A DNA stretch of 64,000 nt from an uncultured virus (IMG/VR IMGVR_UViG_3300044491_001791) (Duplodnaviria > Heunggongvirae > Uroviricota > Caudoviricetes): the IMG/VR virus record IMGVR_UViG_3300044491_001791. The stretch is one strand, 5' to 3'. The position numbers were made by a program, and so were the translations under genes. This document shows positions 1-64,000 of this stretch, one piece after another (position 1 is the stretch's first letter; the number at the start of each line of letters is the position of its first letter). Under the pieces are notes generated by a model. The model saw only the letters and a list, made by a program, of their open reading frames with translations, was not told the DNA's origin and made no database searches.

Positions 1-45
1 CTTATTAAATGGGTAATTGATAGTCCCCGTTCTATGAACTTTCAT
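1..45 (-). CDS. N-terminal fragment of a gene running off the window (MKVHRTGTINYPFNK...)
   Basis: ATG at 45 overlapping the end of the upstream rSAM gene; frame open to the window edge. Confidence 0.45.
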   Translation of the reverse strand, partial: MKVHRTGTINYPFNK

Positions 46-1186
46 TACCTTGCTGTTGATCCGATTCAAAGAGGTCAGTAAGTTCTGGACAGTAATCAAG
101 AACGTTAGTATTTCTAATACGATCTAAATCACGTGTAAAGTTTACAAACTTATTAACGTGCTTACCTAAAAAATCGTCTTGGGTATAATTTACATTAGGT
201 AATTTATAGTCTATGTTTTGTAGTATATTATTAGGAAGTATTCTTGGATTTAAGTATGCTGGTTGTGCTACAACATTATTAAAGTAGATACTCCAGTGGT
301 CTTGTTTGACATTGTCATACCAATTTTGTATTTTGCCTAAATGTGCAATATTATATGCCATAACAGTGACAGCAATAATTACCCTATCAAAGTTATAGTG
401 TTTTAAATTTTCATTTAGTTGTGCAAACGTAAAGTTCTTGCCACCCCTAATGTATTCGTACAATCCGTCTGTTCCTTCAACACTTACAGTCCATTTTGTA
501 TGTCCATATTGTTTTGCAAGTTCGTGAACTTCCTCGTCTACAATAGTGCCATTGGTAGTCCAATCAAGTGTAACATTCTTAGCAATACCTAAGTCAATAA
601 ACTTTTTAAGGATAGTCTTGTTTGCAGGCTCCATATAAGGTTCACCGCCTTTGATGCTTAGGTAACGCAAATTCATAAAAGGTGTAGGATCTTCAAATAG
701 CCTTTCTATGATCTGTTCGCTCTTGTTAGTGTAACCAAATTCTGGATTATCAATTCTTCTAAAATATGGGTTACCGTTTTCTGCAAGTTTAAGATCGTCC
801 TTTACCCACGCACTTGAATTGATACCATCGCACATACGGCATTTCAAATTACATATATTGCTCATATTGAATTCCAAAAACATAATATCGTGGAAGTTTT
901 TGGTATAGTCGTAATTGGTTCCTTCAAGCATTGGATTCAAAATATCACGGAAAAATAGACGCCTGCTATGCCCTACTGCGGCTTCTTTTAAAGCACATTG
1001 TTGGCACTCGGGTGGCAACTGACCCATACGTATAGAATCCTTTGTGTATGACGCTGTAAATGCGTTTAAGACGGTGTTTAAAGACGATTTAAGCACGTTG
1101 CCATAGCGTTTAGTGTACACTCCGTCGGGTACAATATCGCCATTAAAGCGTACCAAAATACTGTGCCAAGGTGCATAACATTTCAT
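32..1186 (-). CDS. Radical SAM protein with N-terminal twitch/SPASM-like domain
   Basis: CNLKCRMC (CX3CX2C), GGEP, TTNG; N-terminal C...ECQQC. Confidence 0.9.
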   Translation of the reverse strand: MKCYAPWHSILVRFNGDIVPDGVYTKRYGNVLKSSLNTVLNAFTASYTKDSIRMGQLPPECQQCALKEAAVGHSRRLFFRDILNPMLEGTNYDYTKNFHDIMFLEFNMSNICNLKCRMCDGINSSAWVKDDLKLAENGNPYFRRIDNPEFGYTNKSEQIIERLFEDPTPFMNLRYLSIKGGEPYMEPANKTILKKFIDLGIAKNVTLDWTTNGTIVDEEVHELAKQYGHTKWTVSVEGTDGLYEYIRGGKNFTFAQLNENLKHYNFDRVIIAVTVMAYNIAHLGKIQNWYDNVKQDHWSIYFNNVVAQPAYLNPRILPNNILQNIDYKLPNVNYTQDDFLGKHVNKFVNFTRDLDRIRNTNVLDYCPELTDLFESDQQQGNESS

Positions 1187-1719
1187 TACAATTTCTCCAC
1201 TATTTTGGAAAATGGTTCTGTAAACCCACCGATTTGAAAATGTAGTCTTTCTTCTTGATTATCAATTGCTCCGTGTTTGGTTCCTGTATCAATTAGTGTC
1301 GGTCCTTCATACAAATACGTATCTAAAACATTATCATTACTATCGTACCAAACTACCGGAGTATCTACTCCTTTTAATGGAATAGTAAATGCGGCACTTC
1401 TTTTATCAATGTGAGGAGATAACGCACCTTCAATAATAAAATATTGGGCACAGTTATAAATGTCGTCAAGACTCCTGTTAAAGATTGCAGATAGATCTTT
1501 AAAAATTTTCCACTCTTTAAAACTTTCAGGTATGTCTTTAAAGTAAAGACTTTTTGTGCTATAAGATTTAATATGATTTTGTTCAGCAATAGTAGAATAC
1601 TTAATGTAATTTCCTTTTGCATCAGTAAAGCCATCTTTTGCAAGGTGCATATACTTGTCAGCAATATCTATTAATTGCTGTTTGTTGTATTCTAAATTAA
1701 TTTTCTGATAATACTGCAT
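1186..1719 (-). CDS. 2OG-Fe(II) oxygenase/cupin-like protein
   Basis: PHID...TKHG..ERL HxD...H pattern; start reassigned to MQYYQK. Confidence 0.6.
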   Translation of the reverse strand: MQYYQKINLEYNKQQLIDIADKYMHLAKDGFTDAKGNYIKYSTIAEQNHIKSYSTKSLYFKDIPESFKEWKIFKDLSAIFNRSLDDIYNCAQYFIIEGALSPHIDKRSAAFTIPLKGVDTPVVWYDSNDNVLDTYLYEGPTLIDTGTKHGAIDNQEERLHFQIGGFTEPFSKIVEKL

Positions 1720-2158
1720 CAAATTTATCTCCAAAGGCAGATCTTAAATCGCTATGTAGTTTATCTAAAACTACTGTTGGTTGATATACACTTACGTTAT
1801 CCCAATCTACCATTTCTATTTTATCACCATCTATAATAATATTACTTAAAACCCAATCGCCGTGTGCATAAGGTTGCGTTTCTTCGATGTTTTTTAAACA
1901 AAAATTATAAATCTTTCTTATAAACTCAGGTGTGTGTTCGAATGTATTTGCTGGCACGCCTGGAATGATTTTAAGATCAACAAACATTTTTCCATTACCA
2001 CATCCGTGATTTAAAATATATCCTGGACGCAATTCTTCCATAATGTCAATGTGTTCATCATAGTAATGTTGATTTTCAAAAGACCATTCTTTTCTATAAA
2101 AGCCTACGCCTTTATAAACACGTCTTTGTTTTTCTATGTTCTCTTTAATTAATTCCAT
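1697..2158 (-). CDS. Minimal APH/protein-kinase-like phosphotransferase
   Basis: HGDWVLSN catalytic loop and VDWD metal-binding motif. Confidence 0.7.
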   Translation of the reverse strand: MELIKENIEKQRRVYKGVGFYRKEWSFENQHYYDEHIDIMEELRPGYILNHGCGNGKMFVDLKIIPGVPANTFEHTPEFIRKIYNFCLKNIEETQPYAHGDWVLSNIIIDGDKIEMVDWDNVSVYQPTVVLDKLHSDLRSAFGDKFDAVLSEN

Positions 2159-3188
2159 ATGCTTGTGCTACCTCAGGAATGTAATCCTGTATTTTACACC
2201 CACGTAAGTTATCAAATGTTTTTATCCATTTTAAAAATGCATTGTGCTGTATTTGATCTCTTTCTTGATCAACCCAATACTTAAATTTTTCAGGAGCAAA
2301 CTTTTTAATACTATCTGGGGCATTCTTGCTGTCAAAGTATGTAGGATGAAATAACAAATTATCAAATACCCGAAAGTCATTTGTTTTTGCCCATGCAACA
2401 ATATTGTCGTAGTCATGTAAGTTCATTATTTGTATAGTTGGGCCTACACTTTTATATTTTACAAATTCTGCCCAACGTAACATATTTGTTTCTACAGTTT
2501 TCCAATCACTACCCCAACGTATATAATCATTTACTTTGCCTATGCCATCAATACTAAAACACATATTAACGGTATCAAACCGTTTTAGTTCTTCATATAC
2601 ATTAGGATTAATAATTGTAGCATTAGTATTAAATCTTATTTCAACGCTGTTATCTAACTTTTTAAGAAACTTATGTAAGCCTCTTACCATCATAGGTTCA
2701 CCGCCTGTTAAGTATACTTCTTTAAGTTCGGGTAAACTTGCAAGATAATCACCTCGCTCTTCTGTATACCAATCGTAGTTAGGAAACTGTTCTGTACCCC
2801 ACGGTGACTCTATACCTTTTGAAATTAGTTCTTTGTGTTCTTGATTGATACCACTTGATGTTGCAGGGTAACACATTGTACACTTTAGGTTACAATTACT
2901 ACCAAACCTTAAATCGAGATGACTTATACCAGGACCGTATGCTCTTGGTTTTGTACGTTGGCTACCTTGACCCGATGCTTCTTGTATTTCACATTTTTTA
3001 CAAGCATCTGGAAATTCGTTGTTATCAAACTTTTGTACAGCATCTTTAAAAACTTTACTCTCTCGCCATTCTTCAATGCTGTGTGTTTGAATGTTTTCTT
3101 TATTTGTAGGTTCTCTGCTGATACAACACAAACGAAATTCGCCAGATGTTCTAATGCAAACTTGATGATCTAAATACTTACACTTCAC
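2145..3188 (-). CDS. Radical SAM protein with N-terminal twitch domain
   Basis: MKC..LCC..CKKC, CNLKCTMC, TGGEP, NTN. Confidence 0.9.
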   Translation of the reverse strand: MKCKYLDHQVCIRTSGEFRLCCISREPTNKENIQTHSIEEWRESKVFKDAVQKFDNNEFPDACKKCEIQEASGQGSQRTKPRAYGPGISHLDLRFGSNCNLKCTMCYPATSSGINQEHKELISKGIESPWGTEQFPNYDWYTEERGDYLASLPELKEVYLTGGEPMMVRGLHKFLKKLDNSVEIRFNTNATIINPNVYEELKRFDTVNMCFSIDGIGKVNDYIRWGSDWKTVETNMLRWAEFVKYKSVGPTIQIMNLHDYDNIVAWAKTNDFRVFDNLLFHPTYFDSKNAPDSIKKFAPEKFKYWVDQERDQIQHNAFLKWIKTFDNLRGCKIQDYIPEVAQAYGIN

Positions 3189-4161
3189 CGCAGGTTACCT
3201 CACATATTTTAAATCTATTTTCACTTGGATAATTTAACATATCACTTTCTATAATTTCTTTTAAAGGGGTATGATTAACATTAGGCCATTGCACACTATT
3301 ACATTCTTTAGCATATGGACTATCTGGATTTTTAGCATAACGATCACTTAACAAATAACAACAAGGAAATACTTCTCCTGTATGACTTATTTGAATCTTT
3401 TGTTTGCGTTTCCATTTACAATTAATACAGCCTTTGTCTAATCCTACTTCTAACACTTTTTCTAAACGTTCTACGTTGTCCAAATGCTTCTTATCATATT
3501 TTACAGTACGTGCTTGTTCTTTCTTAGTTGCTTTAAACTTTTCTACTGCTTCACTTACAATACTATCTATTGCAGTAAATGTGTAACCACCATTAATATC
3601 AAATACTACAAATCCCATATCTTTAGATAGTTGTTCACATTCTTCTATTTGATGTTTGTTGTGATCAAACACAAGCATACGCCATCTTGCTAAACCGCCT
3701 GCGTCTATAAATGCTTTGGCATTTTCCATTACATTTTCCCATACAACGTGTCGTCTGTATAAATGATTAGTATCTTCCAATCCGTCAATACTAAATGTAA
3801 TAACACCTTGTGGAAAGTTTCTTAAATCCTGTGCTATCATTCTATATAAATTAGGTTTACCAATACCGCCATTTGTGTGTATCATTATTTTACATTTTAG
3901 TTTTTGTGCATACTTCAATGCAAATGGTAAATTTGGATTCATTAACGGATCGCCATAAGCACCATTAAAAATAATTTCTTCAACACCTCTTGCATTATCA
4001 ATAATATTCTTAAATGTTTCCATATCCATATGACCTAAAGGCATATTTGGATTCACAGTTACTCCGTCAATGTTACGTGAACAGTTGCCACACATAGCAT
4101 TGCAGTGACTTGTAAAGTCAATAACAATCGTTTTTAGATCCTGTTTAGATAAGAAGTGCAT
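3178..4161 (-). CDS. Radical SAM protein with C-terminal SPASM/twitch domain
   Basis: CNAMCGNC, GAYGDP, HTNG, GEVFPCC...CEVTC; start reassigned to MHFLSK. Confidence 0.88.
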   Translation of the reverse strand: MHFLSKQDLKTIVIDFTSHCNAMCGNCSRNIDGVTVNPNMPLGHMDMETFKNIIDNARGVEEIIFNGAYGDPLMNPNLPFALKYAQKLKCKIMIHTNGGIGKPNLYRMIAQDLRNFPQGVITFSIDGLEDTNHLYRRHVVWENVMENAKAFIDAGGLARWRMLVFDHNKHQIEECEQLSKDMGFVVFDINGGYTFTAIDSIVSEAVEKFKATKKEQARTVKYDKKHLDNVERLEKVLEVGLDKGCINCKWKRKQKIQISHTGEVFPCCYLLSDRYAKNPDSPYAKECNSVQWPNVNHTPLKEIIESDMLNYPSENRFKICEVTCGEV

Positions 4162-4165
4162 ACTG

Positions 4166-4171
4166 TATTTA
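4166..4171 (-). promoter_or_regulatory. Late-type TAAATA promoter, 4 nt before the ATG at 4161
   Basis: TAAATA-CAGT-ATG; divergent from the promoter at 4208. Confidence 0.55.
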
Positions 4172-4207
4172 ACATCATTATCAGAGTATATAATGCCACC
4201 TGGCACA

Positions 4208-4213
4208 TAAATA
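4208..4213 (+). promoter_or_regulatory. Late-type TAAATA promoter, 5 nt before the ATG at 4219
   Basis: ATAAATA-TGAGT-ATG with no Shine-Dalgarno. Confidence 0.65.
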
Positions 4214-4218
4214 TGAGT

Positions 4219-4938
4219 ATGCAACAGTTAAGCGAATTTCATAAAGAATATGGTAAATTAATCCAAGAAAAATATCCAGATACATTTGATCCTAAGTGGT
4301 TAGTTATGGAAAGTGGTTGGGGTTATTTTCATATTAGTTCTTTAGACAATCAACCTTGGAAAGAAATGCATAAAGAAGCAGAAGCATTGATCAATAGATT
4401 CTATTCTCATAGAGAAGATAGTTATGGCAAAGGTTGGAAAAGTTTAACACTACACGGATTAAATGAAGACACACAAAGTTTAAGTCAATACGGTGAAAGA
4501 GACAAAGTACTTCAGCAGTTAGATTGGACTTCAATATCAGACGAATGTCCGATCACTAAAAAGTTTTTAACTGATGTATGGCCGGCAGAGTTTTTAAATC
4601 GTGTACGTTTTATGTTGCTTGAACCAGACGGATATATTTTACCACATCAAGATAGGCCCGACGAAGAAAAGCGATTGAGTGTATGTAACATTAGTTTGAA
4701 TAATCCAGAAGGATGTCAGTTTGTTTTTAAAGATAAAGGCATTGTACCTTTTAAAGATGAAGGTAGTGCATTCTTAATGGATATTAGTAATCCTCACAGT
4801 GTATGGAACCAAAGCGATAAACCAAGAATTCATATGATTATTCATTTTGAATTAGGTAGACGTACACGGGATATGTTTTATACGTTAAGAGAAAGTTTTT
4901 ATACAAACAGGAGCAGACTAAATGAAAGATTGGAATAG
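4219..4938 (+). CDS. Aspartyl/asparaginyl beta-hydroxylase-like 2OG-Fe(II) oxygenase
   Basis: RVRFMLLEPDGYILPHQD...HSVWN..RIHMIIH. Confidence 0.8.
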   Translation: MQQLSEFHKEYGKLIQEKYPDTFDPKWLVMESGWGYFHISSLDNQPWKEMHKEAEALINRFYSHREDSYGKGWKSLTLHGLNEDTQSLSQYGERDKVLQQLDWTSISDECPITKKFLTDVWPAEFLNRVRFMLLEPDGYILPHQDRPDEEKRLSVCNISLNNPEGCQFVFKDKGIVPFKDEGSAFLMDISNPHSVWNQSDKPRIHMIIHFELGRRTRDMFYTLRESFYTNRSRLNERLE

Positions 4939-6397
4939 TCTATCTGTTGATCGTTATTACGAAGATCTAAATGCAAACTCAGATGTTGCAATAGGTATTC
5001 TTGATATTTCTCGTGATATTGATAATAAGTTTGTTGCAAAACGCACATTTGACAAAACATATTTCTATGTAAATCGAATGTTAAAAATGAATCTTGCAAG
5101 TTACGTAGGATTCAAAAAAAGTGTAAAGTCGTTGTTGTTAGCATCTATTAAACAAAATAAAAAATATTGTATGATTGCTTGCCAAGGACTATTGTTGTAT
5201 CGCGGTCCAAGTTTAGTTCAGAAAAGTATAGAGTATGCTGGAAAGAATCCGCAGTTCTTTGTAGTAGGGCATATCATGGATAAGAAGAGTCAGCATCACT
5301 ATCTTACACAAGGTGCATATCCAGGACTGCATAGACAATATCTATTTGTAAATCTTGCCAAGTGGCAAGAACTTGGCGAGCCAGAATTTGATGAATTAGG
5401 TATCTTTACAGATAGACCAAGACAATATCGAAATGTAGAATTTAGTAAAGAGACTATTCATAGTGAGTATACGCCTAAATGGGTTAAAGGTGCAGAAGGA
5501 TACAGTAAACATACTATTACTGCTGACGGAAGTAACTGGATTCATGTTGCCGCAGAAAACAATATTACAATAGATAATCTTGATAACGATATGCGTGAAT
5601 GTAAAGTATTTTTATATCCTTACAACAAACCAGCCATACTTGAAAAGGTATGGTTAGACAAACGTAATGATGAACTTGTAGATCAATTAAATTATAGTCA
5701 AAAGGCTTGGATACGTAAGTTAGGATACCAAGAAGAAATAGAAAAAGACAGAGTCTATGCCTTTAACACAGAAAGATTATCAGGTGAAGGAATAAGAACA
5801 GATGGTAAACAGATTGATCATTTGTTTAGTGCCGCCGCAGGATTTAAACCACTTGCAATATTAAATGCAAATGGATTTCATAGAGGTACTACAGTACATT
5901 ACTTCGATTGGTGTGAAGCAAGTTTAAATTACAAAAAACATTTATTAGAAACATGGAATGGTTACGATTTAGACGAATGGTTGCTTGAACATGATTTAGA
6001 ATATAATTTTAGCAGTACCTATAGAGGCAATTATAAAAAGTTTTGGAAACAAGAATTAAAAGAGTTCGGCGGTAGTTTAGCGTTTCAAAGATTATGGGAT
6101 CGATATAAAGAACTAAAACACGAGTTTTATGTTATCGATATTGTGCAAGATAGTAGTAAACTATTCGACGAAATAAAAAAATATTACGGAACAAAAGTAT
6201 TATGGACTACTAATATATGGTCCAGTGAAATGCTACAATGGAATATAGAGCCAGAAGTCTTAGAACAGTTGTATTTAAATTTTAAATCTCAGATACCTAA
6301 GGACTTAGTTTTATATGGGCACGATTATTGTGCTATAGATTTAAATGATAGTGTAAAAAGAAATTACACTCATGTGAGGTATAAAAATGAACATTAA
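4922..6397 (+). CDS. Hypothetical 491-aa protein, possibly with a C-terminal Rossmann/SAM-binding-like domain
   Basis: Long coupled ORF; FSAAAGF...VHYFDW resembles methyltransferase motifs I/II. Confidence 0.6.
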   Translation: MKDWNSLSVDRYYEDLNANSDVAIGILDISRDIDNKFVAKRTFDKTYFYVNRMLKMNLASYVGFKKSVKSLLLASIKQNKKYCMIACQGLLLYRGPSLVQKSIEYAGKNPQFFVVGHIMDKKSQHHYLTQGAYPGLHRQYLFVNLAKWQELGEPEFDELGIFTDRPRQYRNVEFSKETIHSEYTPKWVKGAEGYSKHTITADGSNWIHVAAENNITIDNLDNDMRECKVFLYPYNKPAILEKVWLDKRNDELVDQLNYSQKAWIRKLGYQEEIEKDRVYAFNTERLSGEGIRTDGKQIDHLFSAAAGFKPLAILNANGFHRGTTVHYFDWCEASLNYKKHLLETWNGYDLDEWLLEHDLEYNFSSTYRGNYKKFWKQELKEFGGSLAFQRLWDRYKELKHEFYVIDIVQDSSKLFDEIKKYYGTKVLWTTNIWSSEMLQWNIEPEVLEQLYLNFKSQIPKDLVLYGHDYCAIDLNDSVKRNYTHVRYKNEH

Positions 6398-7223
6398 TAT
6401 TAAAGATAACTGGGTAGTTGAGATTTCAGACTTTGATATCCGTACTGCTACAAAAGAAGAAGCATTAGCCATAGGAAAATATATTTTAAGTAATATGGTA
6501 GTTGTGTTAAAGAATCAAGATCTTGAACCAGAGGACGAAGTTGCTTTTTGTTCTAAGATTGGCAAGTGTCAATTTATTATAGACCCAACTAAACCTCGAG
6601 AAGGACAACGTACAGAAAATCTTGCAGTTGGACATCACATATTACGTGTTACAGGACAAAAGAATGAAAAGGGTGAAGAAGGTTTATTTGGCCACACATC
6701 TGCACTTGACTGGCACGCCAACCAAGCAAGTAACTATGAACGTGAACCTCTAATATGGTTATACGGTGTTGAAGGTACTGCTGGTAGCAAAACAAGTTGG
6801 ATTAATAACATTGAAAGTTATAATGCACTATCCGAAGAGTTTAAAAAAGAAATTCAAGATATACAGATTACTTTAGGATACAAGAGCGGATCGTATAGTC
6901 CGAGCAAGTTCTTTGTAGAACACCACAGCGATGATAAACCTTTTCGATTAGTTCATGTAAATGATGCAGGCTATACAGGTTTGTACTTTCCTTTCTTACA
7001 AATTTTTGGAATGCCTGGAAAAACAGAAGAACAGTTTAAAGATATAATGAGCAGACTAATTAAACACGTTACACAACCTCAATTCTGTTATGATCATTAT
7101 TGGGAAGATGGTGATGTTGTATTAAGCGAACAGTGGTTAAGCATACACAAACGATGGGCGTTTGATAAAATGGAAGAACGTATTCTTCACAGGATAGCAT
7201 TTAATTATGAAAACTTATTATAA
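6387..7223 (+). CDS. TauD/TfdA-family dioxygenase
   Basis: LDWHAN, WEDGDVVL, SIHKR, RILHR. Confidence 0.85.
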   Translation: MNINIKDNWVVEISDFDIRTATKEEALAIGKYILSNMVVVLKNQDLEPEDEVAFCSKIGKCQFIIDPTKPREGQRTENLAVGHHILRVTGQKNEKGEEGLFGHTSALDWHANQASNYEREPLIWLYGVEGTAGSKTSWINNIESYNALSEEFKKEIQDIQITLGYKSGSYSPSKFFVEHHSDDKPFRLVHVNDAGYTGLYFPFLQIFGMPGKTEEQFKDIMSRLIKHVTQPQFCYDHYWEDGDVVLSEQWLSIHKRWAFDKMEERILHRIAFNYENLL

Positions 7224-7776
7224 ACTTTTAGAATATAGTCCAGACATGGACTTGACAGAGTTTTACAAAGAAGCCGCCGCACAGGGTTACGCAAATAATT
7301 CTAATCAAAAAATTATGATTGATGCGTTTAAGAATGAAGAACGTGCTCAGGTATGGATACTATTTAAAGAAGATAAGGCCATGGGTGCAGTTGCCGCACA
7401 TACATTTCCGGAGATGGGTGAAAACAGTTATCGTATATTAACAAGAACCTGTGCTGTAGGAGGCATGATGCATTCTGCAGGATCAATGGGCAAGATGAAA
7501 CGTAATGAAGATGTTACATCACGTTTTTATGTACCTAAGATGATTGAATGGTGTGGTAAAGATAGTAATATGTATTGTACCACAAATGATTTAGAAGGTG
7601 GTTCACAACGAGCAGTACACAGAGTCTGGCTACCAATTATGGCTAAGCAAGGACTGTTTACTAAAATTAAAGAAATAGATTATAGGGGTGTAGTACAAAC
7701 TGTATGGAAATTAAATCCAGACAACTTTTTAGAACACCTTAAAAACAATCCGTGGGAAGATCATGTTTTATTATAA
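7207..7776 (+). CDS. GNAT-like hypothetical protein
   Basis: VWILF..AMGAVAAH..YRILTR pattern; coupled ORF. Confidence 0.45.
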   Translation: MKTYYKLLEYSPDMDLTEFYKEAAAQGYANNSNQKIMIDAFKNEERAQVWILFKEDKAMGAVAAHTFPEMGENSYRILTRTCAVGGMMHSAGSMGKMKRNEDVTSRFYVPKMIEWCGKDSNMYCTTNDLEGGSQRAVHRVWLPIMAKQGLFTKIKEIDYRGVVQTVWKLNPDNFLEHLKNNPWEDHVLL

Positions 7777-8308
7777 GCATATTGATATAGATAATAATAT
7801 CTGTGAAGAAATAAAAGAATGGGGTATTGTAAATATTCAAGACTGTGATACACCTTTTAAAAAACTTAATCTGCAAAAATTTAATGATGAATGCCCTTTA
7901 TTTTTAGAATGGACTAAACAAAACAATATAGAAACAGAATGGGTAGTAGGCATTAAAGTAAATGCTCGTAACGGACAAGATTCAACTAAAGTACCGCACA
8001 CAGACTTGAGACCAGAAGATAAAAATTTTGCACTTAATTTTCCTGTAGTAAATTGTGAACAAACTTATACTTGTATGTATAAATTAATTAAAGGAAAAGA
8101 AATTATAATTAATGATACTTCTATTGCAGGCGGAGATGCTGACTATAAAGTTTTCAGTCCAGATAGCACGTTTGATGAAGTTGCTAAGTTTTATTTGACT
8201 CAACCTACATTATTCAATACTAACGTACCGCATCAGGTATATAACAACACCGATAAAGATCGTTTAAGTTTAAGTCTTAGATTTGAAAGTAATCCTAAAG
8301 TGGATTAA
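7763..8308 (+). CDS. 2OG-Fe(II) oxygenase/cupin-like protein
   Basis: PHTD...ALNFP...PHQV..RLSLSLR. Confidence 0.7.
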   Translation: MFYYKHIDIDNNICEEIKEWGIVNIQDCDTPFKKLNLQKFNDECPLFLEWTKQNNIETEWVVGIKVNARNGQDSTKVPHTDLRPEDKNFALNFPVVNCEQTYTCMYKLIKGKEIIINDTSIAGGDADYKVFSPDSTFDEVAKFYLTQPTLFNTNVPHQVYNNTDKDRLSLSLRFESNPKVD

Positions 8309-9612
8309 ACCATAGATTCCCAAGCACTACCATTGTAGAATACTGGGTAAGGTGTTGAACCTGCTGAACTTGCTGGATCCCAATCAACCTTATTAGCAAC
8401 AGCAATCATACCAATAACTGGAGTAGTAGGTGCCGCCGCTTGTGGTTCTAATAGTGCAATACCACTTACATCAAGGGTTGCTCTTGCACTTGTTCTATTA
8501 ATTGCAAGTTGACCTGCACTGTCAAATACCATACCTTTTAGATCTGGTAAAGTGTTTGTACCTGCGTTTGTAAAGAATTCAATTTGTCCTGGTGCTTGAT
8601 CGTTTGCAATAGTTCCGTTTGGATCTAATCTAAAAGCAATACCTGATGATACAACTTTTGTACCGTCACCAAAGTCTGGATCAAATGCAGTTGCAATTAA
8701 TTCTGCAACATAAGAACCTGCTGTACCTTTGACTTCACTGCCACCAAGTGAACCATCAAGGTTTGGTAGTCCGCCATAGTAACCGTTGAATGCAATACCT
8801 GAAACTTGTCCTGAACCACTGCCATTTAAACTTTGAATTCTAATTGCACTGTTGTTATCCTGGTTCCATATATTCATTACAGTGTTTGTTGCTTCAGTAG
8901 GATTACTAATGTTAAACAATGCAGTTGTTGAAGTTACAGTATCATCAACGATATTAGTTACACCGTTGTTTAATAATACTTTAGAGTTTACACCATCAAC
9001 AAGTAATGTTGAATCGTCACCAAATACTGAACCTGTTACATCTGCTGAAATAGATTGAATAGCACCACTTGCTAAATTAATATCGCCCGGTTTCCAATAA
9101 CCATTTGCATCGTCCCATAATAGATATTGTCCGTCTGCTGGAACATTAAGTCCAGTCATTGCAAAGTCACCAAATACTCCTACACTTTTACCAGCAAGTG
9201 TAGCATCTAAATCAAACGATGAAAATGCTTCATCGCCAACTACCCAACCGCCTGTTGAGCCATCTGGATTATTAAGTACGGCATTATACTTTAAAATTTT
9301 TCCGTTAGCAACACCTGTTACATTAACGTTGTTTAAGTCTTGTATATCTTGTACAACAGATAACGTTACAGCGTCCCACTGTGAACCAGTCCATGTAAGT
9401 AACTGATTAGTTGCTGGGCTAATAGAAGAATTTACATCAGTTAAGTTACCAATGCTTAAATCTGGGTTAATTATAACACCGCCGGTTTGAACACCGTTAC
9501 CAACATATAATTTGCCGGTATCTGTTACAAAAATAGGCTCACCCGCCGCAGGGTTTGCGCCTGTTAGGGCCGCTCTTTCCGCCTCTAATCCTCTTCTAAT
9601 TTTAAGTGCCAT
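8305..9612 (-). CDS. Tail fibre / virion protein with Mtd-like N-terminus
   Basis: MALKIRRG..GEPIFVTDTGKLYVGNG; LxDV...LxW repeats; G/S/T/N-rich. Confidence 0.8.
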   Translation of the reverse strand: MALKIRRGLEAERAALTGANPAAGEPIFVTDTGKLYVGNGVQTGGVIINPDLSIGNLTDVNSSISPATNQLLTWTGSQWDAVTLSVVQDIQDLNNVNVTGVANGKILKYNAVLNNPDGSTGGWVVGDEAFSSFDLDATLAGKSVGVFGDFAMTGLNVPADGQYLLWDDANGYWKPGDINLASGAIQSISADVTGSVFGDDSTLLVDGVNSKVLLNNGVTNIVDDTVTSTTALFNISNPTEATNTVMNIWNQDNNSAIRIQSLNGSGSGQVSGIAFNGYYGGLPNLDGSLGGSEVKGTAGSYVAELIATAFDPDFGDGTKVVSSGIAFRLDPNGTIANDQAPGQIEFFTNAGTNTLPDLKGMVFDSAGQLAINRTSARATLDVSGIALLEPQAAAPTTPVIGMIAVANKVDWDPASSAGSTPYPVFYNGSAWESMV

Positions 9613-9681
9613 ACTTGTTAACTCCTGAAGTCTTTATGCTATATGTATTTATGCCTTTCAGACTTCTTTTAATAATATACA

Positions 9682-9999
9682 TTATTTACGTATTTTGGCG
9701 TTTTTAAACACTCTTTGCGTACCTTTTTGTATATCTGATTTTAACCTTTGACTGTCTATAGCAAAGTCTACTTTGTTGATTTCAGGGCCGTACTGATCAA
9801 ACAGTTCTCTAATATCCTTCTCAAATTTAGCCTGAGAAGTATTAGGAACACACTCAATGATCCACTTTTTCCTGTTCTTAAACGTAACATCAATATGCTG
9901 AAGGTATTCAAGAGGTATAGATTTTACTTCTATATTCTTGAATACTTCAGGCCAATGTCTGATTACATCTTCAGGAAGTTTTAGTCTCCTGGATCCCAT
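9682..9999 (-). CDS. Hypothetical protein
   Basis: Co-oriented ORF in a gene string. Confidence 0.65.
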   Translation of the reverse strand: MGSRRLKLPEDVIRHWPEVFKNIEVKSIPLEYLQHIDVTFKNRKKWIIECVPNTSQAKFEKDIRELFDQYGPEINKVDFAIDSQRLKSDIQKGTQRVFKNAKIRK

Positions 10000-10004
10000 C
10001 TAAG

Positions 10005-10598
10005 TTAAGCCGTTACAGACTTTTTCTTAGTAGGTACAAGTGCTTCTGCTTGACGTCTTAGTTCTGCCGCTTCTTTGCTTAATCTGTCTGCTTGTGAGCG
10101 ATACGATTTAGCAAGGTCTTCATCACTTAAAACATCATCTGAAGTAGTAGCAACAGTCTCGTTTGATGGAGTTGTAGTTGGTACTTCTTGTGCAGTTGCT
10201 ACTGGTTGAGAATCGTCTTTGATTGCAAGATCCTCAATTGATACACCTTTTTGCTCTGCGATGATTTTGTTTAGTTCATCTAATGCAATAGTTGTATTGT
10301 TATCAGGAGTCATAACAACTTCTGATGTAGGAACTTTAGTAAGTTTGCCTTGTGCATGAAAACGTGCTAACATTACACTACCGTCTGACAAACGTGTTCT
10401 TGCCATTGCTTCTGCTAACTCGTTTGCTGATTGTCCTGCAGGTGATTCAACCATCTGCATCATAATATCATGATCTGAATCAGTTAAGTTTTCAGTTGAT
10501 ACTACTAATGCACTATTCGCATCTCCTGGGATAGTTCTGTATGCTACAGCAACTTTTCTTTTATTAGATTTTAGTCTACCAATGTGTTTAATAGCCAT
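10005..10598 (-). CDS. Hypothetical phage protein
   Basis: 197-aa ORF with C-terminal coiled coil; TAATG coupling. Confidence 0.75.
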   Translation of the reverse strand: MAIKHIGRLKSNKRKVAVAYRTIPGDANSALVVSTENLTDSDHDIMMQMVESPAGQSANELAEAMARTRLSDGSVMLARFHAQGKLTKVPTSEVVMTPDNNTTIALDELNKIIAEQKGVSIEDLAIKDDSQPVATAQEVPTTTPSNETVATTSDDVLSDEDLAKSYRSQADRLSKEAAELRRQAEALVPTKKKSVTA

Positions 10599-10927
10599 TA
10601 TTTTGTCTCCGGTGTAGGCTCGCCTGTTAATGCCGCTGAAGCGTCAGCACCACTTACAGGAGCCGAAGCAGGAGCAGTTGTTTCTGCTTCTTTTGCTTTT
10701 GCGGCATCCGCCTGTTGTTTTTGTACCTGCTGTAAAAAGGTATCTAACTTATTATAAGTTGTACCTACAGCGGCCAATTCGTTTGCTTTAAATGCGCCAC
10801 GTTGAGTAGCAACATCGATAACAGTTCTTAGTGTGTTTAGATCTTGAACTGTTAGTTCAACTGATCCGCCCATTGCAGGTGCTTGACCTGGAGCAGGAGC
10901 AGTCGGGGTTGTATTGTTATCAGACAT
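10598..10927 (-). CDS. Hypothetical phage protein
   Basis: AAGGAG SD; LTVQDL..IDVATQRGAF core. Confidence 0.75.
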   Translation of the reverse strand: MSDNNTTPTAPAPGQAPAMGGSVELTVQDLNTLRTVIDVATQRGAFKANELAAVGTTYNKLDTFLQQVQKQQADAAKAKEAETTAPASAPVSGADASAALTGEPTPETK

Positions 10928-10971
10928 ATGTCATTCTCCTTATTAAATTAGTTATATGCATACTTAATTAC

Positions 10972-11247
10972 TTATTTGTATTTTAAAAGTGGACACGCCA
11001 AAGCGAAATATGAAAGTTCTTTTGGATTCTCAAATCCAATTTTAACTTTGTTTTGGACAGTGTTATTAGCATCAAGACTAACAATCCTACCAATAAAATA
11101 TCTGCTTTTACAGTTATTTTCAACCCACGTAATAATCGCTTTATCCAAATTGTATCCTTGAGATAATTCCATATACTCTAAGTGTGGACTTGGATATTCT
11201 AATCTACGTATGTTAAAAAAATTAAGCGGATTTGGTTTCATTTTCAT
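10972..11247 (-). CDS. Hypothetical protein
   Basis: Overlaps the vWA gene end, co-oriented. Confidence 0.65.
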   Translation of the reverse strand: MKMKPNPLNFFNIRRLEYPSPHLEYMELSQGYNLDKAIITWVENNCKSRYFIGRIVSLDANNTVQNKVKIGFENPKELSYFALACPLLKYK

Positions 11248-12496
11248 AGTGTGTTGTTATCCCAAATGGTGCTTCAAGTGACTTATTATGATTACTATGA
11301 ATTACAAATACTGTATCGCAATAGTCAGCATCGCCCCAACTATCCCAAGTATAACCGTCTGTAAACATGATAAACTTCTTAGGAACAATGTCATTGTCCT
11401 TCATGTACTTCCAGTTACACATAAAGTCAGTACCGCCACCACCTGTTACTTCGTAAGTAGTTAAGTCGTCGTTTGCGGCATCGAAATCTGCTTCGTTGTA
11501 AACTTCTGTATCAAAACACCATAATTTAATTTTATAATCTTGATACTGATCCATAATACCTTGTACTTCTGAAAGAAACACTTGTGCCTGTTCGTTTCCA
11601 ATCGAACCCGACATATCAATTGCAATACAAATATCAATTGTTTCTTCAAAGTTCATACCTGGAAGAATAGCACCAGTGTGCCAACCTTTACGTGAAGGAC
11701 GACTAAATGTAAAGTCATTCTTGATAGTACTTTGGATTTGTTGTTGAAGCAGTTGTCTCCAATCCATTTTAGGTTCAGTCAACTCTTTGATCATACGTTG
11801 TATCTCTGCAGGCAAGTTGCCAGCACCAGTTGACTGTGCAGATGAAATCATAGATTCTTTAATTTCATCACGTATCTTACGTAATTCGTCTTTAGAATAA
11901 CTTGGCTTATCACCAGCATTCTTTTTGTTATCATTTTTACCAGGACCATTACCTTGTGAGTCTTTGTCCCAGTCAATATGCTCATCAAGAAGTTTACCTA
12001 ATTGTTTAAGTTCTTCTTCGTCATACTTAGAATAAATTTCGTCATATACTGCTTCTGAAGTCCAGCCGTCATATTTAAAGTCTTGAAAGATTGGAATATC
12101 TTTTGGTTTGTCACCAATCTTATCACGTACAAGAATATTGTTTACAATATAATCAGCGGCAATGTTATGAACCTGCGGATCACGTTTTTCTCTACGACTC
12201 ATATGATCGTAAACACAATGTAGGATCTCGTGTGCAATTACAAACTCAATTTCTTTGTTTGTCATATTAGCAAAGAACGGAACACTATAAAACAAATGAC
12301 GACCGTCTGTAGCGGCAGTAGGACACCAGTCACTTGCTTCTTGAACTTTAAGTCGTGTTGCCATATTACCGAAAAACGGATGACGCATTAAAAGACCAAC
12401 ACGAGCGACAATAATCTTGTCTAATACTTCTCTACGAAGATCGTCTGTAACTTCTATTTCTGGGGTTTCAACTGCTTCTGTTGTTGCTACTGTCAT
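11222..12496 (-). CDS. Metallopeptidase (HExxH) + vWA domain protein
   Basis: TAATDG, HEILH, DMSGS MIDAS, GGGTDF, FTDG. Confidence 0.9.
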   Translation of the reverse strand: MTVATTEAVETPEIEVTDDLRREVLDKIIVARVGLLMRHPFFGNMATRLKVQEASDWCPTAATDGRHLFYSVPFFANMTNKEIEFVIAHEILHCVYDHMSRREKRDPQVHNIAADYIVNNILVRDKIGDKPKDIPIFQDFKYDGWTSEAVYDEIYSKYDEEELKQLGKLLDEHIDWDKDSQGNGPGKNDNKKNAGDKPSYSKDELRKIRDEIKESMISSAQSTGAGNLPAEIQRMIKELTEPKMDWRQLLQQQIQSTIKNDFTFSRPSRKGWHTGAILPGMNFEETIDICIAIDMSGSIGNEQAQVFLSEVQGIMDQYQDYKIKLWCFDTEVYNEADFDAANDDLTTYEVTGGGGTDFMCNWKYMKDNDIVPKKFIMFTDGYTWDSWGDADYCDTVFVIHSNHNKSLEAPFGITTHYENETKSA

Positions 12497-12529
12497 TGTT
12501 AGTGCCTATTCCTTATTGTTTATACTTAC

Positions 12530-12558
12530 AGTATACATTATTTAATATGTTTTGTCAA
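12530..12558 (-). promoter_or_regulatory. Sigma70-type promoter
   Basis: TTGACA-17-TATACT. Confidence 0.8.
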
Positions 12559-12560
12559 CC

Positions 12561-12598
12561 AAAAAAGATTGGGTGGGACACCAAAATGCCCCACCCAA
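12561..12598 (-). terminator. Rho-independent terminator after the MoxR ATPase
   Basis: TTGGGTGGG...CCCACCCAA stem followed by TCTTTTTT on the minus strand. Confidence 0.8.
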
Positions 12599-12602
12599 AA
12601 TG

Positions 12603-13688
12603 TTATGATGCCTGTGCGGCAGTAACATATTTCCCGTAACGTTCATGGAATTCATCAAAACACTCAACTTCGTCTGGATCAATCGGAAGTTCGTATTGTG
12701 TAAGAGCAAGTTTAATGCCCATTACAACTAACTCAGTGTCAAAATTATCCATTGCAAAACGTAGGAAGTTGTTTACTTTCGTATCAAACTTCTTGTCGTT
12801 TTTATCACAGGATTCTTTAAGTTCATAGCAGAGTGAGACTGTCAAGGAATACATGGCACTGATTTCTTTAGTCTTTAACTCTTTTACCTTACCATCTAAA
12901 ATTTCCGAAGGATTCGGAAGTTGTGATGCCATCTTTCGATGAGCCATGAACTTCACAGCAAGGCCTTCGCCTACTGCACCACTAACCAAATCGGTAGTGG
13001 TATTCTCGTCATCGTCGTCTTCGAGTAACTCGGAAACAAATGACCAAGAACGAGGTGTTGCAAAAGAACGACTTGGTGACTTAGGATCAAAGTCATATAA
13101 ATCTTTCTTTGCAAATGTCAAGTAACCAACAACATCGGTGTGGATTTTGTTTTCAGTTGCCCAAGCAAACCAATCGTCAAAATCAACTTTAAGTTCTAAG
13201 TGAACAAAACGGTTAGCCAACGGAGCAGGCATTCTATAAGTAACACCTTTGTCAGCATCTCTGTTACCAGCCGCAACAATTAGTACGTTGTCTGGCAATA
13301 CATATTGACCAACCTTACGGTTAAGGATCAACTGATATGCCGCGGCTTGTACAGCCGGCGCCGCAGAATTCATTTCATCAAGAAACAAAATAATTTTTTT
13401 ATGTTTCTTAGCCATTGCCTGTGTAGGCAATTCTTGTGGCGGTGCCCATTTCATTGTGTTATCATTTGCCGCATAATACGGAATACCTTTAATGTCTGTA
13501 GGTTCCCATAGTGACAAACGAACATCAATTACAAGTGCGTCTAACTGTTCACCGATCTGGTGAATAATGTCTGACTTACCAATACCTGGTGCACCCCAAA
13601 TAAAGATAGGTCGTTGTTTGTTGAATGCTCGAAGAATACTCTTCTTTGCGTTGTTTGGACTAATAGTCCGGCTTGCGATATTTTCCAT
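12603..13688 (-). CDS. MoxR-like AAA+ ATPase
   Basis: GAPGIGKS, LFLDEMN, AAGNR, LANRF; start MENIAS after AAGGAG. Confidence 0.9.
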   Translation of the reverse strand: MENIASRTISPNNAKKSILRAFNKQRPIFIWGAPGIGKSDIIHQIGEQLDALVIDVRLSLWEPTDIKGIPYYAANDNTMKWAPPQELPTQAMAKKHKKIILFLDEMNSAAPAVQAAAYQLILNRKVGQYVLPDNVLIVAAGNRDADKGVTYRMPAPLANRFVHLELKVDFDDWFAWATENKIHTDVVGYLTFAKKDLYDFDPKSPSRSFATPRSWSFVSELLEDDDDENTTTDLVSGAVGEGLAVKFMAHRKMASQLPNPSEILDGKVKELKTKEISAMYSLTVSLCYELKESCDKNDKKFDTKVNNFLRFAMDNFDTELVVMGIKLALTQYELPIDPDEVECFDEFHERYGKYVTAAQAS

Positions 13689-13738
13689 GTTGTACTCCTT
13701 GTGTTTCAGTGCCATACTTAATTTCTAAGTATGTATAT

Positions 13739-13767
13739 ATAATACACTCACAGTACCAAAAGGTCAA
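13739..13767 (-). promoter_or_regulatory. Sigma70-type promoter
   Basis: TTGACC-17-TATTAT. Confidence 0.65.
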
Positions 13768-13819
13768 GTGTTTTTTTAAAGTTTTTTTATATTTTGGTTA
13801 GATTAAAAAGCCAGTAAAA

Positions 13820-14215
13820 TCAAGAGGTTAATTCTTCGTCGGCTCTTTTTAGTGCTTTAGTTAGACCATATTTTTTAACATCTCCACTAAAAAGATGTAG
13901 TTCGAGTGCTTTCTTTTCGTCAAATACTATAATCATATTCCTTGTTAGATAATACGGACAAGTAATAAACCTGTCTAACCAAATTACAGTATTGGTTGTA
14001 AGTTCAAAATCTGGTGGAAACGGAACTTCGTATGATTGAATACTAATTTTTTCTGTGAGAAATAGATAACCAGCATCAGTTAAACGTAAGCCTCCAGTAT
14101 CTTTTACTCTTGTATTTTGCCACCACGCTGGCATATACTGTTTTATTGTTGCTTCTGTTATACTAATGTTTGCTTGTTTAAGGAAAATTTTTGTGTAGGT
14201 TTCTTTCCAGTTCAC
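13820..14215 (-). CDS. Hypothetical phage protein
   Basis: WWQN..GGLRLT motif; coupled ORF. Confidence 0.7.
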   Translation of the reverse strand: MNWKETYTKIFLKQANISITEATIKQYMPAWWQNTRVKDTGGLRLTDAGYLFLTEKISIQSYEVPFPPDFELTTNTVIWLDRFITCPYYLTRNMIIVFDEKKALELHLFSGDVKKYGLTKALKRADEELTS

Positions 14216-14640
14216 TTTACTTTGCCTTCGCGTAACAGTTTTTCTCTGTTAGCCATATGCTTCATTTGTATTTCTTCTTTACTTCCGCCAAAGTATGCTA
14301 CTGCATGACCTTCAGCCACCATCATGTCTGTAAGTCTTTCATCGTCAAACAAGAAGTCTCCTAAGATTCTTCCAAATTTGCCTTTTTTATCTTCACCTGA
14401 TCTATCTATTTCAGTTTTTAAGATCTGCACACTTCCAACTGGCATTTTACTTTTTACAAAGTCTTTTGCCGCTAATCCAAATTTCTTTTCTTCTTTGTCT
14501 CGTGTTCTTGATTCTGGAGTATCAATCCCCATCATGCGAACTCTTTCTTTTTTAAGCCAAACTCCAAAACCTAAATCAATATCAATATCTACAGTGTCGC
14601 CGTCGACTACTCGTAAAATCTTACACTTATATTCGTACAT
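14212..14640 (-). CDS. Thermonuclease (SNase-like)
   Basis: VVDGDT, RMMGIDTPE, GKFGRILG. Confidence 0.9.
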   Translation of the reverse strand: MYEYKCKILRVVDGDTVDIDIDLGFGVWLKKERVRMMGIDTPESRTRDKEEKKFGLAAKDFVKSKMPVGSVQILKTEIDRSGEDKKGKFGRILGDFLFDDERLTDMMVAEGHAVAYFGGSKEEIQMKHMANREKLLREGKVK

Positions 14641-14643
14641 TGC

Positions 14644-14934
14644 TTATCCCTCTATGACTACGTCGCCCTTGTCTAATTTAACTACATTGAATTCAGTTGT
14701 ATTGAATAATGCGTTTAATTTTTTAGCAAGATTGTGTGCGTGTCCTGGATTAGAAAAAGAAACTTTCTTATACTTAGGTCCAGGAAAACTTGATAGTGAA
14801 TTTTGAGTTTTTAAATTAAATGGCTTACCTTGATAGAATACTGCCCATATAGCCTCTGCCGCAAGGATTTGGTCAGACTTATATGTCTTTTTATCTATGT
14901 ATTCTAACAGTACTTTAGGTTTAGGTCTGCTCAT
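14644..14934 (-). CDS. Conserved-looking hypothetical phage protein (MSRPKP...)
   Basis: TAAATA and GAGG upstream; KYKKVSFSNPGHA. Confidence 0.75.
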   Translation of the reverse strand: MSRPKPKVLLEYIDKKTYKSDQILAAEAIWAVFYQGKPFNLKTQNSLSSFPGPKYKKVSFSNPGHAHNLAKKLNALFNTTEFNVVKLDKGDVVIEG

Positions 14935-14974
14935 ATATACGTGTCCTCATAATAAACTACGTATATATTTATCT

Positions 14975-15592
14975 CTACTTCTCGGTAATTGTAATATTAA
15001 AAGCAGTTGTTATTCGTGGTTCTGCACTGTGTTGTACAGGAATACTATGGTTTAAATACGGTGCAAAAAAGATCATATCACCTTCTTCTACATCTACTTG
15101 CATTACTTCTTTAGGGTATTTTGCAGGCAGTTTATCTGCAATAGGTGTAGGTTGAGTGCTTCTTATACCGTCTGCAGAGGGGTTATAGAATATAGTTGGT
15201 GCGTGTAGTTTAGGATCATACTTAACATAGTGTACTGCACATACCTGTATTGTGCGAGGACTTGACAAGTGATTATGTATTTCACCCCACCCGCCTTTAC
15301 CTGTTATATTATACCAAGCATCAACACCTATGTTCCAGTCGTTTTTATCTGTGTCGTAACCGTAAAAACTAATAAATTTGTTTAAGGTTTGTTCGTATTT
15401 AGGTAGAATATCTTCCCAGTCTACTGCAATAGCATTTGGAAAATAGTCGCTGTATACATTGCAAAAGTCGCAGTTAGGACCTTTGTTAATAAATTCTTTT
15501 TCTATGTTTGCAGTAAAGAATGTTTTAATTTGATCGTGGGTATCAACTTTTGCTTTAAAGATATCAGTTTGAAACAAAGTTTGTATTTGCAT
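14975..15592 (-). CDS. Putative 2OG-Fe(II) oxygenase
   Basis: AWYN..HNH...EGDMIFF..LNHS..RITTAFN. Confidence 0.8.
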   Translation of the reverse strand: MQIQTLFQTDIFKAKVDTHDQIKTFFTANIEKEFINKGPNCDFCNVYSDYFPNAIAVDWEDILPKYEQTLNKFISFYGYDTDKNDWNIGVDAWYNITGKGGWGEIHNHLSSPRTIQVCAVHYVKYDPKLHAPTIFYNPSADGIRSTQPTPIADKLPAKYPKEVMQVDVEEGDMIFFAPYLNHSIPVQHSAEPRITTAFNITITEK

Positions 15593-15840
15593 TAATCTTC
15601 TTTAAAACCGCCACCGTCCATTTCGACGTTGATTACTTCTTGTTCTGCCTTTACAGCATTATCTCGTACAAACTTTTCTAAGTCTCCGTGCAGTCTTGCA
15701 CTTACTTGACCTAATGTTAAAGCAAGACTTCTTGCTTGTTGAATAGTAAGTTTAACTTCTTTTGCTTGAGATGAATCAGCAGATTTTACCTGCTGAATAA
15801 ATGTTTCAATTGGTGATGTATTAATCGGCTCTTTTGTCAT
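15592..15840 (-). CDS. Hypothetical protein
   Basis: Coupled ORF ending MDGGGF. Confidence 0.7.
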   Translation of the reverse strand: MTKEPINTSPIETFIQQVKSADSSQAKEVKLTIQQARSLALTLGQVSARLHGDLEKFVRDNAVKAEQEVINVEMDGGGFKED

Positions 15841-16306
15841 CTGCGTTTGCCTTGCTAAGTTCTTGGCGCATGGTTAATTCATCTTTAAAAGGTCCTTTAG
15901 AAGTATAACCTTCAATAGTAACAAGTTTAGGACAAAAACTTCTTACCCAACCTTTTTCAAATCTAATAATGTAATAACCTGCACAGTATAAACTTTTTGA
16001 TTTTTTTGATTTTGTAAACAACGGTAGTTTACGTTTAACATCATACATTGAATTATGTGGTACACAAGATGTTCTAAAACCGTGAACTTCTTTGTCTGCC
16101 TTTACAACTTCAGCATCTTTGATGCCCCATTCAATGTCAACATCTCTTGTTAGTTGTTTTTCATTTTCGTAAAATTTTGTATGTGTGTTACAACAGTACA
16201 TAAAGGATTTGTCTTCCTGTTTAGAAAGCGTACCAATTCTTTCTCCGTCTTCTTCAACAATCCAAAACTTACCTGCCACAATTGGATTTGCTTTTAAATT
16301 TGTCAT
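15821..16306 (-). CDS. Hypothetical phage protein
   Basis: GGAGG SD; LPLFTKS..S.YCAGYY...FCPK. Confidence 0.75.
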   Translation of the reverse strand: MTNLKANPIVAGKFWIVEEDGERIGTLSKQEDKSFMYCCNTHTKFYENEKQLTRDVDIEWGIKDAEVVKADKEVHGFRTSCVPHNSMYDVKRKLPLFTKSKKSKSLYCAGYYIIRFEKGWVRSFCPKLVTIEGYTSKGPFKDELTMRQELSKANADDKRAD

Positions 16307-16849
16307 CTATACACCTCCTAAGTATTCTTTTAAATTTTTATCGTCTACCATAATTACCTTTGCATCTTTGTTAGCGGCAATTGCCGCATACAATCTTGTT
16401 CTGCCGTCAATAACATATTGACCATTGTTTAGTTTTACAACTAATACAGGTCTACAACTTCCTGTTTCGACTGCTTCAATAATAGTCTCTAAAGAAAATT
16501 CTCTTTCGCGAAAATCACGTTTATCACGATCAAGCATTTCTTTAATATAGGTTTCTTTGTAGCCTTCTTGACCTTTTATTGCTTCTATAGTCTGAAGTGT
16601 GTATAAATCTTCAGGCATATTTGCTAAGTTATTTAACTTCACAATTTCGCCAACTGACATATTTTGGACAGGTAAATCTGCAAGAAACTTGCCAATTTGT
16701 TTAGCAACATCTTCTCTATACCACTCATCTGATGGTATAGGTCTACCTAAATTTATTGGTAAAGAATGTACAAATTCTTTTACTTCTTCTGCTGGACACT
16801 CTATCAGTTCGTAAGCATCTAAGTAATTTTCGTCCATTAATTCGTTCAT
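16307..16849 (-). CDS. ParB/Srx-like N-terminal domain protein
   Basis: PVLVV...YVIDGRTRLYAA. Confidence 0.65.
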   Translation of the reverse strand: MNELMDENYLDAYELIECPAEEVKEFVHSLPINLGRPIPSDEWYREDVAKQIGKFLADLPVQNMSVGEIVKLNNLANMPEDLYTLQTIEAIKGQEGYKETYIKEMLDRDKRDFREREFSLETIIEAVETGSCRPVLVVKLNNGQYVIDGRTRLYAAIAANKDAKVIMVDDKNLKEYLGGV

Positions 16850-17832
16850 GCTGACACGTACCTTGCATTCAACGGTTCGCTGTAACTTTGTACTTGTTCA
16901 CTAATTCTATTAAGTTCGTGTTTAGCACAGAACTTCATAAGTTTTACACCAACTTGTGCAACTTCTTTAGGTTTGCTATTATCTGCAATAACCTGTGCTA
17001 ATATTTGTTTAATCTCATCTGGCTGTGCAGTTAAATCACAAAGTGTTACATTACGTTGATAGTCTTCAAGTACTCTATGTTCTTTGCCGTCATGATCAAC
17101 CCAACGTTGTAACATTAAGTTGTTCCAGTTATAGCCTTTAGATTCTTTGTCTTCAAATGCTTCCATTAAGCCTACTTTACTTTTTGTGCCTTTTACTCGA
17201 ACACCTGGATATGCACTAAACACATTATCACTTGTGTCACCACGCATACACTTTTCAAACAATAACCATTGTGGGTTTGGAGCACCCTTAGGCTGTTTAG
17301 TTTTTTTATCAATTACAGGATTACCTTTTTTATCAAAGTAACCTTCATGAGTAATTGTTACATCTTGTACACCATTGTACTGCTTTACATTGGGAGCAAT
17401 TAATTGTGCAAAGTCTCCGTCAGTTGAAATAACAACATGATTGTCATTAGGGTGAGATTGTATCCAACCTGCAATCAAATCATCTGCTTCGAGTTCAGGA
17501 TGTTGTAAAACAGTACAATTAGTTTTGTTTGTAACAAAGTCTTTAAACTCGTCAAACATTTCCCAGAATACTTCTTCTTCCTCTTGCTGACTTGCAGTTA
17601 GTGCCGCACGAGCATCACTTCTATTTCTTTTGTAAGGCTCATAGTAATCTTTACGCCAACTACGTCCTTCAAGACAAAATATAACATGACTGCCATCAAA
17701 GTCTTGCCATGCTTTTCTAATACCGTTCAAGGTAATATGAAAAGCCATACCAACTTTATCTGTAAGGTTACCTCGTACTACGTGTCTTGCACGAAAGAAA
17801 GTGTTAGCAGTGTCAACAAGTATGTATGTCAT
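16846..17832 (-). CDS. rnh: 5'-3' exonuclease / T4 RNase H-like
   Basis: ILVD, YKRNR, EADDLIA, STDGD, GDTSDNV. Confidence 0.85.
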   Translation of the reverse strand: MTYILVDTANTFFRARHVVRGNLTDKVGMAFHITLNGIRKAWQDFDGSHVIFCLEGRSWRKDYYEPYKRNRSDARAALTASQQEEEEVFWEMFDEFKDFVTNKTNCTVLQHPELEADDLIAGWIQSHPNDNHVVISTDGDFAQLIAPNVKQYNGVQDVTITHEGYFDKKGNPVIDKKTKQPKGAPNPQWLLFEKCMRGDTSDNVFSAYPGVRVKGTKSKVGLMEAFEDKESKGYNWNNLMLQRWVDHDGKEHRVLEDYQRNVTLCDLTAQPDEIKQILAQVIADNSKPKEVAQVGVKLMKFCAKHELNRISEQVQSYSEPLNARYVSA

Positions 17833-17871
17833 AATGTACTATAATCCTTAAAAACTTTCATTTATAGTATT

Positions 17872-17900
17872 ATTATACTACTTCTTATCAGTATTGTCAA
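17872..17900 (-). promoter_or_regulatory. Sigma70-type promoter
   Basis: TTGACA-17-TATAAT. Confidence 0.85.
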
Positions 17901-18591
17901 CCTGTTGTTTTGATTTTTCTTGGATTTCTGTCAATATATCTTTGTTTATAAAAGGAACAGCATTAAATTCTTCATGATCAAAACTGTTTGTAAGTCTCAA
18001 ATCAAATGCTACACTAACTCGAAGATCATCGCGTGTATGCGGTTCAACGTAGTGTGGTGTACAACTTGGAAATAATACGCAACCACCTTTTTTATTTGGT
18101 AGTGCAATTTTTGATTCAGGATCAAATGTTGAATGATATACAGTTCTTGTATGATAATCGTCAAAATGCATATTACCACTTAGATATGAATCTGGCTGAG
18201 CACCGTGTGCGTGTGAGTCCATGCCTTCGTCTTTACGTAACACATTTGCCCAACAAACAATTTGCAAGTCTTTTAATTCTAATTGTTGCTTCTGAACATA
18301 TTCAAGATACGAATATCTAAGAAACGTTAGTAACTCTTTAAATGAATCAAGGTCTTGATTAAGTAGATTGTACTTTCCAAAACGTGTAGTAATATGGTTA
18401 TCATCTAAACCAGTACCGCCCGAATTTGTATACGCATAATCTTTAAGAATTGTTTCTTCGTTATCAACAATCCATTTGTGAATAGAATCAACATGGGTTA
18501 AGTCAGTCCAGTTTGTTAACCAAAGAGGAATATTCCAACTTGGTGCAAACTCTGTTAATGGGTGATAACTCTTAATTCTTACTAACGACAT
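17878..18591 (-). CDS. Putative 2OG-Fe(II) oxygenase
   Basis: WANV..HAH...LFPS..PHYV..RVSVAFD. Confidence 0.8.
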   Translation of the reverse strand: MSLVRIKSYHPLTEFAPSWNIPLWLTNWTDLTHVDSIHKWIVDNEETILKDYAYTNSGGTGLDDNHITTRFGKYNLLNQDLDSFKELLTFLRYSYLEYVQKQQLELKDLQIVCWANVLRKDEGMDSHAHGAQPDSYLSGNMHFDDYHTRTVYHSTFDPESKIALPNKKGGCVLFPSCTPHYVEPHTRDDLRVSVAFDLRLTNSFDHEEFNAVPFINKDILTEIQEKSKQQVDNTDKK

Positions 18592-18959
18592 TACTTAACC
18601 TCCGCTTTTCCGTCACCTAAATTTTTTGTATTGATGTATCCTGCATTTCTTGTAGGGTCTTGGCCTTCTTCTGCAAGAACATTTCTTGCAAGATCCTTAA
18701 ACCACATATCAACGATTTCTTCGTTGCTTTCGCCTTTATATCCAGCATCAAGCAGTTGTTCAATAAATTCATTATTCCAATCAAGTTCAAAGAATCCATT
18801 TCTAATATTTTCTTTATTAACTTGTGTATCAAGAACACCAACCCAAGGTTTCTTAGCCTTAGTTGCCGCTTCTTTCTCTTTCATCATTAGGTCACGATGA
18901 GAAAGTTCTTTTGTTTCTTTTTCTTTCTTCTTAAACATATTTTTAAGTTTATCCATCAT
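18591..18959 (-). CDS. Hypothetical phage protein
   Basis: GFFELDWN motif; coupled ORF. Confidence 0.7.
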   Translation of the reverse strand: MMDKLKNMFKKKEKETKELSHRDLMMKEKEAATKAKKPWVGVLDTQVNKENIRNGFFELDWNNEFIEQLLDAGYKGESNEEIVDMWFKDLARNVLAEEGQDPTRNAGYINTKNLGDGKAEVK

Positions 18960-19007
18960 AGTCCAGCCTTTCTCGCCGCTTCATCTAAGCGATCTATTGT
19001 TTTTATT

Positions 19008-19892
19008 TTATGTTCCCCATGCGTTGCCGAAGATGTCGACGTGTAGTCTGGGGGTATAACGCCACCCTCGCTCCATTGCCAATCCTGCGACTCGTCGTGT
19101 GTTGAGTTTGTATTCTTCCGACCTACCACCGAGAGGCATAACATATACAGGGCAATCAATTCCTTCTTTGCGATATTCATTAACTGCTTTAGTAACTTCG
19201 TCCACATCTTGTTCATCAGCCACGACAAACTTGAAATACATATTACTACCAGGTACGTCGTAGTAACTACGAGCAATTTTAGGATTGATAGCATCATTCC
19301 AAGACTCTCCTGATACGGAAAGTTTCGGAGAGCAACTAAAAGTGATTTCGAATCTGTCTTGAGATCCGAGATAATCTCTGAAATCGTCTCTGAGAGATTG
19401 AGTTGTATTTGTTTCAAACGTAACATTTTTCAAGTCCTTCATCTTTGGGTGTTCGAACAAATCGATATAGAGTCGTTGCCATCCAAGCAACGGTTCGCCA
19501 CCGGTTAGTATAAAATGAACATCCTGTCCATTATCCATCGTCCATTTACCTTCAGGAGTCAAACTTAGAACATAGTCAACAACTTCGTCAACAGTATGAT
19601 CCTTCATGTATTTTTTAAACTCAGGATAGATACTTGCATATGTATCACAGCCTGTGTGAATAATAGGCAAGTCTTCAAACTTTGCAACTTTATCAGTTAT
19701 GCCCGAGTCTAATAATTCTTTAACTTCTGGGTTATACTTAACACCAGTTTCTCTCATTGGAGTACCTCTCGGCAATCCAAAATTCATACAACGAAAGTTA
19801 CAACCAAATGTACGTAAGAACACACTTGGTACTCCTACGAATCTACCTTCACCTTGTACACTATAAAATGCTTCTGAATATCTAAGTTTCAT
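19008..19892 (-). CDS. queE: 7-carboxy-7-deazaguanine synthase (radical SAM)
   Basis: FYSVQGEG, FLRTFGCNFRC...GCDT, TGGEP, ETN, SPK, RLH. Confidence 0.9.
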   Translation of the reverse strand: MKLRYSEAFYSVQGEGRFVGVPSVFLRTFGCNFRCMNFGLPRGTPMRETGVKYNPEVKELLDSGITDKVAKFEDLPIIHTGCDTYASIYPEFKKYMKDHTVDEVVDYVLSLTPEGKWTMDNGQDVHFILTGGEPLLGWQRLYIDLFEHPKMKDLKNVTFETNTTQSLRDDFRDYLGSQDRFEITFSCSPKLSVSGESWNDAINPKIARSYYDVPGSNMYFKFVVADEQDVDEVTKAVNEYRKEGIDCPVYVMPLGGRSEEYKLNTRRVAGLAMERGWRYTPRLHVDIFGNAWGT

Positions 19893-20077
19893 TATTTCAC
19901 CTGTACTAAAGGTTCGTTAATATACGAATCGTTATAGTCGCCGTTGTTTTTATACTGCCTAATAGTAGTATCTTTAACAAGCATACCATCTTTAACTGTG
20001 TAGGTAGTGTATTCTGCTTTGATTACACCTTCCTTGCTTCTTTCAATATGTGTTTTCATTGGTCCTTCATCTATCAT
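19892..20077 (-). CDS. Small hypothetical protein
   Basis: Coupled between folE and queE. Confidence 0.65.
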   Translation of the reverse strand: MIDEGPMKTHIERSKEGVIKAEYTTYTVKDGMLVKDTTIRQYKNNGDYNDSYINEPLVQVK

Positions 20078-20766
20078 CTTGGTGCAAACTCCTGTTGTAA
20101 TTTAATATTATCCATGAACTCTTTTTTAGTACCCGGATCGTCTTTAAAAGATCCTCTAAGTACTGTAGTCTGTGTTAGACTACTATGTGCCATAATGCCT
20201 CTATTTTCACAACAACCATGTGTTGCTTGAATATAAACACCTAAGTGTTTTGCATTTGTGGCTTTTTCGATTTCACGTGCAATATCATTTGCAAGTTCTT
20301 CTTGCAATGTTCCACGTCTTGCACACCACTGTGCTATGCGTGTATACTTCGAAAGTCCGATAACTTTACCATTAGGAATAACACCAATATATGCTACACC
20401 TGTTACTGGTTGATGATGATGTGAACAAACAGATCTAAGTTCGCTTCTAACAACAAGCATACCTGTGTATGCATCTTCTCCATCATTTGGAAATGCTGTA
20501 GCATTAGGAATACGATCATAACGTCCTTGCATAAGTTCGTTATAATACATTTTAGCAAGTCTTCTTGCTGTACCTTGCGAGTTAGGATCTGTATGCCTAT
20601 CGATAATTAGTGTATCTAAAACGTTTTCAAAGGCTTCAGTTGCTTCATCAATTAACTGATCTTTTTCACCAGCATAGATAAACTCACTAATGTTATCTCC
20701 TGCCCAATAACGCTTCTTTGCGTCTTGCAGTCTTCTTGTTACTTCTAATGTCTTTTTCAATTTCAT
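20074..20766 (-). CDS. folE: GTP cyclohydrolase I
   Basis: SVCSHH, GLSKYTR, LQEEL, HGCCENRG. Confidence 0.92.
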   Translation of the reverse strand: MKLKKTLEVTRRLQDAKKRYWAGDNISEFIYAGEKDQLIDEATEAFENVLDTLIIDRHTDPNSQGTARRLAKMYYNELMQGRYDRIPNATAFPNDGEDAYTGMLVVRSELRSVCSHHHQPVTGVAYIGVIPNGKVIGLSKYTRIAQWCARRGTLQEELANDIAREIEKATNAKHLGVYIQATHGCCENRGIMAHSSLTQTTVLRGSFKDDPGTKKEFMDNIKLQQEFAPR

Positions 20767-20804
20767 TCTCCGAGTTATAGACGTGGATGTCTATTATTGT
20801 TTAC

Positions 20805-20833
20805 ATTATATACTTTATTTAGGTTTTTGTCAA
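20805..20833 (-). promoter_or_regulatory. Sigma70-type promoter with a TAAATA embedded in the spacer
   Basis: TTGACA-17-TATAAT. Confidence 0.8.
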
Positions 20834-20846
20834 GTATATTATGCAC

Positions 20847-21053
20847 TTAGAAATACTTTTTGAGCATCTCGATCTCATCATTATATTCTGCAATAATTTT
20901 GAGTTCTTTTTCAATAGTCTCTAAAGTATCAGGATGTTCTGCAACACCCGCCGCATTCTGCATTAAGATTTCAACATTAATTCTATGTTTTTCAATATGT
21001 CCTTTTGCGTGTTCAATTAAGCCTTGTACGATTGCTTCTCTTAAATCTGCCAT
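20847..21053 (-). CDS. Small hypothetical phage protein
   Basis: AAGGA SD; GVAEHPD motif. Confidence 0.75.
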   Translation of the reverse strand: MADLREAIVQGLIEHAKGHIEKHRINVEILMQNAAGVAEHPDTLETIEKELKIIAEYNDEIEMLKKYF

Positions 21054-21055
21054 TG

Positions 21056-21865
21056 TTATTCCTTTCCGATTTGTGTAATAAATTCATTTGCAATTAGTAT
21101 ATGTGCATTTGTATCAAAATGTTCATCGTCAATTGTAAATGAATCTAAGTTATCTTTGCTTTCCAAAAAGTCTTTTACAGTTTGGTTAGCAACTTTACCA
21201 TATGAACAGTCTCCAAGCATATTTAGATCTTTAGGGAGCCAGGTGTCTTCATTAATGGCAAAGATTTTTAACTTTGCATTATTTTCTTTGCAAAGTGTAT
21301 TCCAAAGATATACTTCTTTGAAAAATTCTCTCTGTGAAACAATGGTCATTAGTTCATACCATGCTTTAATTCTTTGATAGCCTTCTGTTTGTAAATTTGG
21401 TTCTTGTAAATCAAATGGACCAAATGTAAAACCAATTTGCGGAGGAATAGCATAATCACCTGCAACAGTAATACGACCGCCATCAAAACTTTTATTTGTA
21501 TCGTCCCACATATTAATATTATAGCAGTCGATACGTCCTTTTGTTTCTTCTAACTTCATATGACGTTCAAGTGGAACAATATTTTCATAGTGAGAAGGAT
21601 TTGAAAATCCTACTCTAAATCTGTTCCAATATGATTGTTGAATAATAACTTCGTCTATGTCTTTGTACGTTTTGAACAAAAACGCAAGACGTTCACTGTA
21701 ATCATACCAACCTCTACCAGGACAAGCAAAAATTACTCCGTCTTTGTTTTGATTGTTAATATAGATTTCTGCCCAGTTGTTGTCATTCCAACGATCACGT
21801 GTACCTTTGGTATTAGTATAACTGTATCCAGCACTATGACTACAACCTATTACGGCAGTTCTCAT
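21056..21865 (-). CDS. SGNH/GDSL-like hypothetical protein
   Basis: GCSHS near the N-terminus; DDEH near the C-terminus. Confidence 0.55.
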   Translation of the reverse strand: MRTAVIGCSHSAGYSYTNTKGTRDRWNDNNWAEIYINNQNKDGVIFACPGRGWYDYSERLAFLFKTYKDIDEVIIQQSYWNRFRVGFSNPSHYENIVPLERHMKLEETKGRIDCYNINMWDDTNKSFDGGRITVAGDYAIPPQIGFTFGPFDLQEPNLQTEGYQRIKAWYELMTIVSQREFFKEVYLWNTLCKENNAKLKIFAINEDTWLPKDLNMLGDCSYGKVANQTVKDFLESKDNLDSFTIDDEHFDTNAHILIANEFITQIGKE

Positions 21866-22284
21866 TATACACAATCCCCTTCTAAATCCACAAACAATCT
21901 TGGTTGCTTAGGATCAATATATCTGTATTTTTGTTTCTCAGGAATAACTCCGCGAACACCGCCTCTTGGGTCAGCCATATCGCCTTTACGTCTTGGAATT
22001 AAATGTACGTGTGGCCACATAACAGTTTGTCCTGCTTCTGTGCCTACATTCTGTCCAATATTATATGAATCGCAATAACCTTTTTGTACCCAATCATAAC
22101 CCCAAGCATAAGCGGCTTTATAACACTTTGCTAAATGATCCCAGTCCTCTACCTTAGGCACAAAAAGAATGTGTCCTTCAGTAACTGGAAATTTGTCTTT
22201 GAATACAGTAAACTCTTTTGTATCGATAAGCACGTCTTTCCAAGGTACTTCGCTAAATGAATTAATGTTTTGTTGGTGGCTCAT
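21865..22284 (-). CDS. HIT family hydrolase
   Basis: FPVTEGH, AGQTV, HVHLIPR. Confidence 0.9.
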   Translation of the reverse strand: MSHQQNINSFSEVPWKDVLIDTKEFTVFKDKFPVTEGHILFVPKVEDWDHLAKCYKAAYAWGYDWVQKGYCDSYNIGQNVGTEAGQTVMWPHVHLIPRRKGDMADPRGGVRGVIPEKQKYRYIDPKQPRLFVDLEGDCV

Positions 22285-22993
22285 ATGTTTCCTCATAAAA
22301 ATAAACTGAATATCCTTTTCCTCTGGTGTCCCCGCCTTGATTATCAACTTCTACTTCTTTGCCTTCTTCACCATATCTAACACTTTGAATAATAACTTCA
22401 TCGTTAGGCATAGTGGTTTGATCTATTACAAGTTTTGTTGGGTCAAATCGTTCGCCACGTAGATGTAAAATACCATCAAAGAATGTTCCTTTTTCGTGAC
22501 TAATCATTTGTGCATACCAACCCTTAGGAATAACAGCCGCACCATCTTCGATAGTACTTCCAAGACAGTCTTCATCAATAGCGTCGTGGAAAGTTTTACC
22601 ATCAATTATGGTGTTAATTATAGAAGCATTGTATTCACCTGAATCAACTTCTTCTATGGTAATATTTGCACCTTCGTCTGTGACTCCAAAAAAGTGACAT
22701 TCTTCACCTGGGGATTCATGCCAAGACATATGTTGTTCAGACATTGAATCCCACAGGAAATCTGCTTCTTGTGGTATGTCATTGTGTTTTCTAAATTCTT
22801 CTGGATCGTCCATATACTCTTCAGGAGATATATCTCCTTGTTCTTTTTGTTCATTCCACCAGTCAGCACATTCTTTGCTTACAGGACACCAAGCCATTTC
22901 ACTACCATATCCCCAAATTTGTATTCTAATGTAAGTGTCTGGCTTACGAATAATTTCAAGTAGTTCTTTATTTTCTTCTGTAGTATAAGACAT
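22262..22993 (-). CDS. Acidic hypothetical protein
   Basis: AGGAG SD before MSYTTEE. Confidence 0.7.
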   Translation of the reverse strand: MSYTTEENKELLEIIRKPDTYIRIQIWGYGSEMAWCPVSKECADWWNEQKEQGDISPEEYMDDPEEFRKHNDIPQEADFLWDSMSEQHMSWHESPGEECHFFGVTDEGANITIEEVDSGEYNASIINTIIDGKTFHDAIDEDCLGSTIEDGAAVIPKGWYAQMISHEKGTFFDGILHLRGERFDPTKLVIDQTTMPNDEVIIQSVRYGEEGKEVEVDNQGGDTRGKGYSVYFYEETYEPPTKH

Positions 22994-23544
22994 TAATATT
23001 CTCCTACGTTTTCCCAAGGATATACAAGCCAAACATCTTGTTCTGCTTTGTTTACTTCGTGACACCAGTATTGTACATCGTCAAATTTACTGCTTAGGTT
23101 CTCTGTTAATACTGCGAAACGAACATTGTTACCCCAGATATCTTTCCAATGAGGATCATCAGGCAAACAACCACTTGCCCAATCTTGTTTAATCCAATTG
23201 AACGTAGCACCTGTGTCATTGATATCATCTACGATTAGAATGTTTTTTCTCTTTGCAGGATCACTGCATATAGACTCTTGTCTATCTTCTTTGTTAATAT
23301 AACCAAATGAATCTTCGGCCATCCAACCGTTGCTTTCTAAATGGCTTGTATCGTCACGTAGTGCAACCTTAAGTGCTTCACAACGAATGCCTGTCATGTT
23401 ACTAATAATAGTAGCAGGTACATTACCACCACGGGTAATACCTACAATATAATCAGGACGCCAATTGTCCGCATACATTTGATTTACAATACTGACGCAC
23501 ATTTTTTCTACGTCTTGCCAACTGTAATAGTGTTTCTTAATCAT
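22993..23544 (-). CDS. Type I phosphoribosyltransferase (xanthine/guanine PRT-like)
   Basis: GITRGG, ILIVDDINDTGAT, VYPWE. Confidence 0.88.
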   Translation of the reverse strand: MIKKHYYSWQDVEKMCVSIVNQMYADNWRPDYIVGITRGGNVPATIISNMTGIRCEALKVALRDDTSHLESNGWMAEDSFGYINKEDRQESICSDPAKRKNILIVDDINDTGATFNWIKQDWASGCLPDDPHWKDIWGNNVRFAVLTENLSSKFDDVQYWCHEVNKAEQDVWLVYPWENVGEY

Positions 23545-24175
23545 GACCCCTCCTAATGTTTAAAACGTCTTGATTTCCTTTTTGAACAATAACACCAGTT
23601 CCGTTACCGAACCCAGCATTTACAAATTTTAGTGCAGGAACAAATCTTGCATTTGATCTAAATCCTGTTGCACTATGATTAATTTTACTTTTAAAAAAGC
23701 AAAAACGACCTGGAATAGGTGCAACACTTATTACCAACGGATCTGTATTTCCTTTTATATCTTGTAATTCGTAACCGTCTAAATCATCCTTTGTAATAAA
23801 AAACTTAGTTTCGCCTTTTTCATCTGGATTCCATTTGCTATTACAGTAATACAATAAAGTCCAATCACAGTCGTCAACATGATAATATGCATCTTCGCCG
23901 GTAGCAAAAAAGTTTAAATTACTTCTACGATATTCTAATCCTTCAAGATCGTTTAACTTTTCATTTACAACGTTCCATAAAGTTGACCATGTATGTGTGT
24001 GTTCAAACTCAAAACACTGTAAACCTGTAGGAGGTTGATCAGGGTTGTCTCTGGTACCCCATTTAAAACTTAGATTTTGAATTTCGTTTTCAAGTATTTG
24101 TATAATTTTGTCGTTGAACACATTGTCATAAGTTTTGATTAAACCACCAAAATACGTAGTACGTTTAATCTCCAT
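23537..24175 (-). CDS. 2OG-Fe(II) oxygenase (prolyl-hydroxylase-like)
   Basis: YHVD..TLLYY..W...GET...INHSA..R. Confidence 0.8.
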   Translation of the reverse strand: MEIKRTTYFGGLIKTYDNVFNDKIIQILENEIQNLSFKWGTRDNPDQPPTGLQCFEFEHTHTWSTLWNVVNEKLNDLEGLEYRRSNLNFFATGEDAYYHVDDCDWTLLYYCNSKWNPDEKGETKFFITKDDLDGYELQDIKGNTDPLVISVAPIPGRFCFFKSKINHSATGFRSNARFVPALKFVNAGFGNGTGVIVQKGNQDVLNIRRGHD

Positions 24176-24686
24176 CTTTCGCTCCTCTTGCAAGATATTT
24201 TTCATTATGAATCCAATGGTAGCCTGCATCTTCTATGTTTTCAACTTTATTTGTATGAACAAATCTCATAAAGCCCCACTCCTTTACTTTGCGTCCCATG
24301 AAGAACAAACTCCAGCAAGGAATTTCATTACCTTGTGAGTCTTTCTCAAGTTCTAACCAATGTAAATCATCTGCTGAACGCTTACGGAAATGTCCTGGCC
24401 CACGCCATACTCTTGTAGACCCACATACGTGTCCTTCCTGTGCAAATAAAGGAATGTGTTCCCAATAGCCACCTTTTAAAATAAATGTTGCATAACCCCA
24501 TGGATGATCATGTAATGTTGGTTCGTCACTTACAAGAACTTTGTGTAGTGTGATATTAAAAGGAAAGTTTTTTCTTTCTTTTAAGAACAAATAATAACGA
24601 ATAAGATAAGGTACTTTTCCTTCTCTATCAGTAATAACTCTACGTCTTCCAATTTTGTCCATAAATTTAGAAAGGAATGTTATCAT
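24165..24686 (-). CDS. Cupin-like phage protein
   Basis: LHDHPW..FILKGGYWE...H. Confidence 0.7.
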   Translation of the reverse strand: MITFLSKFMDKIGRRRVITDREGKVPYLIRYYLFLKERKNFPFNITLHKVLVSDEPTLHDHPWGYATFILKGGYWEHIPLFAQEGHVCGSTRVWRGPGHFRKRSADDLHWLELEKDSQGNEIPCWSLFFMGRKVKEWGFMRFVHTNKVENIEDAGYHWIHNEKYLARGAKDGD

Positions 24687-24981
24687 TTTTTCTACCTTTG
24701 TAATCGTCCTTAACTAAGTTATACACTTCAATAAATTTAGTATATTGAATTTTTAATGCCGGATACATATCAATCATATTTTCAAGATCATATTCGCTTG
24801 GCCATTTTCCTGGACCAGTATCCAAATCAAAGCCAGTATACGACGGAGCAAATGTTTTATATTCGCTAAGATTAATTGTATATGTTCCATCTACGTCTTT
24901 TGCATATGGAGTACTAATACACCCATCAATACTACCATCGTCTCCACTGTATGTAATAGTGTATTCTTTATCATTGTCCAT
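24667..24981 (-). CDS. Hypothetical protein
   Basis: AAGGA SD before MDNDKE. Confidence 0.6.
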   Translation of the reverse strand: MDNDKEYTITYSGDDGSIDGCISTPYAKDVDGTYTINLSEYKTFAPSYTGFDLDTGPGKWPSEYDLENMIDMYPALKIQYTKFIEVYNLVKDDYKGRKNDNIPF

Positions 24982-26020
24982 TTTGTATTTCCTTGTATAA
25001 CGGCTTACCACTAAAATATCCCTGTGCTAATTTTAATGTTTGTTTTTGCATAGGAACAATATACTCTTTATAGTTTTCCATGTGTTCTACAATTCTATCC
25101 ATAACTTGTTTCTTATGATTTTTGTAAGAATTATAACTTGATGTCCATTCACTTGGATATAAAAATTCCTTCATACCCATTTCGCTATAACTTACTCTAT
25201 CAGGAATCATTGGAATAGTATCAACAAGTAATCCTTCATACCAACTAATACCAAGTGTTTCTTGTAAGTTTGCACTAAACACAAGTTTTGCTTTACCTAA
25301 CAAATTATGATATTCATTTTTTGTAAGTTGCTTTTCTTGACAAACAATAAATTCATATTGTGGTAAACTATCTTTTAAATCTCTAAATATTTCAGGTTGT
25401 TTTTCTGGAGCAATCCTATGAGGAAACAAAATAAGATTTTCTTTCTTCATGCCTTTATACATTGAAAAACTATCGTTCAAGTATTCCATAGGCCAACCAA
25501 CACGTTTAATCTTTGCGTCATTTGTTGTAAATGCACTTTTAAACATATCAATATGGAATTGTGTAGCAAAGAAGTTATGGTCATATGTTTCAAACATACT
25601 TTGCTCTGCATAACGCACCCAGGGTTTATTACCTATAAGTCTACCCAAGAAGTCTTGTGGATCATAACTACCAGCGTGCCACAAACCGCCAATGCGAATG
25701 CTAACACCCAATAACTCTGCCATGTAACGTAATTGTATAACTGTAGGATTCCAGGCATCAGTATATAGAAAATAATCGCCATCTTTGATTTCACCATTGC
25801 AAAACATTTCTCCAATAGTTTCAAGTTGTTTACTTTTATATACATTGGTGCCACCAAAGTTGAGAAACGCCCCAGGTGTTGTTGCCTGAGGCGTATCTCC
25901 GCCACTAATAATTTTGACATCCATGTTCGTAGCACGTCGCAGTTGCTTTGGAAGATATTCTTTCCATTGCTTAGTATAACGTGTATCTACTGCTTCAATG
26001 TCTACGATATAGATAGTCAT
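24971..26020 (-). CDS. GT-B fold glycosyltransferase
   Basis: HAGSYD, FPHRIAPEKQ, QETLGISWYEG (ExxG...E), PDRVSY. Confidence 0.8.
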   Translation of the reverse strand: MTIYIVDIEAVDTRYTKQWKEYLPKQLRRATNMDVKIISGGDTPQATTPGAFLNFGGTNVYKSKQLETIGEMFCNGEIKDGDYFLYTDAWNPTVIQLRYMAELLGVSIRIGGLWHAGSYDPQDFLGRLIGNKPWVRYAEQSMFETYDHNFFATQFHIDMFKSAFTTNDAKIKRVGWPMEYLNDSFSMYKGMKKENLILFPHRIAPEKQPEIFRDLKDSLPQYEFIVCQEKQLTKNEYHNLLGKAKLVFSANLQETLGISWYEGLLVDTIPMIPDRVSYSEMGMKEFLYPSEWTSSYNSYKNHKKQVMDRIVEHMENYKEYIVPMQKQTLKLAQGYFSGKPLYKEIQNGQ

Positions 26021-26259
26021 TAGTGCCTCCTGTTGTTAAACTTCTTTTTAAAGTCTTTGTTAAAAGGACGAGGTTTCTTACCGCTTCTAAAAGAACAGTA
26101 AGTGCGCCATGCCTCACTTTTGTTATTATACAAATCGCGTTCGTCAAAACGAAATGCACGACTATAACCTACCACCCAAGAATTTGAACAAAATTCTTTG
26201 AATGATTCAAGATCTGTAAAAATCTTGTTGTACGTTTCACGATCAAACTCAATCGTCAT
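26020..26259 (-). CDS. Small basic hypothetical protein
   Basis: GAGG SD before MTIEFD. Confidence 0.65.
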   Translation of the reverse strand: MTIEFDRETYNKIFTDLESFKEFCSNSWVVGYSRAFRFDERDLYNNKSEAWRTYCSFRSGKKPRPFNKDFKKKFNNRRH

Positions 26260-26272
26260 TTTATAATACCTC

Positions 26273-26716
26273 TCAGTATTTTGCGTATTCAATATGGGCA
26301 CCGTTCTCTCCATCTTCACTAATGTCGATGTGAACTTCACGCCCGGGGAATTTTTCAGCAATCTTTTCATAAAGATCATCTGACATCATTTCACATGATT
26401 TGTAGTCTAAGTTTAATGTACCTTCGCTATACAGTTTCTCCATCCATCGTTTAAATTGAATAAATTCAATATCTCTGTCGTTGTGTGTTACAGTGATACC
26501 GACTTTGAAATGGAATATGTGTCTGTGTGGATAACCTAAAAATGACACATCGTCCCATTCACCTGTTGCTAACTTAGGATCGTCTAAGGCCGCAGGATAC
26601 TTGTGGATACCTTCCTTACGGAATGTTACCCAAATCATACGTTTTGCAGTTCGCATAATCTTTTCGTGTGCTTCTTGTTTCATTGCTTCTTTCATCATTG
26701 TATCAGTTATACTCAT
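26273..26716 (-). CDS. QueD-like T-fold protein, DpdL-like (putative CDG decarboxylase)
   Basis: LGYPHRHIF (LxxxHRHxF), DIEFI, SCE, EDGENG; true start may be at 26698. Confidence 0.7.
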   Translation of the reverse strand: MSITDTMMKEAMKQEAHEKIMRTAKRMIWVTFRKEGIHKYPAALDDPKLATGEWDDVSFLGYPHRHIFHFKVGITVTHNDRDIEFIQFKRWMEKLYSEGTLNLDYKSCEMMSDDLYEKIAEKFPGREVHIDISEDGENGAHIEYAKY

Positions 26717-26745
26717 ACTATACTACCTTTCATCCTGTTTGTCAA
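26717..26745 (-). promoter_or_regulatory. Sigma70-type promoter
   Basis: TTGACA-17-TATAGT. Confidence 0.75.
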
Positions 26746-27268
26746 CCGGATTATCATTTTCATATTTGGACCAATCTGTAAATTTTGAGCGTTCTTGTAA
26801 GTCATGAACTTGATGAATCCAAACACCGTCGTTAGTTGCTTTAAAGTCTTTATCATCAATCTTAATACAAGCATTGTAATTAAGTTGATTAATGTAAGGA
26901 AGTTTTACACTAATTTGACTAATAAACTTAGAACGTTCGTTATAGCCTGCTTCCAAAACATACTCATGATATTTTACATCATAATCAAGTGTAACTGTAT
27001 AATTTTGATCAAGTAAACCAACAATTAGTTCATCCCACTTTTTGTTTAGTTCATCATTGCCGTGTGGCAATGGAACATCAAAACTCTGATTAGCACCAAG
27101 ATATATATGATCTACATGATGGATTTTTGCTTGTTCTAACACTTCGTCTAAAGGACGACATCCTACAACAAACAATGTATCCAACTCAAATGCAGGTGTT
27201 TTCTCTACTTCATAACCAGTAAAGTAAATAACACTATCTTTTACGCCATCTGAGTAATCACGTTTCAC
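26723..27268 (-). CDS. Hypothetical protein in the deazaguanine cluster
   Basis: FTGYEVE..TLFV..HIYLGANQSF..GVW. Confidence 0.7.
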   Translation of the reverse strand: MKRDYSDGVKDSVIYFTGYEVEKTPAFELDTLFVVGCRPLDEVLEQAKIHHVDHIYLGANQSFDVPLPHGNDELNKKWDELIVGLLDQNYTVTLDYDVKYHEYVLEAGYNERSKFISQISVKLPYINQLNYNACIKIDDKDFKATNDGVWIHQVHDLQERSKFTDWSKYENDNPVDKQDER

Positions 27269-27458
27269 TTTTGAAGTCCTTCATCATATTATTAATTTGA
27301 TCTTTAATTGCGAGTTTAGTTTTTTTAAGTTTTATTAAAAGACTTTTGTGAGAGAAAGAACGATCGTTTTGTCTTTCTTCTTCAAGTTCTTTTACTTTAG
27401 CATCATACCAAGCATGATGATCTTTTAGTTTTTCTATTTTTTTACTTGCTTTTGCCAT
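27258..27458 (-). CDS. Small coiled-coil protein (YdcH/DUF465-like)
   Basis: H..D..V..L...LKKTKLAIKDQI. Confidence 0.6.
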   Translation of the reverse strand: MAKASKKIEKLKDHHAWYDAKVKELEEERQNDRSFSHKSLLIKLKKTKLAIKDQINNMMKDFKSET

Positions 27459-27459
27459 T

Positions 27460-28920
27460 TTATAACTCCTCAAAGAGATTGCCGAATTGTGTTTGGGCAT
27501 TAACCGTCTTCTTCCCTGTCGCGCCCCGAGTGCCAATGATTGACATCCAGAACTTGTTAAATTCTTCAATTACCGCAAATGCTTCGTCTCTGTTTGATGT
27601 TGCAAATATTGCCTCCACAACATCTCTAAAAAATAACCGGTCAAACCGTTCTTCCACAAGCATTGCTGGAATTGTTCCCTGGTCGTATTGTTTGTTTGCT
27701 TCTTGTACTGCATTAATGTGACTCCATACATTATGACCCATTTGGATAGCATACGAAAAACTATCCCAACTTGTTTTGCCTTCTTTGCCTATTTTGTTTA
27801 CATCGCCTGGTGCATAGATACAAATATCTTTAGCACTAAGTCCTTTTGTTATCGGACTATCTTTGAAACTACTGTGTTTGCCTTCACGTACAAATGCATC
27901 AGCAAATGGTGATGTATCAGTTGCAAGTGCTTTGTCATCAATACTTGGCACCATTCTGTACACCCATTTCTTTCTATTAAGAGTTTCAAGTTCGCAATAA
28001 ATTTGACCATTAGCAGTTGCTAAGAACGGACTTGCACAATCAAATGTAATCATAAAGTTTTCGTTATGATATTTGCGTACTGCTCTTTGTACATCAGTTA
28101 GCAAGGTTGCCCATTCTAACTTACTTGTACCTAAGAAGTGCATTACATCATGCTTACCTTTTTCAAGTAAGCCATCAAAACGTAGTGCAACAATACGTTT
28201 AAGAACCAAATGAACATCACACATATTCTGACCACCCATTGACCAACCATTAAAATGTGTGTCAGGATATACTTTAGGATCACAATAGTCCTTCATTTGC
28301 TGATACCAATCTTCTGCATCAGCGTGATTTTCACCTTGCAAAACATTTAAGAATTTACAAGCACCTGATCTGTGCTTCATAAAATAGTCATTGTTAATGC
28401 GTGTAGCATTAACGGCATCTTGATAGTTGTCAATTCCAGTTGCTTTTGCACCTTCAGGTGAACGTGCCACCCAGGCTGGAATATCAAGTATCATACCATA
28501 GTCCATATAGGCATCCATCCACGCAAGAACTTGCTCACGTTTCTTTTGTGCTTTAGGACAATTAGGATTCTTCCAATCACCTTCCCAAACACCTTTACCA
28601 ATCTGGAAACCACCTGAGTCACCAAGTAGCCAACTATTGTTACGATCCCTATCTCTAACCATATCTTCTTTGGGTGCATCTTTATTGATGTCCAAATCTG
28701 CATGGCCTGCTGAGTACAGACTCCACTTATAGTTGAACAAGGACTTGCTGGGATTCAGCCAGTTCATACTCTCAACTCCGTTTGTAAAGTGTGCCGGAAC
28801 CCGAGAATATTCTACGTATTCTTCCCGTCTTTGTTTACCAATGAATGTAGCATAGAAGCCACTAATCGCCGGAAGGAAGGTTGCGTAGTCCTTTTGTTCT
28901 TTTGTTAAGTCTGTGTTCAA
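27460..28920 (-). CDS. tRNA-guanine transglycosylase-like protein, probable DpdA-type DNA transglycosylase
   Basis: DSGGFQ, LDIP, VLQG, HFLG, FDCASP, HN; probable TTG start after GGAG. Confidence 0.78.
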   Translation of the reverse strand: MNTDLTKEQKDYATFLPAISGFYATFIGKQRREEYVEYSRVPAHFTNGVESMNWLNPSKSLFNYKWSLYSAGHADLDINKDAPKEDMVRDRDRNNSWLLGDSGGFQIGKGVWEGDWKNPNCPKAQKKREQVLAWMDAYMDYGMILDIPAWVARSPEGAKATGIDNYQDAVNATRINNDYFMKHRSGACKFLNVLQGENHADAEDWYQQMKDYCDPKVYPDTHFNGWSMGGQNMCDVHLVLKRIVALRFDGLLEKGKHDVMHFLGTSKLEWATLLTDVQRAVRKYHNENFMITFDCASPFLATANGQIYCELETLNRKKWVYRMVPSIDDKALATDTSPFADAFVREGKHSSFKDSPITKGLSAKDICIYAPGDVNKIGKEGKTSWDSFSYAIQMGHNVWSHINAVQEANKQYDQGTIPAMLVEERFDRLFFRDVVEAIFATSNRDEAFAVIEEFNKFWMSIIGTRGATGKKTVNAQTQFGNLFEEL

Positions 28921-28921
28921 A

Positions 28922-29128
28922 TTACTCTCCAAATGCTTTAATGGCTAACAAAGGAACAAGCCATGGATATACGAGATGTTCTATTAGTTCGTATACTACT
29001 AATACTGATAACAGTATTGTCCATAACCTACTTGTCTTTGCTTTTTTACTAACATATTCAAATACTCTTGAATGCCATTTACCTATTTTATCTACTATAC
29101 CTGGTTTCGCTTTTTTCGCTTTCGCCAT
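28922..29128 (-). CDS. Small membrane protein
   Basis: Basic N-terminus and hydrophobic helix. Confidence 0.7.
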   Translation of the reverse strand: MAKAKKAKPGIVDKIGKWHSRVFEYVSKKAKTSRLWTILLSVLVVYELIEHLVYPWLVPLLAIKAFGE

Positions 29129-29134
29129 AAGTCC

Positions 29135-29863
29135 TTACTTGGTTTGAGCAGGAAGAATGTAATTGTATTCTGCCAAACCACTGTCAACAGTAAGTTGCAT
29201 AGCACCTTGATCTGAAATGCTCATTGTAACTTTACCGTCGAGGTTAAGAATTGCTTGTACCTGTGCTACAGGCCATGCCCATGCGTGTTTCAAACTTCCT
29301 TGAACATCTGTATGGAATACAAATGATCCTGCGTGTTGTGATGCATCACCAAAACTAAACACAAGGTTATTGTTATCTGTTTTAACTGTAAACACAGTTT
29401 CTTCAGAATGTGCAAGACTTTGAAACTTCATTCTTTGAATTGCCGCCATAGTTGGTTCAACTACAACGTCCCAAGCCGCACCTTTAAATTTAACAGTCTT
29501 AAGTTTTTCTTCAATGATTTGCTTGTTCATAAAGCGATAATCATTTTCAAAGTCGCCTGCTTCATTTTCAAAGTGAATGTGTGTTGGAACTGTTTCACCA
29601 TTACGTTCTGCTTGTTCAACAGTAATCTTAGAATTCTTTTGATATTCTGGACACTTCAAATGCAAACTTAATTTGTCTAAGTTAGGCATTCCAAATGTAC
29701 CTATAAATTCTGCTACAGGGTTTTTTGTTTTAGAACTAAGAATCACAGAACGATCTTCTGCCATTGATTCGATAGTTGTATCTGCTTCGTTTGTTACTTT
29801 CACAATGTTAAGAAATCCTAACGAATGTGTATGGGCAACGATATCTTGTAAAATGTCTTTCAT
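29135..29863 (-). CDS. Probable DNA polymerase sliding clamp
   Basis: 242 aa with repeating beta-alpha-beta pattern; C-terminal YNYILPA; near polB. Confidence 0.6.
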   Translation of the reverse strand: MKDILQDIVAHTHSLGFLNIVKVTNEADTTIESMAEDRSVILSSKTKNPVAEFIGTFGMPNLDKLSLHLKCPEYQKNSKITVEQAERNGETVPTHIHFENEAGDFENDYRFMNKQIIEEKLKTVKFKGAAWDVVVEPTMAAIQRMKFQSLAHSEETVFTVKTDNNNLVFSFGDASQHAGSFVFHTDVQGSLKHAWAWPVAQVQAILNLDGKVTMSISDQGAMQLTVDSGLAEYNYILPAQTK

Positions 29864-29884
29864 GATTGGTCTCCTATTGTTTAT

Positions 29885-29913
29885 ATTATATTTAGAAAAT
29901 TATGATTTGTCAA
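29885..29913 (-). promoter_or_regulatory. Sigma70-type promoter
   Basis: TTGACA-17-TATAAT. Confidence 0.8.
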
Positions 29914-30637
29914 GTGTTTTTTCTTGGCTAACAAAACTTAATGCATCAATTTCAGGCTTCCACCCAATACTTGTTAATTGAGTAATATCTGCAATATTGT
30001 CTTTTCGTTCGTGTTCGTCGCCAAACCTTTCTTCATACTTTTCTAATCCTACTGCTTTACAGTAATCTGATAATGGCCTTGAAATACCAGTACCAACATC
30101 AATTACTCCTGTTAAATCATTTGTTAACAATTGAGTAACTGCTCTACACACATCTGAGATGTGTATAAAATCTCTTTTATGATCTACATTAATAAATGTA
30201 ACTTCATTGTTTAATAACTTTGGTATGAACATATAGTCTCTACCTTCTCCACCAATAACAGTTGTAAACCTTAACCCTAAACATTGTTGTGGTGCTAATC
30301 TTTCTACAACATACTTGGACATTGCATATGGATTTCTTTGTGGTTCTTTTGCAGTACTTGAACTTGCATATAAGATTCTTGTATTTGGAAATGCTTTAAA
30401 TAATCTATTAGATGCAACAACATTATTATCAAAGTATTCTTGCGGGTTTGCAAGACTCTTTCTTACACCACTCATTGCCGCTAAATGTACAATTACATCT
30501 ACGTCATAATCTAAATTACAATTAAGTAAATCGTTACCTGACTTAATGTCTAAACCGATTACTTCGTGAACTCCTGCCCAAAACTTTTTAAGTGTTGAAC
30601 CAATCATTCCGTCACTGCCTGTTAATAAAATCTTCAT
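29900..30637 (-). CDS. NAD-dependent epimerase/dehydratase
   Basis: TGSDGMIG, HLAA, ASSS, YAMSK, RDFIH. Confidence 0.9.
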   Translation of the reverse strand: MKILLTGSDGMIGSTLKKFWAGVHEVIGLDIKSGNDLLNCNLDYDVDVIVHLAAMSGVRKSLANPQEYFDNNVVASNRLFKAFPNTRILYASSSTAKEPQRNPYAMSKYVVERLAPQQCLGLRFTTVIGGEGRDYMFIPKLLNNEVTFINVDHKRDFIHISDVCRAVTQLLTNDLTGVIDVGTGISRPLSDYCKAVGLEKYEERFGDEHERKDNIADITQLTSIGWKPEIDALSFVSQEKTLDKS

Positions 30638-31026
30638 GCCGCGATCTCCTCCTCAATATATCTCTTGAGTTCGTGATCACCTACGTCCTCAGGTATTTCA
30701 TTTTTATAAAAAAGTCTATAACTGTCAGAACCGTACTTGCCAATACCGTGTAGTTGTGTAGCATCTTCACCGTCCCAATCTCCAAACTGTTCGCTCATTC
30801 GATACAGTCTTTCTGCTCGAACGTGCTTCATACCAAGCGGAGCAATTACTTCTTCAATCTCTCTGCGTGTTGCGTGTAATAAACTTGTGTGAGTAGGCCA
30901 CTTAGCAAAAAACTTAGGTAGCACTGCTTTTACTTGTTTACGATTAGTTAGATTCAAACAGATAACACCGACCATATGTTGCCATACGTTATCTACTTGT
31001 TGTTGTACCATTAGATCATCACGCAT
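30634..31026 (-). CDS. HhH-GPD DNA glycosylase, MBD4-like
   Basis: W..V..I.LN.T, PLGM, LHGIGKYGSDSYRLF, DHEL. Confidence 0.8.
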   Translation of the reverse strand: MRDDLMVQQQVDNVWQHMVGVICLNLTNRKQVKAVLPKFFAKWPTHTSLLHATRREIEEVIAPLGMKHVRAERLYRMSEQFGDWDGEDATQLHGIGKYGSDSYRLFYKNEIPEDVGDHELKRYIEEEIAA

Positions 31027-31348
31027 TGGATCTTCTTCCGTCAAACACACAAACAAAATAAAGTTCTTCATTGTCTGAGTGTACTCTATGGAACACACCA
31101 TCTTTAATCAATACAGTGTCTCCTGGATTAACATTGAATGTTTCATCATCAAGTTCCATACGCCCACTACCATCAAGAAAGAAATAAACTTCTTCTTGTC
31201 CTTCGTGCTTGTGTCCTGTTGTACTTTTTCTTGGATTTAATCTTGTAGAACTTACAACAAGATTTTTTAATTCTGTATTGTCCTTAACAAAATAACGATC
31301 GTCTTGTTTAACTACAGTTCCACCGATATCCCAATTACCATATTTCAT
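31019..31348 (-). CDS. Cupin domain protein
   Basis: GHKHEGQEEVY...G.G...FHRV. Confidence 0.85.
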   Translation of the reverse strand: MKYGNWDIGGTVVKQDDRYFVKDNTELKNLVVSSTRLNPRKSTTGHKHEGQEEVYFFLDGSGRMELDDETFNVNPGDTVLIKDGVFHRVHSDNEELYFVCVFDGRRSNA

Positions 31349-31884
31349 TTTTTTACTCCAAAATGTTTATAAGATTTTTGTACACATTTTGCTTGATAGA
31401 AACAATCTGCAAGTGCATTGTGTAAACTTTCTTGAATATCTTTTCTCGGATCATATGGCATCATAGCAAACAGTGTTCTGCTATCTCTAATTTGCCAGTA
31501 GTTCCACGGGCAAGGCTTTTCAATGTTCTTATAAAAGTTTTGTAATATTGTAAAGTCAAATGTTGGACCTTGGCACCAAATGTAATCTAATCCTACACAC
31601 CATTTGTTAAGTTGCTTTGCAAGACTATCACAAGTAACACGTTCATGATCGCCAAAGGCTTCATCTTGTATTTCTTTTGATTGTTTCCCCCACCAAGCCA
31701 ACGTATTTTCATCAATAGTACGATTGTACTTCTCTGACTGTTCTTCTACGTCTACACGTAGATATAGTGGCGTATGTGGCTCTGTATCACTGAACGGATC
31801 AAACTTAACAGCACCAAGAGTCATTATTACACTATCGGGTTCAACTCCGAGTGTCTCTAAGTCAATCATTCCGTGAGTAGCCAT
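31345..31884 (-). CDS. DEDDh 3'-5' exonuclease
   Basis: IDLETL, FD, RD.RT, HNALAD. Confidence 0.88.
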   Translation of the reverse strand: MATHGMIDLETLGVEPDSVIMTLGAVKFDPFSDTEPHTPLYLRVDVEEQSEKYNRTIDENTLAWWGKQSKEIQDEAFGDHERVTCDSLAKQLNKWCVGLDYIWCQGPTFDFTILQNFYKNIEKPCPWNYWQIRDSRTLFAMMPYDPRKDIQESLHNALADCFYQAKCVQKSYKHFGVKK

Positions 31885-31885
31885 A

Positions 31886-32011
31886 TTAAATTACCTTCAC
31901 TAAAATTACTATTTGAAGTATTAGCACAGCAATTGGAACAACAGTTCTAATTAGTTCCATAGTGTGATTATACTCGTCAAGTTTTCTTTCAAGTTTATTT
32001 CTTCTTGCCAT
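31886..32011 (-). CDS. 41-aa membrane peptide (not in the ORF track)
   Basis: MARRNKLERKLDEYNHTMELIRTVVPIAVLILQIVILVKVI; fills the polB-exonuclease gap. Confidence 0.65.
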   Translation of the reverse strand: MARRNKLERKLDEYNHTMELIRTVVPIAVLILQIVILVKVI

Positions 32012-32021
32012 AATCGCCTTT

Positions 32022-34691
32022 CTATCCTCCAAAATCAAATAAGTTGCTAAATGTGTTTTTAGTTTTTGTGCTTTCTAAATCATAGTTAAGCACACCAATT
32101 AAGTTATCAAGTTTGTTGTCAATAATTGTACCCTCCATTGCATCACCATCAAACGGAAGATCTTTGAACCATTGTGGTAAGTGCATTTCGTCTACAGGAT
32201 ATGCAACACTTGTATAACCCATTGGGTTTTGTTTTAGTTTGCAAACAATAACTTTCATACCGTCTACAATCTCTTGAGAATATTTGTCACCGTTCATACG
32301 TTTAAGTGTGTTCCAGTTAATACTTGCTCTTACGTGACCTGGCATATTAGCCTTGCCCTGTTTCTTTTCAAGACGCTCATAATGACCAATCTTGTTTGCA
32401 CGTTTAGGTGAACCTTTTTCCCAACCTGGACGACTCTTAAATTCTGTTCTAAATTCAGTAATGCGATCAAGAAGTTTATCTTCATCTGCTTCTTGTAACA
32501 CCATAAGCAATAGTTCACTTAAGAAGTCCTGCATAAACACTGGAGTATCAGATCTTTTAAGATCAAGACCCATTGCTTTTACTTTGCCCGGCTTACCGTC
32601 TACGTCTTTTCTGTTACCTTCTTCGTCATATACTAATGCCGCATAACGTTTCTTTGTAATATACAAGCCTGACTCTGCAACAATCTCTCTACCCGCGGCA
32701 ATAACTTCTGCACGACTCTTTGGACAATGAAATGTATCAGCCATAAACTTACTGAATGACTTATTTGCTTCGTCACAGATTTGATCATAAAGTGCAATTA
32801 CACTATCTTTAGTCCACGAAATCTTACCAGCATCAATATCTTGTTTAAGGATAGGATATGCACTAAAATACACAGAGTCTGTATCACCGTATATGATACA
32901 TTTACCTACGTGATTATAATCGCCTGTTGCTACTTTGTTTACTTCAGCGGCCATGTGTTTTGCAATCTGTCTACCTGTAAGTGTAGTTGATTGACCAATA
33001 CGTGGGTCAAAGAATCTACAACCTGGATTTAGAATAGCACCATACAAACTATTTAGGTTAATCTTTTTAACCAACTGTCGTTTGTCCCAAAACTCAATCT
33101 CTGCTTTATTTCCTGCATTGATTGCCTTTTGTTTCATAGCCTGCATTTCTTTACGTTCACTGTACCAACGTTTTAGTAGTCCAGGAATAATACCTTCAAA
33201 TTCATATGTAAAGATTGTACCATTTGCACTAAGCATCCAAGGGTTATTACTATCAAATATAACTTTAGATATTTGTGCTCCGCTCATTACTTCTGACTGT
33301 CCGTTCTCCCAGTCAACAGTAATACTAATATCTCTACGTTCTTCCATAACAGCATCAAACTCTATAGTTCCAAATCGGCCTTCCCAAGCCGCCGCAAATG
33401 ATTTCTTCTTCAAGTCCATTTGTTCGCCGAGATATTTGTTTGTGTGTTCGGGTCGTAGTTGACCAATGATCGTTTCAGGAGCCATATTCAATGCACGAAT
33501 TACACTTGGATACAGTGAGTTCAAGTCCATCGAACCAATCCATTTGTGTACTCCTACTTTAGGAAATGCCACATAAGCACCTGCCGCTGGATCACTGCCT
33601 GGCTCACGTCTAATTCTATTAGGTACTTGCATACCTCTGTGATGTGATTCGTTGATAATTGCTTGTTCTGTAACTGCAACAGCACCCATTGTGGTCTGTA
33701 GCAAAACAGTATTTGCGTGTGCAAGTTCGTTACTAAGATCAATAAATCTTAGTTTTTTGTCCAACTTGTCCAGTAGTGCAACGTCTTGTCTGTTGTACTC
33801 AATGAACGTTCTGAAGTCATTGTTATAAAGTTGATCGAGTGTACCTTCGTACACAGTTTTCTTTTCACCGATCTCCATTTCACCAATAGCATCAAGTCTG
33901 TAAGTATGTCTTTCTTCATATGTGTATTTACGATATAATTCAAGACTATCTAAATGCACTCTACCTATTAGGTCATAGGTTTCTTGTGTTCTACCAAACT
34001 TTTCATATTCACGTTTCTTAGGAAACTGATCCCATAAACAGAAACGTCTTGTATCGTCTTTGCTTAGTACCTTTTGTACACGGTTAACAGTATATGGAAT
34101 ATCATAACCTTCACTGTTCCAACCACTGATAAGATCTGCATCTTGAATTAGATCAAGGAAGGTTTTTAACATATCGCCTTCATCTGCAAACAAATGTGTA
34201 TTAGGAAATTCTTTTACTTGTTCTTCTGCTTGTTCCATTGTAAGTGTTTTAGGCGGAATAGCAAGTGTTACAAGTGTATCCATCCACTGTAAATGTACTG
34301 TGATTGCAGTAATTGGCATAAATGGATCTGCCGGATCAGCAAAGCCTCGCTCTGGATCAAAGTCAGTCTCAATATCAAAGAACGCAATGTTTAGTTTAGG
34401 AGCATCATGGTTAAGATAGTTTTCACTTAAACATTGAAAGATCGGATTTACATCACTTTCGTATAGTTCTTTATTTTTGTTTATTGCTAATTCTTTGCGG
34501 AAATCTTTTGTATTCTTACAAACAATTCTATTCAAAGGCTTGCCGTGAATGCTTTTATACTTGCCTCGTTGATCAGCATAATAGAATGTGTATTTTACAG
34601 GATACTCAGTAAACGATCGTTTACCGTCTTTGCGTTCTACAACACGGATAATATCTGCGTTGCGGTCAAAATGTGCGTCTACATAACTCAT
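32022..34691 (-). CDS. Family B DNA polymerase (T4 gp43-like)
   Basis: DIET exonuclease motif, DLNSLYPS, KINLNSLYG, YGDTDS, KKRY. Confidence 0.95.
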   Translation of the reverse strand: MSYVDAHFDRNADIIRVVERKDGKRSFTEYPVKYTFYYADQRGKYKSIHGKPLNRIVCKNTKDFRKELAINKNKELYESDVNPIFQCLSENYLNHDAPKLNIAFFDIETDFDPERGFADPADPFMPITAITVHLQWMDTLVTLAIPPKTLTMEQAEEQVKEFPNTHLFADEGDMLKTFLDLIQDADLISGWNSEGYDIPYTVNRVQKVLSKDDTRRFCLWDQFPKKREYEKFGRTQETYDLIGRVHLDSLELYRKYTYEERHTYRLDAIGEMEIGEKKTVYEGTLDQLYNNDFRTFIEYNRQDVALLDKLDKKLRFIDLSNELAHANTVLLQTTMGAVAVTEQAIINESHHRGMQVPNRIRREPGSDPAAGAYVAFPKVGVHKWIGSMDLNSLYPSVIRALNMAPETIIGQLRPEHTNKYLGEQMDLKKKSFAAAWEGRFGTIEFDAVMEERRDISITVDWENGQSEVMSGAQISKVIFDSNNPWMLSANGTIFTYEFEGIIPGLLKRWYSERKEMQAMKQKAINAGNKAEIEFWDKRQLVKKINLNSLYGAILNPGCRFFDPRIGQSTTLTGRQIAKHMAAEVNKVATGDYNHVGKCIIYGDTDSVYFSAYPILKQDIDAGKISWTKDSVIALYDQICDEANKSFSKFMADTFHCPKSRAEVIAAGREIVAESGLYITKKRYAALVYDEEGNRKDVDGKPGKVKAMGLDLKRSDTPVFMQDFLSELLLMVLQEADEDKLLDRITEFRTEFKSRPGWEKGSPKRANKIGHYERLEKKQGKANMPGHVRASINWNTLKRMNGDKYSQEIVDGMKVIVCKLKQNPMGYTSVAYPVDEMHLPQWFKDLPFDGDAMEGTIIDNKLDNLIGVLNYDLESTKTKNTFSNLFDFGG

Positions 34692-34702
34692 GTTCTCTCC
34701 TA

Positions 34703-34720
34703 TGCCACTTTCGGCTGGCA
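34703..34720 (-). promoter_or_regulatory. Hairpin abutting the polB Shine-Dalgarno (possible translational operator)
   Basis: TGCCA-gcCGAAAG-TGGCA immediately before TAGGAG. Confidence 0.5.
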
Positions 34721-34738
34721 AATACCAATTTGTCGATC

Positions 34739-35011
34739 TTAGCCGACTAAACTATACAAGTGCTTACTAATGCCATAAGCATATATTATTGTAAGCGTTC
34801 CGTTTAAAACAATCAATGACTTTTCTTTCCAAAGTACTCCTACGATTGTCCAAAGTGTAGAAGCGATACCAAATACATAAGTTGCATACATTTCATTTGG
34901 AAAAAGTGAAAGTAGTGCCGCCGCTGTTAGCAGTATTGCAGTTGACAACCATGCTAACGATTGGTATGGTTTAGGTTGCGTCTTTATTGTTTTTAAAGTA
35001 TTCTTTGTCAT
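34739..35011 (-). CDS. Small membrane protein
   Basis: Three hydrophobic segments. Confidence 0.7.
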   Translation of the reverse strand: MTKNTLKTIKTQPKPYQSLAWLSTAILLTAAALLSLFPNEMYATYVFGIASTLWTIVGVLWKEKSLIVLNGTLTIIYAYGISKHLYSLVG

Positions 35012-35282
35012 TTTGTGCCTTGTCATCAATCCAAATATCATAGTGTGGCTTACCAAATCTTAAACTTGTGTAATTAACACCCCAATCTTCAAATTGTTTA
35101 ATTGTAAATTGTTCCCAGTCTTTGCCTGAATTTGCGCCTCTTGCTGTCCAATAATGTATTTCATGACCTTCGTCATGTAACTTATTAAAGTGCTCAATGC
35201 GTTCATTATTAGGTTTACTATTTTCATAATTACTATCGTTAGTATAGCAGATAGTACCATCAATGTCAACCATATATTTCAC
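34971..35282 (-). CDS. HAD-family phosphatase (capsule-biosynthesis type)
   Basis: DIDGT, WTAR, GKP, IDDK. Confidence 0.88.
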   Translation of the reverse strand: MKYMVDIDGTICYTNDSNYENSKPNNERIEHFNKLHDEGHEIHYWTARGANSGKDWEQFTIKQFEDWGVNYTSLRFGKPHYDIWIDDKAQNDKEYFKNNKDAT

Positions 35283-35283
35283 G

Positions 35284-35721
35284 TTATTGTCCTCTAATCT
35301 TCCTAAACTTCATGTTTTGGGGATATTCGTTATAATATCCTTTTTCTAAAAGTTTATTACTTGCTTCTTTAGTTTCATCTAATTTTTGGATAACAAAGAA
35401 TCTAATACTTGGATCATTTAAATCGTTTTCATAATCCATATATTTGTATTCAATAAACAATAAATTCTTGTCCAAAAAATACTTTGTTCTGCATAATCCA
35501 AAAAGTTCTTCGCCTTCGTTCCAATCATTTACATCGTGTAGTATTATTAACACAGCATGATGATCTTCAATATCATAATCAAATTCAAACATAACTTTCA
35601 TTACGTCTAAGTATTGATCTGTATGAAAACGTTTTACACGACTATTTGCCCAAGGGCATCTGCTTTTTGCTAATTCTTCTAAATGAGTATCTAACCATTT
35701 ATCAACCTTAGCAATATTCAT
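35284..35721 (-). CDS. Hypothetical protein
   Basis: CPWA motif; co-oriented. Confidence 0.65.
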   Translation of the reverse strand: MNIAKVDKWLDTHLEELAKSRCPWANSRVKRFHTDQYLDVMKVMFEFDYDIEDHHAVLIILHDVNDWNEGEELFGLCRTKYFLDKNLLFIEYKYMDYENDLNDPSIRFFVIQKLDETKEASNKLLEKGYYNEYPQNMKFRKIRGQ

Positions 35722-35722
35722 T

Positions 35723-36004
35723 TTAATACCAACCTGCGGCTATACCAAACCCGAATATGTTTACACAACTAAAATAAATTGTTAGCAACATAACCCAAGC
35801 CGCTCCACGTCTATATGCGGCATATGCTTGTGTTATACTACCTACAAAAAATCCTGGGTATACATACATCATGTTAGGATCTCTGGCAGTTATCGCTAAA
35901 GTAAGACTTGCTCCTACTGTAAAAATAAAACTAATAAGTTCAAATACAAATGCTGTTTTATCAGAGCGATAACTGTTTATCCAAAAGTCTTTTATTCGTT
36001 GCAA
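35723..36004 (-). CDS. Small membrane protein
   Basis: Three hydrophobic segments. Confidence 0.7.
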   Translation of the reverse strand: MQRIKDFWINSYRSDKTAFVFELISFIFTVGASLTLAITARDPNMMYVYPGFFVGSITQAYAAYRRGAAWVMLLTIYFSCVNIFGFGIAAGWY

Positions 36005-36006
36005 AA

Positions 36007-36267
36007 CTATTTGTCCTTACCAACTGTAACTACAAGTGTTTCGAGATCATCGAACTCGTCAGCAACTTTAGACCAGTCGCCTTTGTGTGCAATTTTAATT
36101 GCTCTGTTGATAAGACTTGCTTTAATATCAAGTTCTTCTGCTACTGCTTTAACAGTATCTTTCAAACCTGCACTTAAATCTTCAATCTCTCTCATTACGT
36201 TAGCACCTTCATTAACCAATCTTTCAAGTTTGGCTTTCTCGTCGGCACCGTATGTTCTGTCTGACAT
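36007..36267 (-). CDS. dsDNA-binding protein, T4 DsbA/GapR-like
   Basis: Helical KLERLV..IEDL...KDTVK...INRAIKIAHK; AGGAG SD. Confidence 0.65.
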   Translation of the reverse strand: MSDRTYGADEKAKLERLVNEGANVMREIEDLSAGLKDTVKAVAEELDIKASLINRAIKIAHKGDWSKVADEFDDLETLVVTVGKDK

Positions 36268-36295
36268 TAAGTAACTCCTATTGTTAATGTGTATT

Positions 36296-36324
36296 ATTAT
36301 ATATTCACTTACAGCGGAAGTCAA
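36296..36324 (-). promoter_or_regulatory. Sigma70-type promoter
   Basis: TTGACT-17-TATAAT. Confidence 0.8.
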
Positions 36325-36329
36325 GTAGT

Positions 36330-36926
36330 TTATTGAGACATTGCAAATAAATCAAAATATTTTTTAGTCCACCATTTTTCATTTTCTCGACTGTCAAATA
36401 CAATATTGTTGGTAGCAAAATGAGTTGGCCTTTCACGATATCGTATTTTGACCGGTCCAGCGTCGTGCCAAACATCAGGTGTTCGATTTACTATAAATCC
36501 TCTTGGTGCAGTTGCTCCAAACCTTTTTTGAAATGGTAATTGTGCAAAGTCTAAAATCCATTTAGGTGTTACTACCACTTGATGCGTAGCAATCATTCCA
36601 CCTTGGGTATGATCATTATGCCCAACTTTTGCGTTCCAACCTTTTGTAGGATGTTTGATATCTACTTCGTACTGTTTTACGTGTGCTTCAATTCCGTGAA
36701 GTCTTAATATTCTTCTTAGTATTTGTGACAGTAAGATACATTGGTTGCCAATTTCATACAGCATATCCATTTGATACATTCTGCAATACACTGTTACAAG
36801 TCTATAATCTAAATCGACAACATCTTTACCAACGGCTAAACTATAATCCTCTGGATTAAGATCCCAGTCTGGATCAAATTTCATTAGCGAATCAAAGAGT
36901 ACTCGACCTTGTTCATCTACGTTCAT
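36330..36926 (-). CDS. Transglutaminase/papain-like Cys-His-Asp protein
   Basis: GNQCILLS..L..HGI ... THQVVV...ILDF; GGAGG SD. Confidence 0.6.
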   Translation of the reverse strand: MNVDEQGRVLFDSLMKFDPDWDLNPEDYSLAVGKDVVDLDYRLVTVYCRMYQMDMLYEIGNQCILLSQILRRILRLHGIEAHVKQYEVDIKHPTKGWNAKVGHNDHTQGGMIATHQVVVTPKWILDFAQLPFQKRFGATAPRGFIVNRTPDVWHDAGPVKIRYRERPTHFATNNIVFDSRENEKWWTKKYFDLFAMSQ

Positions 36927-37092
36927 TGTGTTCCTCCATTAACATCGTTAATGGCGAGTGAACCGAACCGAATGTAACGTCACCTTATGTAAATAATAAC
37001 CTTTGTTTTGTCACCAGCCGTGTCGTACGCGATCACTGTCACCAAAAGTAGGCGTTCCTATAAGTTACCGTCAATCAGCATTAACGTAAAAG
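36927..37092 (-). ncRNA. Candidate structured cis-regulatory leader RNA
   Basis: Follows TAAATA (37093-37098); nested helices; closing helix competes with an SD-overlapping hairpin. Confidence 0.6.
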
Positions 37093-37103
37093 TATTTATG
37101 GTT

Positions 37104-37664
37104 TTATGTTTGACTTGATAGTCGATGTGAGACTTTACTAATTAAGTACTGCAAAGACACATTAGACCATATGTTATGATCTTGCGGTTCATAATCATAG
37201 ATAGGCACTATATTTTTCATTTCTGGAATAAATTCTTTAGTTATTAAATTACCAATATAAATTGATTCTTTTACCTTTGTAGTATCAGTAAGTTCTACAT
37301 CAAACAGTGTTGGGCCGTTAAACATAAGTTGTTCAAACTCAACAGTTTCTCCTTCGTTAATTGTAATTGGAAATGGTTGTGCTTCTAATTCATATCCATT
37401 AAATTTATACAAAGGTGTTTCAATTGGTTGATCAAATGTAATTTTTCCTTTCTTTCCATTTAGGATAGCAGGATAATCTACCAAACATTTTTCTAATGTA
37501 AGTGATCCTTTAGTTACTTCAATTTTAATATTGCAACTATCGTGTAGAGTTGTTTCTGTAGAAAAACTATAAATTAAATCTGTATTAGATGATTCTGATA
37601 ATTCTTGATTGATATAAACTTTGTATTCAGCATTGTTAATGCCATAAAGTTTTAAGGTACGCAT
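37104..37664 (-). CDS. Hypothetical protein
   Basis: TAAGTA late-like motif and AAGGA upstream. Confidence 0.65.
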   Translation of the reverse strand: MRTLKLYGINNAEYKVYINQELSESSNTDLIYSFSTETTLHDSCNIKIEVTKGSLTLEKCLVDYPAILNGKKGKITFDQPIETPLYKFNGYELEAQPFPITINEGETVEFEQLMFNGPTLFDVELTDTTKVKESIYIGNLITKEFIPEMKNIVPIYDYEPQDHNIWSNVSLQYLISKVSHRLSSQT

Positions 37665-37699
37665 AATATTCCTTTCAAAGTGTAAAAATACTTATGCGT

Positions 37700-38350
37700 T
37701 TATGTGTCGAGGGTTTCGTCTTTTGACTTGTATGCCCATTCGTCAGTGTGTCCTACACTCCACTTAGGTGTGTTTTCAACTGTGTAGTTTTGGGTACATA
37801 CTTTGAAGTCCGGAGTAAGTTTCTTATCCGGAACTAAACTTTGATCAGTCCAAACAATTCTATTATTTGGTTGTGCGGTAAATTGGCCGTTTTCTAATTT
37901 AATAAAGTTAAATGATTTGTGTTCTGGGTCGTGTTCTGAAAAGTTTACGTTTAATGAATTATTATCTCTATGGCAAGTATCAAGTGTAAACATATATTCG
38001 CCTTTGTGCATTTTTCGATCTTTACCAAAGAACTCGCAATCGCATAGCATAGGCTTTTTAATTACTGTAATGTCGTAATCAAAACAATCCCATATTTGTA
38101 AATGGTCTAATGGAAGTTGGTTGTCTTTGTCGTAATCTTCTTTCCAAACAAATGCACTAATAGGTAGTTTGTCGTATAATGCACCGTACTCAGTTAACAG
38201 TGTTTCAATGTATAGTGCTTTACTTTCTATGCTTCTAATTGAAATCCAAATGCCAGGAGTAAGTTCTCCGTGTCCTTTTTGATGATCGTAGAGGTATTCT
38301 TTTTTAACAAAGACTTCAACAGGCGGTAGGTTATGCACAAGAAAAGACAT
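37700..38350 (-). CDS. Hypothetical phage protein
   Basis: TAAATA + AAGGAG; GALYDKLPI..WDC..AQPNNR. Confidence 0.8.
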   Translation of the reverse strand: MSFLVHNLPPVEVFVKKEYLYDHQKGHGELTPGIWISIRSIESKALYIETLLTEYGALYDKLPISAFVWKEDYDKDNQLPLDHLQIWDCFDYDITVIKKPMLCDCEFFGKDRKMHKGEYMFTLDTCHRDNNSLNVNFSEHDPEHKSFNFIKLENGQFTAQPNNRIVWTDQSLVPDKKLTPDFKVCTQNYTVENTPKWSVGHTDEWAYKSKDETLDT

Positions 38351-38378
38351 AGTGCTCCTTTAAGTTTGTTTAGTGTAT

Positions 38379-38522
38379 TTATGACTTATTGGTCTTCTTC
38401 CGACCTTGACAGTGAGACTTTTGAGAGAACCCTTTAGGGTTAGAACAGTTAATAGAGCGTTTGTATTTGTTGCTCCACTTTTCGTAAATTTCTAATTTCT
38501 TGAGAAGTTCAAGACGTTTCAT
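38379..38522 (-). CDS. 47-aa basic Cys-containing peptide (not in the ORF track)
   Basis: MKRLELLKKLEIYEKWSNKYKRSINCSNPKGFSQKSHCQGRKKTNKS; TAATG coupling. Confidence 0.75.
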   Translation of the reverse strand: MKRLELLKKLEIYEKWSNKYKRSINCSNPKGFSQKSHCQGRKKTNKS

Positions 38523-39118
38523 TACATCTTGACGCAGTTGTCTACAGTTTTGCCACCTTTTTTCTTGGTGCCCATTCTTTTATAGCCTTTCCAGCATACT
38601 TTGCCGTCAACGCCTTTTTGTTTTTCTTCTGGTAATGTAGTGTAACTTGGTTTTCCACACTCTTTACAAGTACCAAGTTTATTTTCTAACATTTTAGATA
38701 AACTTGTTTTATAGTCTGAGGATTCTTTTTTAGCAAATTGTGGTGGTACTTCACCTTTTTTAGGCTTGCTACCTTTGTCTTTAAGTGCCTTCTTCATTGG
38801 CTCTTTTTTGTCGCCATCTTTGTCTACATCAAGAAAGTCTGGCTTAGATTTCTTTGCTTCTGCTACTTCATCAAATTTAGTTTCATAATCCATATGATGG
38901 TATACTGAACTAATGTAGTCAGCGGCTTTTGTAATCTTTGCTTGAACCCAACCTTCAAGGCCGTCTGCTTCGCTAACGCCCTTCATCATTTCATGAAGTT
39001 TAATTGCGTACTTGGCTACTTTGTACAACTCGGCACGTGCCATTTGTACTTCGTGATCTGATTCAGCCTTGTATGCTAAATCTGCTAAACCTTCAGTTGT
39101 AAGTTCTTTCTTTTTCAT
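38522..39118 (-). CDS. Putative internal head protein (modular)
   Basis: MKKKELTTE; WVQAKIT; PDFLDVDKDGDKKEPMK; CWKGYK..NCVKM. Confidence 0.7.
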   Translation of the reverse strand: MKKKELTTEGLADLAYKAESDHEVQMARAELYKVAKYAIKLHEMMKGVSEADGLEGWVQAKITKAADYISSVYHHMDYETKFDEVAEAKKSKPDFLDVDKDGDKKEPMKKALKDKGSKPKKGEVPPQFAKKESSDYKTSLSKMLENKLGTCKECGKPSYTTLPEEKQKGVDGKVCWKGYKRMGTKKKGGKTVDNCVKM

Positions 39119-39126
39119 AATAGTAT

Positions 39127-40083
39127 TTACCTCTTAACTGTGCTTCCGCCCATTAAATTATTGCCCATGTCTAAAGCGTTTACTGCTGTACCGTCTGCTT
39201 TTTTCTTTTGTGGCGCCTTGGGTAAGCCTTTTGAATCTTTTGGTCTATGTCCGTATGCTTGTGCTGGATTTGCCACTGAAGCAATATTACCTGCTGAAGT
39301 TGCTCCTGCTGTTGCTACTTCTTTAATACCTGCAAGTGCTTTCATTTCGTTTGCAAAATCAGATGCTTGTGTTTGTTGTGTTTCTGATGTACCTGAAACT
39401 AATTTTGCTAATTGCATAATATGATCTGCTTCGTCTACCGGCTTGTCTTTATCAAGTGCCGCTTTACGTTTCATTAATTCTTTTTTAAGTTCTGGATCTT
39501 TTGATGTTTCTGGATTCGTTTGAATATCCTGCAATGCTTTTTTCTTAGCATCGTAATCATCTTTGTCTTTAGTAGGTGTATAGTTAGATGATTCTGCTGG
39601 TGCCGCACCTTTTTCTGCTTGTTTAACCAGCATCATAAACTTTTGACGCATTGCTTGATCACCGAGAATAGTTGTTAACTGTTTTGCAAATGGAGCAATT
39701 TGTTTAGCAAGGTTACCTTGTAATGCACCGCCTGATGCAAGTTTATCTAAACCCTTTGCCATCATAGCACCCGAACCACCTTTAGCACCCATAGCCGAAG
39801 TAGCCATTTTAGCACCTTGTGCTGTTTTTTGTGCCGCTTGTTTATCAGCACCAGAAGCCATTCCAGCAACTTTACCTGCAACACCACCTTGTTGTTGTGC
39901 CGCCGTTTTAACATCGTCTTTAGATGCTCCTGTAGCGTTTGCTACTGCACCTACAGCCATATCAGCACCTTTTTGTGCTACTTTGCCAGCCGCCGCCTTA
40001 ACTGCACCAGCCGCCTTTTGAGCACCAGTTTTCATAGCATCTAATGGGTTTGCTTCTGTTGTTGTTAATTCTCTCAGTTTCAT
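39127..40083 (-). CDS. Putative internal head protein, Ala/Gly/Lys-rich
   Basis: MKLRELTTTE; EVATAGATSAGNIASV. Confidence 0.65.
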   Translation of the reverse strand: MKLRELTTTEANPLDAMKTGAQKAAGAVKAAAGKVAQKGADMAVGAVANATGASKDDVKTAAQQQGGVAGKVAGMASGADKQAAQKTAQGAKMATSAMGAKGGSGAMMAKGLDKLASGGALQGNLAKQIAPFAKQLTTILGDQAMRQKFMMLVKQAEKGAAPAESSNYTPTKDKDDYDAKKKALQDIQTNPETSKDPELKKELMKRKAALDKDKPVDEADHIMQLAKLVSGTSETQQTQASDFANEMKALAGIKEVATAGATSAGNIASVANPAQAYGHRPKDSKGLPKAPQKKKADGTAVNALDMGNNLMGGSTVKR

Positions 40084-40087
40084 ATTA

Positions 40088-41653
40088 CTATTTACCTTTT
40101 TTTCCGCCCTTCATATTAGCACACCAGTGATACATTTTGCCTTTTTCACCACCATGTTTACGAGCCTTAGCACGTAAACTACTTACAGATCCTTTACAAC
40201 TTGCACCAGCCTTCTTGACTCTGCCCGGACGACTTTTACCTTTTTTTTTACCGTCAGCAAAGTTTTCACTTACATCAGGACTTTTTTTTAGACCAATTAT
40301 AAGCCTATATGCATTAGGATCATCACTAATTACTTCGTCATACTGTGCATCTTTGTAACCATCAGCGTCTTGCACATCATAACCAAGACGTTTTAGTTGT
40401 TTTAACATATATGCTTTTTCTTTGTCACCACCATAAAACTGCACCATGATATCAGGATCATCTGGATTCATATCGTTTGGGTCAATATCTTTAATGTTTG
40501 CCATATTAGTACCAAGTTTTATAAAGTCATAATCAGCATCAGATTTGACCAATGAAGTATTTTTAGGATTAGGAATTAATTCACCTTCATCTGTTTTTTT
40601 ATTAAACTTATGTGTGTACGCATCTTTATCACCACGTGCCGCCGCGGCTCTTCTTGCTTTAACTTTATCTGCAACACTTGGCTCTTCTGGAGCACGTTTC
40701 TTTTTAATCGTTGTACGTGGAACATTACGAGTAGCAAACCCTAATATTTCATTTGTGTTTTCTTCTGCTGGTTTATTAAAGTAATCTTTTAAACTTGAAG
40801 CAGTTCTTTCAAACTTGTGATCTTTGTGCTTAAATCCAACGCCACCTGCAGATTGCCATTTAGAAACGTTTTGACCAAAGTCGTCAATTAGTATGTTAGG
40901 TGTACCGTCTGGTTGTTTTGCATATGCTTGTTTGTCTGTGGTAATAATAACTTTCTTAGGCGGAAATGCTGATAGATTATTTTTAACCCATTCTCTTTTG
41001 TGTGGTTCTGCTCTGTCGTCATTAGCAAGAGGAGCAGAAAGAATATTGTACTCGCCTTTAATATCTTTAATGATACCTAATAGTTTATCTGCATTAGGTG
41101 TAGGCTTTAGTTTTAACCAAAAATCTTCTGTATCTCTAATCTTTTGTAATGCGGCATCAACATTTTTAATTTGTTTCCAATCTTTGACACCCATCATTTT
41201 AGTCCATTCACCAAAGAAGTCTACAAGTACACCGTCCATATCCACATAGATTTCTGAATCGCTTGATAGTTCTTTGCCTTTAAGTTCGTTAAGTTTAGAT
41301 TCTTTTGCCATCTTAGTTGCAGTTGCATACATGACTGCTTCTGCATCATCACCATAACGCTTTTTAAAATCTTTTTTGTTTTTCTTCATACCTTTGACGT
41401 ATTTTTCTTTGTCTTTTTCTTCGCCTTTGGTAAGTGAACGTTCTTCAACACTTTCGGCCATACCTAAGTTGAATAGTACGTTTGTTTTAGAACCTTTGAC
41501 TTTTTTGCTTAATGTTGGCGGACGGCCGTCTTTATCAACTTTGAAACCAAGTTTGCCTGCTTCAATTGGAATCTGATTTACTCCAACATCAGGCGTTGTA
41601 TTAACACCTTTTACAATTCTTCCACCAAATTCTTTTAGTTCTTGCCATCTCAT
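40088..41653 (-). CDS. Modular protein with a 5'(3')-deoxyribonucleotidase-like HAD domain
   Basis: IYVDMDGVLVDF, ILSAP, K.EW, ILIDD; flanked by basic modules. Confidence 0.75.
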   Translation of the reverse strand: MRWQELKEFGGRIVKGVNTTPDVGVNQIPIEAGKLGFKVDKDGRPPTLSKKVKGSKTNVLFNLGMAESVEERSLTKGEEKDKEKYVKGMKKNKKDFKKRYGDDAEAVMYATATKMAKESKLNELKGKELSSDSEIYVDMDGVLVDFFGEWTKMMGVKDWKQIKNVDAALQKIRDTEDFWLKLKPTPNADKLLGIIKDIKGEYNILSAPLANDDRAEPHKREWVKNNLSAFPPKKVIITTDKQAYAKQPDGTPNILIDDFGQNVSKWQSAGGVGFKHKDHKFERTASSLKDYFNKPAEENTNEILGFATRNVPRTTIKKKRAPEEPSVADKVKARRAAAARGDKDAYTHKFNKKTDEGELIPNPKNTSLVKSDADYDFIKLGTNMANIKDIDPNDMNPDDPDIMVQFYGGDKEKAYMLKQLKRLGYDVQDADGYKDAQYDEVISDDPNAYRLIIGLKKSPDVSENFADGKKKGKSRPGRVKKAGASCKGSVSSLRAKARKHGGEKGKMYHWCANMKGGKKGK

Positions 41654-41874
41654 TTTTTACGGCTCCTTAATCCTGGAGGATACTCTTGACCCTTCCAGTA
41701 AGGACGGCTAAACCATAGTTTAAACCAATCTTCATCACCTGGACGTAAATTCTTTTCTTTTTCTATACGTCTTTTTTCTGTACCTGTATGACTAATATTT
41801 TCGTCTACAGGTTTTAAACCTTTAAAACTATATTCGCCAACACCTGCTAATTTTTTAAGTGTATCTAAGTCCAT
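41650..41874 (-). CDS. Small hypothetical phage protein
   Basis: LKKLAG..PGDEDWFKLWF. Confidence 0.7.
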   Translation of the reverse strand: MDLDTLKKLAGVGEYSFKGLKPVDENISHTGTEKRRIEKEKNLRPGDEDWFKLWFSRPYWKGQEYPPGLRSRKK

Positions 41875-42443
41875 TATGACGCCTGTAGTATTGTTGATAA
41901 GTTATCGAACATCTTTTTAGCATAAGGTTGTGCCGCTTTAGTAACGCCTTTACTAAATGCTTCAAAGTTATTATCCATAACTGCTTGACGCATTTTACTT
42001 GCACTCATTCCTGATGCATCATCTGCATCTGGATTACGTGATAATCTTTGAAACTTAATTTCTTCAAAATCGAAAAATCCGTGATCTTTTTTTATGCCGT
42101 TGTATTGTTCTAATAATTTACCTAACTTATCTTCACCTTCGAAGAAAGTCACTTTAGAATAACCTCTTGCATACAAATCACTTGCGGCAAACATAATATT
42201 TTTAGATAGTTCTATTTTAATATCTGGGAAACTTTTTCTTGCCCAATCTAATTTTTCATTTGGGTTTAAAGGATCTGTTGGAAGTTTTGCGGCTCTGTCT
42301 GTTAAGAAAAGTATTGCATCACCTGGACCTTGTTTAAGTGCTTCAACAAGTAAGCCGTGTCCTGTCGTAGCCGGATTAAGTCTTCCTAAAGCAAAACTAA
42401 CTTCTTTGCCCAACTGTTCAACAAACAATTCTCTTAACTGCAT
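41874..42443 (-). CDS. Cytidyltransferase-like (HxGH family) protein
   Basis: GRLNPATTGH, DPL..K, GMSASKMR. Confidence 0.75.
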   Translation of the reverse strand: MQLRELFVEQLGKEVSFALGRLNPATTGHGLLVEALKQGPGDAILFLTDRAAKLPTDPLNPNEKLDWARKSFPDIKIELSKNIMFAASDLYARGYSKVTFFEGEDKLGKLLEQYNGIKKDHGFFDFEEIKFQRLSRNPDADDASGMSASKMRQAVMDNNFEAFSKGVTKAAQPYAKKMFDNLSTILQAS

Positions 42444-42772
42444 TAGTACTCACCTTCTTTAAATGCTTCTACTTCCTGTTCATAAATCATTTCTGCAAGT
42501 GATTTTCTTTCGTCCATAGTAATAAGATCATTACCACGTTGTGGTAAGTCATATTTTTTAATATAATGATCTACACCTTTATCAATCATAGGTAAAATAA
42601 TTTCAATCGTTTTATTTTTATCGCCATTATTATAACAGTCTTGACATTTTGCCATAGTAGGGTAGTACATTTGCCTATAGAAAGCAGTATCGTCTCTCAT
42701 ATGACACAATAAGTCACTTGGAACATCATATGAAGGGTTATCTTCTTTATTTAAAATATCATCAAATTTCAT
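42443..42772 (-). CDS. Hypothetical protein
   Basis: Start reassigned to MKFDDIL. Confidence 0.7.
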   Translation of the reverse strand: MKFDDILNKEDNPSYDVPSDLLCHMRDDTAFYRQMYYPTMAKCQDCYNNGDKNKTIEIILPMIDKGVDHYIKKYDLPQRGNDLITMDERKSLAEMIYEQEVEAFKEGEY

Positions 42773-42773
42773 A

Positions 42774-43481
42774 TTACCACTTCCTGCAAGACCAATATCT
42801 TGCCTTTGTTCTTGGACCTGGATTATCACAGTTATGTCTTGCTCGGAAACTTCTTCTACGTGCAGGGTTAGACTTTTTAATGCTCATTGCTTTACCTTTA
42901 ACACTTGAGCCACCGTGTCCAAAGTTTACTTTCTTTACGTTGCCTGTTTTAGGATCTTTTACATATACCTTAAACTTCTTAACGTCACCTTGCATAGGCT
43001 TACCAAGTTTAACTTTACGTCCTTGGTACTCTGCTTCGTCCATGATGTCATCTTCGTTATACCACATCTCACCGTATGCTTCGTAAAAGTCATCATCGTC
43101 ATCATATGTTTCGTCAATACTTGCACCAGCAAGTTCTTTAATTCTATCAACTTCTTTTTGACCCATCTTATCATCGTAGTCATCTTGTGCCGCATCCATT
43201 GCATACTCATGATCCGGACCATCTGGTCGAACTACCATTGTAGCAAATTCGTCATCAACTTTAGCATTGCCTTCATATTCTGACTCACCTCTTAATGAGT
43301 TAGGATCTACTTTACCGTTAACTACTTTATAGTATAATGTACCATATGCTGTTTCACCGTCATCACCTGTGAATTCAAATTCTGTTTCGTATTCTTCGCC
43401 GTGCTTTTTGACACCTGTGTAATATTGTGAGCCTGATTCGTTTTCGGCTTCCTTTAGATAATCTCTAAATTTCTTAGTCAT
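42774..43481 (-). CDS. Putative internal head protein with basic Cys-containing C-terminal domain
   Basis: EAEYQGRKVKLGKP...RRSFRARHNC..ARYWSCRKW. Confidence 0.75.
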   Translation of the reverse strand: MTKKFRDYLKEAENESGSQYYTGVKKHGEEYETEFEFTGDDGETAYGTLYYKVVNGKVDPNSLRGESEYEGNAKVDDEFATMVVRPDGPDHEYAMDAAQDDYDDKMGQKEVDRIKELAGASIDETYDDDDDFYEAYGEMWYNEDDIMDEAEYQGRKVKLGKPMQGDVKKFKVYVKDPKTGNVKKVNFGHGGSSVKGKAMSIKKSNPARRRSFRARHNCDNPGPRTKARYWSCRKW

Positions 43482-43530
43482 GTGAATAACCCTTTATAAT
43501 ACGCATTATAAAGTATTTATCACAGTTTGT

Positions 43531-43800
43531 CTATACAGAGATTTCGATATCGAACTTAGAAAACCCTAAATCAAACAGTCTATTTGCTATTCTTTCAGCA
43601 ACAGCATTGGATTCTGCTTCGTCTAATTGCTTGTGGGTATCAATAGTAAGCACTGTTTCGCCCTTATCGGACTCATATACTTCATATAGTGCTTCTGATT
43701 CTGTTAGTGCTTCGTCTGTGCAGTTTAACACTTGTTCAGCAATAATAGCATCAACATCTTCTTGTTTGCCTTGCCATACAATATTAATAAAATTACTCAT
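43531..43800 (-). CDS. Acidic hypothetical protein
   Basis: GGGA SD; co-oriented. Confidence 0.65.
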   Translation of the reverse strand: MSNFINIVWQGKQEDVDAIIAEQVLNCTDEALTESEALYEVYESDKGETVLTIDTHKQLDEAESNAVAERIANRLFDLGFSKFDIEISV

Positions 43801-43808
43801 AATATCCC

Positions 43809-44150
43809 CTAATGATTCAACAAGATAGTGTTAATAGTACCATCTGTGTAAACTACTTTTGCTCTAACCCATACAAAGTTACCAGTGAAGTTTGCATACT
43901 TGCTGGCAGTTTCTTGTGCCGCCGTATATGTATGTACTGCAAACCAGTCAGCATCAGTAGGTGCAGTAGCAAGTGTACCTTGTATAGTAATTGTACCAGT
44001 TAACCCGTTAAAGTTATACTGTACAGTGTGTACACCGTCTGCTCTGCTGTAATAACCATCACCTTTGTACTTTTCGCCCGTAATTGTTTGTACGGTGCTG
44101 TCTCCCGGGTGGGTATTTGCTGATAAAATTGTTTCACTGTTACTTGGCAT
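43809..44150 (-). CDS. Hypothetical beta-rich virion-type protein
   Basis: TAAATA-5nt-ATG; GDGYY..DG.HTVQ..NFTGNFVWVRA. Confidence 0.7.
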   Translation of the reverse strand: MPSNSETILSANTHPGDSTVQTITGEKYKGDGYYSRADGVHTVQYNFNGLTGTITIQGTLATAPTDADWFAVHTYTAAQETASKYANFTGNFVWVRAKVVYTDGTINTILLNH

Positions 44151-44168
44151 ACAACTATTTATCTAAAT

Positions 44169-46421
44169 CTATGCTGTAACAGATTCTGTTTTTTTAGAAG
44201 GTACTAACTTGATTTTCTTATCTTCAATGTCAATATGTAAATGACCGCCATCTTTTAACTCGCCAAACAATAGTATCTTACTTAAATCACGTTTGATTTC
44301 TTTATCAATAGTACGTTGTAACGGTCTTGCACCCATCTTCTTATCAAATCCAACATCTACAAGGTAATCAATAGTGTCGTCTGTAATATCAACAGTAACA
44401 TTCTTTTCTGAAAGCATATCACGTAATTCAACAAGGAACTTACCAACAATTTTAATCATTGTATTCTTCTCAAGTTTACCAAATGCAATTACACCGTCAA
44501 GTCTGTTACGGAATTCAGGAGCAAAAAACTTCTTGAGTTCTGTATCTTCGTATTCTACTTCAAGATCTTCATTGAAGCCGATAGCGTTTTTCTCTGCTTG
44601 TTCTGCACCTAAGTTTGTTGTTAAGATCAGAACGGCATTTTTCGCATCGGCTTCTTTACCGTTGCTTCCAGTAACTTTTCCATTATCCATTAATTGTAAT
44701 AGGATCTGTGATACGTCTGGATGTGCTTTTTCAATCTCATCGAGTAGTAATACACAGTTAGGATGCTCTTGCAATTTTGTAATTAATACACCTGCATTTT
44801 CTTCATAGCCAACATATCCAGGAGGTGAACCAATTAGTTTAGCAACTGAATGCTTTTCTTGATACTCTGACATATCAAAACGCACAAGTTCTACACTTAA
44901 TTCTCTTGCAAGTTGTTTTGCTGTTTCAGTTTTACCTACACCTGTTGGACCCATAAACACAAACGATCCGATTGGTTTATTGTCTGGTTTAAGACCTGCT
45001 TGTGCAACAAGTATCTTATCAACAATTTCGTCAATTGCTTTGTCTTGTCCGTATACCTGCTTCTTAAGATTATCTTCAAGATGTGCAAGGTTGCTTGATT
45101 CTTTTTGTTGTACTTGTTCAGGCGGTAGTTTAATTGCCTTAGCAAGTTCAAACTCAATTTCTTCTTTGCCTACAACTTTATCGCCTTCAACTTTTTTAAG
45201 ATTAAATCTTGAACAAGCAAGATCAATTAAGTCAATTGCTTTGTCCGGCAGTTTTTTATCAGCCATATATTTCACTGAAAGTTTAATTGAAGTATCAATT
45301 GCTTCTTCAGTAATTTCTACTTTATGATAGTCTTCATAATACTTTTTAATACCTTGTAAGATTGATTTTGTTGTTGCTTTGTCTGGTTCAGCAACACTAA
45401 CACGTTGAAAACGTCTCATTAATGCACGATCCTTTTCAAAGTATTTGCGGTATTCTTCCCAAGTAGTTGATGCTACAACTTTAATATCACCTTTACCAAG
45501 AGCAGGCTTTAGCATATTAGCAAGATCGTTTGCACTATTAGAGCCACCGCCGGCACCTGCACCATTAATCATGTGTGCTTCGTCAATGAATACAATAGTT
45601 TTGCCTTGCTTCTTGATTGCACTCATTACAAGTTTAAATCTTTCTTCAAAGTCACCTCTATATTTAGAACCTGCCAACATAGCACTAATGTCTAAATTAT
45701 AAACTTTATACTCTTGTAAAAATTCTGGTACTGCTTTGTTAACGATATTCCATGCAAGTCCTTCTGCAATAGCAGTCTTACCTACACCAGGATCACCAAC
45801 AAGTAATACATTGTTCTTTGCACGTCTACCTAATGCAAGTGCAATACTTTCTAATTCTTCGTTACGTCCGATAACTGGATCTACTTTATTCTTTTCTACT
45901 TCTTTGTTTAAGTCTGTTGAAAATTCACGTAATGCTTTTTGTGAAAGCGAACGCATTTCTTCATCTTCGTAAACTGCTTCTAATTCGTTGTTCAAATAAT
46001 CAGCAAATGTTTCTTTTGTGATACCTGCCTTTTGAATATGATAGTATGACCATGATTTCTTTTCATTCATAATGCTTAAAAATACATCAGTAATTTCAAT
46101 GTTATGTCTACCACTAAACAACACTTGTGTAAATGCTCTATTCAGTACACGTTCTACAGTTGATGTTTTCTTAGGTTTAAACTTTTTAGAATTCTCTGCA
46201 GGCAATGTAATTTCTTGGCATTCGTTTTTTAAATAGTTTTCGATATTCTTTTTAATAAAGTCAGGATCAGCACCAGAGCCTTCTACAATTTTAGAAAACT
46301 TGTCACTGCATAACATTGCAAATAAAAGATGCTCAAGTGTCACATACTCGTGATTCAACTTCTTAGCATCGTTCATTGATTTATCAAATACCGCCTGCAA
46401 ATCATCACTTGGTTCAACCAT
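44169..46421 (-). CDS. clpA: ATP-dependent Clp protease ATP-binding subunit ClpA
   Basis: Clp N-domain; two AAA modules (GDPGVGKT, GPTGVGKT); GYVG; IGF loop; GARPL. Confidence 0.93.
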   Translation of the reverse strand: MVEPSDDLQAVFDKSMNDAKKLNHEYVTLEHLLFAMLCSDKFSKIVEGSGADPDFIKKNIENYLKNECQEITLPAENSKKFKPKKTSTVERVLNRAFTQVLFSGRHNIEITDVFLSIMNEKKSWSYYHIQKAGITKETFADYLNNELEAVYEDEEMRSLSQKALREFSTDLNKEVEKNKVDPVIGRNEELESIALALGRRAKNNVLLVGDPGVGKTAIAEGLAWNIVNKAVPEFLQEYKVYNLDISAMLAGSKYRGDFEERFKLVMSAIKKQGKTIVFIDEAHMINGAGAGGGSNSANDLANMLKPALGKGDIKVVASTTWEEYRKYFEKDRALMRRFQRVSVAEPDKATTKSILQGIKKYYEDYHKVEITEEAIDTSIKLSVKYMADKKLPDKAIDLIDLACSRFNLKKVEGDKVVGKEEIEFELAKAIKLPPEQVQQKESSNLAHLEDNLKKQVYGQDKAIDEIVDKILVAQAGLKPDNKPIGSFVFMGPTGVGKTETAKQLARELSVELVRFDMSEYQEKHSVAKLIGSPPGYVGYEENAGVLITKLQEHPNCVLLLDEIEKAHPDVSQILLQLMDNGKVTGSNGKEADAKNAVLILTTNLGAEQAEKNAIGFNEDLEVEYEDTELKKFFAPEFRNRLDGVIAFGKLEKNTMIKIVGKFLVELRDMLSEKNVTVDITDDTIDYLVDVGFDKKMGARPLQRTIDKEIKRDLSKILLFGELKDGGHLHIDIEDKKIKLVPSKKTESVTA

Positions 46422-46941
46422 ACTTTATCATTCCTTTAATTTGTTTCATTAATTTTTCTTGCTTCTTTTTAGCCATATCTATTTTTAATTTACTTACACG
46501 GTCAATATAGTTAATACCGTACAAATGATCAAATTCGTGTTGAAAAATTCTTGCATTCCAACCAGTAAACTCTACTATACACTCTTTTCCGCTACTGTCA
46601 AGAAACTTAGCCACCAAAGCCACCGCACGTTTTACCTTAAAAAATAATCCTGGAAAACTTAAACAACCTTCTTCACCTATAATTGTTTGCTCTGAAACTT
46701 TTTCTATTTTAGGATTAATAACAGCAAATGATTGTCTATCTTTATATCCTTGTAATTCTTTTGGTTCCATAACAAAAATTTGTGCATCTAAATCAACCTG
46801 ATTGGCACTTAATCCAACACCATGTTCTTTAGTCATGATGTCTACCATTTGCTTTTCAATTTCTATTGCATCTAACTTGTCGAAGTCAAAAGGTTGTACT
46901 TGCTTCAATAAAGCCGGATGCGGATGATAAACTAATTTCAT
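46414..46941 (-). CDS. def: Peptide deformylase
   Basis: GVGLSANQ, EGCLS, HEFDH. Confidence 0.95.
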   Translation of the reverse strand: MKLVYHPHPALLKQVQPFDFDKLDAIEIEKQMVDIMTKEHGVGLSANQVDLDAQIFVMEPKELQGYKDRQSFAVINPKIEKVSEQTIIGEEGCLSFPGLFFKVKRAVALVAKFLDSSGKECIVEFTGWNARIFQHEFDHLYGINYIDRVSKLKIDMAKKKQEKLMKQIKGMIKYG

Positions 46942-47783
46942 TCCTGTATCTTTCTTATTAAGTTGTATTGTTCTTCAGTTAAGTTTCTTGGAATAACTCC
47001 GTTTACTTTTAAGTAAACGTTTCCAGAAGCGCCTGAATTATAGTCGGGTAAGCCTTGACCGTGTATGCTTAGAATAGTGCCTGGTTGTGTGCCTCTTGGT
47101 ACATTAATACTTATAGTTCTTCCTGTCGGAAGTGTAAGATTTGTGGTAGTTCCAAGGATCATTTCAAATATATTAATCTTTGTAACAGCGTGTAAATTTA
47201 AACCATCTTGATCATAATTTGGATCACGTTTTATTCTTACTTTTACATTAAGATTACCTCTTGGTATATTAGGAATACTATCGTCACCTAATCCGCCATA
47301 ACGAATAGTATCTCCGTGTCTTGCACCTTTTGGAATATCAATATTTACAGTTTGCTCTTTACTACTGTTAGTTCTAAATGTAGCAATAACACCTTTACCT
47401 GTGTACACTTCTCCTAATGTAATATCACAAGCAATAGTAATGTCTCTATTTTGTTGCGGTCTTCTTTGTTGTTGAAATCCTCCACCAAAAAATGTAGAGA
47501 ATAAATCATTCATGTCACCATTAAATTCAAAGTTTCCTGGACCGAAGCCACCAAACCCCTGCTGTTGGAATCCTGCTTGTTGTGGATCAGCGGTTCCAAA
47601 CTGATCGTACATCTGTTTCTTTTTTGGATCTGTTAGTGTTTGATATGCTTCGTTAAGTTCTGTAAACTTTTTATGATCACCTCCTTTGTCAGGATGGTGC
47701 TTCGCCGCGAGTTTACGGAATGCGTTTTTAATATCTTTTTCGGAAGCGTTGCGAGAAACGCCTAATAAGTCATAATAATCCAT
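46938..47783 (-). CDS. DnaJ/CbpA-like co-chaperone (no Zn finger)
   Basis: J domain with HPD, G/F region, C-terminal domain. Confidence 0.92.
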   Translation of the reverse strand: MDYYDLLGVSRNASEKDIKNAFRKLAAKHHPDKGGDHKKFTELNEAYQTLTDPKKKQMYDQFGTADPQQAGFQQQGFGGFGPGNFEFNGDMNDLFSTFFGGGFQQQRRPQQNRDITIACDITLGEVYTGKGVIATFRTNSSKEQTVNIDIPKGARHGDTIRYGGLGDDSIPNIPRGNLNVKVRIKRDPNYDQDGLNLHAVTKINIFEMILGTTTNLTLPTGRTISINVPRGTQPGTILSIHGQGLPDYNSGASGNVYLKVNGVIPRNLTEEQYNLIRKIQE

Positions 47784-47789
47784 AGCACT

Positions 47790-47818
47790 ATTATATACTT
47801 AGTTTAGGCGTTTGTCAA
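47790..47818 (-). promoter_or_regulatory. Sigma70-type promoter, leaderless to dnaJ
   Basis: TTGACA-17-TATAAT-6nt-ATG. Confidence 0.8.
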
Positions 47819-47821
47819 GTA

Positions 47822-48145
47822 TTACTTGTCTGATTTTGCTCTTGAACCTGTGTAAAGACCGAACCAAGCCGCGCCAGCACCAACTACAATACTAACTAAA
47901 CCTGATTGTTCCATTGTAGGATTTGGCAACGCCATATACCAAATTACGACTTTGTATAACAAATAGATATATGTTGTAATAAAGACACGTGGAAAGATTC
48001 TCCAACTGTCTACTGCTCTTGCTAAGTGTATTAATTTAGCATATGGATTAACACCTAAGTCTTTTGCTGATGCATCAACTTCTAACTCAAGATTAACTGT
48101 CTTTTTATGTTCTGAACTTTGAACTTTTACTTCTGCGTCTGCCAT
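47822..48145 (-). CDS. Two-TM membrane protein, holin candidate
   Basis: WRIFPR + two hydrophobic helices; near lysis genes. Confidence 0.55.
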   Translation of the reverse strand: MADAEVKVQSSEHKKTVNLELEVDASAKDLGVNPYAKLIHLARAVDSWRIFPRVFITTYIYLLYKVVIWYMALPNPTMEQSGLVSIVVGAGAAWFGLYTGSRAKSDK

Positions 48146-48426
48146 TATTTTTTACCCTCTAATTTTTTAATGCGTGACTCTAACTCGTCTATTTTTTGAG
48201 TTACATGGGGATACTTTGTACGCCAAGCATTTGGATCATTTTGGAACCATGTCCAACCCCAACGTACTGCAAGATACTCAAGAAAAGCATCAAACTTTTT
48301 TACTGCCCACATTGCCATTTTTGTGTCTTTAAACCAGAACAAAAATGCGGCACCAAATAAAGATCCTGCTAAGGCTGTGTAAATCCACAGTCTATCAGAT
48401 GCCATTCTTTCAATCATTTCCCACAT
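48145..48426 (-). CDS. Membrane protein
   Basis: One TM helix and C-terminal coiled coil; TAAATA upstream. Confidence 0.65.
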   Translation of the reverse strand: MWEMIERMASDRLWIYTALAGSLFGAAFLFWFKDTKMAMWAVKKFDAFLEYLAVRWGWTWFQNDPNAWRTKYPHVTQKIDELESRIKKLEGKK

Positions 48427-48467
48427 ATAATTTCCCTCTTTTATATGTGTATTTATCGATTATTGGA

Positions 48468-48650
48468 TTAGAAAGAACAAGTGACTTCGCCCTTAGGAAC
48501 TACTGACTCGTTAATTTTTGATAGATCTTCGGGTATTTTATCGACCTCGACTCCAGGTCTGACTGTACAAGTGGATTTACCGTTACTGCAACTACTTAGA
48601 ATTAGTAGTGTTAGTATTGGAATCACCCTCGTAATAATTTTTATATTCAT
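48468..48650 (-). CDS. Small lipoprotein
   Basis: Signal peptide with LSSC lipobox; two further Cys. Confidence 0.55.
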   Translation of the reverse strand: MNIKIITRVIPILTLLILSSCSNGKSTCTVRPGVEVDKIPEDLSKINESVVPKGEVTCSF

Positions 48651-48963
48651 TAATTATCTGTCTTTGCTTAATCATATAAGCACGGATTTGTGCGAAGTTC
48701 TTAGATAAGAACTCGTAGTCTTCATCGCTTAACCCAAACAACACAGGATCTTTGCCTTGTTCTTTCAGTTTAGCAAATACTTCTTCTGCATTATCGCTGT
48801 TAATAATAACCCATCTTAATGGCTCCATCTTTGCTGGAGCAGGATGTTCTAAGTTTAGAGGTGCTCTTTTAACTTCTGTTTTAAAGATATCAAGTTTTTG
48901 TACAGATGAACATCCAGTTAGTACAACTGCAAATAAACCTACTATTAAAATATTCTTAATCAT
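48592..48963 (-). CDS. o-spanin-like lipoprotein
   Basis: LTGC lipobox, Pro-rich segment, overlaps the i-spanin. Confidence 0.75.
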   Translation of the reverse strand: MIKNILIVGLFAVVLTGCSSVQKLDIFKTEVKRAPLNLEHPAPAKMEPLRWVIINSDNAEEVFAKLKEQGKDPVLFGLSDEDYEFLSKNFAQIRAYMIKQRQIINEYKNYYEGDSNTNTTNSK

Positions 48964-49444
48964 ATGGAACATAATTTGGGTTTGCTAAACTTGGACACTC
49001 TGAATTAATCTCAGACTTCTTTGTAGCATTCCTTTCCTTTTCAGTTAATTCTGCTCCCATAGCAATTTCTACACATCTCATTGCTTTGACAGTAGCATTG
49101 TTAATTACACGTTCAACTAATTTAGATTTTTCATCAGCCAATTTACCAAGGTCGCGAACTTCACCTTTGCCGTTAATTTTATTGAAACGTTCATCAAGTG
49201 CCGCAAATTCTTTTTGAAGTCTTTGATTTGTTTCTTCAAGTGATTTGTTAGCGGCAAGTATTGCAGTAAAATCTTTTTGTTGTTGCTCTATAACAGCCTT
49301 TTGATCAGCAACACTTTCTTGTAGTTTTGTATTGTTGGCTTCACTAATAGCAAGATCGCTTTTAAGTGTTTTTACGTACACAAAACCACCGCCAGCACCT
49401 GCTAACATAATTAATACCATTGCTATTTTGATTGAACTAAACAT
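48956..49444 (-). CDS. i-spanin-like protein
   Basis: N-terminal TM helix + long coiled coil; downstream of the endolysin. Confidence 0.75.
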   Translation of the reverse strand: MFSSIKIAMVLIMLAGAGGGFVYVKTLKSDLAISEANNTKLQESVADQKAVIEQQQKDFTAILAANKSLEETNQRLQKEFAALDERFNKINGKGEVRDLGKLADEKSKLVERVINNATVKAMRCVEIAMGAELTEKERNATKKSEINSECPSLANPNYVPYD

Positions 49445-49605
49445 TATCTTCCCTGTTCGCAGACTTTGATGGTAATTGTCTTACCATCGCCGTCCAACAT
49501 ATCTTTGTAAAGAGGTCCTTCGTGGTATTCGTGACCGCAGTTTTTACAACCTACTTGGTCATTGCTAACGCTGACTCTTTCGTCTCGTTTACTCTGCGTG
49601 TCCAT
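49444..49605 (-). CDS. 53-aa CxxCxH miniprotein (not in the ORF track)
   Basis: ...GCKNCGHEYHEGPLYKD...VCEQGR; TAATG coupling to the i-spanin. Confidence 0.55.
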   Translation of the reverse strand: MDTQSKRDERVSVSNDQVGCKNCGHEYHEGPLYKDMLDGDGKTITIKVCEQGR

Positions 49606-50078
49606 CCCTTACCAAATGTTTTAAATGTTGCAAGTGACTCATAAAAATCCTGACGAATTTTTTGATATTCTTCAATTGCTTTTGTGATACCGTTTGACTC
49701 TACATAACCTTTTGTCATGTTAATTGTATTAGGACCAATCCAACCATCTATTTTTGCTCCAACCATTTGTTGTAACATCTTAGTTGCTCTATGACGTCCA
49801 CCATTTACGCACATATCAAATACGCATAAATCTAAACCTGCTGGAATATCATCAGCAAGGATAGCATTCCAATAATTCTTTTTGTAAATTGGAGTTACAT
49901 CTGCTTCTGTCAATGCTTTGATAACATCTTTAGTAACTACTTTACCCATCCAGTCTTCATATGTTTGTTTAGTAACACCTAAGTTTGTTGCTCCGCCTGG
50001 ATCTTTCGGATGATCAACATATCCTCCTTCGTGATGAAGAATAATTTCTAAACACTTTTTAAAATTGTCGTTTGCCAT
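49551..50078 (-). CDS. Endolysin, GH108 lysozyme with peptidoglycan-binding domain
   Basis: HEGGYVDHPKDPGGATNLG, DGWIGPNT, FGKGWTRR. Confidence 0.93.
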   Translation of the reverse strand: MANDNFKKCLEIILHHEGGYVDHPKDPGGATNLGVTKQTYEDWMGKVVTKDVIKALTEADVTPIYKKNYWNAILADDIPAGLDLCVFDMCVNGGRHRATKMLQQMVGAKIDGWIGPNTINMTKGYVESNGITKAIEEYQKIRQDFYESLATFKTFGKGWTRRVNETKESALAMTK

Positions 50079-50081
50079 TGT

Positions 50082-50792
50082 TTAACCTCTTTTCAAAATT
50101 AGACTGTAGTCACCATTTTCAAGTACAAGTTTTTTACCATATTTTGTAATATTATAATCACCTAAGTACTTGCTTAAATAAATGACTTCAGCGAAACCAT
50201 TAATATCTAATGCTTCATTGATATTTACCTGATCAGTTCGACTAAAATCGACAACTTTGAATGTAATTGGATCCATAAATGTATTTTTAATACGTAACGT
50301 GTCTTCGTTAATCATGTCCACTTGTTCAGCATAACTTTTGTTGAAAAAGTTCTTGTAGTTATCCATGTTGTTTTCATTTACTCGAATATCGTAAGCATCT
50401 TTATCTGTTGGAATCATTTCTGCTAAATTAGAATCCGTTGCATCATGACTTCTAAAACTCTTATAGTATCTAAACTTCATACTATCTAAACCTGCAATTT
50501 TAGTAATGCCATCTACCATTTCATAAATTTGTGTAGGTGAATCTTTTCCGCGTTCAATTTCTACAAATACTTTGTACATTCCGTCGGTTTGTTCACCTGA
50601 TGTTGCGTCTGCATCAAGCACAAAAGGATAACCTTTTTCTAAAAAATTTTCAAGGTCTTTTGCACTTGCTTCGTTCTTAGTTGAAAAACTCAAAACGACT
50701 ATGTCGCTGTCACTACCCATTTTAGATTTAAAAGAATCAATTTCAAAAATATGATCTACTAAGTCTTTAAGATCGTCTTTTCTTAACCCCAT
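50082..50792 (-). CDS. Hypothetical phage protein
   Basis: IDSFKSKMG..F.EKGY.FVLDAD. Confidence 0.75.
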   Translation of the reverse strand: MGLRKDDLKDLVDHIFEIDSFKSKMGSDSDIVVLSFSTKNEASAKDLENFLEKGYPFVLDADATSGEQTDGMYKVFVEIERGKDSPTQIYEMVDGITKIAGLDSMKFRYYKSFRSHDATDSNLAEMIPTDKDAYDIRVNENNMDNYKNFFNKSYAEQVDMINEDTLRIKNTFMDPITFKVVDFSRTDQVNINEALDINGFAEVIYLSKYLGDYNITKYGKKLVLENGDYSLILKRG

Positions 50793-51337
50793 TACATTGC
50801 TCCTTCTGGTGCTGTTGCTTCTGCACCTGCTCCAACGCCTGCTTCAACGCCTGCTTCTGCTGGTTGTGCTTCTGGGGTAGCACCTGGTGTTTGTCCTGGC
50901 TCAGTGTTAAGATCAATCATTTCATTGTATCCACTATAAATGTCTACAATTAATTTTTTAGGCATCATAATTTCAACTACCCAAATTTCTTCGCGATCTA
51001 ATTTACCCTTTTTAGTGCCTGGACGTATATCATCTGGTGTTTTGATTTTACGTGGTTTTAGAATATAATCTTTTTTATATGTAACTTTACAATCGTAATC
51101 AAGTAGTCTTTTGCCTCCCATAGGATCTGGCATCTTATCTCTTGGCCACATAAATGAGCAAATTACCCAGTGTCTTTTAATATTAGGGCCTGAAACTATT
51201 TCGCCATCTTCCCAGTTATCGTAGACATACAAATCAAGTTCGTCAAGCACTCTTTCAAAGTCTTTTAGAACCGTAAATGCAGTATCACTCTCGTAAATAC
51301 CCTGAACATTTTTGATTACTTCTAATACATCTTTCAT
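50792..51337 (-). CDS. Hypothetical phage protein
   Basis: DFERVLDE..Y.NW..GE...MPDP.GG.RL; TAAATA at 51362-51367. Confidence 0.75.
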   Translation of the reverse strand: MKDVLEVIKNVQGIYESDTAFTVLKDFERVLDELDLYVYDNWEDGEIVSGPNIKRHWVICSFMWPRDKMPDPMGGKRLLDYDCKVTYKKDYILKPRKIKTPDDIRPGTKKGKLDREEIWVVEIMMPKKLIVDIYSGYNEMIDLNTEPGQTPGATPEAQPAEAGVEAGVGAGAEATAPEGAM

Positions 51338-51415
51338 AGTGAATATCCAATCTTATACACTTATTTATCCGGTTAGCATTTATAACAGTGTAGTTTTATC
51401 ACGAGTGAAACGTAC

Positions 51416-51499
51416 TAAATATTTGTGTAGGACGCATTCATAACGTCCAGGCGTTAAGGATGCAGTTTTACTTGTTTAATCCATAAAGGAGGACTGCAT
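51416..51499 (+). promoter_or_regulatory. Late promoter plus structured leader of phoH
   Basis: TAAATA 51416-51421; GGACG/CGTCC hairpin; 10-bp stem over the SD and AUG. Confidence 0.55.
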
Positions 51500-52226
51500 G
51501 GGTGCAAAAAGAAGTGCTCGTAGGAGCAAAAACTACAATAGCAATATTGTAGAATTCAATAAATTTCTTCCCCAGAAGAAAAAAGAAGTCAAAATCATTC
51601 CGAGAAACGTTAATCAAGAAACTTATATGCTACAACTGTTAGACCCGAAGAAAGACATAGTCTTTGGCATTGGGCCGGCAGGTACAGGTAAAACGCTGTT
51701 GGCTGTACAAGTTGCGATTAAGCAGTTTAAAGACGGAGTAGTCGATAAAATAATTGTAACGAGACCTGCTGTAAGTGCAGATGAAGATTTAGGTTTCTTA
51801 CCCGGTACATTAGAACAAAAAATGGCACCGTGGACAAGACCTATTTTTGACGTACTACAGGAGTATTTCTCAGCACACGAAATAACGGGTATGGTCGAAG
51901 AAGGTGTAGTAGAAATTGCACCACTTGCTTATATGCGAGGACGAACATTTAAACGCTCGTTTATCATTGCTGATGAAATGCAAAATGCTACACAAAATCA
52001 AATGAAGATGTTATTAACACGTTTAGGGCAAGGTTCTAAGATGGCTGTAACAGGTGACTTAGCACAAGCAGATAGACTAAGAGATAACGGACTTATTGAT
52101 TTTTGTAGACACTTAGATCAGAAAGGTCGTGCTGAAAAAATCGATGTCGTAGAGTTTGAAAAAGGAGATATTGAAAGACACGATGCAGTCAAAGAAGTAT
52201 TAGAAATATATGGAGATGTTGTTTAA
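51498..52226 (+). CDS. phoH: PhoH-family ATPase
   Basis: GPAGTGKT, LGFLPG, YMRGRT, DEMQN, GD..Q.D. Confidence 0.95.
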   Translation: MGAKRSARRSKNYNSNIVEFNKFLPQKKKEVKIIPRNVNQETYMLQLLDPKKDIVFGIGPAGTGKTLLAVQVAIKQFKDGVVDKIIVTRPAVSADEDLGFLPGTLEQKMAPWTRPIFDVLQEYFSAHEITGMVEEGVVEIAPLAYMRGRTFKRSFIIADEMQNATQNQMKMLLTRLGQGSKMAVTGDLAQADRLRDNGLIDFCRHLDQKGRAEKIDVVEFEKGDIERHDAVKEVLEIYGDVV

Positions 52227-52987
52227 CCGGGTAAATCAGTATCCTGGGCATCAACTATATATAACTTCTTAGTCTTGACCCATTTAATCCAGCCTGCATA
52301 AGTCATTTTGTGTAGGCTGGATATTGCCCACTGACGTTTCATAACTGTTTCATTAAGTTCCATAGTTCGTGCAACTTGCTTTTCACGTTTAAATGGAATT
52401 ACTTGTACGATAGGTTCACCCATCTTAATTGTTGTTGGCTTAATTTCTTTAAGCATAATATTAATAGGACTTTGCGGAGCACCTAAATCGTGATCCATTA
52501 CACCAGGAACTGCTTCCCAGTTCTTTCCTTCATGATAATACATTGGCAAATACAATGTACTCCAACCTGCTTTATTCCAAGTAAACCAAGGATTGTCAAG
52601 TTTTACTGCACCTCTAACAGCAAACTTTTGCTCCATAAATTTTCCTAACTGCTCTTCAGGGTGGTATGCATCGTTATACATATCATCACTGTATCTTGTT
52701 ATAATGTGTTTACCGTCTGGAGTTGGTTCTATTGTAATATCACACCAAGCAGGAATAACATATCCCATACTCATGTAATCTGTAATACCGGGACAGGCTC
52801 TTACTGTTTTATGACTATCAATGTTATGCTGTTCTTTTTTAAAGTATGGACTCATATCTTTAAACTTGTCAGGAAAAAATTTGCCTGCAGGTTCAATAGG
52901 TGCATATTTCCTCACGCCCCAACTTGAACAAGCAAAATTAATTACTGGCTCTTCTTTTCCAAAAAGTTTTTTTAAAAAGTTCTTCAT
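52223..52987 (-). CDS. Hypothetical protein (possibly dUTPase-like beta fold)
   Basis: TVRACPG..GYVIPAW...PG..D.D..GEPIVQVIPFKR. Confidence 0.6.
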   Translation of the reverse strand: MKNFLKKLFGKEEPVINFACSSWGVRKYAPIEPAGKFFPDKFKDMSPYFKKEQHNIDSHKTVRACPGITDYMSMGYVIPAWCDITIEPTPDGKHIITRYSDDMYNDAYHPEEQLGKFMEQKFAVRGAVKLDNPWFTWNKAGWSTLYLPMYYHEGKNWEAVPGVMDHDLGAPQSPINIMLKEIKPTTIKMGEPIVQVIPFKREKQVARTMELNETVMKRQWAISSLHKMTYAGWIKWVKTKKLYIVDAQDTDLPG

Positions 52988-53415
52988 ACTTTGGTAACAT
53001 TAATATTTGATTTCTTAAGAAATCTAATACCATCCTCGCTACGATAGTTATCTTTGTAGTATAGGTCTTTAATACCACTCTGGTATATTAGTTTTGCACA
53101 GTCTAAACAAGGTGAATGTGTAATAAAAATACTTGCACCGTCACCGCTTTCATTAGAACGTGCTAACTTAGCAATAGCATTTGATTCTGCGTGTAATACT
53201 TCGGGTTTTGATTTGGTAATTAATGCACCTACTTCATCTTGTCCAATTATTTCTTCACACTCATTAACCCAACCACTGGGCATACCATTATAGCCAATTG
53301 AAATAATACGATCATCCTTTACAACAATCGCACCTACATTCAAACGCTTTGCTGAACTTAGTTTTGCGAAACGTTCAGCAACATCCATGTATGCTTCAAT
53401 AAACTTAGTTTTCAC
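52984..53415 (-). CDS. dCMP deaminase
   Basis: GYNG, HAESNA, SPCLDC. Confidence 0.93.
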   Translation of the reverse strand: MKTKFIEAYMDVAERFAKLSSAKRLNVGAIVVKDDRIISIGYNGMPSGWVNECEEIIGQDEVGALITKSKPEVLHAESNAIAKLARSNESGDGASIFITHSPCLDCAKLIYQSGIKDLYYKDNYRSEDGIRFLKKSNINVTKV

Positions 53416-54082
53416 TTACAAGTTCCTCTGCTAAAGGAAATATCTCTGCAATTACTTTTGCACAAGCATGAGCAATATCCATATGTTCTTTTTGTGTGCC
53501 GTTAGCACCACGTAACTCAATGTAATGAATCCAACTACGTAGAGTACCGTTCATATACAATCGTGTTTTAGTACAACCTTCGGGCAATACTGCACGAGCC
53601 TGTTCTTTAGCAATACCGTGTTCGATTGCCCACTCGTATGCTTCTTTAGCCGCCGCAATAACTTTTTCTTGTTGCGATTCCCAATCATTAATTAGATTCA
53701 TATCTTGTTGTGTTGTACCTAATTCAATTGAGTTCTGTCTGTTCTTAGTATCTTGTAATCGTGCTTCGCGTAGCACAAACTGATCGCCAAACTCTGCTGG
53801 ATCAGCATATCGTTGTGAAAACTCTTGGAAACTAAAACTACGATGACGCACAATTTGATGTGCAATATCACGTGTAGTATTAATTTCTAAACAAGCACTA
53901 ACCATTTCAAGTGGTGACCAATGAGCGTGTTTAATCAAATACTTGATTAGTTTCTCACTTGTTTCTGAATTCATTTGATTACTTGGGTTTGATACTCTTG
54001 CACAATAGGCAATAAGTTCTTGACAGTCGCCGAGGTCTGAACCTTCTGGTGCTGTTGAATATGAAATTAATTTTACGCTCAT
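53405..54082 (-). CDS. thyX: Flavin-dependent thymidylate synthase
   Basis: HWSPLE, RHRSFSFQEFSQRY, EQARAVLP. Confidence 0.95.
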   Translation of the reverse strand: MSVKLISYSTAPEGSDLGDCQELIAYCARVSNPSNQMNSETSEKLIKYLIKHAHWSPLEMVSACLEINTTRDIAHQIVRHRSFSFQEFSQRYADPAEFGDQFVLREARLQDTKNRQNSIELGTTQQDMNLINDWESQQEKVIAAAKEAYEWAIEHGIAKEQARAVLPEGCTKTRLYMNGTLRSWIHYIELRGANGTQKEHMDIAHACAKVIAEIFPLAEELVSEN

Positions 54083-54648
54083 TCTGTTTCTCCTGGTTTT
54101 CTAACAGTAACACTAATGTTACCTGATATAGCGACTCTGTCGTGGGTACAATTTTGTACGCCTACTTTATGACTAACATTGCCTGGAAAGATTACCATTA
54201 ATCCGGTAAACGGTTTTACAGTATAATTTGCTGTTGGAAATTCTAATGCGGCACAGTGTTCACAAGCATTCACATAGTAAACAAAACTATATGTTGCAGG
54301 CCAGTGTGCGTGTTCAATTGTATGATGTCCTTTATCATTTTTATAAACCATCCCCCAACAGTCTACAATATTAAATCGTAGCATTTCTGCACCACGTTGG
54401 CTTAATCCTTCGATGCTATTAATACATTGCATAATTGCAAAATCACAAATACGTTTGAAGTCTGGATCTTCATACATTGTAAATTCAGTCATATCTGCTT
54501 TTACATTACTTCTATGTCCTACTACATCTCCGTAACTTCTAATCTTTTCTTCAAGTATAGGATTCAAGGTTTCACTGTTAGTGTATTTTACCATAGTAAT
54601 ATCACACGGTTCATTCGCTTGTGTCTGATGTACTTTAAAGTAATCCAT
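54079..54648 (-). CDS. Putative 2OG-Fe(II) oxygenase
   Basis: WGMVY..HAH..SFVYY..FPG..HKV..RVAISGN. Confidence 0.8.
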   Translation of the reverse strand: MDYFKVHQTQANEPCDITMVKYTNSETLNPILEEKIRSYGDVVGHRSNVKADMTEFTMYEDPDFKRICDFAIMQCINSIEGLSQRGAEMLRFNIVDCWGMVYKNDKGHHTIEHAHWPATYSFVYYVNACEHCAALEFPTANYTVKPFTGLMVIFPGNVSHKVGVQNCTHDRVAISGNISVTVRKPGETE

Positions 54649-54983
54649 TAACCTGTCCTTAGTAATATATGATATCCGTATTCTGTTTTAATTGGAAAAG
54701 TAAGCATTTCGTCTTTGTTAATTTGACTAATAGGTTTTGCTATTTCGTATTCCATTTCTCCTGGATAATCAAACCAACCTAAGTCTCCACCGTTCTTTGC
54801 AGATATTCTACAAGCACTGTGTTCTTTAGCGGCTTGTTCAAATGTAAGAAGTCCTTCTATAATGTCTTGAATAATAAAACCTGCTTCTTGTTCTGCCGCA
54901 GGGGCTGGACGATTGCTTGATTGTGCAGTAGCACCTTCGTGACTGATTAGAATATGACTTGCTCTAAGTTTCTGAATTTTCAT
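54648..54983 (-). CDS. Parvulin-type peptidyl-prolyl isomerase
   Basis: [24 protein letters not shown]. Confidence 0.9.
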
Positions 54984-55326
54984 CTGTTCTCCCGCCCGGC
55001 TTTTCAGAAAAGAATCTTTCAAACTTGTTAGGTTCGTTTGCCATTGCTTCAGCATCGGAAGGAACATCTTCTTCACGTTTTTCAGTAATATTTGGCCACT
55101 TGGCTGAATACTCTTCGTTAATATACAACCACTTGTCTGCACCTTCTACGTTGTCTGGAATAATAGCATCTACAGGACATTCTGGCTCACAAACACCGCA
55201 GTCAATACACTCGTTGGGGTTAATAACAAGCATATTTTCACCTTCATAAAAACAGTCTACTGGACAAACATCAACGCAGTCCATGTGTTTACATTTAATA
55301 CAGTTTTCGTTTACAAGATATGTCAT
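54964..55326 (-). CDS. fdxA: 7Fe ferredoxin
   Basis: [18 protein letters not shown]...[17 protein letters not shown]. Confidence 0.92.
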
Positions 55327-55344
55327 ACTATTAGTTATTCCTCC

Positions 55345-56265
55345 TTAGTATGGCCGCTTCCAAGACTTGGCAAATTCATATAACATTTGATCGTATTTTT
55401 CTTCTTTTATAATTTCTTCATAATCAGGTTGACCGAGTACATCTTGCAAATTCCAATACTGTGGATAACTTACACCTGCTTTATTTCTATCTTCAGTATC
55501 TGCAACATATTCGTGGTCGATATGTTTACACAAATCTTCTGTGTCTTTGTTTAAATTTTCAGTTGTACCTAAGTACCACATATTAACTTTTAATACTTCT
55601 ATAAGCATATCAAATAGATTATCGTCCATTTGAATGTTATAAAACCAATCTGGCCAAGTTTGCGGAATAAATTGTCCTTGGTGTGTAGCAAATGTATCGC
55701 CACCTTCAAATTTACTGTACTGCTTAAACATTGCTCGTGTATCATCAAACGCATAAAAACATTTAAGTAACCATTTACATTGTAAGTTTCGTTCAGCACT
55801 GTTGTCAAGTCTCCATGTATACAAACTATTGTAGTCTGTTGCTTGTCTATTATAGTAACGTGCATATGTGTCACTTACAGGACTTGAACTACTAAACATA
55901 TGAGTATCTTGATTTAATTGTGCAAGACCGAATCGATAGTTAAAACTACTTAACAGTCTTGGAACAGGTTCCCTAACATGAGCCATATAATAAGGAACAC
56001 GTGGTTCCTTTAACCAAAAATGTGTATGACTATATGTACTGTGCCCTGAAATAATTTTTAGTTGTTCGTGTTGTTCTTTTGTTCTATTTTGTAGTAAAGG
56101 AATATTATGTTCTACAAAAGAACCACCGAATCCATCTACCCAATTAAAATGTTTTAACCAACGATCGTTTTCTCTATGTAAATGGTATCCTACCTTCCAG
56201 TTGAAACTTGTTCCACCAGTTTTAGGAATATGAAAGTATATGTAAATAGGTTTAGGATTGGTCAT
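55345..56265 (-). CDS. Sulfotransferase family protein
   Basis: HIPKTGGTS (5'-PSB) and REPVPRLLS (3'-PB). Confidence 0.8.
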   Translation of the reverse strand: MTNPKPIYIYFHIPKTGGTSFNWKVGYHLHRENDRWLKHFNWVDGFGGSFVEHNIPLLQNRTKEQHEQLKIISGHSTYSHTHFWLKEPRVPYYMAHVREPVPRLLSSFNYRFGLAQLNQDTHMFSSSSPVSDTYARYYNRQATDYNSLYTWRLDNSAERNLQCKWLLKCFYAFDDTRAMFKQYSKFEGGDTFATHQGQFIPQTWPDWFYNIQMDDNLFDMLIEVLKVNMWYLGTTENLNKDTEDLCKHIDHEYVADTEDRNKAGVSYPQYWNLQDVLGQPDYEEIIKEEKYDQMLYEFAKSWKRPY

Positions 56266-56662
56266 TTCTCATCTTCTCTCTAATTTTTGTAGCAGAAATA
56301 GAATGTATTTCTTCTCCTAAATCATGTTGAGTAAACGTATAACCTACTCCGCGGCCATAACTAATATCAACAATATTAGGAACAAGCATAATAATATAAT
56401 CTTTGTTGTAAACAAATCCTGCGTCACTTAGGCCGTTAATAATATTAGTTTTAACAGTTTCAAAGTTAAATGGATTATCGTTTTGCACTAATGCAGTTCT
56501 GCCAGCGCCTGCATCTTCGCCAACAATACCACCTACATCTCGAACCATAATACATACTTGACCAGTTTCAGCAAGTGCTTTTTTAAACAATGCTGTATGT
56601 CCGTCATGCCAAGGTTGCCAACGTCCTAACATTTCTGTAGTTGGCTTTTTGTAATCAAACAT
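56252..56662 (-). CDS. HxGH nucleotidyltransferase
   Basis: GRWQPWHDGH, NPF, ISATKIR. Confidence 0.85.
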   Translation of the reverse strand: MFDYKKPTTEMLGRWQPWHDGHTALFKKALAETGQVCIMVRDVGGIVGEDAGAGRTALVQNDNPFNFETVKTNIINGLSDAGFVYNKDYIIMLVPNIVDISYGRGVGYTFTQHDLGEEIHSISATKIREKMRNDQS

Positions 56663-57107
56663 TTTCTGTACCTTTGTTGTGTGCTGTTAAGTTTCCGAAC
56701 TTTGCTACAAGTTCTTGTTTAACTATAAAGACCCAAGTATCGGCATCCATATGTGTTACCTTAACGTCATATTCTTCAAGGGGTTCAAATATTTTATTTG
56801 TATCCTCAAATCTTCCTTCTTTAATAGTATCCATCCACACAGTAAAGTCTGCATTGTATTCTTTTCTTGCATACTTTGTTGGACAAATAAAATCTGCAAT
56901 AACTATTCTATTTTCTAATACTGCTTGTGCAGATAGTAATCTCATTCTTTCTGCTTGACGCATTCTACCTGCTTCAGAAAAATCCCAATCATTTGCTTCT
57001 TCTCTAACTTTATCTGCATTCAAATGAACAGCATTAATCATCGGAGCAAGTTTTTCTGCTAATGTAGTTTTGCCTGAGCCGGGTAATCCGCAAATTAGTA
57101 TTTTCAT
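56655..57107 (-). CDS. Adenylylsulfate-kinase-like P-loop kinase
   Basis: GLPGSGKTT, ADKVR..DWDFS..GR, FICP, FEP. Confidence 0.8.
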   Translation of the reverse strand: MKILICGLPGSGKTTLAEKLAPMINAVHLNADKVREEANDWDFSEAGRMRQAERMRLLSAQAVLENRIVIADFICPTKYARKEYNADFTVWMDTIKEGRFEDTNKIFEPLEEYDVKVTHMDADTWVFIVKQELVAKFGNLTAHNKGTENV

Positions 57108-58012
57108 AGTCTTGCTAATCTAATCATAGTTGCCGCAAGATTAATTTCTGGATCAGCAACAAGTGTATGATCTACAAGTCCTTGTTTAATAATTAGAATT
57201 GCATCATCTTCTTTGTCACCAAACAATGTAACATTATCATACAGCCATTTAAAAATATCTTCAACTTCATCAGGTCGCACTTGACTACATACAAGTTTTC
57301 TTGCTTGATTAATTTTACCTGCCTTGAATAGTTCTACCATTTCAAGTTTATAGTCTGCTTCACCTGTGTCAGCATCTTGGGGTTTTTGTAATACACCATC
57401 AACACTGTTCATTTGTACCATATTGATACATTTACGCAAGTCAGGATATGTTGCTTTTACATAAGTGTCAAGTGTGTCTAAATCAGGTTGTATACCTTCT
57501 GTAATTAAGATTTCAGCAACACGAGCAGTAAATTCTGTTTGATCAATTCGTTCAATATGGAATCCTTGACATCTACTGTGTAGTGCAGGAATAATTCTGT
57601 TAGGATAGTTACAAGTAAGTATAAAGCGAGAAGTAGTATGATACTCTTCCATAACACCACGTAGTGCCGCCTGTGCATTGGGTGAAAGATAGTCTGCCTC
57701 ATCAAGTAATACAACTTTAAAATCTCCAAATGGAATCATTTGTACAAAGTTTACAATCTTATCACGTACATCTTCTACGGAGTTTGTACGACTTGCGTTA
57801 ATTTCTAATACGTCAAGATCATTAAGTTCAAGTTCATTAAATAAAATTTTAGCAAGTGTTGTTTTACCAATACCTGCATTACCTGAAAATAATAAGTGTG
57901 GAATAGTGCGTTCTTTGATCCATTGTTGCACTTGTTTACGTTGATGTTCATCTCTGAACACATAACCGTCTACTGTTTTAGGACGATATTTTTCTACCCA
58001 AAGTTCTTTCAT
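57104..58012 (-). CDS. Clamp loader ATPase subunit (RFC/gp44-like)
   Basis: WVEKYRP, GNAGIGKTT, INAS, DEAD, SRC. Confidence 0.92.
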   Translation of the reverse strand: MKELWVEKYRPKTVDGYVFRDEHQRKQVQQWIKERTIPHLLFSGNAGIGKTTLAKILFNELELNDLDVLEINASRTNSVEDVRDKIVNFVQMIPFGDFKVVLLDEADYLSPNAQAALRGVMEEYHTTSRFILTCNYPNRIIPALHSRCQGFHIERIDQTEFTARVAEILITEGIQPDLDTLDTYVKATYPDLRKCINMVQMNSVDGVLQKPQDADTGEADYKLEMVELFKAGKINQARKLVCSQVRPDEVEDIFKWLYDNVTLFGDKEDDAILIIKQGLVDHTLVADPEINLAATMIRLARL

Positions 58013-58422
58013 TTACCTGCCTCTACTATTCGTTGCCTCAAATTAGTACTACTAAATGAGTGTTGCCTTTTATTATAATATATTTCTATACCTTTGTCAA
58101 CACAAATCTGCTTACCAGTGAAGTCTTTTGATTTATATTCTTCACCAATAAATCTTTTATGAATTGTGTATGTAAGAAGTATGTCTTCCAAATCTTTTTC
58201 AGTCGAATAAGGAATGATTTCGTTAACATACTTACAACCTGCCAATTGAACATAACGTTCAAATACAGATTGGATTGGTTTATTCTTATCTGGTCTATCA
58301 ACAGTTGGATCTGTTTGTAGTCCAACTATTAAATGATTACAGTTGTCTGATGCTTCTTTAAGCATAGCAACGTGTCCAGTATGGAATAAATCAAATGTGC
58401 TAAATGTAATACCGACTGTCAT
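58009..58422 (-). CDS. Glycerol-3-phosphate cytidylyltransferase-like
   Basis: FDLFHTGH, GLQTDP, R.HSFSST; start MTVGIT. Confidence 0.85.
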   Translation of the reverse strand: MTVGITFSTFDLFHTGHVAMLKEASDNCNHLIVGLQTDPTVDRPDKNKPIQSVFERYVQLAGCKYVNEIIPYSTEKDLEDILLTYTIHKRFIGEEYKSKDFTGKQICVDKGIEIYYNKRQHSFSSTNLRQRIVEAGK

Positions 58423-58428
58423 AGTGTT

Positions 58429-58456
58429 ATTATACACTAATTGCTATAAAAGTCAA
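58429..58456 (-). promoter_or_regulatory. Sigma70-type promoter, leaderless
   Basis: TTGACT-16-TATAAT-6nt-ATG. Confidence 0.7.
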
Positions 58457-58461
58457 GACTT

Positions 58462-58875
58462 TTATAGATCGCCGGCTTTTCGATTTTCTGAGTAATGTGC
58501 ATCAAACTCTCCGCCTGGATAACGGCTTTTTAGTTTGTTTACATTTTCCTCAATAACTTCGTTTGGATCTAAACCCAGAGAACGGCAAGTATTAACCCAA
58601 TACCACATAATATCGCCAAGTTCTCTTTTAAGATGGAACTTGGTGTCATCGTCCCAAGGTTTTCCCTGAAAAAGAACTTTCTTAATGATTTCATTAAGTT
58701 CTCCAGTTTCAGACGAAAGTCCGATACCACCTGTGACAAGTAGTGCAATATTAACCGGGCATCCATGTGCATCTCCATTTAAGTAACCCATACGTCCGTA
58801 TAGGCGATTATTGTCGTTTGATTCTTCTGACGTAACTTTTTCTACAAAGTCTTTGTATTTGTTTAGATCTATCAA
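58462..58875 (-). CDS. MazG-like NTP pyrophosphohydrolase
   Basis: E.GE..E..KK, ELGDIMWY, N..KL..RYP. Confidence 0.88.
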   Translation of the reverse strand: MIDLNKYKDFVEKVTSEESNDNNRLYGRMGYLNGDAHGCPVNIALLVTGGIGLSSETGELNEIIKKVLFQGKPWDDDTKFHLKRELGDIMWYWVNTCRSLGLDPNEVIEENVNKLKSRYPGGEFDAHYSENRKAGDL

Positions 58876-58885
58876 TGTAACCTCT

Positions 58886-59290
58886 TTAGTTTATAAAGTC
58901 TTCGGGACGGTGACTATCTCCACTAAGGTCAATAGCATCACCATAGTATGCAAGATCGCTTGGTGCTTCATCGCTTACGCCTAATACACCAGTTGGATCT
59001 ACTGTACGGAGAACTTTTGTATCACCGTTTTCATCTTCAACTGTAAAACCTCTTGACCATCTACCATGTTCAATTAGTACCCAGTCTCCGACATTGTAGT
59101 CGTCTGTGTTTTCGTGTCCTTTTGACACAACCTTTGCCCAACGCGGTTTGATACCATGTTGTTGGCCATCATCACTTGGAAGAATGATTCCACCTTTAGT
59201 AGTAATACTACCAAACTCCATATCTGAAACCATAATCCTGTCATGCAAAGGTCTTACTTCACCTTTAATGTTGTGTAAACTCAAAGCCAT
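58886..59290 (-). CDS. GroES-like co-chaperonin
   Basis: PLHDRIMV, TKGGIILP, VGDWV. Confidence 0.85.
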   Translation of the reverse strand: MALSLHNIKGEVRPLHDRIMVSDMEFGSITTKGGIILPSDDGQQHGIKPRWAKVVSKGHENTDDYNVGDWVLIEHGRWSRGFTVEDENGDTKVLRTVDPTGVLGVSDEAPSDLAYYGDAIDLSGDSHRPEDFIN

Positions 59291-59662
59291 TTACTCACCC
59301 TTTTTTACAAAATTACCTTCGTCGTCTTCAACCCACTCTTCGTCTTCTGCTACTTCTTCAATCTTTTGTTTCGCAGTTTTCTTTGGTGCAGGTGTTTCTT
59401 CAACAACTGCCGCCGGAGCAGAGTTTTCCGCTTTTGGAAGTTCGTCTTCAACTACTGCTGGATTATCACGATAATAATCTGCAAGTACATCTTCACGTTT
59501 ACGAACAATTTTACCACCTGGGCCTAATTCATCGCCACGTGCATTTACACGAGCATTTCCAACCGCAGGAGTAAGTTCGTTCTTTTGGCGTAATAAGTCC
59601 ATATCAATTGCTTTACCTTGCATTGACTTATAAACTTTACGACCTGTTTGTTTTACTGCCAT
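59291..59662 (-). CDS. Hypothetical phage protein
   Basis: TAAATA + AGGAG; AVGNARVNARGDELGPGG. Confidence 0.75.
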   Translation of the reverse strand: MAVKQTGRKVYKSMQGKAIDMDLLRQKNELTPAVGNARVNARGDELGPGGKIVRKREDVLADYYRDNPAVVEDELPKAENSAPAAVVEETPAPKKTAKQKIEEVAEDEEWVEDDEGNFVKKGE

Positions 59663-59687
59663 AGTATATCTCCTATTATGTGAGTAT

Positions 59688-60209
59688 TTATCTAAGGAAC
59701 TCACGCCAATCCAGGTCAAACTGAATTGGGTTTATTCTATGTACACCAATTAAGTAAAGTACAAAACTTGATACACTTGATCCTCTACCTACTCCCCATA
59801 GAATGTTATTGTTACGCATATAGTCAACCAAATACACCATGTATCTTAATAAGTTGATCATATCTCTTTTTTCAAACTCTTTATATTCGTCGTCTAATCT
59901 TTTAACTTCAACTTCGTTATTACACTTCTGTTCCAAAAAACTATAAACATCTAAGTTCTTAAATTCGTCTGGCATAAACCATTCGCTTTGACATACATTG
60001 TCAAATTGTTTTTGATCTACATCTATTGGAATATATGTTTGAAGTCCTTTAGTTCCAAATTCTTTAGCATGGACATTAAACTTTCCAATTTCATCATTTG
60101 CATCACAAAGAACAACATGACATTTGTCAACGTGACCTGTATAGATCATATCGATCAAATTCTTATTAGAAAAGATGGGTATACCGTTAGAATCTGTTTT
60201 TAAAAGCAT
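59688..60209 (-). CDS. Stand-alone fragment of the DNA polymerase III alpha (DnaE) domain
   Basis: RL..E..F...Y..Y.VD..R....WGVGRGSSVSS.VLYLIG...INP..FDL. Confidence 0.8.
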   Translation of the reverse strand: MLLKTDSNGIPIFSNKNLIDMIYTGHVDKCHVVLCDANDEIGKFNVHAKEFGTKGLQTYIPIDVDQKQFDNVCQSEWFMPDEFKNLDVYSFLEQKCNNEVEVKRLDDEYKEFEKRDMINLLRYMVYLVDYMRNNNILWGVGRGSSVSSFVLYLIGVHRINPIQFDLDWREFLR

Positions 60210-60215
60210 ATATGT

Positions 60216-60244
60216 ATATTAACTGATATTAATCAGATTGTCAA
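60216..60244 (-). promoter_or_regulatory. Sigma70-type promoter, leaderless
   Basis: TTGACA-17-TAATAT-6nt-ATG. Confidence 0.6.
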
Positions 60245-60443
60245 GATCTTTATCTTGATTTTTTGCCATTTCTTTGGCATAGCGACTTCTGAGTTCCAAA
60301 CGATACATTTCAATTAATGTAGCCATTTGGTTTTTGATATCTGGGTTTCGGGTCATGTAAAACTTTTTGGAAAGAGATGAAATCTTTTCCTCAAGTTGTG
60401 GTGTAGTGTATTGTTCTAAATTATCTTCAATAGGGTGTAACAT
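60219..60443 (-). CDS. Small hypothetical protein
   Basis: TAATG-coupled to the upstream structural gene. Confidence 0.7.
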   Translation of the reverse strand: MLHPIEDNLEQYTTPQLEEKISSLSKKFYMTRNPDIKNQMATLIEMYRLELRSRYAKEMAKNQDKDLDNLINIS

Positions 60444-61045
60444 TAGTAAAACTTGCCAATATAATCTACAAAAATGGAAGAACCTTGATTGTAAGTCATA
60501 AAGTCAATAATTACTGGGTATTGAGCACTGTCAATGGTAAGATTGTTTGTAAACACATAAGGATCAACAAGTGTTCCTGAGCCTGTTTTGTTTGGCCAAC
60601 GTGCATTAAACTTAAGAGAACTACCTGCTTCTGTACCAATAGTCAAGATTCTATCTGTGCCGTCATTGATTAAAATTAATCTAATTTTTCCAACTTTACC
60701 TGATACTGGCCAATCTGTTGTAGTTAAAGTAATATCACCTCCTACAGTAAATGTTTGTACAGGGCCGAGTGTAAAGTTTACGTCCTGAGAGGAACTTAAA
60801 GTACCACCTGCGTTTAGTTCTTCAGAAACATTTACAAGGTTAGCATTTGTAATGTTATTTCCTAAGAAGTTATTTGCAGTGTTTTTCTTAGCAGTATTAT
60901 CCTGTAGATCCTCAATTTCTGCCTTAGCGGCTACAAAGTTGTTTTTGATAATTCCAAAATTATCTCTAAATCCTTGTGAATCGTTATCCTGTCCTGCAAT
61001 AGGATATTCCGAATTAATACTTACTTCATCAATGTTACTTGCCAT
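60443..61045 (-). CDS. Virion structural protein
   Basis: YPIAGQDNDSQGFRDNF...EIEDLQ; TAAATA upstream. Confidence 0.7.
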   Translation of the reverse strand: MASNIDEVSINSEYPIAGQDNDSQGFRDNFGIIKNNFVAAKAEIEDLQDNTAKKNTANNFLGNNITNANLVNVSEELNAGGTLSSSQDVNFTLGPVQTFTVGGDITLTTTDWPVSGKVGKIRLILINDGTDRILTIGTEAGSSLKFNARWPNKTGSGTLVDPYVFTNNLTIDSAQYPVIIDFMTYNQGSSIFVDYIGKFY

Positions 61046-61076
61046 TTTATGTCCTCTCTACTTTTATTTATCTGCT

Positions 61077-63623
61077 TTATATGTTGTATTCGTAATTTGC
61101 GAACAGAATATACTGTTCCTCACTTTTACCTGTTGTACTGTCAATTATGTATCTATCAATATCAAAATCAATGGTATTGAAGTCAAATGCTTGGTTCTTA
61201 ATATTCAAAAGGATTTGATCAGCATTACCTGATTTGCAATACGCAATAGGAATGGCTGTTACATAGCCTAATTCCTGGATAGTGTTCACTTGAGCAGTAC
61301 GCATCCAAAGAGGTAAAAAGTCTCTTTCTGTAACACCAGTGTCGCTAATACGATCACGCATATTTTGGATATTTGAGATATATTTCTTATTGTGTGTATT
61401 TTGGCTAATCTTAACAGCATCACTATCAACTTTTAGTGTATTAGTTGATGGTCTAAATCTAAATGGTTCTGCCCTGTTAATTACAAACTCTTGGACTGAT
61501 ACTACTTGACTACCATTACGCAAAATGATTCTAATGTTTCCAACAGTTGGAAATACAACACGACCACTTCTGGTAATAATTTCTAAATCGTTTCCTATAC
61601 TACGAACTGTAACAGTAGGATTCGCAACTCCGCGGACACTTAATTCAAATGAACTTTGTCCGCTACCTAATGATGAGTTATCATCTAAAGATTCAAACTG
61701 TACACTGTCTACAGTAATCGGTTTACTTTTATTTGAAACCTTAATACTTTGTGCTACTTTGCCTTTCGTTGGCATATAAGGATCTATAACTTCAACATAG
61801 ATAACTTCATATACTATGTCGTTAGATCCTGGATTTTTTGCAACTGCTTTTTTAACTTCGCCAATCTTATATTTTCTTCTTTTGTGATTCTTTGCCGCGG
61901 CCGCTACATAGTTTTTAATATTCTGTGTAAGGATACCAGCATAGGCTAACATCTTAATATCTTTTTGTACACCAAATTCTGGATCACCACTTCTGTAAAT
62001 TAAGTCTGGTGGAAAGATGTTTGGGTCTGAAATAAATGCAGTGTATTCATCACGTTTAGTTTTTGACATAAACGGACGCATAAACAAATTACTATATAAA
62101 TTATCATCAGGATCTAATACGTCAATAGTAAATTCTTGTTCAACAGCACTGAATCCAAAACGATCTTCTGCCTTAACAGTAAATTTAAACTCTCTATCAA
62201 TAATAGTTTTAGCACCATCAAACGTCATAGTACCATTATCAAAAACAGTAAGTCCAGGTTTAGAAGAAGTACCAAACTGATTAACCTTACCAATAATTTC
62301 ACCACTGATATCTAATTGTAGTCCTGGAGGTAATCTTCCACTTACTATACTGTAAATTAATCTTGAATCCGGAACTGATGTTTGTGCTTTTACTGATAGT
62401 GTTGAAATAAAGTTTGCACTAATATTTCCTAAGTTACTTGGAGTAAGGAATTTAATAGTAGAATCAACTTCACCAAGTATCTTAACTCTAAATGTTTTTG
62501 TTTTACTTGCTAAAATTGTTTCAGGCACACCGCCAAAACGTGTTGCTTTTACTGTGAATTTATATTCTTTTGTTACAGCAGGTTGGTAAGGAACACGACC
62601 TGCTATTTCACCTGTTGTACTATCTAAACTCATACCAGGCGGTAGTTCACTTGCTGTGCTATCGTCATTTAGTGCTTCAAGTGTATAAACAAGTCTACCT
62701 GCAATAGTCTCTGTATCTAATACATCAAGGAAGAAAGTTAGATAATTGTTGGCTCTTCTAAAGCCAAGATTCTCTGGAGTTAACCATAGTGGAGTTCTTA
62801 AGTATGTATTATCAGCAGTAAACAAACCATTTGAAATTTGTAGTTTAGTATTATCTGCTCTTAAGAAATCATCACCTACAAGATAGATTTTAAACTTACG
62901 TGTTTTAACAGTATCGCCATCTGAAACACTAACAATAAATTCATAAAAGCGATTTAATTTTCTTGGTTGTTTAGTTGGAATTCTATCATCATAGATTCGT
63001 GTATCATAAAAGAAACTGTCATAACCGTTTGCACTTCTTTCGCCAAAGTCAAAAGGAAATGTACCATATATGTTTGCATCATAGTGTCCGCTTCCTGCTC
63101 TTGTATCTAAGGCTAATACAGGTTCAACAACACCAACAAGTCTACCGTCAGTAGTTAAACGTATACCTGGAGGTAATTCTCCAGAGTCATCTGCAATAAA
63201 GTATTCAAGTGCGTCACCTGCTGGCAGGTCTGGATCAATTGCTTGTAATGGAAAATCTACCAATGTATTATCAAGTACAAAATACTTGTCATTAGGATCA
63301 ACGGGTAGTAATCCTTCTTTGGTTACCCAAGTTGGTTCGTCAGCACCGTCAATTAATAAACTAAATGTTCTATCTTCAACTGCACCCGAACTATCTGTTG
63401 CCCTTAATACAAATTTAGATTCTGTAAGTCTTTGGACTTCAAATGGCGTTCCTACAATGAATAGGCCTTCTAAACGTAACCCTCCTGGTAAACTACCAGT
63501 AATGAGTTTGACGTTAGTAATAGTATTACTTGTTGTGTTTAACGGTAAAGCAAATCTAACAGTTGCATTTTCAGCAAATACACCGAGATTACTTCCTGTT
63601 TTTCTTGTCCAGATTGTAGCCAT
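61077..63623 (-). CDS. Virion structural protein with Ig-like repeats (baseplate/tail)
   Basis: Four GxLPxG(L/I/M)xL...G repeats; TAAATA + AAGGA upstream. Confidence 0.75.
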   Translation of the reverse strand: MATIWTRKTGSNLGVFAENATVRFALPLNTTSNTITNVKLITGSLPGGLRLEGLFIVGTPFEVQRLTESKFVLRATDSSGAVEDRTFSLLIDGADEPTWVTKEGLLPVDPNDKYFVLDNTLVDFPLQAIDPDLPAGDALEYFIADDSGELPPGIRLTTDGRLVGVVEPVLALDTRAGSGHYDANIYGTFPFDFGERSANGYDSFFYDTRIYDDRIPTKQPRKLNRFYEFIVSVSDGDTVKTRKFKIYLVGDDFLRADNTKLQISNGLFTADNTYLRTPLWLTPENLGFRRANNYLTFFLDVLDTETIAGRLVYTLEALNDDSTASELPPGMSLDSTTGEIAGRVPYQPAVTKEYKFTVKATRFGGVPETILASKTKTFRVKILGEVDSTIKFLTPSNLGNISANFISTLSVKAQTSVPDSRLIYSIVSGRLPPGLQLDISGEIIGKVNQFGTSSKPGLTVFDNGTMTFDGAKTIIDREFKFTVKAEDRFGFSAVEQEFTIDVLDPDDNLYSNLFMRPFMSKTKRDEYTAFISDPNIFPPDLIYRSGDPEFGVQKDIKMLAYAGILTQNIKNYVAAAAKNHKRRKYKIGEVKKAVAKNPGSNDIVYEVIYVEVIDPYMPTKGKVAQSIKVSNKSKPITVDSVQFESLDDNSSLGSGQSSFELSVRGVANPTVTVRSIGNDLEIITRSGRVVFPTVGNIRIILRNGSQVVSVQEFVINRAEPFRFRPSTNTLKVDSDAVKISQNTHNKKYISNIQNMRDRISDTGVTERDFLPLWMRTAQVNTIQELGYVTAIPIAYCKSGNADQILLNIKNQAFDFNTIDFDIDRYIIDSTTGKSEEQYILFANYEYNI

Positions 63624-63668
63624 TTTAATTCCTTATTCAGTAGTATTTATCGGAATCTTTGACTATGC

Positions 63669-64000
63669 TTATATTGGATTTGTGATTGTTCCTACGTCAA
63701 TTGATACAGCAGATGGTGTAACAATAGATCCTAAATCAACATCTGTTGCAGAACCTAAGAATTCGATAATGCTTGATACTGTTCCTGAAATAGTACCAAA
63801 GTTAAAGCCATAGATATCTCTTACATCTACATTATAAACTAAACTTTGAAGGTTTCTAACATTAATAATATCGTTGCCTTGACCGTCTAATTTTCCACCT
63901 AATTGTGGTGTAGCATCTGTAGATAATTCAGTAACTGAATTTATTGTAATTCCACTTGCTCCACTTGATTGTGTAGTTACATTTGTACCGCCGTTGATAG
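63669..64000 (-). CDS. C-terminal part of a virion/tail protein (truncated by the window)
   Basis: Open frame ...DATPQLGGKLDGQG...DVGTITNPI*. Confidence 0.7.
   Translation of the reverse strand, partial: INGGTNVTTQSSGASGITINSVTELSTDATPQLGGKLDGQGNDIINVRNLQSLVYNVDVRDIYGFNFGTISGTVSSIIEFLGSATDVDLGSIVTPSAVSIDVGTITNPI

Follow-up and report, generated by a model that had tools for sequence, protein, structure and literature searches.

An undescribed structured RNA family in late leaders of uncultured phages, with a plausible switch design

The window analysed here is a stretch of 64,000 nucleotides from an uncultured virus of the Caudoviricetes (IMG/VR record IMGVR_UViG_3300044491_001791) and is gene-dense on its minus strand. 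Two ORFs of this strand are separated by a gap of 177 nt (36927-37103), which is the subject of this study. The upstream ORF (37104-37664) belongs to phrog_23688, a family without functional annotation, and the downstream one (36330-36926, with its ATG at 36926-36924) encodes a protein of 198 amino acids that matches no Pfam or PHROG family. The GC content reaches its maximum of 0.44 inside the gap (36960-37079), versus 0.24-0.39 in the flanking genes, and the motif GGTGAC occurs three times within 65 nt on the minus strand (36979-36984, 37010-37015 and 37038-37043). Both the GC rise and the three GGUGAC copies had been pointed out in the original prediction for this locus, and both were found where it placed them. 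Over the whole window, GGTGAC is present in 25 copies on both strands, versus 16.4 ± 4.4 expected. A small peptide encoded in the leader was considered and rejected, as its one candidate frame with an ATG start, 7 codons long, does not survive in relatives, where the start codon reads ATA instead.

The DNA polymerase of the window (32022-34721) is closest to those of jumbo phages, with Sinorhizobium phage Phosso at 50.6%, and is also near those of Agrobacterium phage Atu_ph07 (46%) and of a 349-kb Vibrio phage. A related contig of 79.9 kb is 23% complete according to the CheckV estimate, which suggests a genome of approximately 350 kb, and therefore a jumbo phage. The genes of the window include nucleotide metabolism, 7-deazaguanine-type, radical-SAM, lysis and replication genes. 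No primase was found among the 71 ORFs of the window by PHROG annotation, and the window holds no tRNA genes.

A T4-type late-promoter motif, ATAAATA (CATAAATA), lies on the minus strand at 37093-37099, in agreement with the motif that had been predicted upstream of the leader; it was assigned from motif counts and from its position before the conserved core described below. In T4 the corresponding late-promoter motif is TATAAATA (PMC3014915). The window contains 11 copies of ATAAATA on the coding (minus) strand and one on the plus strand. From each of the other ten minus-strand copies it is 5-34 nt to the next ORF start, versus 166 nt to the ATG here, which identifies this stretch as an unusually long late leader. 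Among the 18 full-length versions of the element that we collected, NTAAATA precedes the core by 13-32 nt in 15 and by 60 nt in one, and it is absent within the 139-150 nt upstream of the core in two. We best explain the gap as the 5' leader region of a late transcription unit, within which lies a new modular structured RNA. No terminator was found after the core in the context of the window.

Seven metatranscriptome runs contain 8-21% of the words of positions 35000-39000, and the four that were examined gave low-depth contigs only. One of these, a contig of 151 nt at depth 2, covers 36861-37010 and bridges the start of the downstream ORF, its Shine-Dalgarno (SD) sequence and the 3' half of the core; apart from it, these low-depth contigs leave the leader without cover. 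As a hint of co-transcription this contig is weak at best, and carry-over of DNA is possible.

Taken as a single sequence, the leader does not fold better than chance. The minimum free energy of 196 nt is -39.6 kcal/mol, versus -38.5 ± 3.7 in shuffles (z -0.28); of 200 shuffles, 76 fold at least as well. The pairings listed in the original prediction are all present at the positions given there. It is by comparison with relatives, and not by thermodynamics, that the fold is beyond chance. The RNA had also been proposed to be undescribed, and a covariance-model check against Rfam 15 found no family that reaches its gathering score anywhere in the 64 kb. At E<=10, positions 36700-37300 matched only RAGATH-6, with 18.3 bits versus a gathering score of 170 bits and inside the upstream ORF; at E<=0.1, nine related loci gave only tRNAs and three weak plastid-UTR matches, all of them on tRNA genes. 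No description of the motif was found in full-text literature searches on GGUGAC and phage, jumbo-phage late promoters, structured RNA, and cyanophage and T4-like topics, most of which reached the abstract level. A blastn search of 36300-37700 against named phages returned only a hypothetical gene of P-HM2, under the upstream ORF.

Relatives were gathered by a protein search combined with exact-pattern scans, and are designated below by locus numbers (L003 and so on). After removal of duplicates, the family comprises 18 distinct full-length versions and one deletion variant, from uncultured phage and metagenome contigs. The protein search of IMG/VR gave 14 loci, with upstream DNA for 13; the element is present in all 13, in two of them as the deletion variant. 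Four pattern scans of IMG/VR returned 20, 49, 22 and 27 stretches, of which 20, 23, 20 and 22, respectively, carry the element. The other 26 stretches of the second scan were unrelated, mostly GC-rich DNA, and the third and fourth scans added only two and five chance matches. A scan of metagenome contigs found the element in 19 of 20 stretches. The only stretch returned from bacterial genomes, on a contig of a Bacteroidota MAG, is built of GGTGACAG repeats and is not a member. A relaxed three-motif scan of viral contigs yielded 43 stretches, including 13 already-known members; a single one of the other 30 matched the covariance model at E<=1 (L164, E 0.39), and the ten that were inspected, L164 included, are coding sequence or tandem repeats.

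Conservation is stronger in the leader than in the adjoining coding DNA. Model R1, the covariance model of the core, scores all 18 versions at E<=3e-11 and finds one copy in the window (131 bits, E 2e-28); it has no match in Sinorhizobium phage Phosso or Vibrio phage 2.275.O. In the deletion variant, seen in two samples (L012, L013), the inner 67 nt including the second of two symmetric loops are missing, and the deletion in L012 falls between the direct repeats GGTGACTTAT and GGTTACTAT. This natural variant suggests that its phage, at least, can do without the inner half.

The conserved core is a rod of approximately 93 nt (36978-37070, minus strand), delimited by model R1 and by covariation. 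From 5' to 3', its outer part consists of CG, a symmetric loop (GUAA/GUGA in the window, GUGA/GUGA in most versions), the helix CUUAU/AUAAG and an internal loop with invariant AACGCC and AGGUUA, in which GCCU and AGGU can pair. The inner part continues with UUUUG/CAAAA, a second GUGA/GUGA loop, CAG/CUG and an apical hairpin, UG-N-UCG[CGUA]CGA-CA, with a CGG bulge. The rod has no multi-helix junction and no pseudoknot. Loop 1 is formed by GGUAAC at 37064-37069, which is GGUGAC in 14 of the 18 versions, facing a GGUGAC at 36979-36984 that is invariant in all 18. Loop 2 is formed by GGUGAC at 37038-37043, whose flanking helix UUUUG/CAAAA covaries, and by GGUGAC at 37010-37015, again invariant in 18 of 18. 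The central pair of loop 1 (20-109) is G-U in 14 versions and A-U in three. The same position of the 5' GUGA changes from G to A in both loops, turning G-U into A-U (pairs 20-109 and 49-76), and this matching change supports the view that the GGUGAC motifs face each other in pairs.

The alignment to R1 contains 28 pairs, with 97.5% of 487 cells paired and double (compensatory) changes in four of the 28 pairs. Covariation amounts to 0.113, versus 0.054 ± 0.007 in shuffles, none of which reaches the observed value (0/500), and slid controls give 0.013-0.034; this alignment is fitted to the model and hence leans toward the structure. A structure-blind MAFFT alignment gave 96.0% of cells paired and a covariation of 0.099 versus 0.057 (0/500), with slid controls at or below 0.046. 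The sample is shallow, with an effective sequence number of 1.48, and double changes are seen in only four core pairs and one outer pair. Pair 42-83 is UA in six versions, CG in five, AU in three and UG in two, and pair 44-81 is UA in 13 and CG in five. Among the double changes, UUUUG/CAAAA is replaced by CUUUG/CAAAG or AUCUG/CAGAU, and CUUAU/AUAAG by CUUUG/CAAAG. The inner helices were recovered independently by RNAalifold, and the rod appears in the minimum-energy folds of three divergent members (L058, L065 and L147). The invariant G-U pairs fit the sense strand as the one that folds. A rod of approximately 93 nt with two identical symmetric GUGA/GUGA loops is thus kept by compensatory changes, and late leaders contain a conserved structured RNA module on their sense strand. 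We are highly confident that this structured RNA exists, whatever its role.

The nested fold of the original prediction was recovered in part. UUUUG/CAAAA with its GUGA/GUGA loop stands, except that there are two such loops rather than one. The UAGG/CCUA hairpin is 77.6% paired and without covariation, is equalled by 147 of 500 shuffles and is clade-specific; GUAAC/GUUAC is 78.7% paired, with five to six of the 18 sequences unpaired at two positions, and holds in the close clade only. The helix GCUGAUUGA/UCGGUUCGGU is 98% paired in seven close versions, with one-sided changes only, and its pairing there equals that of the alternative register described below for the outer helix.

Outside the core, three segments make up what could be a switch over the ribosome-binding site. 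Segment A (CGUUAAUG-C-UGA-U-UGA; 37071-37086, minus strand) is the 5' strand of an outer helix that closes the rod by pairing with 36946-36961. Segment B (UUCACUCGCCAUUAACG; 36946-36962, minus strand) is the 3' strand of this helix and at the same time the anti-SD strand, which can pair with A or with segment C (GUUAAUGGAGGAA; 36931-36943, minus strand). The latter, delimited from the sequence and from constrained folds, includes the SD motif GGAGG (36933-36937), and segment A resembles it. A linker, UUACAUUCGGUUCGG (36963-36977, minus strand), connects the core to the outer helix and contains the alternative partner earlier proposed for CUGAUUGA. The pairing of CGTTAATG (37086-37079) with its complement CATTAACG (36953-36946) is indeed present on the minus strand, as is the local hairpin CCATTAAC-GAT-GTTAATGG (36954-36936) overlapping GGAGG (36937-36933), both of which had been predicted.

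In the window and its closest relatives, the outer helix has 14 bp, CGUUAAUG-C-UGA-U-UGA pairing with UCA-C-UCG-C-CAUUAACG. It is 98% paired in seven versions and shows one compensatory pair (G-C in three, A-U in four); its register is ambiguous, since the strands can slip along the UGA and UCA repeats. Pairing between the 5' and 3' flanks of the core beats that of shuffles in 11 of 12 versions (p<=0.033), L065 being the exception (p 0.14). The flanks themselves are wholly different between gene contexts, for example GUCAAUGC/GCAUUGAC in L146 and GAAGAAAGC/GCCUUCUUC in L022. In L022 and L029, segment B (GCCUUCUUC and GCUCUCUUC) is a plain anti-SD for AAGGAGG, and segment A is GAAGAAAGC.

Segment B can pair with the SD region in all 11 SD-bearing versions, unrelated flanks included, with predicted energies near those of A:B, although the fact that C spans the SD is partly forced by a stretch of only 17-31 nt after B. 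The duplexes A:B and B:C have energies of -12.8 kcal/mol (p 0.027 versus shuffles) and -14.6 kcal/mol (p 0.007) in the window, -12.7 and -12.4 in L003, -10.2 and -10.8 in L015, and -11.2 and -10.7 in L058. The mutually exclusive helices proposed at the SD site recur in relatives as predicted pairings; yet B:C beats shuffles at p<=0.05 in only five of the 11 versions, with four at p 0.06-0.11, L008 at 0.54 and L065 at 0.24. Constrained folds of the window give -28.1 kcal/mol for the closed rod versus -36.7 kcal/mol for B:C with the core formed, a difference of 8.6 kcal/mol in the nearest-neighbour model, so that A:B might never form in the window without help. In L003, the unconstrained optimum has the rod closed. 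We infer from these pairings that the leader may toggle access to the SD between A:B and B:C. No SD follows the element in L037, L143 and L145, and translational control can therefore not be its sole role.

The element does not belong to any single gene or pathway; it precedes four unrelated contexts, with a shared core and an outer helix specific to each context. It is found before the gene of the 198-aa protein in the window and its relatives (context A), before a 140-aa ORF of phrog_28122 without assigned function, followed by a primase gene, in L022, L029, L139 and L146 (context B), and before a 213-aa ORF after a lysis cassette in L058 (context C). At the site matching this last insert (element plus 213-aa gene), the window has the late promoter only (48427-48591). 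In the remaining context the element is associated with tRNAs, either before a long-arm tRNA with anticodon CCG (L065, L138, L147) or within a tRNA cluster, where it follows tRNA-Arg(TCT) and tRNA-Pro and precedes two tRNA(CCG) genes (L037, L143, L145). The tRNA(CCG) locus, with its long-arm tRNA, is odd in itself and worth a separate look; a stretch of 14 nt in the leader may pair with the anticodon arm of this tRNA. No function could be assigned to the downstream proteins from Pfam, PHROGs or the ESM Atlas beyond the primase farther downstream, and the downstream genes share no function or pathway, as the genes under one riboswitch class would. Fifteen relatives of the 198-aa protein have invariant Cys63, His77, His115, Asp126 and His169; seven more distant ones (35-40% identity) have no leader and no covariance-model match below E 5.

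Core sequences group by apparent lineage and not by gene context. The core of L022 (context B) differs from that of L003 (context A) by 1 nt in 98, and that of L029 (B) from L008 (A) by 2 nt, versus 5 nt between L022 and L029. L146 (B) is 7 nt away from L138, which is in a tRNA context, but 15 from L022 (B). Our tentative reading is that several copies per genome might evolve together and be kept alike. R1 finds one copy in the window and one in each of four related contigs, which span 41-80 kb, or 9-23% of the genome.

We propose that the element is a modular cis-regulatory leader, in which the rod is closed by the outer helix, the SD is toggled and the core is read by a trans-acting factor; for this chain as a whole, we put the chances a little short of even. 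Segment A, which opens the predicted transcript, would mimic the SD region. Its pairing with B would close the rod and leave the ribosome-binding site free, whereas the local pairing of B with C would hide it. The invariant twin-loop core might then, more speculatively, be the recognition site of a trans-acting factor that tips the balance late in infection, and the presence of the element before unrelated genes does point to a shared trans-acting signal at that stage. We speculate that this factor would be a protein, as a dimer or in two copies, rather than a small ligand, since the RNA is a rod with two identical loops and not a junction pocket, the presumed same-genome copies are nearly identical, the served genes are unrelated, and core copies stand alone inside tRNA clusters. 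Such a tRNA-cluster copy could serve as a decoy or belong to an RNA-protein particle, and its presence without an SD in one lineage makes a classic metabolite riboswitch less likely. A wider version of this proposal, which we consider rather unlikely, is a circuit private to these giant phages: one late factor, whether an RNA-binding protein or a metabolite, would recognise a common sensor at several sites, opening or hiding the ribosome-binding site of at least three late genes, acting in front of the long-arm tRNA(CCG), and meeting a free decoy in the tRNA clusters. If true, the phages would encode an operator-plus-sponge system, or the element would be an orphan riboswitch class, in either case timing late translation and perhaps also the supply of a recoding tRNA.

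The main rival, less probable than the leader switch yet to be taken seriously, is that the element is a processing site, a stabilising structure or a stand-alone small RNA: the rod would be cut from late transcripts or tRNA precursors, or protect their 5' end, as an RNase III/E-type site or as a stable RNA like RNAs C and D of T4, and the SD complementarity would be incidental. A long irregular hairpin, promoter-proximal in several transcription units, nearly identical among presumed copies of the same lineage and present in L037, L143 and L145 within a tRNA cluster without SD, would suit such a role, and in phage T7, RNase III sites lie just after some promoters. T4, according to PMC3014915, makes two small stable RNAs next to tRNA-Arg. 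Yet the layout of segments A, B and C recurs with unrelated flanks, which a pure processing site would not need, four invariant hexamers are not usually required by host RNase III sites, R1 has no match on T4 rnaC or rnaD, and in the window context the core is not followed by a terminator. A further rival is a processive antitermination RNA of the kind of the HK022 put RNAs; the emerging rod would then act on the RNA polymerase of the unit that carries it. The rod resembles these in its two similar structural modules, in its position directly downstream of a promoter motif (15 of 18 versions within 13-32 nt) and in preceding unrelated transcription units with the same core; however, we identified no terminators for it to overcome, three versions have no nearby promoter motif and the complementarity to the SD region is left unexplained, which makes this reading very improbable.

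A riboswitch for a small molecule or an ion, with the metabolite bound by the twin GUGA/GUGA loops or by the AACGCC/AGGUUA junction and the outer helix serving as expression platform, would account for a conserved sensor-like 5'-leader domain that covaries, carries invariant loop nucleotides, is joined to context-specific platforms and matches no known class. Rod-shaped and tandem-site riboswitches do exist. We nevertheless regard this as improbable: the downstream genes have no common pathway, the element also sits before tRNAs and in a tRNA cluster without SD, differences of 1-2 nt in 98 across contexts are unusual for independent copies, and multi-helix junctions and pseudoknots are lacking. 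Selection could also act on the DNA, through a protein binding the four direct GGTGAC repeats or through the boundary of a recombination cassette, the RNA fold being a by-product. Promoter, element and gene move together in the L058 insertion, homology between versions with different upstream genes starts at the promoter, and the L012 deletion lies between direct repeats, all in line with such a cassette. Against this, the compensatory changes and the invariant G-U pairs speak for selection acting on the sense transcript as a single strand, and the repeat spacings of 26, 28, 14 and 18 nt (counted by hand in L003) keep no helical phase; we give an origin at the DNA level hardly any weight. Collectively, the observations indicate that this RNA family is real and undescribed and that its switch design is plausible.

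To our knowledge, phages have so far yielded few structured regulatory RNAs, and jumbo phages even fewer. The design proposed for this leader (late promoter, SD mimic, conserved rod, anti-SD strand and SD) is testable and small enough for the bench, and the two symmetric GUGA/GUGA loops constitute a defined RNA motif for structural study. Identifying the signal shared by the different contexts late in infection would uncover a new level at which phages control their genes.

Several known systems invite comparison. With riboswitches and protein-binding leaders that sequester the SD, the element shares a conserved 5'-leader domain, variable flanks and two exclusive predicted pairings, one of them over the SD. 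It differs from them in belonging to no Rfam family, in preceding unrelated genes including tRNAs, in forming a rod with twin loops, and in the near identity of versions from different gene contexts. The inhibitory leaders of T4 e, soc, 49 and I-TevI are similar, according to PMC3014915, in that a TATAAATA-like late promoter adjoins a helix able to hide the ribosome-binding site. In these T4 genes the hairpin's 5' strand contains the promoter, and late transcripts are thus made without the inhibitory strand (PMC3014915). Here, in contrast, ATAAATA (37093-37099) is upstream of A, core, B and C, so that late transcripts would carry both alternatives, and a conserved core of approximately 93 nt separates the competing strands.

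The T4 RNAs encoded by rnaC and rnaD resemble the element as non-coding RNAs of approximately 100-140 nt, and the copies near tRNA-Arg in a tRNA cluster (L037, L143, L145) recall their location, which is partly matched by L065, L138 and L147 as well; in the window, by contrast, there is no tRNA and the element is an mRNA leader. Unlike the element, the T4 RNAs terminate in tRNA-like arms, and a search of 7 kb of T4 (68000-75000) with R1 and filters off gave no match on rnaC or rnaD, the best one elsewhere having E 0.75. The titrating RNAs of the Csr/Rsm type differ from the element in their motif, in their host, here a phage, and in their fold, a GGA in hairpin loops versus paired symmetric loops; what they have in common with it is a short invariant motif (here GGUGAC) repeated within one RNA, and a module that occurs both in mRNA leaders by the SD and on its own.

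The ~93-nt rod-shaped RNA core travels together with its promoter and gene. In the related stretch L058, the element and a 213-aa gene are flanked on one side by a spanin-like gene and on the other by a gene that starts with MLEMIERMASDRL, whereas the matching site in the window (48427-48591) carries only a T4-type late promoter, ahead of the homologous gene (MWEMIERMASDRL), so that promoter, element and gene behave as a movable cassette. The gene upstream of the element in the window (37104-37664, 186 aa, phrog_23688), which shows a 70% DNA match to a hypothetical gene of Prochlorococcus phage P-HM2, is kept in some relatives and missing from others (L008, L010, L012, L015), and where it varies, homology restarts exactly at the late promoter. 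Another late-promoter motif in the window (44150-44162) lies just 5 nt upstream of the ATG of the ORF at 43809-44150, and because of this short distance, the late mRNA of that ORF would be nearly leaderless.

The leader itself occurs in a natural deletion variant. In L012 and L013 (also in L017 and L020), contigs from two samples, it is without the inner 67 nt, which take in the inner GUGA/GUGA loop and the apical hairpin, and the deletion is bounded by the direct repeats GGTGACTTAT and GGTTACTAT. A match in a Bacteroidota MAG contig (L154:800-900) was discarded as unrelated to the element: the contig carries a run of hairpin repeats with GGTGACAG in them, which fitted the search pattern by chance.

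Downstream of the leader in the window, the 198-aa protein (36330-36926) belongs to a family in which Cys63, His77, His115, Asp126 and His169 are invariant (n=15 sequences), and is possibly a Cys-His-Asp hydrolase. The ESM Atlas pointed weakly towards transglutaminase-like clusters (score 0.89, with the family assigned on 20% of members), and Pfam returned no match for the protein, and thus no backing for the hydrolase reading. The window also encodes three consecutive radical-SAM genes, a QueE-like gene with a GTP cyclohydrolase (a 7-deazaguanine-type pathway), and an ATP-dependent protease of 750 aa (phrog_4871), which together occupy the stretches 32-4224, 19008-20766 and 44169-46421.

Three relatives carry a tRNA of 88-90 nt with anticodon CCG, a long variable arm and a G at the discriminator position (L065:1678-1765, L138:997-1084, L147:1001-1090). 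Between the element and this tRNA, at an equal relative place in all three, lies a perfect complement to the tRNA's anticodon arm. It spans 14 nt in L065 (positions 81-94 of the leader, downstream of the core) and L138, a length reached by none of 500 shuffles, and 10 nt in L147 (position 82-91), reached by 10 of 500. The complement falls within a short ORF that is preceded by an SD and extends into the tRNA, and it may keep the tRNA masked until translation or processing of the leader. An ordinary 77-nt tRNA-Arg adjoins the long-arm tRNA, which ARAGORN also calls as tRNA-Arg and which scores 53-56 bits with the Rfam tRNA model. According to tRNA identity rules, a long arm together with G73 defines the serine type, and CGG might for this reason be read as an amino acid other than arginine.
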